DNA of 59,827 bases, the filler included. It is 4 parts of 4 records of this genome, joined end to end, with 100 filler letters (N's around TTAATTAATTAA, not from the genome) between each part and the next. Parts side by side here need not be neighbours in the genome. Positions count along the whole stretch, not along the records: positions 42,688 to 49,713 come from SRR22947725_1802; 3 more parts are not named here. One strand, 5' to 3'. A program made the position numbers and the translations under genes. The number at the start of each line of letters is the position of its first letter. Within the stretch, counting starts at the first letter, position 1. Shown one piece after another: positions 1 through 59,827 of this stretch. The notes under the pieces are model-generated. The model was not told the DNA's origin. It did not search any database and worked only from the letters and a program-made list of their open reading frames with translations.

Positions 1-1
1 A

Positions 2-424
2 CTCCTCCCTAAGTCCGTCTAACACTCCGTCTTTAAAGTTTGCTCTGACTCTTAATATTTTGAAAGAACCAGTAGTGACGAAGTATGCCTCCGAAAGCCC
101 ATCTTTCAATCCATCTTTGAAATTTAAACTGTAAATTAATTTGCAACCCCACTCAAAAGGACAGTACATCTCTGTAAGTCCATTTTTCACCCCGTTTTTA
201 TACTTTGCTCGGAACGCGAGCAGTTTATAATCTCGGCAGGGGTAATTTTTAACACCGCAAGGGTAGTGAACAAGGCGTGTTCCACTGAAGGGTTTGGTAT
301 AGTCCTTACCGTCCCACTCGTATGTAATACCATCCCTATCTCTTAACTCATCGTTAGATTTCTCTCTTTCAGAAACGCAACCAACAATTCCAAAGACCAT
401 CAATGTGAGGAGGATGTTTTTCAT
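2..424 (-). CDS. MORN-variant (YwqK-like) repeat lipoprotein, 3'-truncated by window edge
   Basis: Not in the ORF track. Hand translation from ATG at 424 gives MKNILLTLMVFGIVGC (lipobox), then repeats YKNGVKNGLTEMY, FKDGLKDGLSEAY, FKDGVLDGLREE. The frame is open to the edge. Confidence 0.75.
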   Translation of the reverse strand, partial: MKNILLTLMVFGIVGCVSEREKSNDELRDRDGITYEWDGKDYTKPFSGTRLVHYPCGVKNYPCRDYKLLAFRAKYKNGVKNGLTEMYCPFEWGCKLIYSLNFKDGLKDGLSEAYFVTTGSFKILRVRANFKDGVLDGLREE

Positions 425-554
425 ATTACTTTTGATAGGTCTTGCCAAACATTATGTATCTAGCTGCAACTAAAATAGCACAGGTAGTTATAGCATGCGC
501 TGGGCAGCATCTATAGTGGTCAAACATTTTCAGATTCCTGAGCTCTTTCATTAA

Positions 555-1028
555 TTATTGATCTTTCAACATTAAGGTCATTTTAGTGTTCCCTCGTTTA
601 TATCTCTCATCATCATACTTGTCACTTATCTGAAATCCGCAAGATAAATAAAGATTAAGGGCAGGTTGTAAAATATTATTAGTTAAAAGAAAAATTTTAT
701 CTGCCTTTTTTTCTTGTGCAAACTGAATGCACCTCTTCAATAATAATTTCCCAACTCCCCTTCCTTGAAAGCTTTTCGTAACTGACATTTTTGCAAGCTC
801 AAATATGCTCTCTGAAAAAGGTATCATTGCCGCTGTTCCTATTACTGTTTGATCATATACAGCAAAAAAAACTTCACCATTCTTTTCTATTACATAAGAC
901 TCAGGGTTTTGTAGGGTGTAAAAATCTTCATCTTCCATATGAAAAAATTCTTCAATCCATTCGCGATTAAGTTTTTCAAAATCTGCTTTATATTTCTTTT
1001 TGAAGGAAACGATATTTAGATTTTTCAT
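555..1028 (-). CDS. GNAT-family N-acetyltransferase
   Basis: ELAKMSV..FQGRGVGKLLL acetyl-CoA motif A; ALNLYLSCGF motif B. Confidence 0.9.
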   Translation of the reverse strand: MKNLNIVSFKKKYKADFEKLNREWIEEFFHMEDEDFYTLQNPESYVIEKNGEVFFAVYDQTVIGTAAMIPFSESIFELAKMSVTKSFQGRGVGKLLLKRCIQFAQEKKADKIFLLTNNILQPALNLYLSCGFQISDKYDDERYKRGNTKMTLMLKDQ

Positions 1029-1125
1029 CTATCAGCACAGCAAATATTAAAGTTGGGCTTTATCAGCTCATTTAGTACCAATTTTGAGTTCGATAAAATA
1101 TAGCCAAGGGAATATGCGTTCAAGT

Positions 1126-1153
1126 AAAAAGCCTGCAATAGATGCAGGCTTTT
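1126..1153. terminator. Intrinsic terminator (bidirectional form) after the 1175-1978 lipoprotein gene
   Basis: AAAAA-GCCTGCA-atgaa-like 5-nt loop (ATAGA)-TGCAGGC-TTTT. Confidence 0.8.
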
Positions 1154-1174
1154 AAAACTAGATAGTTTCATAGA

Positions 1175-1978
1175 TTATGACTTAGCGAATGCTGGGCGTG
1201 CTGGGTCATAAATAACACCAGAATTATATAGCTCTGGAACATCACATGCAGCCGTAGCCTCTAGAGATGCTCTAGCCTTGCCACCACTTTCCATCCAATT
1301 TTCATTGCCGGTAGCAGCACTCTCATAAGATTCATGGAAATTGCCCCACCAAAAGTCAGCCAATTCATCTGATCCGTCTCCTGCATATATCCCATATGCA
1401 TATGCTCCAGTAACATCCAAGCCATCAAGCCATTCGTTATATAATGTAATTGACTCCATGAGATCAGCAGAGGATTTCCCATCATTATATTTACATGGAA
1501 AAAACTCAGTAAAAAATGAGCCATCTTCTGGCATAGGCCCAAATGACTCAACGTCTCTATGGAAAGTAAACTCCCATGAGCCTCTTGCATCACCGTCACA
1601 AACCATCACTGACTCATGATCAGCTAAAAATGCGATGGCTTCTTCATCTTGCGTCCATTCAGCCCATGCGGCATCAGCGTCCTCTTTGGATTCCCACTGA
1701 AGCTCCCACCAACCGTTTTCAAATCTGCTCTCTTCTGTCGCAGGAACATATCCCCATGCGCCGAGAAGATCATCTGAAATATTAAGCGATCTCCAGCCTT
1801 GCATCATGCTATCTACATTTTCTTGAGTAAAATCTGAACCTGGTACGCAGGGAATAAATTCATTATAAAAGTTAACTCCAACTATGTCATAAGAAACGCT
1901 ATTATCTGATGACGTAGATGACTGGCCACAAGAAACAATCAACAACAACCCAAGAGATAAGGTTAAAAAATTTTTCAT
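1175..1978 (-). CDS. Acidic lipoprotein of unknown function with two tandem homologous domains
   Basis: Start moved to ATG 1978 (GGAGG 5 nt upstream). MKNFLTLSLGLLLIVSC lipobox. Internal repeat EFIPC..WW..VCD / EFFPC..WW..ACD. Confidence 0.8.
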   Translation of the reverse strand: MKNFLTLSLGLLLIVSCGQSSTSSDNSVSYDIVGVNFYNEFIPCVPGSDFTQENVDSMMQGWRSLNISDDLLGAWGYVPATEESRFENGWWELQWESKEDADAAWAEWTQDEEAIAFLADHESVMVCDGDARGSWEFTFHRDVESFGPMPEDGSFFTEFFPCKYNDGKSSADLMESITLYNEWLDGLDVTGAYAYGIYAGDGSDELADFWWGNFHESYESAATGNENWMESGGKARASLEATAACDVPELYNSGVIYDPARPAFAKS

Positions 1979-2050
1979 ACATGCCTCCAAAATAAATATA
2001 TAAAATATGATTAAAAACTATACATAATGACTTAACAATTTACCAAATTT

Positions 2051-2473
2051 TTAGCCTAATTCTGGATTGTGAGTGACGCTATCTATTGAATCATCTACAG
2101 GTGACCAGTGTTGCGCTGTTGAACTCCAAAAGCTTGAAACAATATCTAACCAGTCAGAGTTATCGAGAGTTCCAGCTTTAAGAAATTTAATCTCTGGATT
2201 CTCTTCCATAAAACTTAAGACTGGGGAGCCGCAAGTTGGACAAAATCCTCTGCTAATGTGTGATCCAGCTGAACCCGTGACAGTAAAATATTTAAGATCT
2301 CCTTGGAGATTAATATTTTCATCTGGCAGTATGATAATGGTTGCTTTTCCTGAGCCTGTAGATCTTTGGCAGTCTTTACAATGACAATGATGTGCAGAAA
2401 TAACTTTAGAACTATCAAATTCATACTCGACCTTGCCACATAAACATCCACCTATTTTTATTTCATTGCTCAT
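2051..2473 (-). CDS. GFA/CENP-V family Zn-binding protein
   Basis: GGCLCG, HCHCKDCQR and FCPTCGS motifs. Confidence 0.92.
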   Translation of the reverse strand: MSNEIKIGGCLCGKVEYEFDSSKVISAHHCHCKDCQRSTGSGKATIIILPDENINLQGDLKYFTVTGSAGSHISRGFCPTCGSPVLSFMEENPEIKFLKAGTLDNSDWLDIVSSFWSSTAQHWSPVDDSIDSVTHNPELG

Positions 2474-2722
2474 TTACTCACCCCCGATAATTTTTATGAA
2501 TTAGTATCATAAGTTTCTCTAAGTAATATGCCAACAGAGAACATAAACAATATATATAATACTATGTACATTTTATATATAAATATTATGTTTTAATTAA
2601 ACTTATGTATAAAGAATATATATATTAAATCAAAGTATTATTCATGAAAAATATGTACCTTTTATTTTATAAAATTTAGTATAAAGTTATTTTTTTACTA
2701 TTCAATTTAAAGGGGAACTTCC

Positions 2723-5155
2723 ATGAACAAATACAAATATATTTTATCTTTATGTTTTATATTCATCTTTTCGTTAAATACATTGGCGCAATCAGGTGAA
2801 ATTGAAGAAATTATCACAACTGCTACTAAAACAGAAAAAACTCTACAAGAAGTTCCTGTTGCTGTATCAGTAATCAGTGCTGATGAAATAGACAAAGCAA
2901 ACGTCGTTGATGCTTTTGATTTAATGCAAGTGGTTCCCTCTTTGGACACAAGGCAGTATCAATCATCTAAAAATGCAGCTTTTTTTATTAGAGGCTTTGG
3001 AAATGGTTCAAATAATAATGGTGTTGAGCCTTCAGTAGCCTTATTTGTTGATGGTGTATATCGATCAAAAATGCAAAGTCGAATCAACGATCTGCCAATG
3101 GTTGAAAGGGTTGAGGTTCTTCGCGGTCCTCAAAGTACTTTGTTTGGTAAAAATGCGACTGCTGGTGTAATTAACATCATTACAAAAAAACCTTCTTTCG
3201 AGAAATTTGGAAAGATTTCAACGTCATTTGGTAACTACAATTCAAGGGTAGTAAAAGCTTATTACACGGCCCCACTTAGTGACACTATGGCTTTTAGTTT
3301 GAATGCTAATACCAACCAAGCTGATGGTCATGCTAAAAATACAGTTACTGGTAATGATACCAACAACAGAGATAGATATTCTTTAAGAGCAGATTTATTA
3401 ATTGAAACTGCAGACGATTTAGAAATTAGGATCACGGCTGATTACGATGAATACGATGAATTTTGTTGCCAAGTAGGTAATGTTTCTGCGGGTCCTGCAA
3501 AACAACTTGCTTATGCTCTTGGTGCTCAAGCTGCTCCAAACAATCCATACACTGATGAGGTGCACTTCAATTTTGACTCTTTTTCAAAAGGTGAAAATTC
3601 TGGAATCTCAGTAAATATTGTTAAAGAAATGGACAAGATGACATTTACAAGTATTACTTCATCAAGGGATTCGGATAACCTTGAAAGTCAAGATATTGAT
3701 TTTGATAGCTCTAGAATACTTAACCCAAATACAACAAATGTGAATTTATCGTCAAAATCTCAAGAATTTAGACTTGCATCCAACGGTAATGCAAAGGTCA
3801 ATTGGTTGGTAGGAGCATACTTTTATGAAGAAGACCTGAAAAATGATAGCAGTGTTATTTGGGGACCATCATTTAATACATTTGCAAATATTGCATCAGG
3901 CGGAGCTCTTCCTAATGTTGGAGGTCTTTTAGGCTTGCCTGCGTCACTATTTTTCCAGGAAGGTACAGGAAGGGTCGGTTACTTTACACAAGAGACCGAA
4001 ACAACCACTTTATTTGGACAAGTAGACATAAGTCTAACTGATAAGCTAGGCGCTATCCTTGGTGTAAGTTACATTGAAGACGAAAAATCAGCAACAGGAA
4101 TTGATGTAAATAATGATGTGTTTTCACAGATTGGTTTTGTAGGTGTTGGGACTGCATTTTTAATAGGAACTGGTTTAGATCCTGCTACTGCAGCAGCATT
4201 AGCTACAAATCCCGCGGTAAATCCACTGCTTGGGTTTCAAGCTCTTCAGTTCATTCCTGAAATGCAGCAGTTTCCAAACGCTGGTCAAAGTGGTAAATCA
4301 TCCGATGACAACATTGATTACACAGCAAAACTGACGTACATGCTTAATGATGATTTAAGCTTTTACGGAGGAGTTTCAACTGGATTTAAATCCTCTGCAT
4401 GGAACCTATCAACAAATTCTTTACCAGATCTAGCTGAAAGAGCTGCATTAGCAGCAGCTGGAACACCAGTTGCAGAAAATACTGCAATTGGTCAAAGATA
4501 TGCATCACCTGAAGAAGCAGAAGTTTTTGAGCTTGGTATGAAGATGAGATTATCAACAGGATATTTTAATTTAACTGCATTTAGCCAGGAGATTAAAGAC
4601 TTCCAGTCCAATACATTTGTCAGCTCCGGTTTTATATTAGCGAATGCAGGATTGCAATCATCAGAAGGATTTGAGTTTGATTTGCTTTTCTCCCCGGTGC
4701 CTAGTATTGATATTACTTTTGGTGGGCTAGTCATGGATTCAAAATATGACTCATTTGTTGGTTCAGCAGCAGGTGATGTGAGTGGAACTAAGCCTGAAAA
4801 TGTACATGATGATTCTTTTACTAGCTCCATTACTTGGAACTGGAACAGAGGCAACACAGATGGTTATATTAGGTTAAATCATCTTTATTCTGGACCAACA
4901 CAAATAAGAATCATTCCTTCAGAGAATGTTGCTATGTGTGCAGCAGGAACTTGTGAGAAAACAAAAGATACACTCAACTTTAGTGCTGGAATCACTAGAG
5001 GTAATTTAGATATAGTTATATTTGGTAACAACATCAATGATGACAAATATCTCCATACAGCTTTTTCATCTGTAGGTGATCCATTTAGAACCTCCTTTGA
5101 GGGTTATCCAAATGCACCAAAAACATATGGAGTCACAGTTAATTACTCTTTCTAA
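2723..5155 (+). CDS. TonB-dependent outer-membrane receptor
   Basis: Signal peptide, EEIITTA TonB box, plug motifs IRGFG and VEVLRGPQSTLFG, C-terminal YGVTVNYSF. Confidence 0.95.
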   Translation: MNKYKYILSLCFIFIFSLNTLAQSGEIEEIITTATKTEKTLQEVPVAVSVISADEIDKANVVDAFDLMQVVPSLDTRQYQSSKNAAFFIRGFGNGSNNNGVEPSVALFVDGVYRSKMQSRINDLPMVERVEVLRGPQSTLFGKNATAGVINIITKKPSFEKFGKISTSFGNYNSRVVKAYYTAPLSDTMAFSLNANTNQADGHAKNTVTGNDTNNRDRYSLRADLLIETADDLEIRITADYDEYDEFCCQVGNVSAGPAKQLAYALGAQAAPNNPYTDEVHFNFDSFSKGENSGISVNIVKEMDKMTFTSITSSRDSDNLESQDIDFDSSRILNPNTTNVNLSSKSQEFRLASNGNAKVNWLVGAYFYEEDLKNDSSVIWGPSFNTFANIASGGALPNVGGLLGLPASLFFQEGTGRVGYFTQETETTTLFGQVDISLTDKLGAILGVSYIEDEKSATGIDVNNDVFSQIGFVGVGTAFLIGTGLDPATAAALATNPAVNPLLGFQALQFIPEMQQFPNAGQSGKSSDDNIDYTAKLTYMLNDDLSFYGGVSTGFKSSAWNLSTNSLPDLAERAALAAAGTPVAENTAIGQRYASPEEAEVFELGMKMRLSTGYFNLTAFSQEIKDFQSNTFVSSGFILANAGLQSSEGFEFDLLFSPVPSIDITFGGLVMDSKYDSFVGSAAGDVSGTKPENVHDDSFTSSITWNWNRGNTDGYIRLNHLYSGPTQIRIIPSENVAMCAAGTCEKTKDTLNFSAGITRGNLDIVIFGNNINDDKYLHTAFSSVGDPFRTSFEGYPNAPKTYGVTVNYSF

Positions 5156-5197
5156 GATCATTTCCCCCCTAGTTGTGGTTATTTAGATTAGTAATGG

Positions 5198-5226
5198 AAG
5201 GAGCTCGAAAGAGCTCCTTTTTTTTA
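5198..5226 (+). terminator. Rho-independent terminator of the TBDR gene
   Basis: AAGGAGCTC-GAAA-GAGCTCCTT followed by a T run. Confidence 0.9.
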
Positions 5227-5234
5227 TATAAAAA

Positions 5235-5633
5235 TTATTTAGTTAAATTTTCTAATGATTCTGACATCTTCTTTTGAAGAGCGCCAATGGCTTGCAACGG
5301 CCTGACCATAACCTTGAAATCGATGATTTTACCCTCTTCATTCCAACGAATGATATCAACACCATTAACAGAAATGTCGCCAATATAGGTTTCGAATTCT
5401 AATACGCAATCCAGTCCATCAACCAGCTCACGAACATATTCAAATCTTTCCATGTCAAAAGTTTGGCCGGCTCCCATCAAATAGAGTTTTGACATCTCTT
5501 TGCCGTGAATAGGTTTAAAAACTATGGGTGACGTAAAGACACATGACTCGTCAAGAATCTCATCTAAAAAATTTGGATCATCAGCTTTCAAACCCTTATG
5601 CCACTTGTCTAGATAGGTGTGCGTTTTATTCAT
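5235..5633 (-). CDS. SnoaL/NTF2-like family protein
   Basis: FTSPIVFKPIHGK, VNGVDII..GKIIDFKVMVRPL pattern. Confidence 0.85.
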   Translation of the reverse strand: MNKTHTYLDKWHKGLKADDPNFLDEILDESCVFTSPIVFKPIHGKEMSKLYLMGAGQTFDMERFEYVRELVDGLDCVLEFETYIGDISVNGVDIIRWNEEGKIIDFKVMVRPLQAIGALQKKMSESLENLTK

Positions 5634-5734
5634 TTATATATTAAAGACTTTTGACTAAAAGGATGCAAGCTATGTTTTAGGATAAAAGGAGGCCTTGCAA
5701 CTGAATTGTTAAAAATTTAAAAGCGGCTAGAAAA

Positions 5735-5863
5735 CTATTTCTTTCTTCTTAGCTTGCGAAGACGAGCGTATTCATTTTGTAGCTTTTTCTCTGCTAAATC
5801 ACGCCTTCGATGCCGTCTATCTCTAGCTGCTTCAGATTTTTGAATTCTGATAGCTTTATTCAT
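5735..5863 (-). CDS. 42-aa Arg/Lys-rich small protein
   Basis: Hand translation: MNKAIRIQKSEAARDRRHRRRDLAEKKLQNEYARLRKLRRKK*. It fills the gap between argH and the SnoaL gene and is below the ORF-track cutoff. Confidence 0.6.
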   Translation of the reverse strand: MNKAIRIQKSEAARDRRHRRRDLAEKKLQNEYARLRKLRRKK

Positions 5864-5909
5864 TCTTCTTAAATAATCTCATAAAGAAAAAAGAAAAGCA
5901 AAAAGTAAT

Positions 5910-7199
5910 TTATTTTTTGTTGATCAGTTTTTTCAGCCTCGATTCAATCGTTTTTAGCTCTAAATTATAGGCAGAACCAGACGAAGAATTATTTCTTGAA
6001 ATTGGTTGTGTGATTAATTGAGGGTCTTTATCGGACTTGACTTTAACATAAGCCTCTCTGAAGGGTACGCCTGATTGAACCAAATTATAGGCACGATCTG
6101 TCATGAGCATGTCCTGGTCTATAAATTCATTTGAGCGCCGTGTATTTACTTTGATGGATTTAATCAAATCCGGAAGCAGACTTAAGGTCTTTGTAACGCA
6201 ATGAGTTGAATATATCAGTGATCTCTTGGTAAGTTGTAAATCACGATGATATCCACTTGGAAGAGATATTAAGTTTTCTAATTCTGAATAATGTCCTGCT
6301 ATCTCTGCATACTTAGCCCTCATAATCTCTATTACATCAGGATTAGATTTGTTTGGCATGATAGATGATCCTGTTGAATATTTAGATGCAATGCTCAATA
6401 AGCTAAACTCCTGAGCTAAAAAAATACTCATATCCCATGCAAATTTTCTTACATCAAGCATCGGCTGCTTTAAAGAACCAATAAGCTCTAATTCAAACTT
6501 CCCTCTGCTGTTTTGAACATACAGACTATTTAATTGCTTTCTTTTGAAGCCCAATTCCTTCGTTGAAAGTTCACGCTTAATAGGAAGATTGACCCCATAT
6601 CCAGCTGCTGTACCCAAAGGGTTTATATTCATCCAGGATTGAGTGCTTGAAATCAAATCAATGTTATCAAGAAAAGACTCAGCAAAAGCTCCGAACCACA
6701 AACCCCAAGTCGAAGGCATGGCTCTTTGCAAATGAGTGTAACCAGGCATAGGATCGGATGAGTGTTTTTTAGCTTTATCAAAAAATGACCTAGCAATCTG
6801 TAGATTGATAGATTGAATTTCATCTAATTTTGCTCTTGCGTAAAGACGCATGGCCACCATCACCTGATCATTCCTACTTCGTCCTGTATGGATTTTCTTG
6901 CCTACCGAGCCAAGCTCCTTTGTTAAGAAATCTTCTATTGCAGAATGACAATCTTCGTATTTAGAAGTTAATTTGAATTTCTTGGCCTGAAATAATTTAG
7001 CAAGCTTGTTTAACGCTGAAATAATTTTCTTGGTTTCAGATTTATTTAAAATATTAATATGTTGTAGTTCATTGGCATGGGCAATGGATGCCTCAATGTC
7101 ATATAGAAATAATTCTTGGTCTAAAACTATATCTTCACCAGATAAGAAATTATCAATCATAGAATTTTTATCTTTTGAGCTTTGATTCCAAATTTTCAT
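5910..7199 (-). CDS. argH: Argininosuccinate lyase
   Basis: HTGRSRNDQ, MPGYTHLQRA and GSSIMPNKSNPD signatures; operon context. Confidence 0.96.
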   Translation of the reverse strand: MKIWNQSSKDKNSMIDNFLSGEDIVLDQELFLYDIEASIAHANELQHINILNKSETKKIISALNKLAKLFQAKKFKLTSKYEDCHSAIEDFLTKELGSVGKKIHTGRSRNDQVMVAMRLYARAKLDEIQSINLQIARSFFDKAKKHSSDPMPGYTHLQRAMPSTWGLWFGAFAESFLDNIDLISSTQSWMNINPLGTAAGYGVNLPIKRELSTKELGFKRKQLNSLYVQNSRGKFELELIGSLKQPMLDVRKFAWDMSIFLAQEFSLLSIASKYSTGSSIMPNKSNPDVIEIMRAKYAEIAGHYSELENLISLPSGYHRDLQLTKRSLIYSTHCVTKTLSLLPDLIKSIKVNTRRSNEFIDQDMLMTDRAYNLVQSGVPFREAYVKVKSDKDPQLITQPISRNNSSSGSAYNLELKTIESRLKKLINKK

Positions 7200-8131
7200 C
7201 GTTTTATTATTCCCAAGTTATCCTCCCATCCAAATGCAGAATTTAAGTTCTGCACAGCTTGTGTTGCTGCCCCTTTGAGGAGGTTATCAAGTGCACAACA
7301 AAATGTCAGCCTATTAATTTCTTGATCAACTTCAAAGCCTCCAATTATTACATTCGATGTGTTTTGCACATCTTGCATATTTGGAACTGCTTGTTGAATA
7401 GAAATTAGCGGTTTTTGATTGAAGTAGCTAAGAAATAAATTATAAATTTCTTCGGGCAACATAGGCTCTGACAAAATAAAATTACCAGTCATCATGATTC
7501 CTCTAAAAAAATTGCCGACATGAGGTGTGAATAATATATCTGAGTAACTATGAGCCTTAACTTCTCGCTCATGCAGATGTGATACGAGTGAGTAAGGAAG
7601 AACACTATCTTTTAAAGCTTCCTGATCATTTCTAGCATTTGGAGAGGCGCCTGCTCCACTAAATCCTGAAATGCCATATAAATTTACCGAACCAACCAAA
7701 ATATCTAACAAAGGAGCAAGCATAAATTGCATGGCGGAAGCATAACAGCCAGGATTACTGATTCTATTTAAAAGGGCCTGTTCAGACAGTTCAGGCACTC
7801 TATACTCCCAGTCCTCATCAAAACGATGGTCTGCACTCAAGTCAATAACAATTGCTTGAGAATTATGCTGAAAAATTAGATCAACATACTTTTGAGATTC
7901 ATCATTTTGCAAAGCCAAGATAAAGGCATCTTCATCAGCTAAAACAATATTTTCTATACTTAGATCTTGATATATCAACCCACTATCAGCATTAAGATCT
8001 AGTGGCTGTCCAGCCTTGGTTAAAGAAAAGACTGAGCTAAGATTAAAATGCTGATGCTGAGCCAATAACTTAACAACTTCTTGACCAACATAGCCTCTGC
8101 CTCCTAATAAACCTACTTTTTTAACTTCCAT
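7196..8131 (-). CDS. argC: N-acetyl-gamma-glutamyl-phosphate reductase
   Basis: GGRGYVG, IDLSADHRF, ISNPGCY (catalytic Cys), DNLLKGAATQA. Confidence 0.95.
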   Translation of the reverse strand: MEVKKVGLLGGRGYVGQEVVKLLAQHQHFNLSSVFSLTKAGQPLDLNADSGLIYQDLSIENIVLADEDAFILALQNDESQKYVDLIFQHNSQAIVIDLSADHRFDEDWEYRVPELSEQALLNRISNPGCYASAMQFMLAPLLDILVGSVNLYGISGFSGAGASPNARNDQEALKDSVLPYSLVSHLHEREVKAHSYSDILFTPHVGNFFRGIMMTGNFILSEPMLPEEIYNLFLSYFNQKPLISIQQAVPNMQDVQNTSNVIIGGFEVDQEINRLTFCCALDNLLKGAATQAVQNLNSAFGWEDNLGIIKR

Positions 8132-9442
8132 TCAAATCACACTTTTTGGTTTGTTAATAGCATACTCAATGCAATCTTTTAAAACGCTATAATCAGATAT
8201 GCCTATCCAAAATATATGCCACTCATCTTGTTTCTGACAGCCCTCACAAATTGAGGTGTAAAAACCATTTATAGGATTGTTTGGTCGTGAACGCCAAAAA
8301 ACTTGAGGATAAACTTTTCGCATCTCATGCCATATACCTGCTCCTAAGCCCTCACCTTTAGCTTCAGGAATAACACCAAACTTATCCATGTAAGGAATGG
8401 TGAAATCATTTGAAATAGCAATCGTAGCTCGCTTACATGAGGTCATAAAAATATTTATATCTTTCGGAGAGTTAAAAAAATTATCAACCAACTTACCTTT
8501 GAATGAAGTTTCTATAATATTTCTAAATTGATCCTCTACATCTTGGTCTGGAAGTTGATGCTGAACAACGCTATAACCATGTTTGATTAGAGTGCCGGAT
8601 CCCGAATCGGTGAATAACTCTTTAGGCAGATTGATTGGCTCTGTTATGGATACAGAGGCGGTTTTTGGAAGATGATCTAACAAAGATTTTATTTGCTCTA
8701 ATTTTAATTTCATTCCAGAATGCAGCCATTCTTGTTGCATAAGTTCGTTGTATTCCAAAGCCAGATTAATGTTCGGTATCAATTGACCAGATTTGTTAAA
8801 TATACCGCCGATTTCTGACAGAAAGATGGCTTTGTAAGGATTAATTGCTTTTACCAATTCAACAGTCGCGATATCAGCATTAATGTTTAAGACTTCATTG
8901 CCTTGAAATCCCACGGGTGCAATGACAGGTATTGAATCTAATTCCAGCACCTCATTTACAAGCTTAATGTCGACAGATTGAATAGATCCGACATATCCTA
9001 AATCAGGGTCCGCCAGAGTGCATTCAAATATATTGGAAATAAGGCCTTGTGCTTTTGTTCCTTGAGCCTCTAAAGCGTCAACGATCCTCTTATTCGTTTC
9101 CTTAAAAACTGAATAAGCAACGTCCCTTACTTTGAGAGAAGTGACCCTTTGTCCATCGATAAAAGAAAAGTCAATTTTCTTCTCTTCCAAGGCGGCAGAG
9201 AGCATTGGACCAGCCCCATGAAGTATGACAGGCTTCAAACCCACTTGGTTTAAAAAAACTAGAGATGAAATAAGATTTTCAAGATCATTCTCAATCACCG
9301 ATCCCCCTACTTTAATAACAGCAAAGCGTTGTTCGGGAGAAGAAAATTTTTCAATATACTTATTTATTTCTTTCTCAGAACCTATAGCACCAAGAAGTTT
9401 TAAAATGGTGCTTTTGATAAATTGATTAGAAGGACTGCTCAT
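8132..9442 (-). CDS. argB: Acetylglutamate kinase with C-terminal NAT (DUF619) domain; bifunctional NAGS/K type
   Basis: VIKVGG, LHGAGP and NINAD kinase motifs; ELFTDSGSGTL linker; YMDKFGV..GEGLG..FWRSRPNNPINGFY NAT domain. Confidence 0.9.
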   Translation of the reverse strand: MSSPSNQFIKSTILKLLGAIGSEKEINKYIEKFSSPEQRFAVIKVGGSVIENDLENLISSLVFLNQVGLKPVILHGAGPMLSAALEEKKIDFSFIDGQRVTSLKVRDVAYSVFKETNKRIVDALEAQGTKAQGLISNIFECTLADPDLGYVGSIQSVDIKLVNEVLELDSIPVIAPVGFQGNEVLNINADIATVELVKAINPYKAIFLSEIGGIFNKSGQLIPNINLALEYNELMQQEWLHSGMKLKLEQIKSLLDHLPKTASVSITEPINLPKELFTDSGSGTLIKHGYSVVQHQLPDQDVEDQFRNIIETSFKGKLVDNFFNSPKDINIFMTSCKRATIAISNDFTIPYMDKFGVIPEAKGEGLGAGIWHEMRKVYPQVFWRSRPNNPINGFYTSICEGCQKQDEWHIFWIGISDYSVLKDCIEYAINKPKSVI

Positions 9443-10506
9443 TGGATTATCTTTTTAAAATCAATCAATGCTTGATTTAAGTCATCAAGATCCACGAACT
9501 CATCCGGTTGATGAGCATTAGCGATATTGCCTGGGCCATACACAAGAGCTCGGTACCCTGCCTCGCTAAATAAAGAAGCTTCCGTCCAAAAATTTACAGG
9601 AGGAGATAAGGTCAAACCCAGCTCATCTGCAAATGATTCTGCCTCAGCGATATCTCCGGATGCTGGCAAAGCAGGGGCAACAAATCCAGCAGTAAATTTT
9701 GCATCACTCTGAGCTGTTTGAGTGTTTAATTCACTCAATAATTCATCAAAAGACTGACCAGGCAAAGGTCTCATACCAAACTTCACCTGCGCATGATCTG
9801 CAATGATGTTAGGCTTTATGCCGCCTTCAACTAGACCCAAATTAAAAGCAATGCCATGTAAATCTTTAAAAGATTTGGTGTTGTATGATTCGGCAACTTT
9901 CAAGGCTGCATCTGACCATCGAGTTAATTTGTGGATGGCATTATCAGTCAGAGCTCTTTGTTCTGAACTATGGCCTGCCAGACCAAAAAATTCCTGAGTA
10001 CCAGTCAAAATGCCTCTATGGCATGTTACGGCCTTATTTTGGGTTGGTTCTGCAACAATCACTCCCTCAAAAGCATGTTGAGTTTTAATATACTCCTTGA
10101 TGCAAGTGCTTTGACCTGCCTCTTCATCTGTGGAAAACAAGATTGCATAATTTTCCAAACCTTTTTCAACTAAAGTCAATAAACAAGCTGCGGCTCCCTT
10201 TATATCGCAGGCACCCAGCCCAATTGCTCTGCCGTCTTGGATCGTTAAATCATGAGGATTAGATTGCCAACCATCGCCTGCTGGAACTGTATCCAGATGC
10301 ACGTTGATGAGATATCTTGGTGAGCCTTTGGTAAGCATGATATTGATAGAGCCCTCTCCCAAATCTGATATCTGGGGGTCAATAAAGTCTAAAGAGTTTA
10401 AATATTCAATTAGCCCTGATTGGTTAATTTTTCTGGGAGGATTTGAGGTATCACATGCAACTAGAGCTTTGAGATGTTGAAGGGTTAGCTCTAGATCCGT
10501 ATTCAT
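9439..10506 (-). CDS. argE: Acetylornithine/acetylcitrulline deacetylase (M20)
   Basis: HLDTVP, GACDIKG, DEEAG, AEPT and AHQPDE metal-binding motifs. Confidence 0.92.
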   Translation of the reverse strand: MNTDLELTLQHLKALVACDTSNPPRKINQSGLIEYLNSLDFIDPQISDLGEGSINIMLTKGSPRYLINVHLDTVPAGDGWQSNPHDLTIQDGRAIGLGACDIKGAAACLLTLVEKGLENYAILFSTDEEAGQSTCIKEYIKTQHAFEGVIVAEPTQNKAVTCHRGILTGTQEFFGLAGHSSEQRALTDNAIHKLTRWSDAALKVAESYNTKSFKDLHGIAFNLGLVEGGIKPNIIADHAQVKFGMRPLPGQSFDELLSELNTQTAQSDAKFTAGFVAPALPASGDIAEAESFADELGLTLSPPVNFWTEASLFSEAGYRALVYGPGNIANAHQPDEFVDLDDLNQALIDFKKIIQ

Positions 10507-11699
10507 TTTTTCTTATGGATAGAAGCCCAGGTTGAAGTGCTTTGGCCAATCAGCTTAATAAATCCTTTTGATTCAGCCTCTGACCATGTGGCAGACTGAG
10601 CGTAAGCTCCTTCTGGGCTCTTGAGGATATTTTTTGATTTGACAGCAACTGCATCAACTCGTCCAGGAGTAAGTTTCAAGGTAACCTCTCCAGAAACAGT
10701 TTTTTGAGAATCAAGCAAGAATGCCTCTAAGTTTTCCCTTAAGGGCTCAAAGTAAAATCCTCGATAAACAAGATTTACCCATTCCTGTCCAACTTGAGAC
10801 TTCACAAAATTTTGCTTATCAGTCAAAACAGCCTCCTCTAAGGCTCTATGTGCTGACATCAAAATCATAATACCAGGCGCTTCAAAAACAAACCTGCCCT
10901 TTAACCCTATGATTGTATCGCTTGAAAAAACTGAGCGCCCTATTCCATAAGAGCCTCCAAGTATATTTAAAGATCTTAAAAAATCAGCTCCTTGCATTTT
11001 TTTATTATTAATAGAAATAACCTTTCCTTTAAGAAATTTTATTTTCAAAGTTTGGGGTTTCTTGGGATATTGATGAGGTAATTTGCACAGCACAAAACTT
11101 TCGCTTGAGGGCTCTTCCCACTCATCAATTTCACTTCCCGAGATTGTTGCTCCCATGAGATTTTCATTGATGCTATATTTTTTATGCAATGAAGAAACTT
11201 TAAAGCCTCTTTCTTGTAAATAGTCCTCTTCATAACCTCTAACATTTGTAGTGACATTTTGAATCTCTCGTATTGGAGTAATAATGTTGTAATTTCCATG
11301 AGCCCTAATGGATAGATCAAATCTAATTTGATCGTTACCCATGCCAGTGCAGCCATGAGCAATATCTTTTGTTTTTAATTTTTTACATAATTTAATTGAC
11401 TCTTTAACAATCAAATACCTGTCAGAGCAAAGCGCAGGATATTTATTTTGATAAAGAGCGCCAGATTGAATCAATGGAATTAAAATTTCAGACCACAAGC
11501 TCTTTTCAACATTTACGTTGATGTGTTTTTTTGCGCCTAATTCATTAGCTCTATTTGTGATAGCTTGTTCCTCTTTGGATGAGATGCCACCAGTATTTAC
11601 AAACAAAGTGTGAACTTCATAACCTTGGTCAATTAGGTATGGGATACAGAAACTTGTATCCAGACCGCCTGAAAATGCTAACACTACTTTTTTATTCAT
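10503..11699 (-). CDS. argG: Argininosuccinate synthase
   Basis: LAFSGGLDTS, AHGCTGMGNDQIRF, GLKGRFVFEAPG. Confidence 0.96.
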   Translation of the reverse strand: MNKKVVLAFSGGLDTSFCIPYLIDQGYEVHTLFVNTGGISSKEEQAITNRANELGAKKHINVNVEKSLWSEILIPLIQSGALYQNKYPALCSDRYLIVKESIKLCKKLKTKDIAHGCTGMGNDQIRFDLSIRAHGNYNIITPIREIQNVTTNVRGYEEDYLQERGFKVSSLHKKYSINENLMGATISGSEIDEWEEPSSESFVLCKLPHQYPKKPQTLKIKFLKGKVISINNKKMQGADFLRSLNILGGSYGIGRSVFSSDTIIGLKGRFVFEAPGIMILMSAHRALEEAVLTDKQNFVKSQVGQEWVNLVYRGFYFEPLRENLEAFLLDSQKTVSGEVTLKLTPGRVDAVAVKSKNILKSPEGAYAQSATWSEAESKGFIKLIGQSTSTWASIHKKK

Positions 11700-11709
11700 T
11701 TTTTAATAC

Positions 11710-12702
11710 CTATAAAATTTTACTGAGCATGGATTTTTGAACGTGCTTTCTATTTGCCGCTTCTTTTACTGCTATGCAATACTCAGCATCCATGACTGCA
11801 TCGGTGGCCTTTACATTTCTTCTCAATGGGAGGCAATGACTAAAAACAGCTTTGTTGGTGAGGGCCATCTTTGATTCATCAACGATAAAGTGCTTGAATT
11901 GATTGTTATAAGCTATTTGCTCATCTATTTTTCCATAGTGACTGAGACAACCCCAGCTTTTTGCATAGACAATATCTGCATTTAAATAAGCGCTATCGAT
12001 ATCATGGGAGATATCAAATGAAGCTCCTTCAGATGCACAATTCTCTTTAGCAGCTTGAAGGTATCTATCGTCTAAATGATAATCCTCAGAAGGACATAAC
12101 AATTTTACATTCATACCAAACTTGCTAGCTATCAAGATACTTGAATTAGCAACTGCGGTATTTAATGGTTTGGGATGATAGGTCCAAGTCAGAAGATATT
12201 CTTTGCCCTGAAGATCGCCGTAATGTTCCTGTAAAGTTAAGATATGAGCTAGTTCTTGGCATGGATGTTCAATTGTCTCCATGTTAACAACTGGGACAGA
12301 GGAATGCTTTGCGAAACTGTTAATGACTGAATCTGTTCTATCATGATTCCAGTCTTTGAACTGTGGAAATGCCCTTATAGCAATGCAATCACAATAAGAA
12401 GATAACACTTGCGCCACTTCTTTTACATGCTCTTCTGCATCTCCATCCATGACAATATTTTCTTGAAACTCAATGGGCCATGCATCCTTGCCAGGTTGCA
12501 AGATAACTGCTGTTCCTGAAAGCTCGCTTATTCCAACTTCAAAGCTAGTTTTAGTTCTAAGGGATGGATTAAAAAATAACATTGCAATTGATTTATCTTT
12601 TAAAAGTGGTTGATGAGGTGAATTTTTAAGCTCACTGGCAAAATCTATAATGTCCTGGAGTTCTGAACGAGACCAATGTTGTGTTGTAATAAAATTTTTC
12701 AT
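11710..12702 (-). CDS. argF: N-acetylornithine carbamoyltransferase (AOTCase, ArgF')
   Basis: FFNPSLRT, PGKDAWPIEF..MDGDAEEH, HPCQEL, TWTYHPKPLNTAVANS and HCLPLRRNVK match the Xanthomonas AOTCase pattern. Start is likely 12702 (or 12711). Confidence 0.93.
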   Translation of the reverse strand: MKNFITTQHWSRSELQDIIDFASELKNSPHQPLLKDKSIAMLFFNPSLRTKTSFEVGISELSGTAVILQPGKDAWPIEFQENIVMDGDAEEHVKEVAQVLSSYCDCIAIRAFPQFKDWNHDRTDSVINSFAKHSSVPVVNMETIEHPCQELAHILTLQEHYGDLQGKEYLLTWTYHPKPLNTAVANSSILIASKFGMNVKLLCPSEDYHLDDRYLQAAKENCASEGASFDISHDIDSAYLNADIVYAKSWGCLSHYGKIDEQIAYNNQFKHFIVDESKMALTNKAVFSHCLPLRRNVKATDAVMDAEYCIAVKEAANRKHVQKSMLSKIL

Positions 12703-12751
12703 GATGGGCATTAAAGTAACTTCATCGCGTGTGATTATAGGACATAAGAAC

Positions 12752-12776
12752 AAAAAAGGGAGCATAAAGCCCCCTT
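12752..12776 (-). terminator. Intrinsic terminator after the 12796-13068 gene
   Basis: Minus strand AAGGGGGC-TTTAT-GCTCCCTT-TTTT (one G-U pair). Confidence 0.7.
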
Positions 12777-12795
12777 ATATCAACAAAGCTTGTTT

Positions 12796-13068
12796 TTACT
12801 TAGTGCCAGAAATAAAACCAGAATTGGCTTTTATGGATCTAACTTTTTTGTACAAAGTGCATTTTTGAGACTTTGATTCAAATGTAAATCCAGCAACCTT
12901 GGACTTTGAAAGTGCTATTTTTGAACAACCGTCTACTGAGGAGTATTTTTTTGCAGTTTTAACTGCAAATATTTTTCCCTCTATTGAATAGCCTTCTTGG
13001 ATAGCAAGTTCAGCACTTGCAATTGACGGGAGTGCGATTAATGTTAATGCTAGTACTATATTTTTCAT
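12796..13068 (-). CDS. Small secreted protein with a reduced PAN/Apple-like domain
   Basis: Signal peptide ending ASA; GYSIEG..SVDGC..AGFTF..CTLYK..FISG pattern. Confidence 0.6.
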   Translation of the reverse strand: MKNIVLALTLIALPSIASAELAIQEGYSIEGKIFAVKTAKKYSSVDGCSKIALSKSKVAGFTFESKSQKCTLYKKVRSIKANSGFISGTK

Positions 13069-13115
13069 TATAAGTTTCCTTTATGTTGTGCATTTTATTT
13101 ATACACGTTAGTTAT

Positions 13116-13136
13116 AATGTTTACACTGTAAACATT
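13116..13136. promoter_or_regulatory. Perfect palindromic operator-like site
   Basis: AATGTTTACA-C-TGTAAACATT between divergent genes; extra half-site TGTTTACA at 13153-13160. Confidence 0.7.
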
Positions 13137-13263
13137 GATGCTCATCATAATATGTTTACAACAAAAATATTGAAACAATCATGTGAACTTATGCATATAA
13201 ATGCAATTACTATGCCAATTTACTCGCATTGCGAAAAACTCTAATTCAAAAGATAATATCTTA

Positions 13264-13614
13264 ATGACACTCAAGGAATTAATTGCCGAAGCCCACACTG
13301 TAGTTCCTAAAATTTCTTGTGAGAGTTTTAAGCAAAACTCTAACAATTATTTTGTCATAGATGTGCGAGAAGGAACTGAGATTGAGGAAACGGGCGCTAT
13401 TCCTAATGCTGTAAATATTCCTAGGGGTTTGATTGAAATGAAGCTCTCCCCTTCCAATGATAGCCAAGGCTTAAGCTCTGATACTCCGATTGTGGTTTAC
13501 TGCGGTGGAGGCAGCAGAGCGTCTCTTGCTGGCAGGACATTAATAGAGCTTGGATTTAAAAATGTCCAAAATCTTGAAGGCGGTTTCAGAGGCTGGAAAG
13601 AATTTTTAAATTAG
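13264..13614 (+). CDS. Single-domain rhodanese-like sulfurtransferase
   Basis: IDVRE, NIPRGLIE, VVYCGGGSRAS active-site loop, LEGGFRGW. ATG 13264 is preferred over 13201. Confidence 0.9.
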   Translation: MTLKELIAEAHTVVPKISCESFKQNSNNYFVIDVREGTEIEETGAIPNAVNIPRGLIEMKLSPSNDSQGLSSDTPIVVYCGGGSRASLAGRTLIELGFKNVQNLEGGFRGWKEFLN

Positions 13615-14603
13615 TCTAATTTTGGTAGCAATGAGGCTAAGTGTTCGTGAGCTGCATTCTTGTACTCAGGACTAGCACCGGCCATAACCTCACCTTTTTT
13701 TGCACAACTTTCATATGCAGCCCTCCTAAGTCTTGGATTAGAAAAATCCAACTCAGTATTTTCGGGGTCATATACCTTTTTTGTTTTAGCGTTAAGCTTT
13801 AACTTACAATCGGCCCAGCTATAGGCATCTGGAATGAGTCTGAGAGGTTGCGGACCATCGAATGAATGAAAAGAATTAGGGTATATCTCAATAAATGCAT
13901 TTCCTCCTTGAGAATTAATGTCTGCAACCAATTCCTTGCAGGGTTGAGGCGGAGTCCAGTTATCTTCTTCGCCAATATAAATTTGCATCAAATCTTTATC
14001 CCACTTATTTAAATCAGGTAATGCTAAACAGCCTGGATACCACATAAGATAGCCTGAATACGATGCGCCGCTTTTATTTAAAGAATTTTGAAGAGGCAGC
14101 CAGCTATTAAACAATGTTGCAGTTCCGCCTAGGCTCCAGCCTGCGGCATAAATTTTTTGATTATCGATTCTAGGGTCATCCCACAATAAATTAAGGCTCA
14201 TTGCCATGTCATAGATCACAGTTTCGCTCGTAACATTTATTTGATTCCCAACTGTGCTATTCACCCCTCTTGAATCAAAAGGATGTATAGCAAAAACAAT
14301 AAAGCCAGCTTGCCGCATTTGCTCGAGATACTTTAAATGATGAGCTCTCCAGTTTGAGGAACCGTGAGATGCAACAATAGCTGGATATTTTTTTGCTAAA
14401 TCATAGTTTTCGGGGAAATGCAGAATTCCAAACACTTCCTTATCCTCTTGTGACTTCAAGCCCTCACCAAACAAGTTTTCAAAACCCAATATATTTTTAG
14501 AAATATATTCAACTCTCTCAGTTTGGTAGGTGGCTTCCTGTAGATCTGGTTGAGAGCAAGTAAAAAGGGTTAAGGAAACTAAAAAAATAGAAAAGAATCT
14601 CAT
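13611..14603 (-). CDS. Dienelactone-hydrolase-like alpha/beta hydrolase, lipoprotein
   Basis: LTLFTC lipobox; GWSLG nucleophile elbow, GEEDNWTP (Asp), HSFD (His). Its stop overlaps the rhodanese stop. Confidence 0.85.
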   Translation of the reverse strand: MRFFSIFLVSLTLFTCSQPDLQEATYQTERVEYISKNILGFENLFGEGLKSQEDKEVFGILHFPENYDLAKKYPAIVASHGSSNWRAHHLKYLEQMRQAGFIVFAIHPFDSRGVNSTVGNQINVTSETVIYDMAMSLNLLWDDPRIDNQKIYAAGWSLGGTATLFNSWLPLQNSLNKSGASYSGYLMWYPGCLALPDLNKWDKDLMQIYIGEEDNWTPPQPCKELVADINSQGGNAFIEIYPNSFHSFDGPQPLRLIPDAYSWADCKLKLNAKTKKVYDPENTELDFSNPRLRRAAYESCAKKGEVMAGASPEYKNAAHEHLASLLPKLD

Positions 14604-14617
14604 GGCATAATTTTAGC

Positions 14618-14644
14618 AAAAAAAAGAGGGCTTACGCCCTCTTT
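14618..14644 (-). terminator. Intrinsic terminator of the second TBDR gene
   Basis: AAAGAGGGC-4 nt-GCCCTCTTT with a long T tract on the minus strand. Confidence 0.88.
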
Positions 14645-14661
14645 AAATTTTCTGGTAGTTT

Positions 14662-15489
14662 TTACCAGTAATAACCTACTCTGACACCATACTGAGTTGG
14701 TGCTGAGAAAGCTCCACTAGGAACGCCTGCTTCAACTGCTCTCCAATATGAAATAACCTCATCGGTTACGTTATATGCAAAAGCTTGAGCATACCAAGAC
14801 GCATCACCAGAAGGCTTGTATGTAACTATTAAATCAACCATGGACCAGCTATTTCTTTGATCACCAAATACATCAGTGCTTTCATTGAAGTACCCAGGAA
14901 GATCTATGAAACCATATGCGCATCCATCAGCTGCTCCAAAATTTGTACAACCATAAGTACCATAACCGCCAGCATCATTAATATGTTTATCGGCATTCCA
15001 GATTGTAAGATAATCTTCTGCCTGCCAATGATAATTAATAGATGGAATTAATTGACCCATAGAGCCTAAATTAAATGTGTGCTCATATTTAATTGTAAGA
15101 GCTAAATTAGGTGAGTAAGGAGCTTCGTTGCCTTTCAAGTTGACATAGTTTTCTGGAACATTTGCTACAGAAGCATCGAATCCATTTCTGCCTAAATAGG
15201 CATCCTGACCATAATACCATTGAGTATTAAAATCCTCCGTGACTTCTGTATCCATAGTTGTAATCCAACCACTGACACGCCCACCTTCATATGGAAGATA
15301 GTCAAACTCAACCTCTAGACCCTTCATCTCTTGCTCGCCAAAGTTTTGCGTACCCCAGAAGGTAACCACTTGCTCTACTGGATCTAACTCACCAGTATCA
15401 ATGTTGTACTCAGTGGTGGCAACCACATCAAATGGAACGTTACCAGTGAACTGCTTGCCGTCATATACGGTGTGGAAGTAGTTAGCTGA
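14662..15489 (-). CDS. TonB-dependent receptor, C-terminal part (5' cut by contig end)
   Basis: KGLEVE, GNEAPYSP, YNVTDE and terminal YGVRVGYYW beta-barrel signature. Confidence 0.88.
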   Translation of the reverse strand, partial: SANYFHTVYDGKQFTGNVPFDVVATTEYNIDTGELDPVEQVVTFWGTQNFGEQEMKGLEVEFDYLPYEGGRVSGWITTMDTEVTEDFNTQWYYGQDAYLGRNGFDASVANVPENYVNLKGNEAPYSPNLALTIKYEHTFNLGSMGQLIPSINYHWQAEDYLTIWNADKHINDAGGYGTYGCTNFGAADGCAYGFIDLPGYFNESTDVFGDQRNSWSMVDLIVTYKPSGDASWYAQAFAYNVTDEVISYWRAVEAGVPSGAFSAPTQYGVRVGYYW

Positions 15490-15589
15490 NNNNNNNNNNN
15501 NNNNNNNNNNNNNNNNNNNNNNNNNNNNNNNNNTTAATTAATTAANNNNNNNNNNNNNNNNNNNNNNNNNNNNNNNNNNNNNNNNNNNN
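15490..15589. other. Artificial contig spacer
   Basis: 44 N + TTAATTAATTAA (15534-15545, stops in all six frames) + 44 N; base composition changes abruptly across it. Confidence 0.98.
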
Positions 15590-15709
15590 TTATCTGCTGT
15601 CTTCGTGCTGGATCGGCGATAGAGATGTATTGAGATGCACGTCCGTGATGGCGCGACGCGCGCTCGCCCTTGTCTCACCGCCCTGTTCGCTCACTTGCTC
15701 GCCGTGCAG

Positions 15710-15961
15710 ATCATTGTCGATTTCTCGGCCACGTGGTGCGGACCGTGCCGCATGATTGGTCCCGAGTTCGTGAAGCTTTCGAACGAATATGAGAACGTAG
15801 TGTTCTTGAAGGTCGACGTCGACCAAGTCGAGTCGGTCGCGGCCTCGTGTGGCATCTCCGCCATGCCCACCTTCCAGGTCTTCAAGGACGGAAACAAGGT
15901 GGACGAGCTTGTCGGTGCATCCAAAGAGAAACTGCTCGATCTTGTCAAGAAGTACAATTAA
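15710..15961 (+). CDS. Thioredoxin (h-type), last exon
   Basis: [15 protein letters not shown]. Preceded by an intron 3' end (CTCAC branch-like site, pyrimidine tract, GTGCAG at 15704-15709). Confidence 0.92.
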
Positions 15962-15997
15962 CCAAAGTCTGTAATTGAGGATTGGTTGAACTGAGCA

Positions 15998-18900
15998 TTA
16001 AAGACTCCGCCAGAACTTATCAAAGACGGCGTTCTGCCCCTTGCGTTGGCTTTGCGAGAGGCCCTGCGCAAGATCGATTTCTTGCCGATATTCGGGGTCA
16101 GCATGCTCAGATTCCTCGACGATCACAGGAAAGGATGGACCCGTTCGACTCGGCGTCCGGCTGTGCGACGAGCCTCCTGTTCCGACCATCCCGTTCACCT
16201 GATCGGGCGCGGCGTAGTCTCCACTGGGGTGAATCCCATTGCCGTTGTTCGAAACAGGGCTCCCGTTCGGCCCAATAAAGTAGGGCCCGCTCACGTCGCT
16301 GGCTCCGCTGTAGGTGATGCTTGCCTCGCGCTTTGACCGCCTCCTCTTGCTCTTGCTTTTCTTAGGAGACGGCGCGCCGAGGGCGCATGCCGGGCACACA
16401 ACCTCCGCCCAGGCGTGTATTATGATGAGAACCCTATTGATCAGGTAGGCAAGAAGCCCGAGACCCTGGATGCTGATGAGCACGATGCAGAACGTGTCCA
16501 TGGTGCTGAAGCTTTCAGGGCCGACGAACGTAAGACCCAGCAGGATGCCAAAGATGGTGATGTCCAGCACGCATATGAAGTACTCGAGTGCCATCTCGTC
16601 CCTTCTCGACAGAGGGACCGAGAAGCGCAAGAAGCACAGATACAGGACGGCCACCCCCAGGCACGACCCAGCCTGGGCTGCCGGCCAGCTGCCCAGACCG
16701 CCAATAAGCAGCCCGTATATGCACATTCTGGCCAGAGAGATGATTGTTCCGTACGCTTGATAGTTAGATCTCCGCACGTTGCTCCCGCAGCACCTATAGA
16801 GGGGCTTCTCCTCGATGCTCACAACCTTTTTCCGGGACGAGGACCGCCTAGGCTTCATCCCGGACTCTGATATCGTATTAGCCCCGCTTTGAGAAGACGT
16901 GTCGGACACAATCGAGCCGGTTCGCCGTAAGGAACCATTCATACTCGGACTCGACGTATCCACCTTCTTCCTCTGGAAGAGAGGTCCGCGGCAGTCCTCA
17001 AACAGGGGTCCCCATCTGAAGACAAACTCGTTCTTCTTGGATGGGTCGGTCGGCCTCCACTTGCCGCGGTTTAGACTCATACCCATCCATGTGGCAACGA
17101 CTCGCTTGTCCCACTTGTTGATTTCGGCCTCATCTGTGTTGGCCCTGCTGCTCAGCAGGTACACGGCCTTCCGCTTCCTGTACACGGCAGCAGCGACGCC
17201 GATGAACGCCGCAATCAGGAACAATATGGGATAGAACAACACAACGAGGATGCCGACGAGGACTGGTCCAAGACCCCCACCGCCGGAGAAGAGCTGGGCC
17301 CCGGCGAAGGAGAATCCAGTCAGCGAGACCAGTAGGACCATCAGGGCAATCCTTGGCATGTACAAAACTCCTGGCAGCTCTCCCTCGCAGCACTTGACGA
17401 ACAGATAAGAAACGCAGTTGATGATGAGACCGGCCCCCAGTAGGACGCCGAACCAGAAAGCGGCTCGCTCGATGCGGTCGTAGTAGTTGGTCGACTCAGT
17501 CTTCGTGTCGGCAGCCACCTGCACAAGGTACTGGGCTCTGTCTCCCGCGTCCTGGCCGGATATTACGACAACATTTTGTGTCGTCACATTGGATCGGGGA
17601 TCGCTGAAGGACACAGCCCGGAGGCGCACGTCATCCTGGGTGATCTGCTGGGTCACAGCACTGGTCGGCGGCGAATCCTGCAACAATACCCTGAAAGCTT
17701 TTGACTTCGACAAGAGCTTTCGGTTCTTCGGCGTATTGAAGATGTCCTGAAGTGCATTGTTTCCGGGAAGTGTGTTCTTGTCACCACCATTGTTGTTGTT
17801 GTTGTTGTTGTTGCCGCCTCCATTCTGGTTCTTGTTGTCTTTGTCCTTGTTGCCGTTATTGTTGTCGTTCTTGTTATCTTTGTCCTTATTGCCATTCTGA
17901 TTGGCGCCACCGATGCCGCCAGCGTTGATTTGCTCGACAGTAATAGACGGAATGCCGTTCCTATTTGCAGTGCCAGACACGCAGCATGTCCTGTCTCCAA
18001 GCTTCTGCCATCCCGATGACCCCTTCAGATAGCACTTGTTATCGACGAACGAAAACGTCCACACAAAGCACTTGGGATCGGACAGGCAGGCATTGCAACA
18101 CTGCTGAGGATCCGGTGCAGATATTCCTCCGTTGTTCAGGTCGCCGCCAAAAAAGTCCGTATTTTTCAGAACACTGCAGCTGTCCTGTCCCGGAGTCACA
18201 GCCACCTGTTCTGCCGGCGGTTCGGCGGGCACGGCGATGGGCGGCGTGACGATCGCCGGAGGTGCGACCGGAGTCTGAACGATTGGCTGGGGCGAAACGG
18301 TCTGCGGCTGGGCGGGAGAATCCTGGGAGGACGGGGACGATGGAACGGCAACGGGAACGGGAACGGGAACGGGAACGGCAATTGGGGGCGGCGGTGCTGC
18401 TAGACGGGTGTCAGTCGTGAACCCGGAGAAGCTCAGGTCCTTCGCACTGAGAAACACGACAGCCCCTTCCTGGAACAGCATTTTGTTCCCTTCAGTAATG
18501 TTTGAGGGAATGCCCTCCGTCTCAGATCCCCAGTTCCATGGAAGTGGAGCCTGAAAGTTGGCCCAGGCAAATACGTCGGTCATCGTCTTGTAATTGGCCG
18601 GCATCACCTCCGTGGATATCATGCCCGACAGGTAGAACCTCTGTGCCCACAAGATGAACCCTAGTGCAGCGTACCCGAGGGATCCGGCCGTGGACCACGG
18701 CTGCACACTTGAGACAACGAACGAGGTGAACCACGAGGAGAGGATAATCCCCGCGAAAACCGCCGTCAATACGATGGCCGCCTGTTTGTACCCACCATCC
18801 CCAGGTTTGTACTGGACTGAGAGTTCAGCTGCGCTGTTCGGGAAGCCAGAATCGTACGTGGTCACGGCCGCCTTGACTGTCACGGTGATGGTCGCGTCGC

Positions 18901-19711
18901 GGTCTTCATATTCTGGGTAGCAGACCAGGAACACCTCGCCCGTCTCAAAGGCATACAGCACATCAAACCGCGTTGTCCCGGTCACGTTTACCAGTTTGAG
19001 CGGGTCGCCCTCTTGGACCCTGCTTCCGAATGCCACATAAAATCCTAGCTTTGTATCCGTCGTCTGAACGTAGCTGCTCGCGAACTGAATGGTGACGTTC
19101 GAACTGAGCACATCCGTGGAGGCGCCGCTTCCTGCTGCCTCTGGTACAGACACTTGGTCGCTTGAGAGGCAGTTAGGCGACACCTGGAACGGTATAAGAT
19201 CTCTCTCACTCTGCAGGGTGCCGTCAAGAGAGTATTTGGACAGGACATCGATCGTAATGTCGAATGGCTGGCAGCCCACAGTCTCTGGAATAGAGGATTC
19301 CGAGATCGAAAACGATAGACCAGGATCGGTCCATGTCTCGCCCCGCTTCAGCAGGGGCAGGCCCTTGGTGATGCCGTTTGTGTCAATCTTGAGTTTCGTC
19401 GCGTTGGAAGGGACCATTTCCGTGAATCGCCCAGCATGGGCGACGACAGTGACGTCCTTGAGAATGACGTCACCGCCCTGATTTCGGAACTCTATCCGCG
19501 TGTTATAGTCCGTAAAGAGAGGTCCTCCATCTTTCTTCACGCCGAGCAGCAATGGTGGGTTGCTGCTGTCTAGCTCGGCACTCTGACCGCCGAACGTAAT
19601 CTGCGTTGGCCTCAGCTGTGCGCCGAGCACCAGGAAAGCCTGGAGGAGCAACAGCACCAGCTGCGCCCCCGCTGCCACCCTTGTAGATCGAAAAATGCTA
19701 TCTTTGGCCAT
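15998..19711 (-). CDS. Multi-pass membrane protein, TRP/FLC-like (PF06011-like) TM region with inserted Pro-rich, PAN/Apple and Asn-rich segments
   Basis: Signal peptide after ATG 19711; AQRFYLSGM..MPANY..FAWAN and FVFRWGPLFED motifs; CCNACLSDPKCFVWTF..CYLK..CVSG PAN pattern; many hydrophobic helices. Confidence 0.7.
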   Translation of the reverse strand: MAKDSIFRSTRVAAGAQLVLLLLQAFLVLGAQLRPTQITFGGQSAELDSSNPPLLLGVKKDGGPLFTDYNTRIEFRNQGGDVILKDVTVVAHAGRFTEMVPSNATKLKIDTNGITKGLPLLKRGETWTDPGLSFSISESSIPETVGCQPFDITIDVLSKYSLDGTLQSERDLIPFQVSPNCLSSDQVSVPEAAGSGASTDVLSSNVTIQFASSYVQTTDTKLGFYVAFGSRVQEGDPLKLVNVTGTTRFDVLYAFETGEVFLVCYPEYEDRDATITVTVKAAVTTYDSGFPNSAAELSVQYKPGDGGYKQAAIVLTAVFAGIILSSWFTSFVVSSVQPWSTAGSLGYAALGFILWAQRFYLSGMISTEVMPANYKTMTDVFAWANFQAPLPWNWGSETEGIPSNITEGNKMLFQEGAVVFLSAKDLSFSGFTTDTRLAAPPPPIAVPVPVPVPVAVPSSPSSQDSPAQPQTVSPQPIVQTPVAPPAIVTPPIAVPAEPPAEQVAVTPGQDSCSVLKNTDFFGGDLNNGGISAPDPQQCCNACLSDPKCFVWTFSFVDNKCYLKGSSGWQKLGDRTCCVSGTANRNGIPSITVEQINAGGIGGANQNGNKDKDNKNDNNNGNKDKDNKNQNGGGNNNNNNNNGGDKNTLPGNNALQDIFNTPKNRKLLSKSKAFRVLLQDSPPTSAVTQQITQDDVRLRAVSFSDPRSNVTTQNVVVISGQDAGDRAQYLVQVAADTKTESTNYYDRIERAAFWFGVLLGAGLIINCVSYLFVKCCEGELPGVLYMPRIALMVLLVSLTGFSFAGAQLFSGGGGLGPVLVGILVVLFYPILFLIAAFIGVAAAVYRKRKAVYLLSSRANTDEAEINKWDKRVVATWMGMSLNRGKWRPTDPSKKNEFVFRWGPLFEDCRGPLFQRKKVDTSSPSMNGSLRRTGSIVSDTSSQSGANTISESGMKPRRSSSRKKVVSIEEKPLYRCCGSNVRRSNYQAYGTIISLARMCIYGLLIGGLGSWPAAQAGSCLGVAVLYLCFLRFSVPLSRRDEMALEYFICVLDITIFGILLGLTFVGPESFSTMDTFCIVLISIQGLGLLAYLINRVLIIIHAWAEVVCPACALGAPSPKKSKSKRRRSKREASITYSGASDVSGPYFIGPNGSPVSNNGNGIHPSGDYAAPDQVNGMVGTGGSSHSRTPSRTGPSFPVIVEESEHADPEYRQEIDLAQGLSQSQRKGQNAVFDKFWRSL
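17790..17812 (-). repeat. (AAC)n microsatellite encoding poly-Asn
   Basis: (TTG)n run on the + strand, within the CDS. Confidence 0.85.
18342..18378 (-). repeat. 6-nt tandem repeat encoding (VP)n
   Basis: (GGAACG)n on the + strand = VPVPVPVPVAVP. Confidence 0.8.
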
Positions 19712-20087
19712 AATACAGCCTCGATAGTCCCCACAGAAGCGGTCAACTCTGGAGCAAGTAATCTGGATTTGGGCAAAAACGCGTTCGCCCGTTCTCCCAA
19801 CTCTCCGCGTGAGGTCGCTCAGAGGCACTGCACTGACCTCGATTGATGAAATACTTTATGTAATTAGTGCATGGGCCTATCATATGGCGTTTTTGCGTGA
19901 GATGCTCGAGGGCGCCCAACTGGATCGACCTCGGCAGCGAGCGGAGTTGAGGAGATTGGCCACCGATTGGCCAACCGAAAAATATCACGAATAGGCCCGT
20001 GGATTGGTCGGCAACGACGCATCATCTGGCTTACGTACGAGAGGCTCCGAGCCTGAGATAGCCTGCGGTGGTTTCGACTCGCTCTGC

Positions 20088-20936
20088 ATGGCGACCCATA
20101 TTCTCGAACGAAACGATGTCCGCGTCGTTGTCAGCGAGTTTGGTGCCCACGTTCAAAGCTGGTCCGATGAGAACGGGGATGTGCTTTTCTTGAGCAACAG
20201 AGCCGTGCTAGATGGCTCGGTAGCCATACGAGGAGGCGTGCCAATTGTTTTCCCACATTTCGGACCCCACCCACATGTGGGGACTGTACAGTTTCCGGCT
20301 CACGGCTTTGCGCGGTTGTCAACATGGAGGACGCTAGAGGTCAGCGAGACAAAGCTAACGCTGGAGCTCACGGAGAAGGATGTTGATAAAGCCTTGCTAG
20401 CTGATTTCTCCGACTCCCGCTTCTGCCTGCGATATGTTGTCGACATTGGGGACGACGACCACGGGCTCAAGCTGAGTCTTGTGGTCACGAATACGGGCGA
20501 GAAGGAACCACTCCCTCCCATAACCCTTGCACTCCACTCATATTTTCGCGTTGCTCCGGAATCAGTCGAGGTGCGCCTCAATGCCAAGGACGTGAAATAC
20601 ATTGACCAACTCCGCGCGGACGCAGGACTTTTGACGAGCCCCGACGGGGTGTTTGCTCGGTTCGGGGAGGAGGAGGTGGACTTGATCGCCCTTGACGTGC
20701 CCACTACCGTCGACATCGCGGACAAGGCGTCGGGCAGGCGCATGCTGGCGATACGGACGCAAGGGCTACCGGATGCTGTTCTCTGGAACCCATACAAAAA
20801 GAAAGCAGCTTCAATGAGTGACTTCGGTGACGATGAGTGGAAGTGCATGGTATGTGTAGAGTCTGCCAACATCCAACGCCCGATCGTCCTCGGACCAGGG
20901 GAGATATATACGTGTGCAGTGACACTTCACAGGTGA
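20088..20936 (+). CDS. D-hexose-6-phosphate mutarotase / glucose-6-phosphate 1-epimerase
   Basis: AIRGGVPIVFP, HGFAR, ALHSYF, VLWNP and MVCVE motifs; ATG 20088. Confidence 0.92.
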   Translation: MATHILERNDVRVVVSEFGAHVQSWSDENGDVLFLSNRAVLDGSVAIRGGVPIVFPHFGPHPHVGTVQFPAHGFARLSTWRTLEVSETKLTLELTEKDVDKALLADFSDSRFCLRYVVDIGDDDHGLKLSLVVTNTGEKEPLPPITLALHSYFRVAPESVEVRLNAKDVKYIDQLRADAGLLTSPDGVFARFGEEEVDLIALDVPTTVDIADKASGRRMLAIRTQGLPDAVLWNPYKKKAASMSDFGDDEWKCMVCVESANIQRPIVLGPGEIYTCAVTLHR

Positions 20937-21000
20937 AAAGCGCAGAGGCATGGCGACGTCTATCTCTTGTTATATAGTCATCGTATTCTATGTCAAGATA

Positions 21001-22794
21001 TCATGGGCATTGTATCTTGGCAAGCGCTTGCCCCGCAAAGTACCGCACGTCGGCATCCGTGTCAGACTGCTGCAGGCTCTCGAGGCACGGCCGGATCGTG
21101 GCCTCCAGCACCTGACCGGCTGCAGCCGTGTGTACTTTGACGAAGGCCTTGGACGCATTGAATCTCACGTTCGGGACGGGATCCTTGGTCGCGGCCTCGA
21201 CCATCGCCGGAATGATGATTTCGTTGACAGTCCCCTGATCCATGTGTCCCGCGAGGGCAGTCATGGCATGGATGCCAGTGATGCGATACAGATAGTTTGT
21301 GCTATCCACGATGGTGCCGAGGAGATGCATGACGATATTCGTCTTTGCCCAGCCGCTGCCGAAGATCCCAGCTAGCTTTTCAAGCGTCTCGATGGCCGCC
21401 TCGCGGATTGAGTACACCTTGTCCTGCAGCCACATCAGGCACTGAGGCATCAGTTGGTTCTTCAAAAAATCCTCACCCATCTGCTGGGCAAGGAGGGGAA
21501 CGTGTGATATGATTGCCATGCGCACGCGCCAGTGCTCGTCCTTCGCCAGCTCCTCGATGGCCGGCATCAGGTTGATCGACAGGACGTCCACACCGATGAC
21601 CTGGCCGACGCTGTCGAGCTTTCCAATGATCCCGAGTCGCGTCTCCGAATTTTCGTCCTTAAGAAGCTCCAAGAATATCGGCAGTAACTCCTTGGAGGTG
21701 ACGTCCTTGCCGACCATCGGACACAATTCGGTGACCACGCCCGCTAGTGAGATACGTACGTACTGGCTCGCGTCGTTGGCAAGATCCTGGCATATGGGCA
21801 CGAGGGTCGCCGTAACGTCCTCCTTCCTCACGAGCTTGGCAAACTTGCTGACGCAAGACGCGGCAACGGCTCTGACCTCCCCCTCAGAGTCCTGCAGCAG
21901 GGACACAAAGCTCGGCAAGAGCATCGACTCCACCACCTCCTGCTTCGCCGAGCCGGCGACGTCCGCCAGCTGCAGCGCTGCCTGATGCCGGACCCTCCAG
22001 CTTTGATCATCCGCAAAGCGGAGTACGATCGGAACGATCACGTCGTTGACGACATTCGCCTGTCGCCCCTTGCCCAGGACTTTGGCCAGCGCTCCACAGG
22101 ACTCGACCGAGATGAGCCGCACACTATCCTGATCATCGACGGTGAGCTCTTGAAACACCGGAAGTAGATCCCGCTGCATCACGACCGGCTCTATTACCGT
22201 CACAAGCTTGGAAAAAGCCTGGGCAGCCGCCCGCCTGACCATGGGCGTCTCGTCCTTGCTGAGGTCCAGGAACCAACCTCGCACGAGCTTCTTAACCTCC
22301 TCATCCTTCTTTGACTTTTCGTACACAAGTGTCAGAAGACCCGTCGCCGACACCCGCGCCGTCCACTCCTGCCTTATCAGGCTGCCCACCACCGGCACGA
22401 ACTGTGACCTAAAGTCGTCCGTGGCCATCACCTCGCCCACCTCCGCCATCGACTCCGTGGCTTTCGCACGCACCACCGTCTCATCCACGGCGGCCAATGT
22501 CTCCAAAATCGGCAGCATGCATTGCGCGTGACGCGGACCCCCAACGACACTCAGAAAGCTTCCATTCAGTTTGCCCGCCAGCGCCAAGAGGATCACGTCA
22601 TCGTCCTCCTGGTTTTCCATAAGGAACGGCAGGAGCTCTAGCCGTGTACGCTCCTCCCCCAGTGCCAAAGCAATGGACTGCAGCCTCTCGATCGAGTTGA
22701 GTCGCAAGGTCACGTCCTCGTTCTTGAGCTCGGCGATGAGCACGGCGATGGGCAGGTCCCCTCCCAGGGGTGCCTTTGTCGGCTCGACCATCAT
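21001..22794 (-). CDS. Protein phosphatase 2A scaffold subunit A (HEAT repeats), intronless
   Basis: PIAVLIAELKNEDVTLRLNS, DETPMVRRAA, DDQDSVR, HWRVRMAII, DPVPNVRFN, DADVRYFA. Confidence 0.96.
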   Translation of the reverse strand: MMVEPTKAPLGGDLPIAVLIAELKNEDVTLRLNSIERLQSIALALGEERTRLELLPFLMENQEDDDVILLALAGKLNGSFLSVVGGPRHAQCMLPILETLAAVDETVVRAKATESMAEVGEVMATDDFRSQFVPVVGSLIRQEWTARVSATGLLTLVYEKSKKDEEVKKLVRGWFLDLSKDETPMVRRAAAQAFSKLVTVIEPVVMQRDLLPVFQELTVDDQDSVRLISVESCGALAKVLGKGRQANVVNDVIVPIVLRFADDQSWRVRHQAALQLADVAGSAKQEVVESMLLPSFVSLLQDSEGEVRAVAASCVSKFAKLVRKEDVTATLVPICQDLANDASQYVRISLAGVVTELCPMVGKDVTSKELLPIFLELLKDENSETRLGIIGKLDSVGQVIGVDVLSINLMPAIEELAKDEHWRVRMAIISHVPLLAQQMGEDFLKNQLMPQCLMWLQDKVYSIREAAIETLEKLAGIFGSGWAKTNIVMHLLGTIVDSTNYLYRITGIHAMTALAGHMDQGTVNEIIIPAMVEAATKDPVPNVRFNASKAFVKVHTAAAGQVLEATIRPCLESLQQSDTDADVRYFAGQALAKIQCP

Positions 22795-23071
22795 GATTCG
22801 CTTTATATATACGTAATATACGTCCCTGTAATCGCCCCACTTGAATACGTGACCGACAGACGCAGGGTGCGATGTGACGACCTCGAGTCGTTGCTAGCTC
22901 GCGAATCTCTCTCGCCCTCTCGCCCTTTGCCCTTTGGTCGGGCCCGCAGACTACGTTATGTCTCGCTGTTCCTTGACGGTCGCCGACAACGCGTCACATG
23001 CAATATTTTTGCACGAGAAGACGGTCCTTTTCGACACATATTTTCGAAGCTGCTGCGGTGGTGGTCCCGCC

Positions 23072-24844
23072 ATGGCCAATCCCCTGCTGCAGGCCGCAAT
23101 GCGGAAAGAGGCCCTGGCTAGGAAGCGCCGGGAGGAGAAGAAGGCGCGTCGAGAGCAGCAGCCTCTGGAAGATGGAGGTGGTTCGGAGGGAATCGCCGCC
23201 AAGGGAGACGGGCCTTCGACATCGGCCGAGGGGCTGCCGGTGAGGACGTCGCGTTGGGAGAACGAAGATGATGGGGGAGAGGGAGCGGGGGTGCGGGAGG
23301 GCGTGGCCATGGCGCAACCGGAACATGGGGCCGGGGGACGGAGCAGTGTGATGGCGAGGAAGGCACACGCTGAAATCGCCGCCTTCAAGAAGCGATACGG
23401 AGATAACAAAGACAGAACGGGTGAGGACATGGCGAGTCGTTCTCGGGGGGGCGCCGACCTTGAGCCGACCTTGCGAGAGCCGACCTTGCGAGAGCTTTTG
23501 GAGACGGTGGAGCTGGAGGTATTACGCGAGAAGGCTCCGAAAGTTGGTGATTTGGAAGATCTAGATGATCTAGATGACCGAGAGGACCTCGATAATCAGA
23601 TTGGCTCGGTAGGCGTTGATGAGCTCGATGTGGAGCGCTCGAGGGGAGGTGGACAGGGAAGAGAGCCAGCTCCCCGGGCTGAACTGGCGCCGGGGCCAAT
23701 GCCCGGACCTGCGCGGCCTGACACCCGCCACGTCCAGCAGTATGATGAGATTGAGGAGGAAGGCGACGTCGCGGATGATGGCGCGAGGATGGAGGACCAA
23801 GGCCTAGATACTGGCAGTGCAGGCGCGGACATGTTGGTCTCCAACAAACAGCGGCTCTTCAAGCGGAAAATGTCCATGATGCAGTCGTGCAGAGATGTGG
23901 ATCGGTACGAAAAGCTGAATAGGATATCTGAAGGGACGTATGGCGTGGTCTACCGGGGCCGAGATTTGGAGACGTCCACCGTGTGCGCCCTGAAGCGGCT
24001 GAAGCTAGAGAACGAAAAGGCGGGATTTCCTCTGACGAGCGTGCGAGAAATCAACGTGCTACTGGCCCTCGAACACCCAAATATTGTCAATGTGTCCGAG
24101 GTGGTCATGGGCCGGCGGCACGCAGGCGACCCAAGGGATGACCAGATATTTATGGTGATGGAGTATGCTGATCACGACTTGAGTTCGCTCAAGTACCGAT
24201 TCTCGGGCGCGGAGGTGAAGTGCTTGATGAAACAGCTCCTGTCGGGAGTAGCCTACCTGCATGATAACTACGTCATGCACCGGGACCTCAAGCCGGCCAA
24301 CATCTTGTACAACAACAAAGGGCAGCTCAAAATCTGCGACTTTGGACTGGCAAGGCAATTCAGTTCCTTCCCGAGGGACTACACGCAAATGGTGGTCACC
24401 CTATGGTACCGCGCCCCTGAACTCTTGCTTGGGACACGTCGTTACTCTTCGGCCATCGATGTTTGGTCAGTGGGGTGCATCATGGCCCAACTCCTGACCG
24501 GACACGCGCTGCTGAATGGACAGGGGGAGATTGATCAACTCAGGAAGACCTACGATGTACTCGGTAACCCGGCGGCCGACAGCTACCTGGCCACGCTCCC
24601 TCTGTGGAGCAAGTGCTCGCACATAAAGAGGTCGGCACACGCGGTTCCGCTACAGGAAGTGCTGCTGAGGGCCAACGTGTCGGTCACGGACGAGTTACTC
24701 GACCTCCTAAACAGGCTCCTGGACCTCAATCCTGAGACCAGGATTACCGCCCAGGACGCCCTCGACCATCCGTGGTTCCGCTGCCACCCACTGCCCAAGG
24801 ATGTAGCGCTGATGCCCACCTTTCCGAGCTCGAACCTGCGGTAA
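23072..24844 (+). CDS. Cyclin-dependent kinase, CDKG/CDK11 class
   Basis: gccATGG start at 23072; charged N-terminus; ISEGTYGVVY, GFPLTSVREI, HRDLKPAN, DFGLAR, VVTLWYRAPELLLG, MPTFPS. Confidence 0.93.
   Translation: MANPLLQAAMRKEALARKRREEKKARREQQPLEDGGGSEGIAAKGDGPSTSAEGLPVRTSRWENEDDGGEGAGVREGVAMAQPEHGAGGRSSVMARKAHAEIAAFKKRYGDNKDRTGEDMASRSRGGADLEPTLREPTLRELLETVELEVLREKAPKVGDLEDLDDLDDREDLDNQIGSVGVDELDVERSRGGGQGREPAPRAELAPGPMPGPARPDTRHVQQYDEIEEEGDVADDGARMEDQGLDTGSAGADMLVSNKQRLFKRKMSMMQSCRDVDRYEKLNRISEGTYGVVYRGRDLETSTVCALKRLKLENEKAGFPLTSVREINVLLALEHPNIVNVSEVVMGRRHAGDPRDDQIFMVMEYADHDLSSLKYRFSGAEVKCLMKQLLSGVAYLHDNYVMHRDLKPANILYNNKGQLKICDFGLARQFSSFPRDYTQMVVTLWYRAPELLLGTRRYSSAIDVWSVGCIMAQLLTGHALLNGQGEIDQLRKTYDVLGNPAADSYLATLPLWSKCSHIKRSAHAVPLQEVLLRANVSVTDELLDLLNRLLDLNPETRITAQDALDHPWFRCHPLPKDVALMPTFPSSNLR
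23462..23494 (+). repeat. 15-nt tandem duplication in the CDK N-terminus
   Basis: GAGCCGACCTTGCGA x2 = EPTLR EPTLR. Confidence 0.85.
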
Positions 24845-24916
24845 AAAAAGGGATTTTTACGATGATTTACGACGCTACCGGCGTAACACCCGATTGGTAA
24901 TGAAGACCAGAAGAAT

Positions 24917-26200
24917 ATGAAGAATATTGTGAGCGCGCTTGGGTTCGGGAAGACGCCGTGCAGGCTCGAGGTGGAGTTTAACGTTGGCTCCTCCTCGCCG
25001 TCCAGGGCCCCTTCTACTTCAGGGAGGGAAAAGGGCTCGGCCGCAGCCCGCCCCCCGGTCTATACGGACAAGGACACTATCAGAGGAAGGCTCCAAGTGA
25101 TCCCCCTGTCCCTCAAGGGAGTAGATCACCTGGGCATCCGGGTGCAGCTCTTCGGCGAAGTTGTTGTCAAGTCCCACAAGCACAAGCCCCACGAGTTTCT
25201 CTCCATGGTGCAGGACGTGGCGCCTCCAGGTGATATAATGGCGATTGAAACCCTGGATTTTGAGTTCAAGAACGTCGAGATGCCCCACGAATCATACCAC
25301 GGCGGCCAGGTGTCACTGAGGTATGGGGTGCGGGTTTTCTTGGCCCGATCCATGGGTCAGACGGTGATTCAGGACCGTTGTTTTGACGTGCGGAATCCAG
25401 TAAGCCGGACATTAATGGTCACCGACACGAAAACGGGCCGCATCGACGAAGAGGGAGGGCAGAGCCACGGGGCGGATGCTGTAGGAGCGAGAGAGGCGGC
25501 ACAAGTGGACACACTTGCGGACGGGGATATCGCCCAGGAACCCCGCGGAACCTCGACCGAACCTCAAAATGCACACGAAAGCAAAGGCGGCATGATTAAA
25601 ATGGAGGTAGGGATCGAAGACTGCCTGCACATTGAGTTTGTTTACGGGAAGGACGCCTACCACCTCAAGGACGTCGTGGTCGGTAGAATCAACTTCGTGC
25701 TGGTCAGAATCAAGCTCAAGCATATGGAGTTGGAAATCAAGCGGCGAGAGGTGGTCGGGAGCGGCATCGATGCCCGCTTGGAGAGCACGACCGTAGCCAA
25801 GTTCGAAATCATGGATGGAGCACCGACCAAGGGCGAGTCCATTCCTATTCGGATGTATCTCTCGCCGTACCCGTTGACTCCATCATACGAGAATGTTGAG
25901 AACAAGTTCTCGGTGAAGTATGGTCTGAACCTGGTGCTGGTCGACGAGGAAGACCGGCGGTACTTCAAGCAGCACGAGATCCGGCTGTATCGGGTGTCGG
26001 ACGAAGCACTTGGGGTCGAACCGGCGTGGAACCTATTCAGCGGCGTGAATGGCACACATGCGCAGGGAAAGACGGACGGTGATGGGGAGGTACACGGAGA
26101 AACAGGAGTGCTTCCTCCTTTGGCAGCGCCAGAGGAGGAAAATCTTGGCGATGCCCATGAAACGGGGACCGATGGCGGTTTCTCGCACATCCCACTGTAA
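24917..26200 (+). CDS. VPS26: Retromer subunit VPS26
   Basis: IKMEVGIEDCLHIEF, KFEIMDGAP.KGESIPIR, LNLVLVDEEDRRYFKQ. Confidence 0.96.
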   Translation: MKNIVSALGFGKTPCRLEVEFNVGSSSPSRAPSTSGREKGSAAARPPVYTDKDTIRGRLQVIPLSLKGVDHLGIRVQLFGEVVVKSHKHKPHEFLSMVQDVAPPGDIMAIETLDFEFKNVEMPHESYHGGQVSLRYGVRVFLARSMGQTVIQDRCFDVRNPVSRTLMVTDTKTGRIDEEGGQSHGADAVGAREAAQVDTLADGDIAQEPRGTSTEPQNAHESKGGMIKMEVGIEDCLHIEFVYGKDAYHLKDVVVGRINFVLVRIKLKHMELEIKRREVVGSGIDARLESTTVAKFEIMDGAPTKGESIPIRMYLSPYPLTPSYENVENKFSVKYGLNLVLVDEEDRRYFKQHEIRLYRVSDEALGVEPAWNLFSGVNGTHAQGKTDGDGEVHGETGVLPPLAAPEEENLGDAHETGTDGGFSHIPL

Positions 26201-26224
26201 TAAAGCTGCATTAGACCAAACAGA

Positions 26225-27205
26225 ATGGCTACAATCGCTCGATGGGCCCATCGAGACCTAAGAAAGCGTGCTCACGCCATTCAAGCATGTCACCGGTCGC
26301 TTTTGACCTCGACGCTCGCCTCTAAAGACGGGGAGGAGCCCCCTTTGGCGCAGGAGCATAATGCAACGAGTGAAGCCGATCGAGAGATGGACAATTCGGC
26401 TGCCTCCCCGTCGGCGACGACCGACTTCGGGTTCCAGCACGTCCAGGCCGACCAAAAGCAGAACCTGGTGCGGCAAGTATTCAGCAGCGTCGCACCCTCG
26501 TACGATGTGATGAATGATTTGATGAGTGGTGGGCTGCACAGAATGTGGAAAGATAGGCTCGTGGAGATGCTGGCCCCGTTCCCGGGCTCGATGCACATTG
26601 ACGTGGCGGGCGGAACAGGCGACGTTGCTTTCCGGGTCCTGCGGGCGATGCAAGGCGCCGAGGGCCTTAGAGACGCGTCTGAGTCGCCAGAAGATCGAAA
26701 AGGAGGCGTTACGGTATTCGATATCAACCCCGAGATGCTGGAGGAGGGCAAGAAGAAGGCGAATAAGGCCACAGACCTGGCCACCCATCGACTCTCGTGG
26801 GTGGAGGGGAGCGCTGAGGAGCTGCCTTTCGATGACAATACGTTCGATTCGTACACCATCGCGTTCGGCATCCGAAACGTTACCAACAGGTCGACGGCGC
26901 TGGCCGAGGCGTATCGAGTCCTGCGGCCTGGGGGCAGGTTCTTGTGCCTCGAGTTCTCCAAGGTCACCGTGCCCGGCCTGCAGCAAATTTACGATGAGTA
27001 TTCGTTCCGCGTGATACCCGAGGTGGGTAAGCTGGTCGCTGGCGACGCCGAGAGCTACCGATATCTTGTGGAGAGCATCCGAATGTTCCCAGGTCAGGAG
27101 GAATTCAAGGAGATGATCGAGGCCGCACAATTCCAGTCGGTTGGCTATGAGAACCTGACTGCCGGAGTTGTGGCCATCCACTCAGGTATTGTCGGAAGGA
27201 AATGA
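26225..27205 (+). CDS. COQ5: Ubiquinone biosynthesis C-methyltransferase, mitochondrial
   Basis: Arg/Ala/Ser-rich transit-peptide-like N-terminus; VFSSVA..YDVMNDLMSGGLHR, DVAGGTGD, AFGIRNVT, YLVESIRMFP. Confidence 0.95.
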   Translation: MATIARWAHRDLRKRAHAIQACHRSLLTSTLASKDGEEPPLAQEHNATSEADREMDNSAASPSATTDFGFQHVQADQKQNLVRQVFSSVAPSYDVMNDLMSGGLHRMWKDRLVEMLAPFPGSMHIDVAGGTGDVAFRVLRAMQGAEGLRDASESPEDRKGGVTVFDINPEMLEEGKKKANKATDLATHRLSWVEGSAEELPFDDNTFDSYTIAFGIRNVTNRSTALAEAYRVLRPGGRFLCLEFSKVTVPGLQQIYDEYSFRVIPEVGKLVAGDAESYRYLVESIRMFPGQEEFKEMIEAAQFQSVGYENLTAGVVAIHSGIVGRK

Positions 27206-27252
27206 ATGCGACGCACGTAACACGTCATAATAAATACATGGAGTCTCATACT

Positions 27253-27801
27253 TTACGCGAGAGCTTTCCTGGCGCGGAGACCGCGGCTCAGAGCGCTGGC
27301 CTTGGCCTTGGCGGCCTTGACCAGGTCCGGCCTCACCTTGGAGGCGACGGCTCCGGCGGCGTGGGCCGCACGGCGCGCGTTCTTCTTGACGGCAGTCTTC
27401 TGGGTCTTGATGCCGTTCTTCTTGGAGGCAAGCGTGATGGCGACAGCTCCGTCCTGCTCGACAACACCCACGTTGGCTCCCCTGTTGGCGAGGCCGCTGT
27501 ACTTGTACGAGTTTTTACCAGTCCTGCATTCGACGCGACGGGAGAGAGTGCGTGAGTGAGAGGCGGTGAGGCAAGTTCGCCACGCGATTGCGGCTCCAGC
27601 AAATTTCACGCGTTCGACGTACAGATTGCACGGCTCCTTGGACCACACGGTGCGGTTGAGATTTTTCTGCAAGTAGCAGTTGTTCCTCTACATAACGGGC
27701 AAAACGGACGAGTCAGAGAGAGGGGGAATGCGTTCCAAATTTTCCGACGGGCGAGCCTGCAAACTCACCTTGACGAGCTCCCAAATCAATGCGCTAGACA
27801 T
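27253..27801 (-). CDS. RPL28: 60S ribosomal protein eL28; exons 27801-27769, 27687-27623, 27523-27253 (122 aa)
   Basis: Spliced translation MSSALIWELVK|RNNCYLQKNLNRTVWSKEPCNL|TGKNSYKYSGLAN...RPDLVKAAKAKASAL. Introns GTGAGT..TAG (81 nt) and GTACGT..CAG (99 nt). Confidence 0.92.
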
Positions 27802-27911
27802 GATGACGACTGTTTCAATGTTCTCGGTCGAATTTGAATTCAAATCGGGGTGTTTGGCGGCGAGGAACGCTTAAGGCGATTGGCGAGGCATCACTGCCTT
27901 TTTGGAGTGCA

Positions 27912-28823
27912 TTACAGCCAACGGAGTGCATCCTCCTCTGAATCAACCGCCTCGTACCATGTTGGCAAGCCACCAACAACGCCTGGATTGAGCCGGTAGT
28001 TGACGAAGAGTTCCTCGCCGTGCTCGATCGATCTCGTGGCCACAAACGCGATACCGGGTACCACAGCTGGGACCGCTTCCATCCCCGGGACCTTGTACAG
28101 ACTCCACGGTATTCTTGAGACATCGCTATCCCTCCAGTCGACTGGTGCCGGAAGGACGTTTGGAGACGTGCCACTGGGCGGGTGGTTGATTATGTGCCCA
28201 AGTGCGAGAGGGCTCGGATGTTCCCGCAGGCCCTGATGGAACCACAGGCTATCCACGCCGTACTGGCCGTCTCGTTTACGGCGCGCGGCGTTGTATTCCC
28301 GCATGCTCTCGTCGCTGATATTAAAACGTTCAAATGCCCGCGAATCGATCACGTGTCCATCGTGCCGAGACATCATCAGCATGGATTCGTTGCCGAAGCT
28401 TGGGTAGCCCGGGATGTCTCTGTGATGTTGTTTTGGGTAGACGAGTCCAGGCATGAGGGCCACGACCTGGCCCGGGACAGCGCTCCTGGCCGCAAACACG
28501 CCACGCCCAGCGCTTGGTATCGATGAAGGCCTCACGTCGAGCTTGAAGGCGACCCCCGAACGATCCCCTACGATGCTGTGCACTTGCCGTTCGACGTGCC
28601 GCTTGACCACGTTGCGAAGCTCTGAGAGGGACAGCAAGGCTGCGCTGGCCGACAGCCTCTCGGCGGTAATCGAGGGATCCTCGCGGGGCGCCGTCCTCGC
28701 CCTGGAGGGCGTTTTGGTTTCGGCGCGCCATTCCAAGACAAGATAAAGCATATGCAGGTCGTGTTCCTCTACGACCGACTGCCTGGGCCGCAGCGATCTG
28801 GCCAGCTGCTTGAGGAAGCCCAT
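27912..28823 (-). CDS. SET-domain protein (SETD9-like)
   Basis: SSIPSAGRGVF, ALGHIINHPP..PNV, ATRSIEHGEELFVNYR. Confidence 0.85.
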   Translation of the reverse strand: MGFLKQLARSLRPRQSVVEEHDLHMLYLVLEWRAETKTPSRARTAPREDPSITAERLSASAALLSLSELRNVVKRHVERQVHSIVGDRSGVAFKLDVRPSSIPSAGRGVFAARSAVPGQVVALMPGLVYPKQHHRDIPGYPSFGNESMLMMSRHDGHVIDSRAFERFNISDESMREYNAARRKRDGQYGVDSLWFHQGLREHPSPLALGHIINHPPSGTSPNVLPAPVDWRDSDVSRIPWSLYKVPGMEAVPAVVPGIAFVATRSIEHGEELFVNYRLNPGVVGGLPTWYEAVDSEEDALRWL

Positions 28824-29231
28824 ATGCCCAAATTTGAAAACTCTTGTGGGCTGCTGTACGACCCACGCACTTCATTAATCATCATTGGCATTAAATATAC
28901 AAGCGTCATAAAGCGACATCCGGCGAGTTAGGGAGAGATCGGCCGCGTAATCGCTCCTGGTGGGTGCGACTCCGCGAATTCAAACGCGATTTTCTGCGAC
29001 GCCCCTCTCGACTCAAGAGACGTTCATAGCCATTATTAGTGATTTTATCTGAGTTTCAGTCGTAGCAGAGGTGCGTTTCGTGACGCGAGCGTTGAATTTT
29101 GGACCCCGGCGTCCCCCAACACAATTAGAAAGGGCAGGAGCTCACAAATGCCCCCCTTGCGGTCCTGTCGTCGCCCGCCTCGTTCCCCTCCTGACTTACA
29201 CGTCGTCTTATTGTCCTTCCAGGTACTGAAG

Positions 29232-32200
29232 ATGCTCGGCCACCAGCCGGCTGGGCCGACTACCCCTCAGGAGGCCCCTGTCCTAGACGAGGATGACGCT
29301 CGCGTCGCTGAGTTGGAGACTGAGCACCGTGTCCAAGAGCTGAGGGACTCTTCGTCGTCCGTGGACGTAAAGAAGACCATATTGATGGGGATCAGGGCTG
29401 CCTTCGAGAAATGCAACTCGATAGCAGGCTCCTCAGTTCTTCTCCAAAGAGCGTACGCCTTGCTATCACAATGACATCCGCCCATCGCCCTTTTCTGACC
29501 CTCAACTTTCGCCCACGCGCAGTACCCTGGCCCCTCTGATCACTGTGGCGCCACAAGATCCATCCATGCGATCCTTGGCGCTCGAGTATATTTCGAGGGT
29601 GGCCATTTCGGACATTCCCAAGGAGTCGATCCAGTCGCTTCTTGCCCTCTGCGTCGAAACCCTGCAGTCATCGCACGAAGAAGACGGTGCTCTGGCTCAG
29701 GAGATTATTACCGATATTTTCAAGGCGTATAAGAGCCTGGAGGACCTCTGCACGCCGTACCTGGAGTGGCTGGTGCAGCTGTTCGATTCCATCCCGGCAG
29801 CTGCCGCTAAATATATCGTCGGCAGCAGCAAGAAATCAAAGGTTGAGGAGCCCATTCAAGCATCCTGCAGCATCAAGCTATCGCAGGATATTGCCATGAG
29901 TACGTTCCATTTGTGCGGCTCCTCCCTCTTCTCATGCACCTCCTGCACGCACCGTCCCTCACGTCTAGTTTCACGTTCGACCCCTTTTTAGCGGTTTTCT
30001 CGCTGTTTCAGGCATACCCTAAAAAACTTACTGTCTTTGGTCCCGACTTGGTCACCAAGATGGTTGCGAGCATTTCGCTGGACGTCCCTGCTCCTTCGGA
30101 GGACAACGCCAAGGCCTCGCGCCTCTACGCAGATCTGAAACTCGCTCAAGTGAAGACGCTCGTCTTTCTTGTCATTCTGAGCAGGAGCCAGACTGTGCGT
30201 TTCTATTTCTCCGCCCGCATGCAGCCACTTGCACGCCCGGACGTCCTGCTAACTTACCGTGTGCACCTGCTCGCCTTTCAGGCCAAGCCGATGGTGGAGC
30301 AGCACCAGCAGGCGATTTGCGACGCCCTATTGTCCATAATGAAGACGTCACCGTCGAATCTGCCTCTCAGGAAAGAAATCCTGAACGCTCTGAGGACCTT
30401 GCTGACGAGCGATGAGCTGAACAAGGGGCTTCTGCCCAAGATTGAGGAGCTGCTCGACATGGACTGCTTGATCGGAACGGACAGGGCTATCGGCGAGTCG
30501 CTCAAACAGGTGGCGTTCATCCACTTGACCGAATTATTGCTGTTGGTCAAGCAGGATATAAAGGTGGAGTACATCCAGACGGTGGTCGACATGGCGATTG
30601 CCAGTCTGATGGACGTGGCGGCCCCGCTCACCCTGCAGGTGACCTCCGTGCGAGTGCTTTATAACATCGTGGTCGATATTGTGTTTCCGAGGAGAGCTGA
30701 GAGCGAGCAGTTTAGGGAAATTCTTTCGAGCATCCTCGAGTGCATGCTGACCAAACTGGACTGTATGTGTGTGGAAATCCCCCGCATTTTGAGCATATCG
30801 AAGGACCTCGAGACTCTTCACAAGAAGCGCAAAGAGGAGAAGAAAGAGAAAGAGGCCGCGAAAGGGGCCGGAGAGGCAAAAGACAACCCGGAGATCAAGA
30901 ACGAGAACGGTATGGACATCGATCGACCGGTCGTCGACGATATCGAAGCTGGGGCTGTCACCCAGGGAGGAGACGATTCATCGACTCCCGCGTCGCTTCA
31001 GCATTGCTTCAAGACGGTATGTTCGCTGCGCTCCTAGCCGCCGATGATCTCAGATTGGCCACCCGCTCGTCCCACACTCACACACTACCTGCCGTCCCTC
31101 GCTTTTCAATGTCAGGTCCACCAGTCGCACCATCAATCGCCACTCAAAGAGCGTGAGCTCCTTGAGTTCAGAAATCTTGCCCATGGGCTGGTCAACACGT
31201 CCAAAACGGTGGCATACGTGGTCATTGTCTATCACACATCAAGGGGCCTCAAGGGGCCTGTGCCGTCCCACATCAAGCCATGGTGCTCTCGAAAGTCCGA
31301 TGTGCGAGTCTTGTGCCAAATCCTGAAGTCGGCCCTGCGTTTCATCTCGCTGTTCGAACGGCTCGTCCCCACGATTCAGAACTTTGACCCTCGGGACGTG
31401 TTGCGCGAAATGTACAGCGTCATTATGGACCAAAACGAGTACGTCAACGTCGTTGGCCCAAATGTCCCGTTCATTTTCGAGACTGTAGTGGCCAATCCGT
31501 GGTACATTGGCTTTGTGAGGAACCTGGTCGAGGAGGAGGCACCGTCCGAGAACAGGAACCGGACCTTCTCGAACAGGTATGCGATCGCTTGCATCCTGAA
31601 CTACCTCGTCAGCGAGAAGTTCGATGCCCTGGCGGATGTCGAATCAAAAGAGGGATCCATGGTCCTACAGCTGTTCCAAATGTGCTTCGAGACGCTACCG
31701 AGGATCCAGAACAACGACCTGCAGCGGGCTCCGCAGCTTGCCGCCAACGGCGTTCCTGGAATCGAGCGGGTCGTTCACCCGTACGTGATCGCCTTCCTGA
31801 CGAAGGTTACGCAGCGCCTTTCGGATAACGGGAATATTTTGGGTTATATGAAGGCAATCAGATCCCTGTTCTTTGCTCTTGCGGCAACGAACAAGTTTCT
31901 CGATGTCCAGGCCAGCGTCGGGTCTTCCGGTCTGCACGTGCAGATCGTGGACACCTCTTTGTCTTTGATCAAGAGTCCTCTGGCTGCTAACAAGGAGATT
32001 AAGGAGATGTGTGCCGAGATCTGCCTCCTCGTGCCGGCCAGGCTGGAGCACCTGATCCCGCTAATCCCGAGAATGATGCAGGCCGCCGTCGTCGCCCTTA
32101 ACTCGAGCGATCGGAGCGTCCACATCGCGTTGAGGGTTCTGGATGTTTGGGTCGAGTCTTTCAATCCCGAGTTCATCGAGCGGAGTATGTCCCGAGTGAC

Positions 32201-35200
32201 CAAATCGCTTATGACGGCCCTATGGAGCCACATCAAGCCGCAGTCGCAAGGACAGTTTGGTCACAAGGTCGCCAGCATGCTCGGCAAGATGGGTGGACGA
32301 GGCCGTAGATGGCTGAGCGAGAATGCATCCGTGGACTACAAGGATATCCCCGAGTACGGGATGCGCGTCATCCTGGCCTTTCCGCCTCACACGTCATTCC
32401 TGGTCCCCCTGGACCGCTGCGTGCAGCTCGCGTGGACGACGATGTCTTCCGGAACGGATCCTCATAGACGGAAAAACTCCCTCAGGTTGCTGCAAATTTG
32501 CGCTGAGACTCTTTCAAGACTCCACCTGCCCAGCAACATGCTCGCATCCCCAGCGCAGGCGGCCACAGCTGGCGACGAGGAGAGGAAGCGGAGCCCGGAA
32601 ACGATGGATGCGCAGAAAGAGGCTGACAGGGCGGAAGAGGCGGAAACGCTCCGCAAGCTTGACGACAAGAACCTCAACAAGCTGAAGAATCTGCTGTTTG
32701 ATCCGAGCGAGCCCCCCCAGATCCCGGCAGACCTGGTCTGGCCGTCGGAGCTTGGCGTCAAGACGAAAAAGCAGCACGCGGCCGAGAAGAAGATGCTGGA
32801 AACCGTGCTTACGGCACTCGTGTCTTCATCGAACATAGAAGATGAAATCGAAGGATGCGAGTCGAGGGCGTTCGCGCACGCCACGTGCAAGCACTTCGCG
32901 ATTTTGATGACGGCCGGGTGGTCCAACATGGCCATCCCGCCGTGGGCCCCGCCCACGTCAAAAATGGTCAAGTATGACGTCCTGCAGGGCATTCCAGCTT
33001 ATGTGGCTACTCTTAAGCATCTGCAGCCGCAGATTCTTCTCGACGCTTTCGAAAACGGATTGAAGAGGGAAAGCGAGAAGGAGCGCACGGCCACCGTCGA
33101 GTGCATGTCCGTCTTCCTAGACACCCTGCTTGATATTGGCAAGGCGCAGCAGCAGCTTTCTTCGTCCTCAAACAATGACGCTGATATTGACGATAGAGGA
33201 AAGGTTGACAACGACGGAGCGAATCAGAGCGAGACTAAGGAAGATCTAGAGAAGGTTCTGCACATACGGGACAAGCTGGCACGGGAGATCCCATACCTGG
33301 GCATCCAACAGGATCTCGTCACGCGGGCTCGACACTGTTGCTATGGTGACACGTGGGCGTCCAAGCTCGGTGGCTCCATGGCGCTTGACATGCTTTCGAA
33401 GCGGATGCCCGAGTCCCTGTTGACATATGCGGCCCACTACATCGTCAAGGCCCTCATGACGGTTCTACGGAGCTTCCCCGACAGTGCCGTCCAGGAGATT
33501 CAGACAGTATCGTCCATAATTACGATGGTTGTCTCGAGGGCGAACAGATTGCCAGCCGTCGACGGACCTACGGGCACCTGTGGGGGGGACACCTCGATGC
33601 TTGCAGAGGCGACGAAGGGCCACGATGGAGAGGAGGACGCGGATGAGGAGGACGAAGACGAGATTGAAGCGAAGGTGACAACCAGACGTGGTAAGAGATC
33701 CAAGAGAGGATCCCGTGCCATCACAGCCTCCAGGAAAAAGCAGAAGACGGAGGCGGGTAAGGAGGACGGGAGGTTCAAGACCCCTGATGCCGATCAGCCC
33801 AAGGATTCGTCCAGAGCGGAGCGTGACGTCGTGCGTCTTCACAATGATCTTCTCCAAGCCGTCATGAGCAGCAAGAATAACGACGCTGTTAGGAACGCCG
33901 CGACGCAGTGCTTGGAGTTGCTGGCCTCTGCCTCTGGAACAACCATTGGGGCCATGCTCGACCAGATCCTCAGTCGCCAGCCGGCCAGCAAATCGCTCCT
34001 GGAGCGACGGGTCCTGCCCTTGCGTAGCATCGCAGCTCAAACGAATTATGCTTACAGTACGGCCTTCCTGTTCCGCCACTGCCCGGCGCTGGGATTCACG
34101 GACTCTTTGTGCACGTTTGTCGCCGACTGTTGCACCATCCTCGAGCAGGAGGACGCGACCATCGCGGCGTCGACAAGCATTCGCGGGCAACAACCCAAGC
34201 ATCCGGTGATACACAAGCTGAAGTTTGCCTGTCTTGAGGTCTTGGCTGAGTGCTTGGGCTGCCCTCAGTTCAGGAATGCCAAAGACGACGCCACAGTCAC
34301 CACGCACAAGTGGGACTCCATCGACCCCAGGGACAACGGTGTTGAGGACATGAACTCGCTTAGGTCGCGCATTGTAGCGGCATTTGTCCGCAATATTGGG
34401 TCCAGTTCGACTAGGATCGTCGATCTCAGCAAGCTTGGCCTCCAGCTGGCCAGTGAACACAGTCTCCTCGCCAAGGCCAACCTCGAAGAGTCGATAAAGC
34501 CGCTTCTGATCGATCTATTCTCCATCCCCAGGCTTAGCATGCGTCGCTTGGCTCACCTGCATCACCTGTTGGACGTCATCCCGGACACCTTCCAGGACAC
34601 GCTTGGTAACAAGTTCGTCGAACACCTGCAGGCGTGGGTCGACTACGAAAAGCAGGTGGTGCCCGCCATGACCGCCGGCGTTAATGGCATCCCCGGTGCG
34701 ATGGAGCCCGGCACGGAGTGTGAGCTCGCCGCCTCGATGCTGGACGTGTTTCACAAGCTCCCCACGTGGGCATCCGAGTTCCTGGAGACGCACACTCTGG
34801 AGGATTTGTCCTCTAGGCCTGGTCTGGTCGTGCTGACAATCGGTCTTGAACAGTGTTTGTCTTCTCTCCCCGGCCCAGCGAACGCCAGCGTATGCTGGTC
34901 CCCGTACAGGGACCCCCTGGTGCGCTACCTGTCGAGGTACCCGGACAAAGCTGTTGACTACTTCGTCAAGGCGACCGCCAGATTGTCCTCACCGGATTAC
35001 TTCACGCTCTTCCTGGATATTGTCCAGCATTCGTCGGGGAAGGTGCTCCTCGAGCGCCTCAAGCAGCGCGGGGACACCATTCTTGACGCCCTGAAGGCAC
35101 CGGGGAAAGATGCCCAGATGGAGAAGGAGGCTCAGCTCAATTGCATCCATCTGGTGCGCGTAGTCTGCGATCTGTCCCCTGATTGGCTCCCGAGGAACGT

Positions 35201-38200
35201 TTTTGAGGCGTGCAGAGCCCTATGGGAGTCAGGGATCGTCGAAGCGAGGCCGTTCGCCGACCTGACCCTGGTCCTGCTGAACTTTGTCAGGCGCCACGAA
35301 TCAGAGGCGGAACTTCTCCTGCAATTGCCGGACGCCTTCATTGGACACCCCAATTGCGATTTGACGGCACTCAAAGATTATGTGATGAGGGACTTCCCCC
35401 GTGAGGCGTCCGAGCAGGTCAAGCGAAACGTACGTTACTGCCGCCCGATCTCCTCGAATCTCGAACATGATCGCTACTAGTTTTGCTTTTCATGCAGGTA
35501 CTGTCCGCGTGGATCGATTCGTTCACGATCGATACCGTTGGCCCCGCCGACGTTGTGAAAGTTCGCTTCCTCCTCCGACCGACGATCGATTGGTTGGTCG
35601 AGCACGATCAGTCCGAGGTCTTGTCTCCCGATATCATCGGGGGGCTTGTCACCAAGATATTCGGGGCGGTCTTAGCGGAAGATTCGGAGGGGGATGAGCT
35701 TTTTCAGTCCGAGGTGATCCAGATCTGTGTCGCGCTCGTCCAGCACGTTCCGCACCTCCTGCGCGAACACAAGAAGCTGATCATCCAATGTATTTGGTAC
35801 GTATATGGCGTACGTTCGAGCTCGCTGGTATTACCGCTTTTTACAGCCTGCGATATCGATCTTCTCCAGGTGGACCCTCAAGAAGGACAACATCGCGAAA
35901 TCCCACGCCTTTCTGTGCGTCGCGCACTTCTTCCGGGCGTACCTAGGCAACAAGGATGATGAGAACGATATCAACCTGGTGTTGAAAGCGTTTTTCAACA
36001 TGCTGAGGATGAACGCGCACGACTCGGCCACCCGCGAGGCAGTCAAGCAGGCGATCGACTATATCATCCCGATTTTGGGCGAGCAGACTGACGAGGGTGG
36101 AGATAGCGATCTTCATGCTGGAGTCGATACCCCCGATGGAGGCAAGAAGCGTCTCATCTTCCCGTCGGCGCTCAAAAGGTTGCTCCGTGAGGAGGGCATG
36201 ATGAGCCCCGTCATGGTGCTTGTTATGCAGATGGTCGTGCGGAATCGCGAGGCGTTCTACAGCTCGAGGCTGTCTTTCATCCCAGTGATACTCGCCAGCC
36301 TCAATAAGTACGGACTTCCGAACCAGTCGACGATCGATAGTAGGATTCTTGCCGTTGACATGGCGGTGACCATGTACTGGTGGGATGAGAAGGCTAAGGC
36401 CGAGAACATCAGCGGGGGAAAGGCCACACTGCTCACAAAAGAAATGGACACCAGCATCTTGAATTTCCTGCTCAGGATGACCTTCGTCAGGTACGTGCGA
36501 TCGTCGCGAATTTCCTTCTCCCACCTGACAGACCCCATCCTTCAGCTCGACCCTGCGATCTCCCCGCGCCCCGTCTCACCTGCACCGCACCGCACACTGT
36601 GCAGTTGTGAAGTCCGTGACCGTGACGAGACGGGCTGGAAGAAGCTGCATGCGCACTGCCTGAGCACGCTCTGCGACGCAGCCAAGTACAGGACGAATTG
36701 CTCCCTGAAGTTGCAGTTCTTCGAAAAGCTCCTGCATAACAGTGCGCAGCAGCAGAAGCAGCAGGCTGCCTCCGGCAAGTCTGTGGGGCCGAACCCCGTG
36801 CTGCTCACCGGATTGAGGATCTTCTCTGTGTTCATGGAGCACCAGCCCGTGAACCTGGTGGAGTGCTGCCATCAACAGCTGGCCCTCATGATCGAGCCGA
36901 GCATCTACAACAAGAATCTCAACACGATTGAACCGTTCTCCACTGCTATACGGCACTTCTATGCAGCATTCCCGGATGATCTGGCGGCCACTGACGCTGC
37001 GTCACTGACGAGCCCGGGGGCAACCGTCGAGGCGGCGGACGTCAAGAAGCACTTCGTTAAGACCCTCGAGAAGTATCTTACGCATATTTCGGAGGTTGAA
37101 CAGTTCAGTACAGACGTGTTCTGGTTCGCGTGCAACTGCGTTCGGGTCATGAAGGGTGCAACGGAGTCCTCACCTAGGTCTATGGACGAGGTGCTGCTCC
37201 TCCTCCTGAGGGCCATGAACCGGGTGGCCAAGGAGCACAGCAAGCAACCTCAATTGGGCTTACTCTCCTCCAAGGGTATGCCCCAGGAGTCGCTTTCGAA
37301 CGCCGAGTTCGGATCCGGTGCCTGGTTCATGTACCACGCCCTGGAGGTGTCCGTCCCGTCGGCCCTCGTCCTGTCTTCAGACCACAGGAAGCTGTTCCTT
37401 TCGACGGTCGTAGAATTGATGGCTGGAAATCCCGTCAGGCAGGGCCAGACCCATTCGGGGATCTTATTCTCCGTGATGCGACTGCTCCGCGACTGGCTGC
37501 TGGACGACTCTGTGGACTACCTCAACTCAAAGGAATCGCTTGTGCTCCTCCAGAGGCTTGCCCAGGTCGATAGGCTGCATGCCATTCCCACTGTCCTTCG
37601 AAAGGTATGGGACAAGGATTTCCTGGACTTCCTGTACACTCTGATAACGACAGATCCTGGGGGTGAGTTCGCCAACGATGTGTTCACGAAAGTCGAGAGG
37701 CCCTTCTGCTGCGGCCTGCAAAATCCGGACCCGGCCGTTCGTGCCAAGTTCTTCAAGCTATACTCGGAACGTATTCCCAGGGACTTGTTCGCGAGGCTCA
37801 GGTATATCATCCAGACCCAGGAATGGGAGTTCCTTTCGAACACGTTCTGGCTCAAGCACGCTGTTGCCCTGCTCTTCGACTGCCTGCACATGGAGGACCC
37901 GGTCACGCTCGCATACAATTCAGCACACGTCCCACAGCTATTTGATTACAAAGAATCCCTGATTCTTCCGACAAAGGACAAGTCTGGTGGCGGCACCTCA
38001 GCGGAGAATGAGCCGGCCGAGGTCGTCGCGGAGGACGACACGGGGGCGAAGCATGTGACGATACCGGAGGCCACGGAGGACCTCCTCAGGGACCATATCC
38101 GTTTCCTCAAGGAAGAGAGCGGACTCCGGTCGGTGTCTCTGGTGTCTTGCCTGATTGAGCAGGTGCAGACGGATCCACTTGTGGCACACCACCTGTGGGT

Positions 38201-41200
38201 ACTCCTGTTCCCCATCGTTTGGACGTCGCTCGAAAAAGAGCAGCAGACGGGTCTCGCGAAACCGATCATCCATCTCCTGTCCAAGGAGCACCACATCCGC
38301 CAGTCCTTGCTCCGTCCCACCGTCGGTCAGACCCTGCTGGACGGGATCAGCATGTCCCAGCCGCAGCCCAAAATCCCGGCTGAGATGATCAAGTACATGG
38401 GAAGGCATTTCCATGCATGGCACACGGCCATATCCATGCTCGAATCCCACGTGGGGCTATTTCCCCATGACATGCGCTGCTTCGATGCCGTTTGTGATCT
38501 GTACTCGATCCTTGGGGAAGAGGACATGAAGTGCGGCCTTTGGCAGCGCAGGGCCTCTGCTCCGGAGACTTCCATGGCCATGGCGTTCCAACAGCACGGA
38601 TTTGTGCCTCAGGCACAGAGCATCTTCCTGGAAATGATGTCACGCGCTGTCAGTGGTGACGTCGGTGGATTCACCAAGAGTGAGATGGTCCTCTGGCACA
38701 ACCAGTATTTGTCGTGTTGCATGGAGCTGAATCAGTGGGAGGTCGTCGCCGAGTACGCAAAGTCCGTCGATAACAGCGCACTGCGCCTCGAGGCATCTGC
38801 AAAGCTGTACGACTGGTCCTACCTCAAGACAATGATCGCCCCGAACGCGCAAGTAGAGGAGGGACCGGAGTTCACCCTTGTTAAGGCCCAAATGCAGATG
38901 TCGGACATGACGCTACTGGACGTGGACAAAATGTGCAAAACTGCCCTGTCGCAGTGCATCACCAGATGGTGGCAGATGCCTGAAACGTCCCCTTGGAGCT
39001 ATGCATCCGTATTGCATTCCTTCCAAAGAACGGTGGAGCTTATGGAGAGCTGGAGGGTTATGATGGAGTTCAGCATGCAGGGAGGCCAGGCCGGTCACTA
39101 CCAGGAGCTGAAGGATATTGCGGACACGTGGAAGCTCAGGACCCCGAACGAGTGGGAACCTGTCCACTGGTGGAGTGATATCCTTACTTGGAGGAATCAC
39201 GTGTACAACACGACCATCCGCCAGTTCAGCAACCTGCAGAACGTCAATCCGAACCTGCATCAACTTGGCTACCGAGACAAGGCCTGGAGCGTCAACCGCC
39301 TGGGTCATGTGGCCCGCCTTCACCACCTTCCGGAGGCGTGTATCCGCATAATTAATACTCTATACGGATTCAACGCCATGGAGGTGCAGGAAGCGTTCGT
39401 GAAGGTCCAGGAGCAGGCCAAGGCGTACATGCAAAAGCCATCGCAGTACATCCAGGGCCTCAACCTGATCAACTCCACCAACATGGACTACTTCAACCCG
39501 AATCACCACGCCGAGATGCACGCACTGAAGGGAGAATTTTTGCATCGCTTGAACGACCCGAAAGCCCACGACACCTTCAGCGAGGCCCTCTCGCTGTGGC
39601 CACTGTGCATCGAGGGGTGGATCAATTGGGGCAAGTATTGCGACACGCAGTATACCATCGCGTCGCAAAACGAGCAAAAAATGCAACAGGAGAATGGCAA
39701 CAAGCCCTTGGATCCCGTTCAATCGCAGCAGACGTCTACCTGGCTTGAGTACACTGCAACGTGCTACATCCAGGCCATTCGCTGCTCCGCGACCCAGGGC
39801 GTCTCCCTCGTGCCAAGGCTCCTCCGGCTGCTCGCCCTGGAGGGTAACGGACAACTCGTCGGAAAGCATCTGATACAGCACCTAGGGGATATTCCAGCTT
39901 GGATATGGCTGCCCTGGCTCCCGCAGATGATTGTGGGGCTGCAACGGCCCGAGGAGGCCACTGTGAAGCACATCTTGGGGGTGTCGGCGACGCACCATCC
40001 GCAGTACGTTTACTGGCAGATGAGACCGGCGTTAGCGCACCTTAAAGACGTAGCTTACAAGGCTATGAGCGAAAATGAGGCCAAGAAGGACGAGGAGATG
40101 CCCGATGCATCAGTATCTGGGGCCCCGAACTCCGCGACAGGAACACCACCGGCGGCCGGGAAGGTGACCGCATCAGCTTCGACGCCGGTGATGCCGGATT
40201 CCATCGGCGATAGTCCGCCAGAATACATCGCATATTGTCGTGCGAAACAGGTGATGGAACCGCTCCGTGCCAAGCAGGCAACACTTCAGACCCTCGACCT
40301 CTTCATCACTGAGCTCGGACAGAGGTTCACGGCCAGGACGGACGAGCGCCTGCTCGCTGTTGTGTACACATTGCAGCACCGCACATATAGAGTGATGATG
40401 CCTGCAAGTGCTGAGATTCCCGAAACGCTCTGCAAGGAGCTCTCGAGTGTCTGCAAGGCCTGTAGCAGTGCGGCCTCCAGCACCAGCAAAGGTGGTGTCG
40501 CCACTGGCACAAACTCTTGGAGCCATTGGAATGCCTACCAAATCAAGTTTGCCAACGACCTCGATATGTCGTCGGAGACGGCTCCAAAGAACCTTGGCGA
40601 GCTCACAGAGCGCCTCAAGGGCTGGCGGACCATGATGGAGGCCATCATTGAGGACACCAACCCAAGTCTGCTCAGACTTGAAGACATATCGCCCGCCCTG
40701 ATGGATATGGCAGTGGATGAAATCATGATGCCTTGTCAGGCGCCTCCTTCTCCCAGCATCCCTGAGCCGCTGTACGTCGAGAAGATGTGCGCCGATGTCC
40801 GCGTGGTGAGGAGGGCATGTTCTTCCTCAAGGAGGATCGCCATCACCGGCAACGATGGCCAAATCAAGCATTTCCTGGTCATGGGTCAGCAGAACAGTGG
40901 TCAAGGAAGTGGCGAAGAGCGTATCGGACAGCTGCTCCGAGCGGCCAACGCACTCCTGGACAGCCATCCTGAGAGCAGGCGCCGCGACCTCAAGTTTGCG
41001 GCACCCAGGTCCCATCTGCTGTACCCAGGTGGCAAGATTATGGAGGACGATGAGGCTAATTGTCTGTTCATTGACGCGTACGAGACGTTCTGCGCCAGGT
41101 ATGGCAAGGAGCCGGATGCTCCCATCGTCAAGTTCAAGGAGATGGTTTATGGGGAACCCCTGGACGAGAATCTGAATGACGAGGAGCGCCGACGCCAGCA

Positions 41201-41921
41201 TGAGGAACGTCGACGGAAGGCCTTCAACGAGATTGTTGATCCGGATAAGGGCATTGTAGGCGAGAACATCTTCTCGCAGTACATGTACAAGACCATGATC
41301 GAGAACTCCAAGACGATGTGGACCTTCAAGAGGCAGTTCGCTGGCAGCGTTGCGCTGTCAAGCCTTGCGTCGTTCGTGCTGCGCCTCAGCGGTCGGACGC
41401 CGAGCAAGTTGGTCATCTCCAAGGCAAGTGGGGCGCTCACTCACATTGAGCTGGTGACCAGCTACAACGATAGGCTTCAGTTGGATCTCCAGGGCGAACC
41501 TGTGCCCTTCCGCTTCACGCGGAATATGAGCACTTTCATCGGCCAGCAAGGCCTTGAGGGCCACAAGATCAGCTCCGCAGTCGCGGCAGCACAGGCGCTA
41601 TCCCAATCAGATGATACGAGGATGTCTAGTCTGCTCGCCCTGTTCTTGCTGCCCGACATTCTCGCCTTCATCGCCCGTCGCCTGAACGTGCGAAGTGTCG
41701 CGGCCATCGAGACTGTGACACCGGTCCAGATCCAGCATGCGATCATGCACAACGTGGTGCAATCGATCTCGAGATTGGAACGCGTTGCCCCGCAGGTACC
41801 AAATGATCCTACTCAGGAGCCGGAGAACCCAACGAAGGCCATGCGCGACTTGTTTGCCATGAGTGGGGCACCCAGCAACCTCTGCAAGCATCCCGATGTC
41901 ACCTGGCTTCCCTGGTATTGA
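29232..41921 (+). CDS. TRRAP: TRRAP/Tra1 PIKK pseudokinase, 8 coding exons, ~4028 aa; introns 29453-29522, 29900-29991, 30195-30281, 31017-31115, 35430-35497, 35797-35869, 36491-36604
   Basis: Phase-consistent GT-AG joins link the ORF fragments. Tra1 motifs AQVKTL, CLLVPARL, LGKMGGRGR, WKLRTPNEWE, LGYRDKAW, WLPWLPQ, EPVPFRFTRN and terminal FATC WLPWY. Probable 5'UTR intron 29071-29222. Confidence 0.92.
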
Positions 41922-41928
41922 TTAAACT

Positions 41929-42587
41929 TTAACTATCATTATGATCCGACCCTTCAGCCGTTTGAGCTTCGGCTTCGGCAAGGAGGTTTGCATACGCCTG
42001 CAGACTGCCCCTCACTGAACCCTCTGGTACGAGCACTGCTTCCTGATCACGGGACTCCTGACCTTCCCTCACGAAAGGGCTACTCAAATCCTTTCTACTT
42101 TCGATACGCTTCATCTCTTTGTGGGCCTCGGTCGCCACCTCCCTGAAGTCCATCGGCAGAGGCTGCGAACGAGCGATTGCCGTGTGGGTGAGACGTGGAT
42201 CAGGTCAGTGGACGCATCGAGTTTTCATACGTACCGTGAAGGACGGCCTGGCGCTCGGGAGTGTGTCCGTCCCGACCGCCGCAGCATAGCGATTCAGATC
42301 AGATGGTCCGACGGAGAGGTCGTTGACCTCGTCGACAAAAGTTCGCTTGCTCAACGTCGGGTGTCGGGCAGGCATGGCTGGCATCGTTGTGTCCTCATCC
42401 TGGCTATGCTCAAGGAAAGATTTGAGTTCTTTCGTAATAATATCCGTATTAGGGACGCGGAACGTCTCTTTCCCAAAGTTGGCAAAGTACCTCTCCAGGT
42501 TGGAGTCTTCGGGCCCAGCCAGTGATGTGGCCTGGAAGTTCCGGCTCGTCATAGGCTCGGGCGCGCTGGGGAACTTCTCCATACCAC
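41929..42587 (-). CDS. 3' part of a spliced gene of unknown function (intron 42234-42163)
   Basis: ORFs 42205-42582 and 41929-42153 join in frame via ACG|GTACGT...CTGAC...TCGCAG|CCT (..PSFT|PLPMDFRE..). Confidence 0.65.
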
Positions 42588-42687
42588 NNNNNNNNNNNNN
42601 NNNNNNNNNNNNNNNNNNNNNNNNNNNNNNNTTAATTAATTAANNNNNNNNNNNNNNNNNNNNNNNNNNNNNNNNNNNNNNNNNNNN
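42588..42687. other. Artificial contig spacer
   Basis: N44-TTAATTAATTAA-N44. Confidence 0.98.
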
Positions 42688-42780
42688 CGTATAGCCATGC
42701 GCCCTGAGTTCGCCCAAATAATCGTCGAGGGGTCGAGCGGGCCATACCATCCCAGCGATGGGAGAAGGACACTTCATCAT
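42688..42780 (-). CDS. N-terminus of a truncated protein, possibly phytanoyl-CoA dioxygenase (PhyH) family
   Basis: GGGAG upstream of ATG 42780; LDDYLGELRAHGYT resembles PhyH N-termini. Only 31 codons are visible. Confidence 0.3.
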
Positions 42781-43259
42781 TTGGTGCTCCCGAAAAACGA
42801 TCCGATATTTAACCATAAGACCGACTGAAGACCCATCACCCACGTAATTGAGCCTCTGGGCCGTGGGACTCAGCCTCACAACGGGTGATCGGTTCAGCAC
42901 GTGTGCAGCAAGATAACATTGTCGGTTTTTACAGCAGCGAATTGAGCCTGGCCATCAGCTTTAATAGCCTCCGACGTAACGACCGAGCCTGCCGCAATTG
43001 CACGACAATTGACGTGCTAGGCCATATCTCGGCGCACTCCCCGTCTTATCAGCGGCGACACTTGATGGATACCAAACTTAGTCAGGCTTGTAATTTGCGC
43101 AAAATCTTTGGCCTGGCTTGCTGAACACTATGATTTAGAATGGCGCTTGAGCTCAATCAGAATGCTCCGGCCGTCCGAGCCATATGGCCCTATTCGAAAA
43201 CAAAACTGCTCAAACTTATATATCGTAGGGCGCCGCATCCTTAACCACCATCAGCTCGA

Positions 43260-43592
43260 GGCAACGCCTCAGCGACAGTCGCAACGAAGTATCCATTATT
43301 CAGTTTGATTGACGGAATCTCACCTTTTACCAACTTCTAACGCTGGCTCATTCAGGATTGGAAAAACGTTTCTCCTCTAAAGTGCTCCTTGGGATGTACC
43401 AAAGGTAAGTTCAGATTGCGCTTCGCGTTTTTTCTTTATTCTAGAAGTCCTTTCCCAAATTAAGATCGGAATGTAAGTATCAGAAAGAGACCTGGGCACA
43501 CTGCTTTTGCCTAGGACCTCATCAGATCGTATTCGTGCGGGCTTTTTTCGATTCGTTCTAAACACTTCAACTTGGAATGCAAAACCATCCAT
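43260..43592 (-). pseudogene. Degraded N-terminal fragment of an M48/YgjP (DUF45) metallopeptidase gene
   Basis: VEVFRTNRKK..VPRSLSD, then frameshifted fragments GETFS and VKGEIPSIKLNNGYFVATV; stops and frameshifts; no HEXXH region. Confidence 0.6.
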
Positions 43593-43729
43593 TCCGAAAA
43601 CGTCCCTCCTGTGAGTTCTGTGAACCTATCGGTGCTAGGTTTCACCAAAGAAACACCGAAGTCCTTCGAAAGAAACACTTTTATATTTCGTGCGACTCTT
43701 TTCTGCTCGACCTATTCGTCGAAGACAAC

Positions 43730-45097
43730 CTACACGTGCCCATAACTCACCATTGCGTCGGCAACCTTTACGAAACCAGCGATATTGGAACCTTTGAGAT
43801 AATTGACCTGACCTCCGGTGTCCCCATATCGAACACAACTATCATGAATATCTTGCATCATGTTTTCGAGCAGTTTTCGAAGATGATCTTCATCCCAGGC
43901 AATGCGAGCACTGTTTTGGCTCATCTCCAACCCTGACACACCGACGCCCCCCGCATTAACCGCTTTGGCTGGACCAAACAGTATCTGTGCATTCAAAAAT
44001 GCATCCACCGCTTCTTGCTCGCAAGGCATATTTGCCGCTTCTGCGACGGCCATGATCCCGTTTTTGATCAGAATCGCGGCTTCTTCGCCATTGATCTCGT
44101 TCTGAGTCGCCGAAGGAACGGCGCAATCACCTTCAACACCCCAAGGCCGTCCGTCATGGAAACTGATATTATTAAATTCATCTGCCGCCTCAGAGATACG
44201 CCCACGCCGGGCCCCTTTGAGCACCTTAATCCAATCAATTTGTTCCTGAGTGAAGCCTTCTTTGCAGTGAATAAAACCACTGGAGTCACTCATTGTGATC
44301 GGTACTGCCCCCAAATGAAGACATTTTTCAGCCGCATAGGTTGCGACGTTGCCACTACCTGAAATCAAGGTTCGCTTACCCTCAATAGTACCTTTATGCT
44401 GGGCCAACATATTTCTAAGAAAGAAAATCGCGCCATAGCCGGTTGCTTCCGTGCGCATTTTAGAGCCACCGTATTCCATACCTTTGCCCGTGAGCACGCC
44501 CACGAACTCGTTTGTGATTCGTTTATACTGACCAAACATAAAGCCGATTTCTCGACCACCAACGCCAATATCCCCTGCAGGCACATCAGTATCTGCACCA
44601 ATATGCCGATAAAGCTCCGTCATAAACGATTGGCAAAACCGCATCACCTCATTATCGCTTTTGCCTTTAGGGTTAAAGTTAGCACCGCCTTTACCGCCGC
44701 CCATCGGTAGGCCCGTTAGGCTGTTCTTAAATGTTTGCTCAAAGCCTAAAAATTTCAGGATGGATTGATTGACGCTAGGATGAAATCGTAACCCCCCCTT
44801 GTAGGGACCGATCGCAGAATTGAACTGAACGCGCCACCCACGATTCGTGCGCACGCGGCCTGCATCATCTGTCCACGGAATACGAAAAGAGATCACACGC
44901 TCAGGTTCGGCCATACGCTCTAAAATCTGCAATTCGTGATAAATCGGTTTGTCGGCTATATACGGAAAAATTGAGGAGGCAACTTCATAAACAGCCTGCA
45001 CAAATTCGGGCTCACCTGGATTTCGCTTCAGAACCCCCTCCATATACCTTCTTAAATACTCTTCTGTTTTTGCCGAGTCTTGATGAGATTTAGACAT
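43730..45097 (-). CDS. gdhA: NADP-specific glutamate dehydrogenase
   Basis: GPYKGGLRFHPSVN, LPMGGGKGG, DVPAGDIGVGGREIG, SGSGNVA, KAVNAGGV. Confidence 0.96.
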   Translation of the reverse strand: MSKSHQDSAKTEEYLRRYMEGVLKRNPGEPEFVQAVYEVASSIFPYIADKPIYHELQILERMAEPERVISFRIPWTDDAGRVRTNRGWRVQFNSAIGPYKGGLRFHPSVNQSILKFLGFEQTFKNSLTGLPMGGGKGGANFNPKGKSDNEVMRFCQSFMTELYRHIGADTDVPAGDIGVGGREIGFMFGQYKRITNEFVGVLTGKGMEYGGSKMRTEATGYGAIFFLRNMLAQHKGTIEGKRTLISGSGNVATYAAEKCLHLGAVPITMSDSSGFIHCKEGFTQEQIDWIKVLKGARRGRISEAADEFNNISFHDGRPWGVEGDCAVPSATQNEINGEEAAILIKNGIMAVAEAANMPCEQEAVDAFLNAQILFGPAKAVNAGGVGVSGLEMSQNSARIAWDEDHLRKLLENMMQDIHDSCVRYGDTGGQVNYLKGSNIAGFVKVADAMVSYGHV

Positions 45098-45785
45098 TGA
45101 TTCGCTCCATTAGCTGAAATTCGTTAACCATTTGTGGTTCCGATTTCTTTTGAAAATTTCTTTTCAAGAAATCTGACATTTTTTAACATTCTAGCTTCAT
45201 GACCCCATGGTTTTACGGACGCCTCTGCCGGAGGCCGCGCGAGAAACTAAAGCTGGAATTTGATTTGAGCAGTTTTTTTACCTAACCCATTTATTTTCGA
45301 TCTGATCAGATTCTTTTTTCTATATTGTTATCGGCGATAGAGCCTGCTTGACTAAAGAAGGTTTAGATCAATTATCTGATTTGAAAGATTACAAATTTAG
45401 TAAGGATGAAGGCGAAAATCTGAAATTTTCAACCTGGGAACATACTACGGTGTTTTAAGCAGCGTTGGCAATTGATTTCCGACGACACCGTCTCGGATCG
45501 TTATGCCGGTGGCATAGAAAGTTGTACCCCACCATTCATGTCGATACGGCTCGCGTCTCACCGCATCGCAATATTTACCGCTTCTACTGAGTTTCTTTCC
45601 TGATAATCACGAAAGGCAGAAATATGAGACGCTCTTAATCGCGTTTGGGGGAGCCGAGCGATTGCCTTTACGAATAAGAGAAGAATTACTGCTAATTGGA
45701 CAGATCTTTCGTTATGGTAGTTCCATGATTGAAACAGCACGCCGAGACATTCTAGATCTCTGGCCATAATCAGGAGAAGACAACT

Positions 45786-47438
45786 ATGACAAAAGCATCA
45801 GATCTATTTATTGAGTGTCTGGAGGCAGAAGGCTGTGAATACGTTTTCGGTATTCCTGGAGAAGAGAACCTGGATTTTCTCGATAGTCTCAGCCGGTCCA
45901 AAAAAATCAAATTAATTCTCACACGGCATGAGCAGGGCGCTGGCTTCATGGCATCTGTCTACGGACGTCTAACCGGCAAGACGGGCGTCTGTGTTGCAAC
46001 GCTTGGCCCAGGTGCAACCAACTTCACGACGGCAGCGGCTTACGCTCAGCTTGGCGGCATGCCTATGATGATGATCACCGGTCAAAAACCTGTGAAAAAA
46101 TCCAAACAAGGTCGGTTCCAGATTCTGGACGTTGTCGAGATGATGAAGCCGATTACGAAATACGCAGTCTCGCTCGTAGCTGGCGATAACATTCCTTCCC
46201 GTATTCGCGAAGCCTATCGAGTTGCTGAGGAGGAAAAACCGGGTGCTGTTCATATCGAGCTGCCAGAGGATATCGCTGATGAAGAAACTGACGAACGTCC
46301 GATTCCAGCTTCAGCCGTGCGAAGACCCATCGCTGAGCCTAAGTCCATCGCCCTAGCGCTGGAAAAGCTGCACAGCGCGAAATCACCGATTATTATTATC
46401 GGTGCCGGCGGCAATCGCAAAATGACTTCGAAAATGTTGACCGCCTTTATTGATAAAACCGGCATTCCCTTTGTAACCACCCAACTTGGTAAGGGCGTGG
46501 TGGATGAGCGCCACCCATTGTTCATGGGTTGCGCCGCGCTCTCTTCAGGCGATTTTGTGCACCGCGCCATCGAGGCTTCTGATCTGATCCTCAACATTGG
46601 CCACGACGTGATTGAAAAGCCGCCGTTCTTTATGAAGGCAGGTGGTACTGAGGTTATCCACATTTCTTACAATACGGCGGAGGTAGACCCGGTCTATTTC
46701 CCTCAAATAGAGGTCATTGGCGACGTGGGCAATGCCGTTTGGCAAATGAAGAACGACGTCAAGACAAGCGCAGAAGCTGACTGGGACTTTAGCCGCATGG
46801 TGACAGTGCGGAAGCATCATGACGCCAACGTCCTAGAGGGTTCAGACGATGCGCGTTTCCCGTGCTATCCACAGCATGTCGTCAAATTAGTGCGCGAGGC
46901 CATGCCTGACGATGGCATCATTTGCCTAGATAATGGCGTTTATAAAATATGGTTTGCCCGCAACTATCGCGCGCACCAGCCCAACACTGTTTTACTCGAT
47001 AACGCTCTAGCAACTATGGGCGCAGGCCTGCCTTCAGCGATGGCAGGCCATATGGTTCATCCTGATCGTAAGGTACTGGCGATCTGCGGAGACGGTGGTT
47101 TCATGATGAATTCTCAAGAATTGGAAACTGCGGTACGAGAGAAGATGAACATTGCTATTTTGATCCTGAACGACAACTCGTACGGCATGATTCGTTGGAA
47201 GCAAGCGAACATGGGCTTTGATGATTGGGGGTTGCAGTATGGCAACCCGGATTTCGTAAAGTACGTTGAGGCCTACGGTGGCATTGGCCATCGAGTGGAA
47301 TCGGCCGAGGCACTGCCTGGTATCCTGAAGACTGCGCTCTCGACGCCCGGGGTGCATCTGATTGATTGTCCCGTTGACTATGTCGACAACGATCAGATAC
47401 TTAATGTCGATATCAAAACGCGCTCTGCATCGATTTAA
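45786..47438 (+). CDS. ThDP-dependent enzyme, acetolactate-synthase-large-subunit-like (candidate 2-oxoacid decarboxylase)
   Basis: FGIPGEENL, RHEQGAGFMA, TLGPGATN, GDGGFMMNSQE..LNDNSYGMI ThDP motif; no small subunit gene nearby. Confidence 0.9.
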   Translation: MTKASDLFIECLEAEGCEYVFGIPGEENLDFLDSLSRSKKIKLILTRHEQGAGFMASVYGRLTGKTGVCVATLGPGATNFTTAAAYAQLGGMPMMMITGQKPVKKSKQGRFQILDVVEMMKPITKYAVSLVAGDNIPSRIREAYRVAEEEKPGAVHIELPEDIADEETDERPIPASAVRRPIAEPKSIALALEKLHSAKSPIIIIGAGGNRKMTSKMLTAFIDKTGIPFVTTQLGKGVVDERHPLFMGCAALSSGDFVHRAIEASDLILNIGHDVIEKPPFFMKAGGTEVIHISYNTAEVDPVYFPQIEVIGDVGNAVWQMKNDVKTSAEADWDFSRMVTVRKHHDANVLEGSDDARFPCYPQHVVKLVREAMPDDGIICLDNGVYKIWFARNYRAHQPNTVLLDNALATMGAGLPSAMAGHMVHPDRKVLAICGDGGFMMNSQELETAVREKMNIAILILNDNSYGMIRWKQANMGFDDWGLQYGNPDFVKYVEAYGGIGHRVESAEALPGILKTALSTPGVHLIDCPVDYVDNDQILNVDIKTRSASI

Positions 47439-47452
47439 GATGCGCTGAGATT

Positions 47453-47476
47453 GTGACGGGCTCAAGAGTCCGTCAC
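47453..47476 (+). other. Intercistronic hairpin without U tract
   Basis: GTGACGGGCTC-AA-GAGTCCGTCAC between the ThDP enzyme and ALDH genes. Confidence 0.6.
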
Positions 47477-47508
47477 CCACCATTCAAAATAAATCAGGAG
47501 ACCTAGCC

Positions 47509-48951
47509 ATGTCGACGCTTCAGGCTAACTACCCATACTATCTAAACAATAAAGCGGTTTACGCCAACGAAGATCTTGAGGTTACTGACAAGTACACGGG
47601 CGAAGTGGCAACCCGTTGTGCATTGGCTGATGCGAAGGCGATCGACGAAGGCATTAGCGGTGCAGTTCGTGCGACCGAACCTATGGCGAAAATGGCATCT
47701 TTTGAGAAGAAAGCGGTCCTTGAGCATTGCGTGACCCGGTTTAAAGAACGCTTCGACGAGCTCGCCATGGCGCTGTGCATCGAGGCGGGGAAACCTATTA
47801 ATGATGCCGAAGGTGAGGTGACGCGTTTAATCGATACCTTTCAGATTGCCGCGGAAGAATCGACTCGTATGCATGGTGAATTGCAGGCATTGGATATTTC
47901 GCCTCGCGCAAAAGGCTATCAGGGCATGTGGAAACGGGTTCCGATTGGGCCTTGCTCGTTTATTTCCCCTTTTAACTTTCCGCTTAACCTGGCTGCGCAT
48001 AAGATTGCCCCTGCGCTAGCAGTCGGTTGCCCATTTGTCATGAAACCCGCTTCTCGGACACCGCTCGGCGCCATCATCATGGGAGAAGTGCTCGCTGAAA
48101 CGGATTTGCCCGAAGGCGCATTTTCAATTCTTGCGTGCTCACGCGACGGCGCTGATTTGTTTACCGTTGACGATAGACTTAAGTTGCTGTCGTTTACCGG
48201 TTCACCCGGTGTGGGTTGGGATTTAAAAGCACGTTGCGGCAAAAAGAAGGTTGTCTTGGAGCTTGGCGGTAATGCGGCTGTTGTCGTTGATGCGGATACA
48301 AAAAACCTCGATGATACCGTCAATAGAATTATTTTCGGTGCCTTCTATCAGTCGGGGCAATCGTGCATTGGCGTTCAGCGCATTATGATTCATGAAGCTA
48401 TTTACGATGTAATGAAAGCCAAGTTGGTGGCTAAAACGGCGACATTGATTAAGGGCGATCCAAAAGTTCGGGAGACATTCATTGGACCGATGATCTCAGA
48501 AAGTGAGGCGACCCGTCTCCATGGCTGGATTCAATCTGCCGCAGCGGCCGGTGGTAAGATTCTTTGTGGCGGCACGCGGGATGGCGCAATGTTAGACGCC
48601 ACACTAATGGAAAATGTGCCGCTTACCCAAGACTTGTGTGTGGAAGAGGCATTTGGCCCGGCAGCTGTTTTACAAAAATTTTCAAGCTGGGATCAAGCCA
48701 TATCAATGGTGAATGACAGCAAGTTTGGTTTGCAAGCTGGCATCTTCACTCGAGACTTCTACAAAGTGCAGCAAGCCTGGGATGAAATGGAAGTGGGGGG
48801 TGTCGTTGTAGGAGATGTACCTTCCTACCGCGTAGACAACATGCCCTATGGTGGCGTGAAAGATTCCGGGATCGGTAGAGAGGGTATTGTCTTCGCGATG
48901 GAAGACATGACTGAAATACGGAATCTCGTGATTCGGACACCCCCAGAATAA
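47509..48951 (+). CDS. Aldehyde dehydrogenase, ALDH21-like (probable NADP+ succinic semialdehyde dehydrogenase)
   Basis: PFNFPLNLAAHK, KPASRTP, FTGS, LELGGNA, FYQSGQSC, EEAFGP, YRVDNMPYGGVKDSG; AGGAG RBS. Confidence 0.88.
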   Translation: MSTLQANYPYYLNNKAVYANEDLEVTDKYTGEVATRCALADAKAIDEGISGAVRATEPMAKMASFEKKAVLEHCVTRFKERFDELAMALCIEAGKPINDAEGEVTRLIDTFQIAAEESTRMHGELQALDISPRAKGYQGMWKRVPIGPCSFISPFNFPLNLAAHKIAPALAVGCPFVMKPASRTPLGAIIMGEVLAETDLPEGAFSILACSRDGADLFTVDDRLKLLSFTGSPGVGWDLKARCGKKKVVLELGGNAAVVVDADTKNLDDTVNRIIFGAFYQSGQSCIGVQRIMIHEAIYDVMKAKLVAKTATLIKGDPKVRETFIGPMISESEATRLHGWIQSAAAAGGKILCGGTRDGAMLDATLMENVPLTQDLCVEEAFGPAAVLQKFSSWDQAISMVNDSKFGLQAGIFTRDFYKVQQAWDEMEVGGVVVGDVPSYRVDNMPYGGVKDSGIGREGIVFAMEDMTEIRNLVIRTPPE

Positions 48952-48983
48952 TCTGCCCTGGTCGCCCTTAAAGATGTATGCGC

Positions 48984-49713
48984 TGTGTGTCGTCAGAACC
49001 TTTCGGACACCTGGCTGGCTGATCTAAGAGACACGTCAGCTCATCAGGGTGAGCGGTTCCACTCGGTTGCGATCAGGCATCTTGCGACGCATGGCCATAG
49101 TATTCAACTTGATCTGTTGTCTCCTAGCCAGGGTGGATTCGCCCCGAGCGCAGAAAACAGACACCGGAGTCAGATTGTTTAGCGACTCGTGGGACCGGTC
49201 GTTGTTCTAGTAATCAACGAAGCGCTCTATACGAGCTTCCAGTTCTCCTGGCAGATAGTAGTTCTCAAGCAGGATCTGGTTTTTCAGGGAACAGTGCCAG
49301 CGCTCGATCTTACCTTGGGTTTGCGGATGATACGGGCTTCCTCTCGTGTGCTTCATATCCTGCCCCGCAAGATACTTCGCCAGGTCCGACGCGATGTAGG
49401 CAGGGCCATTGTCAGACAACAGCCGCGGGCTTGTGTTTAACCTTCATTGTGTTGAGTCCTGTGAAACTCAGGGCGTCATCTTCCAGATGGAGTTGGGCAA
49501 AGGCTTGCAGTCTTCCAACGCATCGATCCCGCCTTCGTCAAAGCGATTCAGCCAGGCGTAGAACGTGGATCGTCGAATATCCAACCTTTGCAGCGTCTTC
49601 TTCACAGGCAAACTGGACCGCTCTACGGATCGGATAATTTCGTATTTCTCGGAGGCCGAATATCTCATATAACTTCCTCCCCATTCCCAATCATGCAACC
49701 ATCCACTATGGTT
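48984..49713 (-). mobile_element. IS3-family insertion sequence remnant (internally deleted, inactive)
   Basis: MRYSASEKYEIIR..RSTFYAW HTH fused directly to SDNG..HPQTQGKIERWH integrase C-terminus; frameshift, premature TAG at 49207-49209; terminal TGTGTGTCGTCAG end at 48984. Confidence 0.85.
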
Positions 49714-49813
49714 NNNNNNNNNNNNNNNNNNNNNNNNNNNNNNNNNNNNNNNNNNNNTTAATTAATTAANNNNNNNNNNNNNNNNNNNNNNNNNNNNNNN
49801 NNNNNNNNNNNNN
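49714..49813. other. Artificial contig spacer
   Basis: N44-TTAATTAATTAA-N44. Confidence 0.98.
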
Positions 49814-50024
49814 CGAAATAAAAGCGAGAAAGCGAAATAAAAGAAGATCGGGAAACGCCATAAACTTGCGGGAAGGGCATCTGGAATAGCGGAAAGCTAA
49901 ACGCGCAAAGCTAATAGCTAAAAGCGCCCGGTAATAAAGGACATTAGCGGCGAAGAACGCAGTGAAAAGCGCTAATGCCGCGACAAATTAACAACGATTA
50001 TAATGAACCAAAGGGAAGCAGTAT

Positions 50025-51194
50025 ATGAATCTTCATGAGTACCAAGCCAAGCAATTGTTCGCTGAATATGGTCTGCCCGTTTCGGAGGGTATTGCTGTAG
50101 ACAGCGGTGATGAAGCCGTGGCAGCAGCCAAGAAAATTGGCGGTGACCGATGGGTTGTTAAGGCGCAAGTGCATGCCGGTGGCCGTGGTAAAGCCGGTGG
50201 TGTGAAGCTGTTTTCTGACTTTGATGAGATCAAAGCGTTTGCCGACAGTTTGATTGGAACCAATTTAGTGACCTTTCAAACAGACGAGCATGGCCAGCCT
50301 GTTTCTAAGATTTTTGTCGAAACCTGCACTGATATTGCACGTGAATTGTATTTAGGTGCAGTGATTGATCGCTCCAGCCGGCGGGTCGTCTTTATGGCGT
50401 CCACGGAAGGGGGCGTTGAAATTGAACAAGTTGCTGAAGAAACGCCTGAAAAAATTCTCCGGGCGGTGATTGACCCGGCGTTGGGTGGGCAGGCCTACCA
50501 GGGTCGTGAGATGGCGTTTAAGCTGGGTCTTGAAGGCAAACAGATTAATCAGTTTGCGCAGGTGTTTGTCACGCTGTCGAAGCTGTTTGTTGAACGCGAT
50601 TTGTCTTTGCTTGAGATTAACCCCTTGGTTGTGACCGAGGCTGGCGATATACATTGCCTCGATGCGAAGGTCTCGATCGATGGTAATGCCCTGTATCGCC
50701 AGAAGGCGCTTGCCTTGATGAATGATGCTTCTCAAGAAGATGAACGTGAGGCGCAAGCTGCCAAGTTTGGACTGAATTACGTAGCCCTTGAAGGCAACAT
50801 CGGCTGTATGGTGAACGGTGCTGGATTGGCCATGGGAACGATGGATTTGGTCAAACTGTTTGGGGGACAACCTGCAAATTTCTTGGATGTTGGCGGCGGT
50901 GCAACCAAGGAAGCGGTGAGCGAAGCCTTTAAGATCATCTTGTCGGATACGGCGGTTAAGGCGGTCCTGATCAATATCTTTGGCGGGATTGTCCGTTGCG
51001 ACATTATTGCTGAGGGCATTATCGGAGCGGTTAAAGAGGTCGGTGTGAGGGTGCCGGTTGTTGTTAGATTTGAAGGCAATAACGCAGAGCTCGGTGTCAA
51101 AACGTTGGCTGAAAGCGACGTTAAAGTGATTGCGGCAACCAGCCTCACGGATGCGGTTGAACAAGTTGTAAAGGCAGCAGGAGGAGCACAATGA
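50025..51194 (+). CDS. sucC: Succinyl-CoA synthetase beta subunit
   Basis: [49 protein letters not shown]. Confidence 0.98.
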
Positions 51195-52066
51195 GCGTTT
51201 TAGTTAGCAAGCAAACGAAGGTTATTTGTCAAGGATTCACCGGTGCTCAAGGCACGCTGCATTCGCAACAGTCGATCGCCTATGGGACTCAAATGGTGGG
51301 TGGCATAACACCTGGCAAGGGCGGGCAGACCCATTTGGGGCTGCCGGTTTTTGACACCGTTGCCGCGGCGGTTGCTGAAACCGGCGCCGACGCAACCGTT
51401 ATTTATGTGCCGGCGGCGTTTGCTAAAGATGGTATTTTGGAAGCGGCTGAGGCGGGGATTAAGCTAATCGTCTGCATTACAGAGGGATTGCCGACGCTGG
51501 ACATGCTTGCCGTGAAGGTCCGGGTTGATGAATTAGGGATTCGACTGATTGGGCCGAACTGTCCGGGTGTGATCACGCCAGGGGAATGCAAGATTGGAAT
51601 CATGCCAGGCGATATCCACCTGCCAGGTCGAGTGGGTATTGTTTCTCGATCCGGTACCCTGACCTATGAGGCGGTCAAACAGACGACGGATCTAGGGTTT
51701 GGTCAGAGTACGTGTGTTGGGATTGGCGGAGACCCAATTCCTGGAACCAATTTCATTGACGTGCTCGAGCTGTTCGAGAACGATCCAGGCACCGAGGCAA
51801 TTGTCATGGTGGGTGAGATTGGCGGAAACGCAGAAGAAGAGGCAGCGGAGTACATCAAGGCACATGTTACCAAGCCGGTTGTGGGTTACATTGCCGGTGT
51901 TACGGCGCCGCCTGGTAAGCGCATGGGCCATGCTGGCGCGATCATCGCCGGTGGTAAAGGCACAGCCGATGATAAATTTGCAGCGCTGACAGCGGCAGGT
52001 GTTGTGACGGTTAAAAGTCTTGCCTCGATTGGTGATGCTTTGAAAGAGGCGACGGGCTGGTCTTAG
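51191..52066 (+). CDS. sucD: Succinyl-CoA synthetase alpha subunit
   Basis: [33 protein letters not shown] overlap with sucC. Confidence 0.98.
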
Positions 52067-52078
52067 TCGTTTGCTCAT

Positions 52079-52108
52079 AAAAAAAGCGGCTAACAGCCGC
52101 TTTTTTTT
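52079..52108. terminator. Intrinsic terminator of sucCD
   Basis: A7-GCGGCT-AAC-AGCCGC-T8. Confidence 0.92.
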
Positions 52109-52130
52109 GATCTCAAATATCAGTAGGGGG

Positions 52131-52158
52131 GTTGAATTCACTCAACGAACCCCCACTT
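52131..52158 (+). promoter_or_regulatory. Sigma-32 (RpoH) heat-shock promoter of htpG
   Basis: GTTGAA-N14-CCCCACTT versus consensus CTTGAA-N13-14-CCCCATNT, directly upstream of htpG. Confidence 0.8.
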
Positions 52159-52187
52159 TTCTATAGATAACAAAAGCGAGGTAAGCC

Positions 52188-54089
52188 ATGACGGATGCAA
52201 CTGAAAAAGAAACGCTCGGGTTTCAGACTGAGGCGAAGCAATTGCTTCAGCTGATGATTCATTCTCTGTACTCCAATAAAGAAATCTTTTTAAGGGAGTT
52301 GATCTCCAATGCATCCGATGCGATCGATAAGCTTCGGTTTCAAACGTTATCCAACGAAGCCTTGGTGGATGAGGGTGCGGATTACCAAATTCGAGTCATT
52401 GCCGATGCAGAGCAGAAAACGTTGTCGTTTATCGACAATGGGATCGGCATGAACCGCGCAGATGTTGTGAGTCATTTGGGGACTATTGCAAAATCCGGCA
52501 CGGCGGAATTCTTGTCGGGTTTAACGGGTGATCAGAAAAAGGACTCACAATTAATTGGTCAGTTTGGGGTTGGTTTTTATTCTGCTTTTATTGTTGCAAA
52601 AAAAGTTGTTGTAGAGACCCGGCGGGCCGGCGATGCCGAATCCGAGGGTGTTCGATGGGCGTCGACCGGTGAGGCCGATTATGAAATTGAAACCATCGAT
52701 AAAACTGAGCGTGGTACCTGCGTTATCTTGCACTTGCAAAGCGAACACGAAGAGTTTTTAGATTATTGGCGTCTGCAGAATGTCATTAAAAAGTATGCCG
52801 ATCATGTGTCCGTGCCGGTTTCGATCTTAAAACCAGCTGAAAAAGATGACGAGGCTGCGACAGAAGAAGTCGTTAATAGTGCGACGGCGCTTTGGACTCG
52901 GTCTCGATCTGAGGTGAAGGACGAGGAATACCAAGATTTTTATAAGCACATTGCGCACGATTTTCAGGATGCCCTAACCTGGAGTCATAATCGGGTTGAA
53001 GGCAAACTGGATTACACCAGTTTGATTTTTGTTCCTGCCAAGGCGCCTTTTGATCTCTGGAATCGGGAAGCCCCCAAGGGTTTGAAGCTGTATGTGCAAC
53101 GGGTTTTCATCATGGATGAGGCCGAGCAGTTTCTACCCTTGTATCTCCGGTTTATAAAAGGGGTGGTTGATTCCAACGACCTGTCCCTAAATGTGTCCCG
53201 GGAAATTCTGCAAAAGGACCCGGCTATTGAGTCGATGAAGTCGGCCCTGACTAAAAGAGCGCTAGATACCCTTGAAAAGCTGGCTAAGAAAGATCCCGAA
53301 GCCTACCAAAGTTTTTGGGCGGAATTTGGGCAAGTCTTAAAAGAAGGCCCAGCAGAAGATTTTGCAAACAAAGAAAAGATTGCGGCGTTACTGCGATTTG
53401 CGACGACGGAGACGGGCCAGGCAACTCAAAATCAGTCTTTGGCGGACTATGTTGCTCGAATGAAACCGGATCAAGAAAAGATCTATTATGTTGCTGCAGA
53501 CAACCATGCCACAGCAGCGAACAGCCCGCATCTGGAGGTGTTCCGAGCAAAAGGCGTAGAAGTCTTGCTGTTGTCGGACCGAATCGATGAATGGCTGGTT
53601 GGTCACCTGATGGACTTTGATGGTAAGCCCTTGCAGGATGTCGCAAAGGGATCATTGGATCTCGGTGAAGCCGATCCTGAAAGCAAAGCGGCTCAAGCAG
53701 AAACTGAGGAGGCCATGAAGGGTCTACTTGAGCGCGTTAAGACTGAATTGGGCGATGCCGTTTCTGAAGTCAAAGTCAGCCATCGTTTGACCGATTCCCC
53801 TGCGTGTTTGGTGGTTGCAGAGGATGAAATGGGGATGCAAATGCGGCGTATTCTGGCGCAAGCAGGCCAAGATGTGCCCGAGGCCAAACGCATTTTTGAG
53901 ATCAACGTCGGCCACCCCTTGGTCCAGCGCTTGGATGAAGAGGTTGATGTGGATCGCTTTAAGAGCCTAACCCAAGTTTTGTTCGATCAAGCGCTACTCG
54001 CGGAAGGCAGCCAATTGAAAGACCCTGCAAGTTATGTCCAGCGGTTGAATAAGATCTTGCTGGAATTAACCGCAACCCAAAACGGATGA
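52188..54089 (+). CDS. htpG: Chaperone HtpG (Hsp90)
   Basis: [48 protein letters not shown]. Confidence 0.98.
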
Positions 54090-54100
54090 TCGAGACGTGA

Positions 54101-54577
54101 ATGGTTAATGCTGTAAGCCCGGATGCTGAGACGATTGATGTCGTGTTGATGCGCCATGGCGAGGCGCGGGCGCTTGCAGGAAAAGACGCCGCGCGGCCCT
54201 TAACGCAGTGGGGGTGCGCGGCGGTCCAGGCTGCGGCACACAAACTTGCGAAAAAATCCCCATCAGCGGAAGGTGTGCGTTCGAGCCCTTATTTGAGGGC
54301 GCGTCAGACGGCGGAGATTGTCTCAGAAGTGCTCAATTTACCGCTTCTGCCCGAGTCGGCTGAACTGGTACCCTCGGGTGATTCAGATCAATTAGTTGCC
54401 TGGCTTTTAGCTGAGGCGCAGCCCGTGATATGGGTTTTTCATATGCCGTTAATTGGCCGTTTGATTCACGACTTAACGGGTTGTGACGTCTTTCCAAAGA
54501 CCGCCAGTGTCTTTGGCTTGAAACTGTTTCCAGGCGCACCAAGCCGTCATCAACATCAATTAGAGTGGCAACTATGA
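54101..54577 (+). CDS. sixA: Phosphohistidine phosphatase SixA
   Basis: MRHGEA, DAARPLT, SSPYLRARQTA. Confidence 0.85.
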   Translation: MVNAVSPDAETIDVVLMRHGEARALAGKDAARPLTQWGCAAVQAAAHKLAKKSPSAEGVRSSPYLRARQTAEIVSEVLNLPLLPESAELVPSGDSDQLVAWLLAEAQPVIWVFHMPLIGRLIHDLTGCDVFPKTASVFGLKLFPGAPSRHQHQLEWQL

Positions 54578-55470
54578 GTTTTAATGTTCTAAAGCAAAAA
54601 TCGGGGTATTTTAGCCTCATTTTAACAATAGTTAGTGGGCTGGGTTGGTCGAATGCGGTGATTGCACTCGAACTCGATATCGCCTCAGAGGTGGTTGAGG
54701 TCAGCCAGGCCGGCCCAGTTGAGCGCCACAAGATTTTTCTGAGCCGGCTCAAGAAAATTAGCAATAGCCTAAGCCGAGATGAATATCAGATGGTTCAGGG
54801 CGTGTTGCAAGGACAAACCTATAAAGCAGACGATGATGCGACCCTAGAAGAAGTGATGGCATCTCTTGATCGAGCAGTGGACGAGGGTTATGAGCGTTTG
54901 TTTGAATGTGTTGGCCGGGGTTGCGGTAGCAGTAATGAGTGGGCGAATGCGGTTTTTGGTCAGCCCAAATTGTACGGCCCGGAAAGCACTCAATTCTATT
55001 GGGTCGGTAAGGCGGTTCAATCACAGACTTATTGGTTGGTCTATGGTTCAAAACGGTCCAATAAGGCGGTTCACTATCGGGTCGAGTCAGTCGTCTCAGC
55101 GGCGCCGAGTCTGAAAAGCCGCCTGTTTGCTGCGTTTTCCGAATTGGGGTATCTGCGATTAGCCTGGTCTGACGTGGTAGGTTCTGAGGTGGAATTGGCG
55201 GAAGCGCTTGATCTTTGGTGCGGGCAGCAGCGCCTTGGTGGGGGCGCCCAAGACAAAGCGCGACAGATCGCTCTGGCGGTCACGGGTGGCGATGTGAATT
55301 TGACGCCGAGCGCTGGCGTTGATGCGACAGAGCGACTTGCCAGCGAATTGCTTACAACCTTGGCTGCAAAGCCCGGATTAGGCTGTCAAATGTCTGCATT
55401 TGGGTTGGGTCGCCTGTCGCCGATTGAGGGCTTACCAAACGAGCGTCTTGATTTGATACTGTTACCGTGA
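54574..55470 (+). CDS. Exported protein, DUF4892-like
   Basis: Signal peptide; LSRLKKI, LFECVGRGCGSSNEWANAVF..LYG motif; ATGA overlap with sixA. Confidence 0.75.
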   Translation: MSFNVLKQKSGYFSLILTIVSGLGWSNAVIALELDIASEVVEVSQAGPVERHKIFLSRLKKISNSLSRDEYQMVQGVLQGQTYKADDDATLEEVMASLDRAVDEGYERLFECVGRGCGSSNEWANAVFGQPKLYGPESTQFYWVGKAVQSQTYWLVYGSKRSNKAVHYRVESVVSAAPSLKSRLFAAFSELGYLRLAWSDVVGSEVELAEALDLWCGQQRLGGGAQDKARQIALAVTGGDVNLTPSAGVDATERLASELLTTLAAKPGLGCQMSAFGLGRLSPIEGLPNERLDLILLP

Positions 55471-55482
55471 TTGGGTGAGGCG

Positions 55483-56031
55483 CTAGCGCGGTAGTCCCAA
55501 AATAGATAAAAACTCCATACGGGTACTTTGATCTGCTTGAAATTGGCCCAGCATCATTGAGGTTTTCATCATAGAGTTTTGCTTTTCGACCCCACGCATC
55601 ATCATGCACATGTGTTGCGCTTCGATAATGACCCCAACGCCTGCCGCGCCGGTCACGGAATGAATGGCCTCGGCAATTTGCTTGGTCAGGTTCTCTTGAA
55701 TTTGCAGGCGCCTGGCATACATGTCGACAATTCGGGCGACTTTGCTGAGACCCAAGACGCGGCCGGTTGGCAGGTAAGCAACATGGCATTTCCCAATAAA
55801 GGGCAGCATGTGATGCTCGCACATTGAGTACAGTTCAATATCTTGAACCAAGATCATTTCGCTGGTGTCTGAGGCAAACAGCGCTTCATTGACGAGACTT
55901 TCCAGTGTCTCGCCATAGCCTTTGGTTAGGAATTCCATCGCCTTCGCGGCTCGACTGGGTGTGTCGAGTAAACCCTCGCGTTCTGGGTCTTCCCCAACCT
56001 GCTCGAGAATCGTTCGAAATGCCTGTTCCAT
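55483..56031 (-). CDS. folE: GTP cyclohydrolase I
   Basis: [50 protein letters not shown] before ATG 56031. Confidence 0.97.
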
Positions 56032-56127
56032 ACCGCCTCCTGTAGTAACGCCCAGCCTTTGCTGCAAAATTGCAAGGATCCATGGCTCGCATTGGTCTAT
56101 AATAGCGCATTTTCAGGATGAGTCCGC

Positions 56128-57201
56128 ATGCCGGGTAGCAGCATTGGAGAAATGTTTCGAGTGACGACATTCGGCGAAAGCCATGGGCCCGCCTTGGGCT
56201 GCATTATCGACGGCTGTCCGCCTGGAATGCCGCTTTGTGAGGCGGACCTGCAGGGTGATTTGGATCGTCGCAGGCCTGGCACGTCAAAATATGCAACGCA
56301 GCGGCAAGAGTCGGATCAGGTTAAAATTCTATCCGGTGTGTTCGAAGGGGTCACGACGGGAACCAGTATCGGTCTCTTGATCGAGAATGAAGATCAAAAG
56401 TCGAAGGACTATAGCGCCATCAAGGACCTTTTTCGGCCCGCGCATGCAGATTACACCTACCAACAGAAGTACGGCGTCCGCGACTATCGGGGCGGCGGCC
56501 GGTCATCGGCTCGGGAGACGGCGATGCGGGTTGCGGCTGGCGCGATTGCAAAGAAATATCTTATGGTAAACCACAGCATTAAAATTCGCGGTTATCTGGC
56601 GCAGATGGGTACGATCCACGTCAGGGACTTTGACTGGGACTTTGTGGATCAAAACCCGTTTTTCTGCCCGGATGCAGCTTGCGTTGACGAGATGGCGGCG
56701 CTCATTGATCAATTGCGCAGAGATGGGGACTCCGTGGGGGCAAGAATCAATATCGTTGCCGAGGGCGTGATGCCGGGTCTAGGCGAGCCGGTTTTTAGTC
56801 GGTTGGATGCGGATATTGCGGGCGCCATGATGAGTATTAATGCGGTAAAGGGCGTTGAGATTGGGGATGGTTTCGAGGTGATTGAGCAGCGCGGGTCGGA
56901 GCATCGGGACGAGATTTTTCCTGAAGGCTTTGGCTCGAACCATGCCGGAGGCGTTTTAGGGGGTATTAGTTCTGGCCAAGATATTTTAGTGAGTATTGCT
57001 CTGAAGCCGACGTCAAGCATAACCCAGGCAGCAAAGACGATTACCACCAGCGGTGAGGCCACCGAAGTTGTTACCAAGGGTCGTCATGACCCATGTGTTG
57101 GTGTCCGAGCAACGCCCATTGCTGAAGCCATGCTGGCCATTGTTTTGATGGATCATGCTCTTAGACAACGTGGCCAAACGGGGCAACTGGGCCCTAGATA
57201 G
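56128..57201 (+). CDS. aroC: Chorismate synthase
   Basis: [36 protein letters not shown]. Confidence 0.98.
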
Positions 57202-57392
57202 TTCATCAGAGGGTGTGGGCTGTAACGCGGCGCCAACAGTGCTGTTTTGGCGCTGTAAGGACCGTTTTGATCCAGTATTTTGGGATTAGTTGATGCGTCA
57301 TAGCGCGGGCCGCGAAGAGCGGTAACCGGTAAAAGGCGTTCTAGGGGTTCTACCCTCGAGCGTTTCATAAACAATAGACATTGAGAAAAAGT

Positions 57393-58412
57393 ATGCGTTT
57401 AAAAAACATTGCGATTGTTGGCGCAACGGGCGCCGTTGGTGAGGTCATGCTTGAACTCTTGTCAGAGCGAAACTTCCCAGTGGGTGAGCTACATCTTTTA
57501 GCGAGTGCGCGCTCGGCGGGTACCCGTCTGCCGTTTAAGGACAAAAATCTGAAAGTTGAGGATCTCGCCCAGTTTGATTTTCAGAAAGTCGATATTGCTT
57601 TATTTTCCGCTGGTGGTTCGGTTTCCGCCGAATTCGCGCCGAAGGCAGCCGCCGCGGGTTGCATTGTGATTGATAACACCTCGTACTTTCGTCGAGATAC
57701 CGACATCCCTTTGATTGTCCCGGAAGTGAATCTTCATGCGTTAGATGGATATAAAAAACGTAACATCATCGCGAATCCGAATTGTTCGACCATTTCAATG
57801 TTGGTGCCCTTAAAGCCGATTCATGATGCGGTCGGTATTACTCGGATTAATGTCGCGACCTACCAGGCGGTATCCGGTGCGGGTAAATCAGGGATCGAAG
57901 AGCTCGCCAGTCAGTCAGCAAGGCTTCTCAATGCGCAAGACATCGAGCCTAAAGTGTTTGGTAAGCAAATCGCCTTTAATGCGGTCCCCCAGATCGACGA
58001 CTTTCAAGACAACGGCTTCACCAAAGAAGAAATGAAGATGATTTGGGAGACGCACAAAATTTTTGAAGACGATACCATCCAGGTCAGTCCAACCTGTGTC
58101 CGTATTCCGGTCTTTTATGGGCATTCGGAAGCAATCTATATTGAAACGAGACACGCCATAAGTGCGGCGGATGTGAAAGCGCTCCTATCATCGGCGGCAG
58201 GGGTCTCGGTCATGGATGAGCATCGACCCGGTGGTTATCCAACCGCGGTGACGGAATCGGCTGGAATGGATCCGGTCTTTGTTGGGCGGATCAGAAACGA
58301 TGTCATGAACCCCCTAGGTCTGCATCTTTGGGTAGTTTCGGACAATATTCGCAAGGGCGCGGCATTGAACAGCCTACAAATCGCCGAGGCGCTGCTCGAG
58401 CGGCTCGGTTAG
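57393..58412 (+). CDS. asd: Aspartate-semialdehyde dehydrogenase
   Basis: GATGAVG, ANPNCST (catalytic Cys), YQAVSGAG, GHSE, DNIRKGAALN. Confidence 0.95.
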   Translation: MRLKNIAIVGATGAVGEVMLELLSERNFPVGELHLLASARSAGTRLPFKDKNLKVEDLAQFDFQKVDIALFSAGGSVSAEFAPKAAAAGCIVIDNTSYFRRDTDIPLIVPEVNLHALDGYKKRNIIANPNCSTISMLVPLKPIHDAVGITRINVATYQAVSGAGKSGIEELASQSARLLNAQDIEPKVFGKQIAFNAVPQIDDFQDNGFTKEEMKMIWETHKIFEDDTIQVSPTCVRIPVFYGHSEAIYIETRHAISAADVKALLSSAAGVSVMDEHRPGGYPTAVTESAGMDPVFVGRIRNDVMNPLGLHLWVVSDNIRKGAALNSLQIAEALLERLG

Positions 58413-58508
58413 CGCAGCAGGCGTCGTTTCTAGCGCCTAAGTGGGTTAGCATGGGAATTCAGGGGTGAGCGATGATTTTGCCCGAATTTAGTTGGAGTAG
58501 AAACTGTG

Positions 58509-59827
58509 ATGCATCAGATCGGTAAGAAGCTAACGCGGTTGATTCAGTGGTTTGTGTTAACGCTGGCAGCGACAACATCCCTTAACGCCAGGGCCGTCAG
58601 CCTTGGGCACATTACCCTTGAGTCGTCACTGAACCAGCCCTTACGAGCGAGTATCCTGCTTGGCAATGTCCAGCGTTTAACGCCCCAAGATGTTCGTGTT
58701 GGGCTGGCGCCGAGAACGGCGTTTCAGGCGATGGGGGTCGATTGGTCCAGCAACTTATCAGATCTTGATTTTCGAGCGGTGTCATCTGAGTCCGGTTTGC
58801 GGATTGAATTGAGTACCGAGGCTTCAATTGTTGAACCCTATCTGAATTTTGTACTTGAATTGGTGTGGCCGAATGGTCGTTTGGTTCGGGAATATACGGT
58901 GCTATTGGATCCGCCTGTTTTAATGGCCCCGGTTCGGCCGCTCGACATCACGCCAGTACAAGCAGGGCGTGTTCGCTCGGCAAATCGTATCGCTGAAGCG
59001 CGCGCTCAAAGCCTCGAAGTGGATCGTATGACGCAGTCTGGCGATACCCTCTGGGAGATCGCGCTCGCGGCGAGACCGGACCGCTCAACCTCTGTTCAAG
59101 CCATGATGCTGGCAATTCAAAGCCGTAATCCTGATGCGTTTATGAACCAAAATATTAACCGGCTAAAAGCGGGCTATGTTTTGGTGATGCCGGATCAGGA
59201 CGATTTGAACCGCATTTCGTTTGAATCGGCTGTGGCTGAGGTGGCGAGCCAAAACACGAAACAAATGCAGCCAGTAAGTCAAAAAAAAAATCCAACTATC
59301 GAGGCTTCTGTTGACAGCGAATTAGTCTTAGTTGCCGTTGATGAGGCGAGCTCGGAAGATCAAAATGCAGAGCCCTTTGAAGTGCTTGCGGCAACCGATA
59401 GCGCGCAAGAAGAGGATGAACGGATCCGCTTTGCGGCAATCGAGCGGGATAGGTTAGCCGGTCGACTGGCGTCTTTAGAAGGCAAACTTGAGTCTTTAGT
59501 CGACACGATTTCGCTTAAAGATCAACAGATTGCAGCCTTGCAAAAACAAGTTAAAACCCTCGAAGCCTTACCGAAGGCCTCGCCGAAGGCAGTGCCAGAA
59601 GCTATGCCGGAGCAGCAGTTCTTAACGCCAATGTCGGTCGCTTTTATGGTTGCTTTGGTCATTCTCGTTGTCGTGCTGTTATTAATGTCGGCCCGATACC
59701 AAAGGCTCACAAGAAGCCTTCGCGCGGCTTCGGCGAGTGCGGTTGCTTCAGAGCCTCAAGGCTCGAGTCCGGCGCCGGCGGCGTTCGATACTGATGCCGC
59801 ATTAGCGGGGACGGATCCTTCAACTCA
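58509..59827 (+). CDS. fimV: FimV/HubP polar landmark protein, 3'-truncated by window edge
   Basis: Not in the ORF track (no stop). Signal peptide, SLGHITLESSLNQPL, EPYLNFVLELVWPNGRLVREYTVLLDPP, LysM GDTLWEIA..NPDAF..NINRLKAG, coiled coil LKDQQIAALQ, TM helix; follows asd. Confidence 0.92.
   Translation, partial: MHQIGKKLTRLIQWFVLTLAATTSLNARAVSLGHITLESSLNQPLRASILLGNVQRLTPQDVRVGLAPRTAFQAMGVDWSSNLSDLDFRAVSSESGLRIELSTEASIVEPYLNFVLELVWPNGRLVREYTVLLDPPVLMAPVRPLDITPVQAGRVRSANRIAEARAQSLEVDRMTQSGDTLWEIALAARPDRSTSVQAMMLAIQSRNPDAFMNQNINRLKAGYVLVMPDQDDLNRISFESAVAEVASQNTKQMQPVSQKKNPTIEASVDSELVLVAVDEASSEDQNAEPFEVLAATDSAQEEDERIRFAAIERDRLAGRLASLEGKLESLVDTISLKDQQIAALQKQVKTLEALPKASPKAVPEAMPEQQFLTPMSVAFMVALVILVVVLLLMSARYQRLTRSLRAASASAVASEPQGSSPAPAAFDTDAALAGTDPST

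Follow-up and report, generated by a model that had tools for sequence, protein, structure and literature searches.

A gene pair labelled as acetolactate synthase and aldehyde dehydrogenase as a probable 2-oxoglutarate decarboxylase/succinic semialdehyde dehydrogenase unit with gdhA as a divergent neighbour

A route from 2-oxoglutarate (2-OG) to succinate through a 2-OG decarboxylase and a succinic semialdehyde dehydrogenase (SSADH) has been known since 2011. In cyanobacteria, according to one report, OgdA (EC 4.1.1.71) and SsaD are encoded by a two-gene operon in which an acetolactate synthase-like ThDP enzyme is followed by an aldehyde dehydrogenase (ALDH) (PMC5160925). For the Microcystis enzyme (MaKGD), one paper names V382, A384, H385, K386, A408, M410, D435, D462, Y465, L467 and K471; the pocket roles derive from docking into an AlphaFold model, and two of the lysines, K386 and K471, are proposed to hold 2-OG (PMC10418658). 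Among Gammaproteobacteria, two further papers give genome-inferred 2-OG decarboxylase/SSADH sets in Thiomicrorhabdus and discuss them for methanotrophs (PMC9751133, PMC6373157). As for the second enzyme of the route, moss ALDH21 is described in a review as a tetrameric NADP+-SSADH (PMC7823795). The pair presented here is probably a variant of this known pathway; its chemistry would be of a familiar kind.

The window, i.e., the whole stretch of 59,827 nucleotides that was analysed, is made of four contigs joined by artificial N44-TTAATTAATTAA-N44 linkers, at 15490-15589, 42588-42687 and 49714-49813. Within the contig at 42688-49713 (7,026 bp), gdhA, a ThDP gene and an ALDH gene are the sole sizeable ORFs. 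The gene positions and all motifs quoted in the earlier note on this DNA were found where it had put them. The features are the following:

42588..42687, no strand: artificial linker (N44-TTAATTAATTAA-N44), left edge of the contig with the trio
43730..45097, minus strand: gdhA, NADP-specific glutamate dehydrogenase, 455 aa (NF006929; Pfam ELFV_dehydrog and ELFV_dehydrog_N)
45098..45785, no strand: divergent intergenic region of 688 bp between gdhA and the ThDP gene
45786..47438, plus strand: ThDP enzyme of 550 aa, assigned to "class A" of the NF006187 family and proposed to be a 2-OG decarboxylase (family scores, alignments, trees)
47439..47508, no strand: gap of 70 nt containing a ribosome-binding site (AGGAG) but nothing that resembles a terminator
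47509..48951, plus strand: ALDH of 480 aa and of the ALDH21 type, proposed to be an NADP-dependent SSADH (PDB matches, alignment, ALDH tree)
49714..49813, no strand: artificial linker, right edge of the contig with the trio; sucCD beyond it belongs to a different contig

The adjacency of gdhA, the ThDP gene and the ALDH gene is physically real, since contigs assembled in two other studies run across it: record 15 of X3 spans 42688-47889, with four letters differing, and X7 record 23 spans 42688-46634. Run X2 covers the contig in parts only, and the uncovered part proves nothing; runs X15-X19 gave lower shares, which may reflect the eukaryotic part alone. Readings that draw on the rest of the window fail because the neighbouring genes, namely sucCD (50025-52066), htpG, fimV and a block of eukaryotic genes, all lie on other contigs of the mixed, concatenated record. 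An interpretation as sucCD without sucAB beside the shunt was dropped, given that the linkers place sucCD on a separate contig. The host proposed earlier, a "heterotrophic marine proteobacterium", is unsupported. Rfam returned zero matches over the whole window, and neither promoter-like sites (10, against 7.9 expected from shuffled sequence) nor terminator-like sites (6, against 7.6) exceeded expectation.

By annotation, the ThDP enzyme would be an acetolactate synthase. It passes NF006187/PRK08322, typed as an equivalog "acetolactate synthase large subunit", with 876.5 bits over residues 2-549 of 550 (cut-off 509); the protein atlas offers only "putative acetolactate synthase" clusters, and the nearest PDB titles read the same, the closest solved structure (13bb, 494 bits, with Met at the K387 position) being titled just "acetolactate synthase". 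Taken literally, these labels would make it an acetolactate/acetohydroxyacid synthase or other carboligase and the ALDH an unrelated neighbour, which we find very improbable. The enzyme scores under both AlsS cut-offs (TIGR02418, 406.1 against 551.1; NF006378, 442.8 against 510) and under that for biosynthetic AHAS (IlvB/IlvI/IlvG; TIGR00118, 351.5 against 538.35); a true AlsS used as control, P0260, reaches 955 and 927 bits with the two AlsS models. NF006187 is passed by 2 of 14 named genomes and also captures "class B" sequences, which are of the KGD type (763 and 659 bits); true AlsS forms the outgroup in the tree, apart from classes A and B. The absence of a small-subunit gene points the same way: neither a small-subunit ORF nor ilvH, ilvN or ilvC is found on the 7-kb contig, just as the earlier note had it. 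Their absence says little, however, because the window is a set of joined contigs and the trio is alone on its own.

In the tree, which holds no named OgdA sequences, the window enzyme is placed in class A, a clade of its own (38 leaves, support 1.0) among the class B sequences. This clade was recovered with supports of 1.0 and 0.974, and the class B backbone is poorly resolved (0.23-0.73). The window enzyme is 39-43% identical to class B representatives, and class A is marked by the motifs DNGxYKxW, LLDNALATMG and YGMIxWKQ. The window enzyme carries PGEENL (24-29), RHEQ (47-50), TLGPGATN (72-79), GQKPVKKSKQGRFQ (99-112), DNGVYKIWFARNY (382-394) and LLDNALATMG (403-412). It does group with the KGD/OgdA type and not with AlsS or IlvB, as a separate subfamily that differs at the loops singled out before. 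Cluster look-ups and a profile search named class B rows as Methanoperedens, Methanolobus, Methanomethylovorans, anammox, Zixibacteria and similar; no cyanobacterium is among these names, so class B is equated with the OgdA type by its residue pattern, not by a tree that includes named OgdA sequences.

Class B residues equal those named for MaKGD at the exact spacing. In the window enzyme, the ThDP machinery is present (catalytic E49, GDGG at 435-438, N462-D463 and M411), and each element that was checked is the same in all 160 relatives; M411 we take to be the Met of the KGD/OgdA machinery that supports the V-conformation of ThDP. The two lysines proposed to hold 2-OG are kept as K387 and K472, again in all 160 related loci; the AlsS of B. 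subtilis carries Ala and Gln there. With correspondence drawn from spacing and class B sequences, four of the nine non-cofactor residues of the MaKGD pocket (Q254 included) are matched, by K387, A409, Y466 and K472, and four differ, where N383, V385, Y386 and M468 stand for V, A, H and L. Full-text searches of the literature found no assay of any class A ThDP enzyme.

The ALDH shows the motifs EVTR (103-106), CSRDG (210-214), FYQ (279-281) and YRVD (440-443). In the PDB it matches three Burkholderia ALDHs (733-752 bits) and moss ALDH21 (5mz5, 560.5 bits, residues 8-477); MJ1411-type lactaldehyde dehydrogenase comes next among the families with 275 bits, and GabD has about 232. R106, R212, Y280, R441, E251 and C286 are identical in the 5mz5 alignment and are kept in five other bacterial pair ALDHs that were aligned, and the ALDH tree puts the window protein in one clade with the plant and algal ALDH21-like domains. 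Presumably, R106, R441 and Y280 bind the substrate carboxylate and R212 the NADP 2′-phosphate; these are the roles reportedly given to the ALDH21 residues by Kopecna et al. in 2017, and the alignment speaks to identity. The earlier description of an ALDH21-like protein with two Arg, a Tyr and an Arg at the cofactor position thus stands, all four aligning to 5mz5, and we propose that this ALDH would act as an NADP+-dependent SSADH. No cut-off of the curated NCBIfam models was passed, the best rows being lactaldehyde, sulfoacetaldehyde and phosphonoacetaldehyde dehydrogenases, all sub-threshold. This, together with a pocket unlike that of MaKGD at four of nine positions, would fit the same architecture working on another anionic 2-oxoacid (2-oxoadipate, oxaloacetate, hydroxypyruvate or 3-sulfopyruvate) and the matching aldehyde. 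We regard such a substrate as unlikely: in the PDB search, the protein is far nearer to ALDH21 (560 bits) than to those families (at most 275).

The organisation of related loci bears on both alternatives. AGGAG lies upstream of the ATG in both the ThDP gene and the ALDH gene; we infer co-transcription of the pair. Among 80 genome and 80 metagenome loci, 78 and 62, respectively, have room for a downstream gene; an ALDH21-like gene follows within 1.6 kb on the same strand in 52 and 35 of them (87/140), and no ALDH follows in 18 and 19, most Pseudomonas loci being among those without one. Where the ALDH is replaced, six of the nine scanned replacements (L025, L030, L034, L053, L065 and L075) are of a sister type that keeps the Arg/Tyr/Arg triad; that of L078 best matches an SSADH model (NF006915, 574.9 bits) under its cut-off of 730. 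In L040, from Pseudomonas chaetocerotis, GabD takes the place of the ALDH directly 3′ of the ThDP gene (NF008415, 957.7 bits, cut-off 828 passed), which argues against a substrate other than 2-OG. ThDP domains and PF00171 occur in one protein in 73 of the 82 hits of the "longer" search. An ALDH21-like half is present in 29 of these fusions, all with the class A motif DNGxYK, among them proteins of Riccia, Calypogeia, Ceratopteris, Bryopsis, Ostreobium, Coccomyxa, Elliptochloris, Rhodosorus and Hondaea. The two-gene unit seen in the window is, therefore, conserved across phyla and often fused, and both the pairing and the fusion are hard to explain for a carboligase. Family placement, residue conservation, gene pairing and gene fusion are all observed directly.

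Upstream, a D-2-hydroxyacid dehydrogenase directly precedes the ThDP gene in 11 Sphingomonadales-type loci, an arrangement that fits any feed from a 2-hydroxyacid to a 2-oxoacid and hence also another substrate; against it, gdhA, whose product is 2-OG, is the sole metabolic neighbour that recurs across orders. Apart from these two, neighbours are lineage-specific (cysS, cobT, SDRs, OprD porin, lactonase, Na/H exchanger). A pyridine-nucleotide-disulphide oxidoreductase is found near the ThDP gene in three Planctomycetota loci.

It is, in our view, probable that the ThDP enzyme and the ALDH form a 2-OG decarboxylase/SSADH pair leading from 2-OG to succinate, as far as sequence and gene context can tell. 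The first would convert 2-OG to succinic semialdehyde and CO2 by non-oxidative, ThDP-dependent decarboxylation, and the second would oxidise succinic semialdehyde to succinate with NADP+; we infer both substrates and the cofactor. The earlier note had called this a bypass. As a shunt route it is probable; as a replacement it does not hold in most hosts, since SucA is present in four of the five carrier genomes tested, making it a side route with no obvious gap to fill.

That gdhA is divergent from the ThDP gene was seen as described before, with 688 bp between them. The protein scores 694.5 bits against NF006929 (NADP-GDH) over residues 11-454, passing the cut-off of 536. The intergenic region has no ORF of at least 80 aa and no Rfam match, and promoter-like hits are not commoner there than in shuffled sequence. 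By supplying 2-OG from glutamate, gdhA may extend the pair to a CoA- and lipoate-free glutamate-to-succinate route; we hold this link as tentative, possible rather than probable. It seems reasonably probable that the pair is a real 2-OG/succinic semialdehyde unit to which gdhA is merely an incidental neighbour, with no three-gene glutamate-to-succinate module. The divergent orientation and the wide gap fit an incidental position, as do the 148 of 160 related loci without gdhA inside 10 kb and the different neighbours of L089, the relative nearest to the pair (its two proteins are 91% and 94% identical), which shares 45781-48955 only and lacks gdhA. On the other side, 12 of 160 loci have gdhA no more than 10 kb away (8/80 genome, 4/80 metagenome), against 1 of 160 for sucC as control and our rough per-gene expectation of about 0.5%. 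Its placements also vary, with five or more arrangements. Among them, gdhA can precede the pair on the same strand, diverge from it or follow the ALDH gene, and the loci belong to Sphingomonadales, Caulobacterales, Pirellulaceae and metagenome contigs. These adjacencies are not all independent events because Sphingomonadales account for five of the eight genome loci with gdhA. What remains of the three-gene link is, thus, a recurrent neighbourhood in a minority of loci, missing in the closest relative.

If the decarboxylase/SSADH reading is true, a large and widespread family is misnamed as "acetolactate synthase large subunit", with NF006187 covering both KGD-type and class A enzymes, and an additional route from 2-OG is absent from the metabolic models of many bacteria and of some plants and algae. 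2-OG decarboxylase activities known just from extracts, such as that of P. fluorescens (PMC6716453), could then also be assigned a gene. A broader hypothesis, of which we are rather doubtful, would join class A enzymes with ALDH21-type and sister ALDHs into a module from 2-OG to succinate that yields NADPH, needs neither CoA nor lipoate and is widespread (Sphingomonadales, Pseudomonas, Burkholderia, Planctomycetota and marine Gammaproteobacteria). Such a module would explain the orphan activity of P. fluorescens, would take the form of one bifunctional KGD-SSADH protein in thraustochytrids, liverworts, ferns and both green and red algae, and, with gdhA, would yield 2 NADPH from glutamate to succinate. 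ALDH21 would then gain a substrate supplier independent of the GABA shunt.

Compared with known systems, the window pair shares its proposed chemistry with cyanobacterial OgdA/SsaD (SynPCC7002_A2770/A2771, Sll1981, Microcystis MaKGD), as well as the order of an acetolactate synthase-like ThDP gene and then an ALDH gene, and both fall under NF006187. The catalytic Glu, the GDGG...ND motif, Met411 and lysines K387 and K472 are further likenesses to KGD. Unlike OgdA/KGD, the window enzyme belongs to class A and has N383, V385, Y386 and M468 for V, A, H and L; its partner is ALDH21-type and not GabD-type, and its hosts mostly have SucA (4/5). The Thiomicrorhabdus and methanotroph sets resemble the pair in the route proposed from 2-OG, likewise for marine Gammaproteobacteria; the hosts there are autotrophs without OGDH. 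AlsS (B. subtilis 4RJJ, K. pneumoniae 1OZF), the nearest match with a structure and an established function at about 330 bits, belongs to the same three-domain ThDP fold family, but has SNGMQT where the window enzyme has LDNALAT, and Ala and Gln for K387 and K472. Finally, moss ALDH21 (Physcomitrella, 5MZ5/5MZ8/5N5S) agrees with the window ALDH at the catalytic Cys and Glu, the Arg/Tyr/Arg positions and Arg212, whereas the window protein comes from a bacterium and is a separate polypeptide whose gene shares a putative operon with that of a ThDP enzyme; the ALDH21-like domains of liverworts, a fern and algae, in contrast, form fusion proteins with a ThDP enzyme of class A.

Three genes lie together on one contig of the window:

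43730-45097, minus strand: gdhA, 455 aa, NADP-specific glutamate dehydrogenase (GDH; NCBIfam NF006929, 694.5 bits, cut-off 536)
45786-47438, plus strand: ThDP enzyme, 550 aa (NCBIfam NF006187 'acetolactate synthase large subunit', 876.5 bits, cut-off 509)
47509-48951, plus strand: aldehyde dehydrogenase (ALDH), 480 aa

A gap of 70 nt separates the ThDP gene from the ALDH gene, each with AGGAG 5′ of its ATG, while gdhA is divergent from the ThDP gene across 688 bp. The motifs quoted in the earlier note were all found in the two translated proteins. Judging from sequence, we consider it reasonably probable that this pair encodes a 2-oxoglutarate (2-OG) decarboxylase and an NADP-dependent succinic semialdehyde dehydrogenase (SSADH). 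The printed label would make the ThDP enzyme an acetolactate synthase; the enzyme clears the model of that name, scores under the cut-offs of both NCBIfam models for catabolic acetolactate synthase (AlsS) and of the biosynthetic large-subunit model, and it is very improbable that the label is correct. The ALDH reaches no curated NCBIfam cut-off. A 7-nt A/T-rich inverted repeat (TTGAAAA-N4-TTTTCAA, 45153-45170), some 55 nt 5′ of the gdhA start, may be a chance occurrence.

The four contigs are joined by N44-TTAATTAATTAA-N44 spacers at 15490-15589, 42588-42687 and 49714-49813, as located from the listed N runs. The 12-mer TTAATTAATTAA places a stop codon in each of the six frames, and all-frame-stop spacers are a common device for stringing contigs. 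Evidently the pieces stem from different organisms:

1-15489: GC 0.371; TonB-dependent receptor and arginine-pathway genes
15590-42587: GC 0.569; eukaryotic genes
42688-49713: GC 0.491; gdhA, ThDP enzyme and ALDH only
49814-59827: GC 0.513; sucCD, htpG, aroC, asd and fimV

With spacers at both ends, the three genes are alone on a 7,026-bp contig; the rest of the window is no usable context for them, and gene order across the joins is meaningless. Within the contig, the adjacency is real, since assembled contigs from two other studies bridge the genes: one (X3, record 15) spans 42688-47889 with 4 differing letters, and another (X7, record 23) spans 42688-46634. The second piece looks like an intron-poor eukaryote binned with bacterial contigs, rather than gene transfer into a bacterium, and carries the following:

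15998-19828, minus strand: PAN-domain protein
21001-22794, minus strand: PP2A-A-like HEAT protein
22934-24844: Ser/Thr kinase
24917-26200: Vps26
29913-41921: Tra1/TRRAP homologue in three or four ORF pieces (Tra1_central, Tra1_ring, FAT, PI3/PI4-kinase)

Among solved structures, the top matches of the window ALDH are three Burkholderia ALDHs (733-752 bits). Moss ALDH21 (PDB entry 5mz5) scores 560.5 bits, and the next family is MJ1411-type lactaldehyde dehydrogenase (275 bits), with GabD at about 232. In the alignment to 5mz5, the catalytic E251 (Glu) and C286 (Cys) are identical, as are R106 (EVTR), R212 (CSRDG), Y280 (FYQ) and R441 (YRVD). In ALDH21, two Arg and a Tyr reportedly contact the substrate carboxylate and another Arg the 2′-phosphate (Kopecna et al. 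2017); we take R106, R441 and Y280 to be the carboxylate positions and R212 the 2′-phosphate position.

For the ThDP enzyme, a homologue search over 1.84 billion cluster representatives returned 150 matches, 95 of which (500-1100 residues) were aligned with the query and sorted by motif:

class A: 33 sequences including the window enzyme; DNGxYKxWFARNY, LLDNALATMG, YGMIxWKQ
class B: 42 sequences; DVGAHKxW, ISNGFASMG, YGLIxWKQ
AlsS-like: 3 sequences
other: 18 sequences

NF006187 covers classes A and B alike. Residues named in passages on KGD, the 2-OG decarboxylase, of Microcystis (V382, A384, H385, K386, A408, M410, D435, D462, Y465, L467 and K471; PMC10418658) recur in class B at exact spacing (numbering of protein P0142 plus 2). 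Because residues and spacing match, class B is taken to be the cyanobacterial KGD type, an assignment by residue pattern; the hits with names in a search with a class B profile comprised methanogens, anammox bacteria, Zixibacteria and others. With the AlsS-like sequences as the root of a FastTree tree (P0260 among them is a true AlsS; TIGR02418, 955 bits), class A forms a clade with support 1.0 and 38 leaves (33 class A, 1 class B, 4 others) and a core support of 0.974, amid poorly resolved class B lineages. The proposal that the ThDP enzyme belongs to a separate subfamily, differing in its substrate loops, is thus borne out by a class A clade with its own motifs. Two further joined architectures were seen in the wider family: P0141 (677 aa; cluster of 16 members) is a class B ThDP enzyme with a C-terminal cyclic-nucleotide-binding domain, and P0527 (964 aa) is a distant ThDP enzyme joined to a class I/II aminotransferase domain.

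Two lysines have been proposed to bind 2-OG in Microcystis KGD, from docking into a model, in passages of PMC10418658. The window enzyme retains both, as K387 and K472, and the corresponding residues of B. subtilis AlsS are Ala and Gln; K387, K472, N383, Y386, D405 and N406 are invariant in 160/160 related loci. Since the lysine roles derive from docking into a model, this conservation is weak evidence for 2-OG binding.

Of the 160 related loci, 80 belong to species-representative genomes (63-84% identity; Sphingomonadales, Pseudomonas, Burkholderia, Paraglaciecola, Planctomycetota and others) and the other 80 to metagenomes (59-91%). Partners were counted where 1.5 kb or more was available downstream; an ALDH21-like partner is one of at least 60% identity that lies on the same strand no more than 1.6 kb away:

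78 genome loci: ALDH21-like at 52, other ALDH at 8, no ALDH at 18
62 metagenome loci: ALDH21-like at 35, other ALDH at 8, no ALDH at 19

Nine replacement ALDHs were scanned. Six are a sister type of ALDH21 with the Arg/Tyr/Arg triad kept; that of L040 (Pseudomonas chaetocerotis) is GabD (NF008415, 957.7 bits, cut-off 828), that of L078 has an SSADH model as best match (574.9 bits, under the cut-off of 730), and at L039 an ALDH upstream of the ThDP gene resembles 2,5-dioxovalerate dehydrogenase. Of the indirect evidence that succinic semialdehyde is the intermediate, this exchange of the partner for an established SSADH weighs most. In the main rival explanation, the same architecture would act on a different anionic 2-oxoacid, which we regard as unlikely. 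Directly upstream of the ThDP gene, 11 Sphingomonadales-type loci (L015, L023, L024, L026, L030-L033, L044, L047 and L048) have a D-isomer-specific 2-hydroxyacid dehydrogenase (best NCBIfam row NF041369, 186 bits, under cut-off) that could feed a 2-oxoacid, e.g., by converting D-2-hydroxyglutarate to 2-OG. Three Planctomycetota loci (L054, L057 and L059) have at this place a 524-aa pyridine-nucleotide-disulphide oxidoreductase (Pyr_redox_2 plus dimerisation domain). The remaining neighbours of the pair are lineage-specific.

The closest relative, L089, has 91% and 94% amino-acid identity to the window pair. Its similarity (6189-9357 against window 45781-48955, 79% nucleotide identity) covers about the two genes only, from 5 nt ahead of the ThDP start codon to 4 nt past the ALDH stop codon, and its neighbours are unrelated to the window's. 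The two genes behave as a self-contained unit in surroundings that have nothing in common.

The earlier note had also tied gdhA to the pair. A GdhA homologue (61-67% identity) occurs in the flanks of 8/80 genome and 4/80 metagenome loci, against 1/160 for the control sucC. It is divergent in the window and at genome loci L011 and L013, upstream on the same strand at genome loci L006, L020, L041 and L054 and metagenome loci L098 and L113, and downstream of the ALDH at genome loci L019 and L050 and metagenome loci L096 and L102. Sphingomonadales account for five of the eight genome loci, which means that not every one of these events is independent. The association recurs (12/160) but is not conserved, with no gdhA at L089, and a functional link is a tentative suggestion. 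As for the host pathway, 4/5 carrier genomes tested encode a SucA that clears the TIGR00239 cut-off, and this model found none in a Bythopirellula chromosome, the fifth; since SucA is mostly present, the pair would in most hosts run alongside 2-oxoglutarate dehydrogenase as a side route.

Two cluster representatives among the ThDP matches are ThDP-ALDH fusions, and in a search for longer homologues 73/82 matches had ThDP domains plus PF00171, with 47-61% identity to the window ThDP enzyme. The class A motif DNGxYK is present in 71 of the 73. In 29 of the fusions the ALDH half is ALDH21-like (50-62% identity to the window ALDH); these include proteins from liverworts (Riccia, Calypogeia), a fern (Ceratopteris), green algae (Bryopsis, Ostreobium, Coccomyxa, Elliptochloris), a red alga (Rhodosorus) and a thraustochytrid (Hondaea). 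About 42 have the ALDH of the sister type instead; two others, at 49% identity, are borderline and show DTGMFK. Thus the ALDH family with a published moss SSADH (passages of PMC7823795) occurs elsewhere among plants and algae as a physical fusion with class A ThDP enzymes. UniRef names the fusions with an ALDH21-like half (proteins P0457-P0523) 'NADP-dependent glyceraldehyde-3-phosphate dehydrogenase'.

A full-text literature search, with most subscription journals outside its scope, yielded no report of a class A enzyme being assayed. The predicted shunt pair is widespread, under the misleading name 'acetolactate synthase'. As far as passages of the sources go, the ogdA-ssaD operon of cyanobacteria is established (PMC5160925, PMC10418658), 2-OG decarboxylase and SSADH sets were inferred from Thiomicrorhabdus genomes and discussed for methanotrophs (PMC9751133, PMC6373157), and Pseudomonas fluorescens extracts had 2-OG decarboxylase activity, with no gene named in those passages (PMC6716453). 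Beside these, the pair described here is a variant of the known pathway, combining a distinct ThDP clade with a distinct ALDH family.
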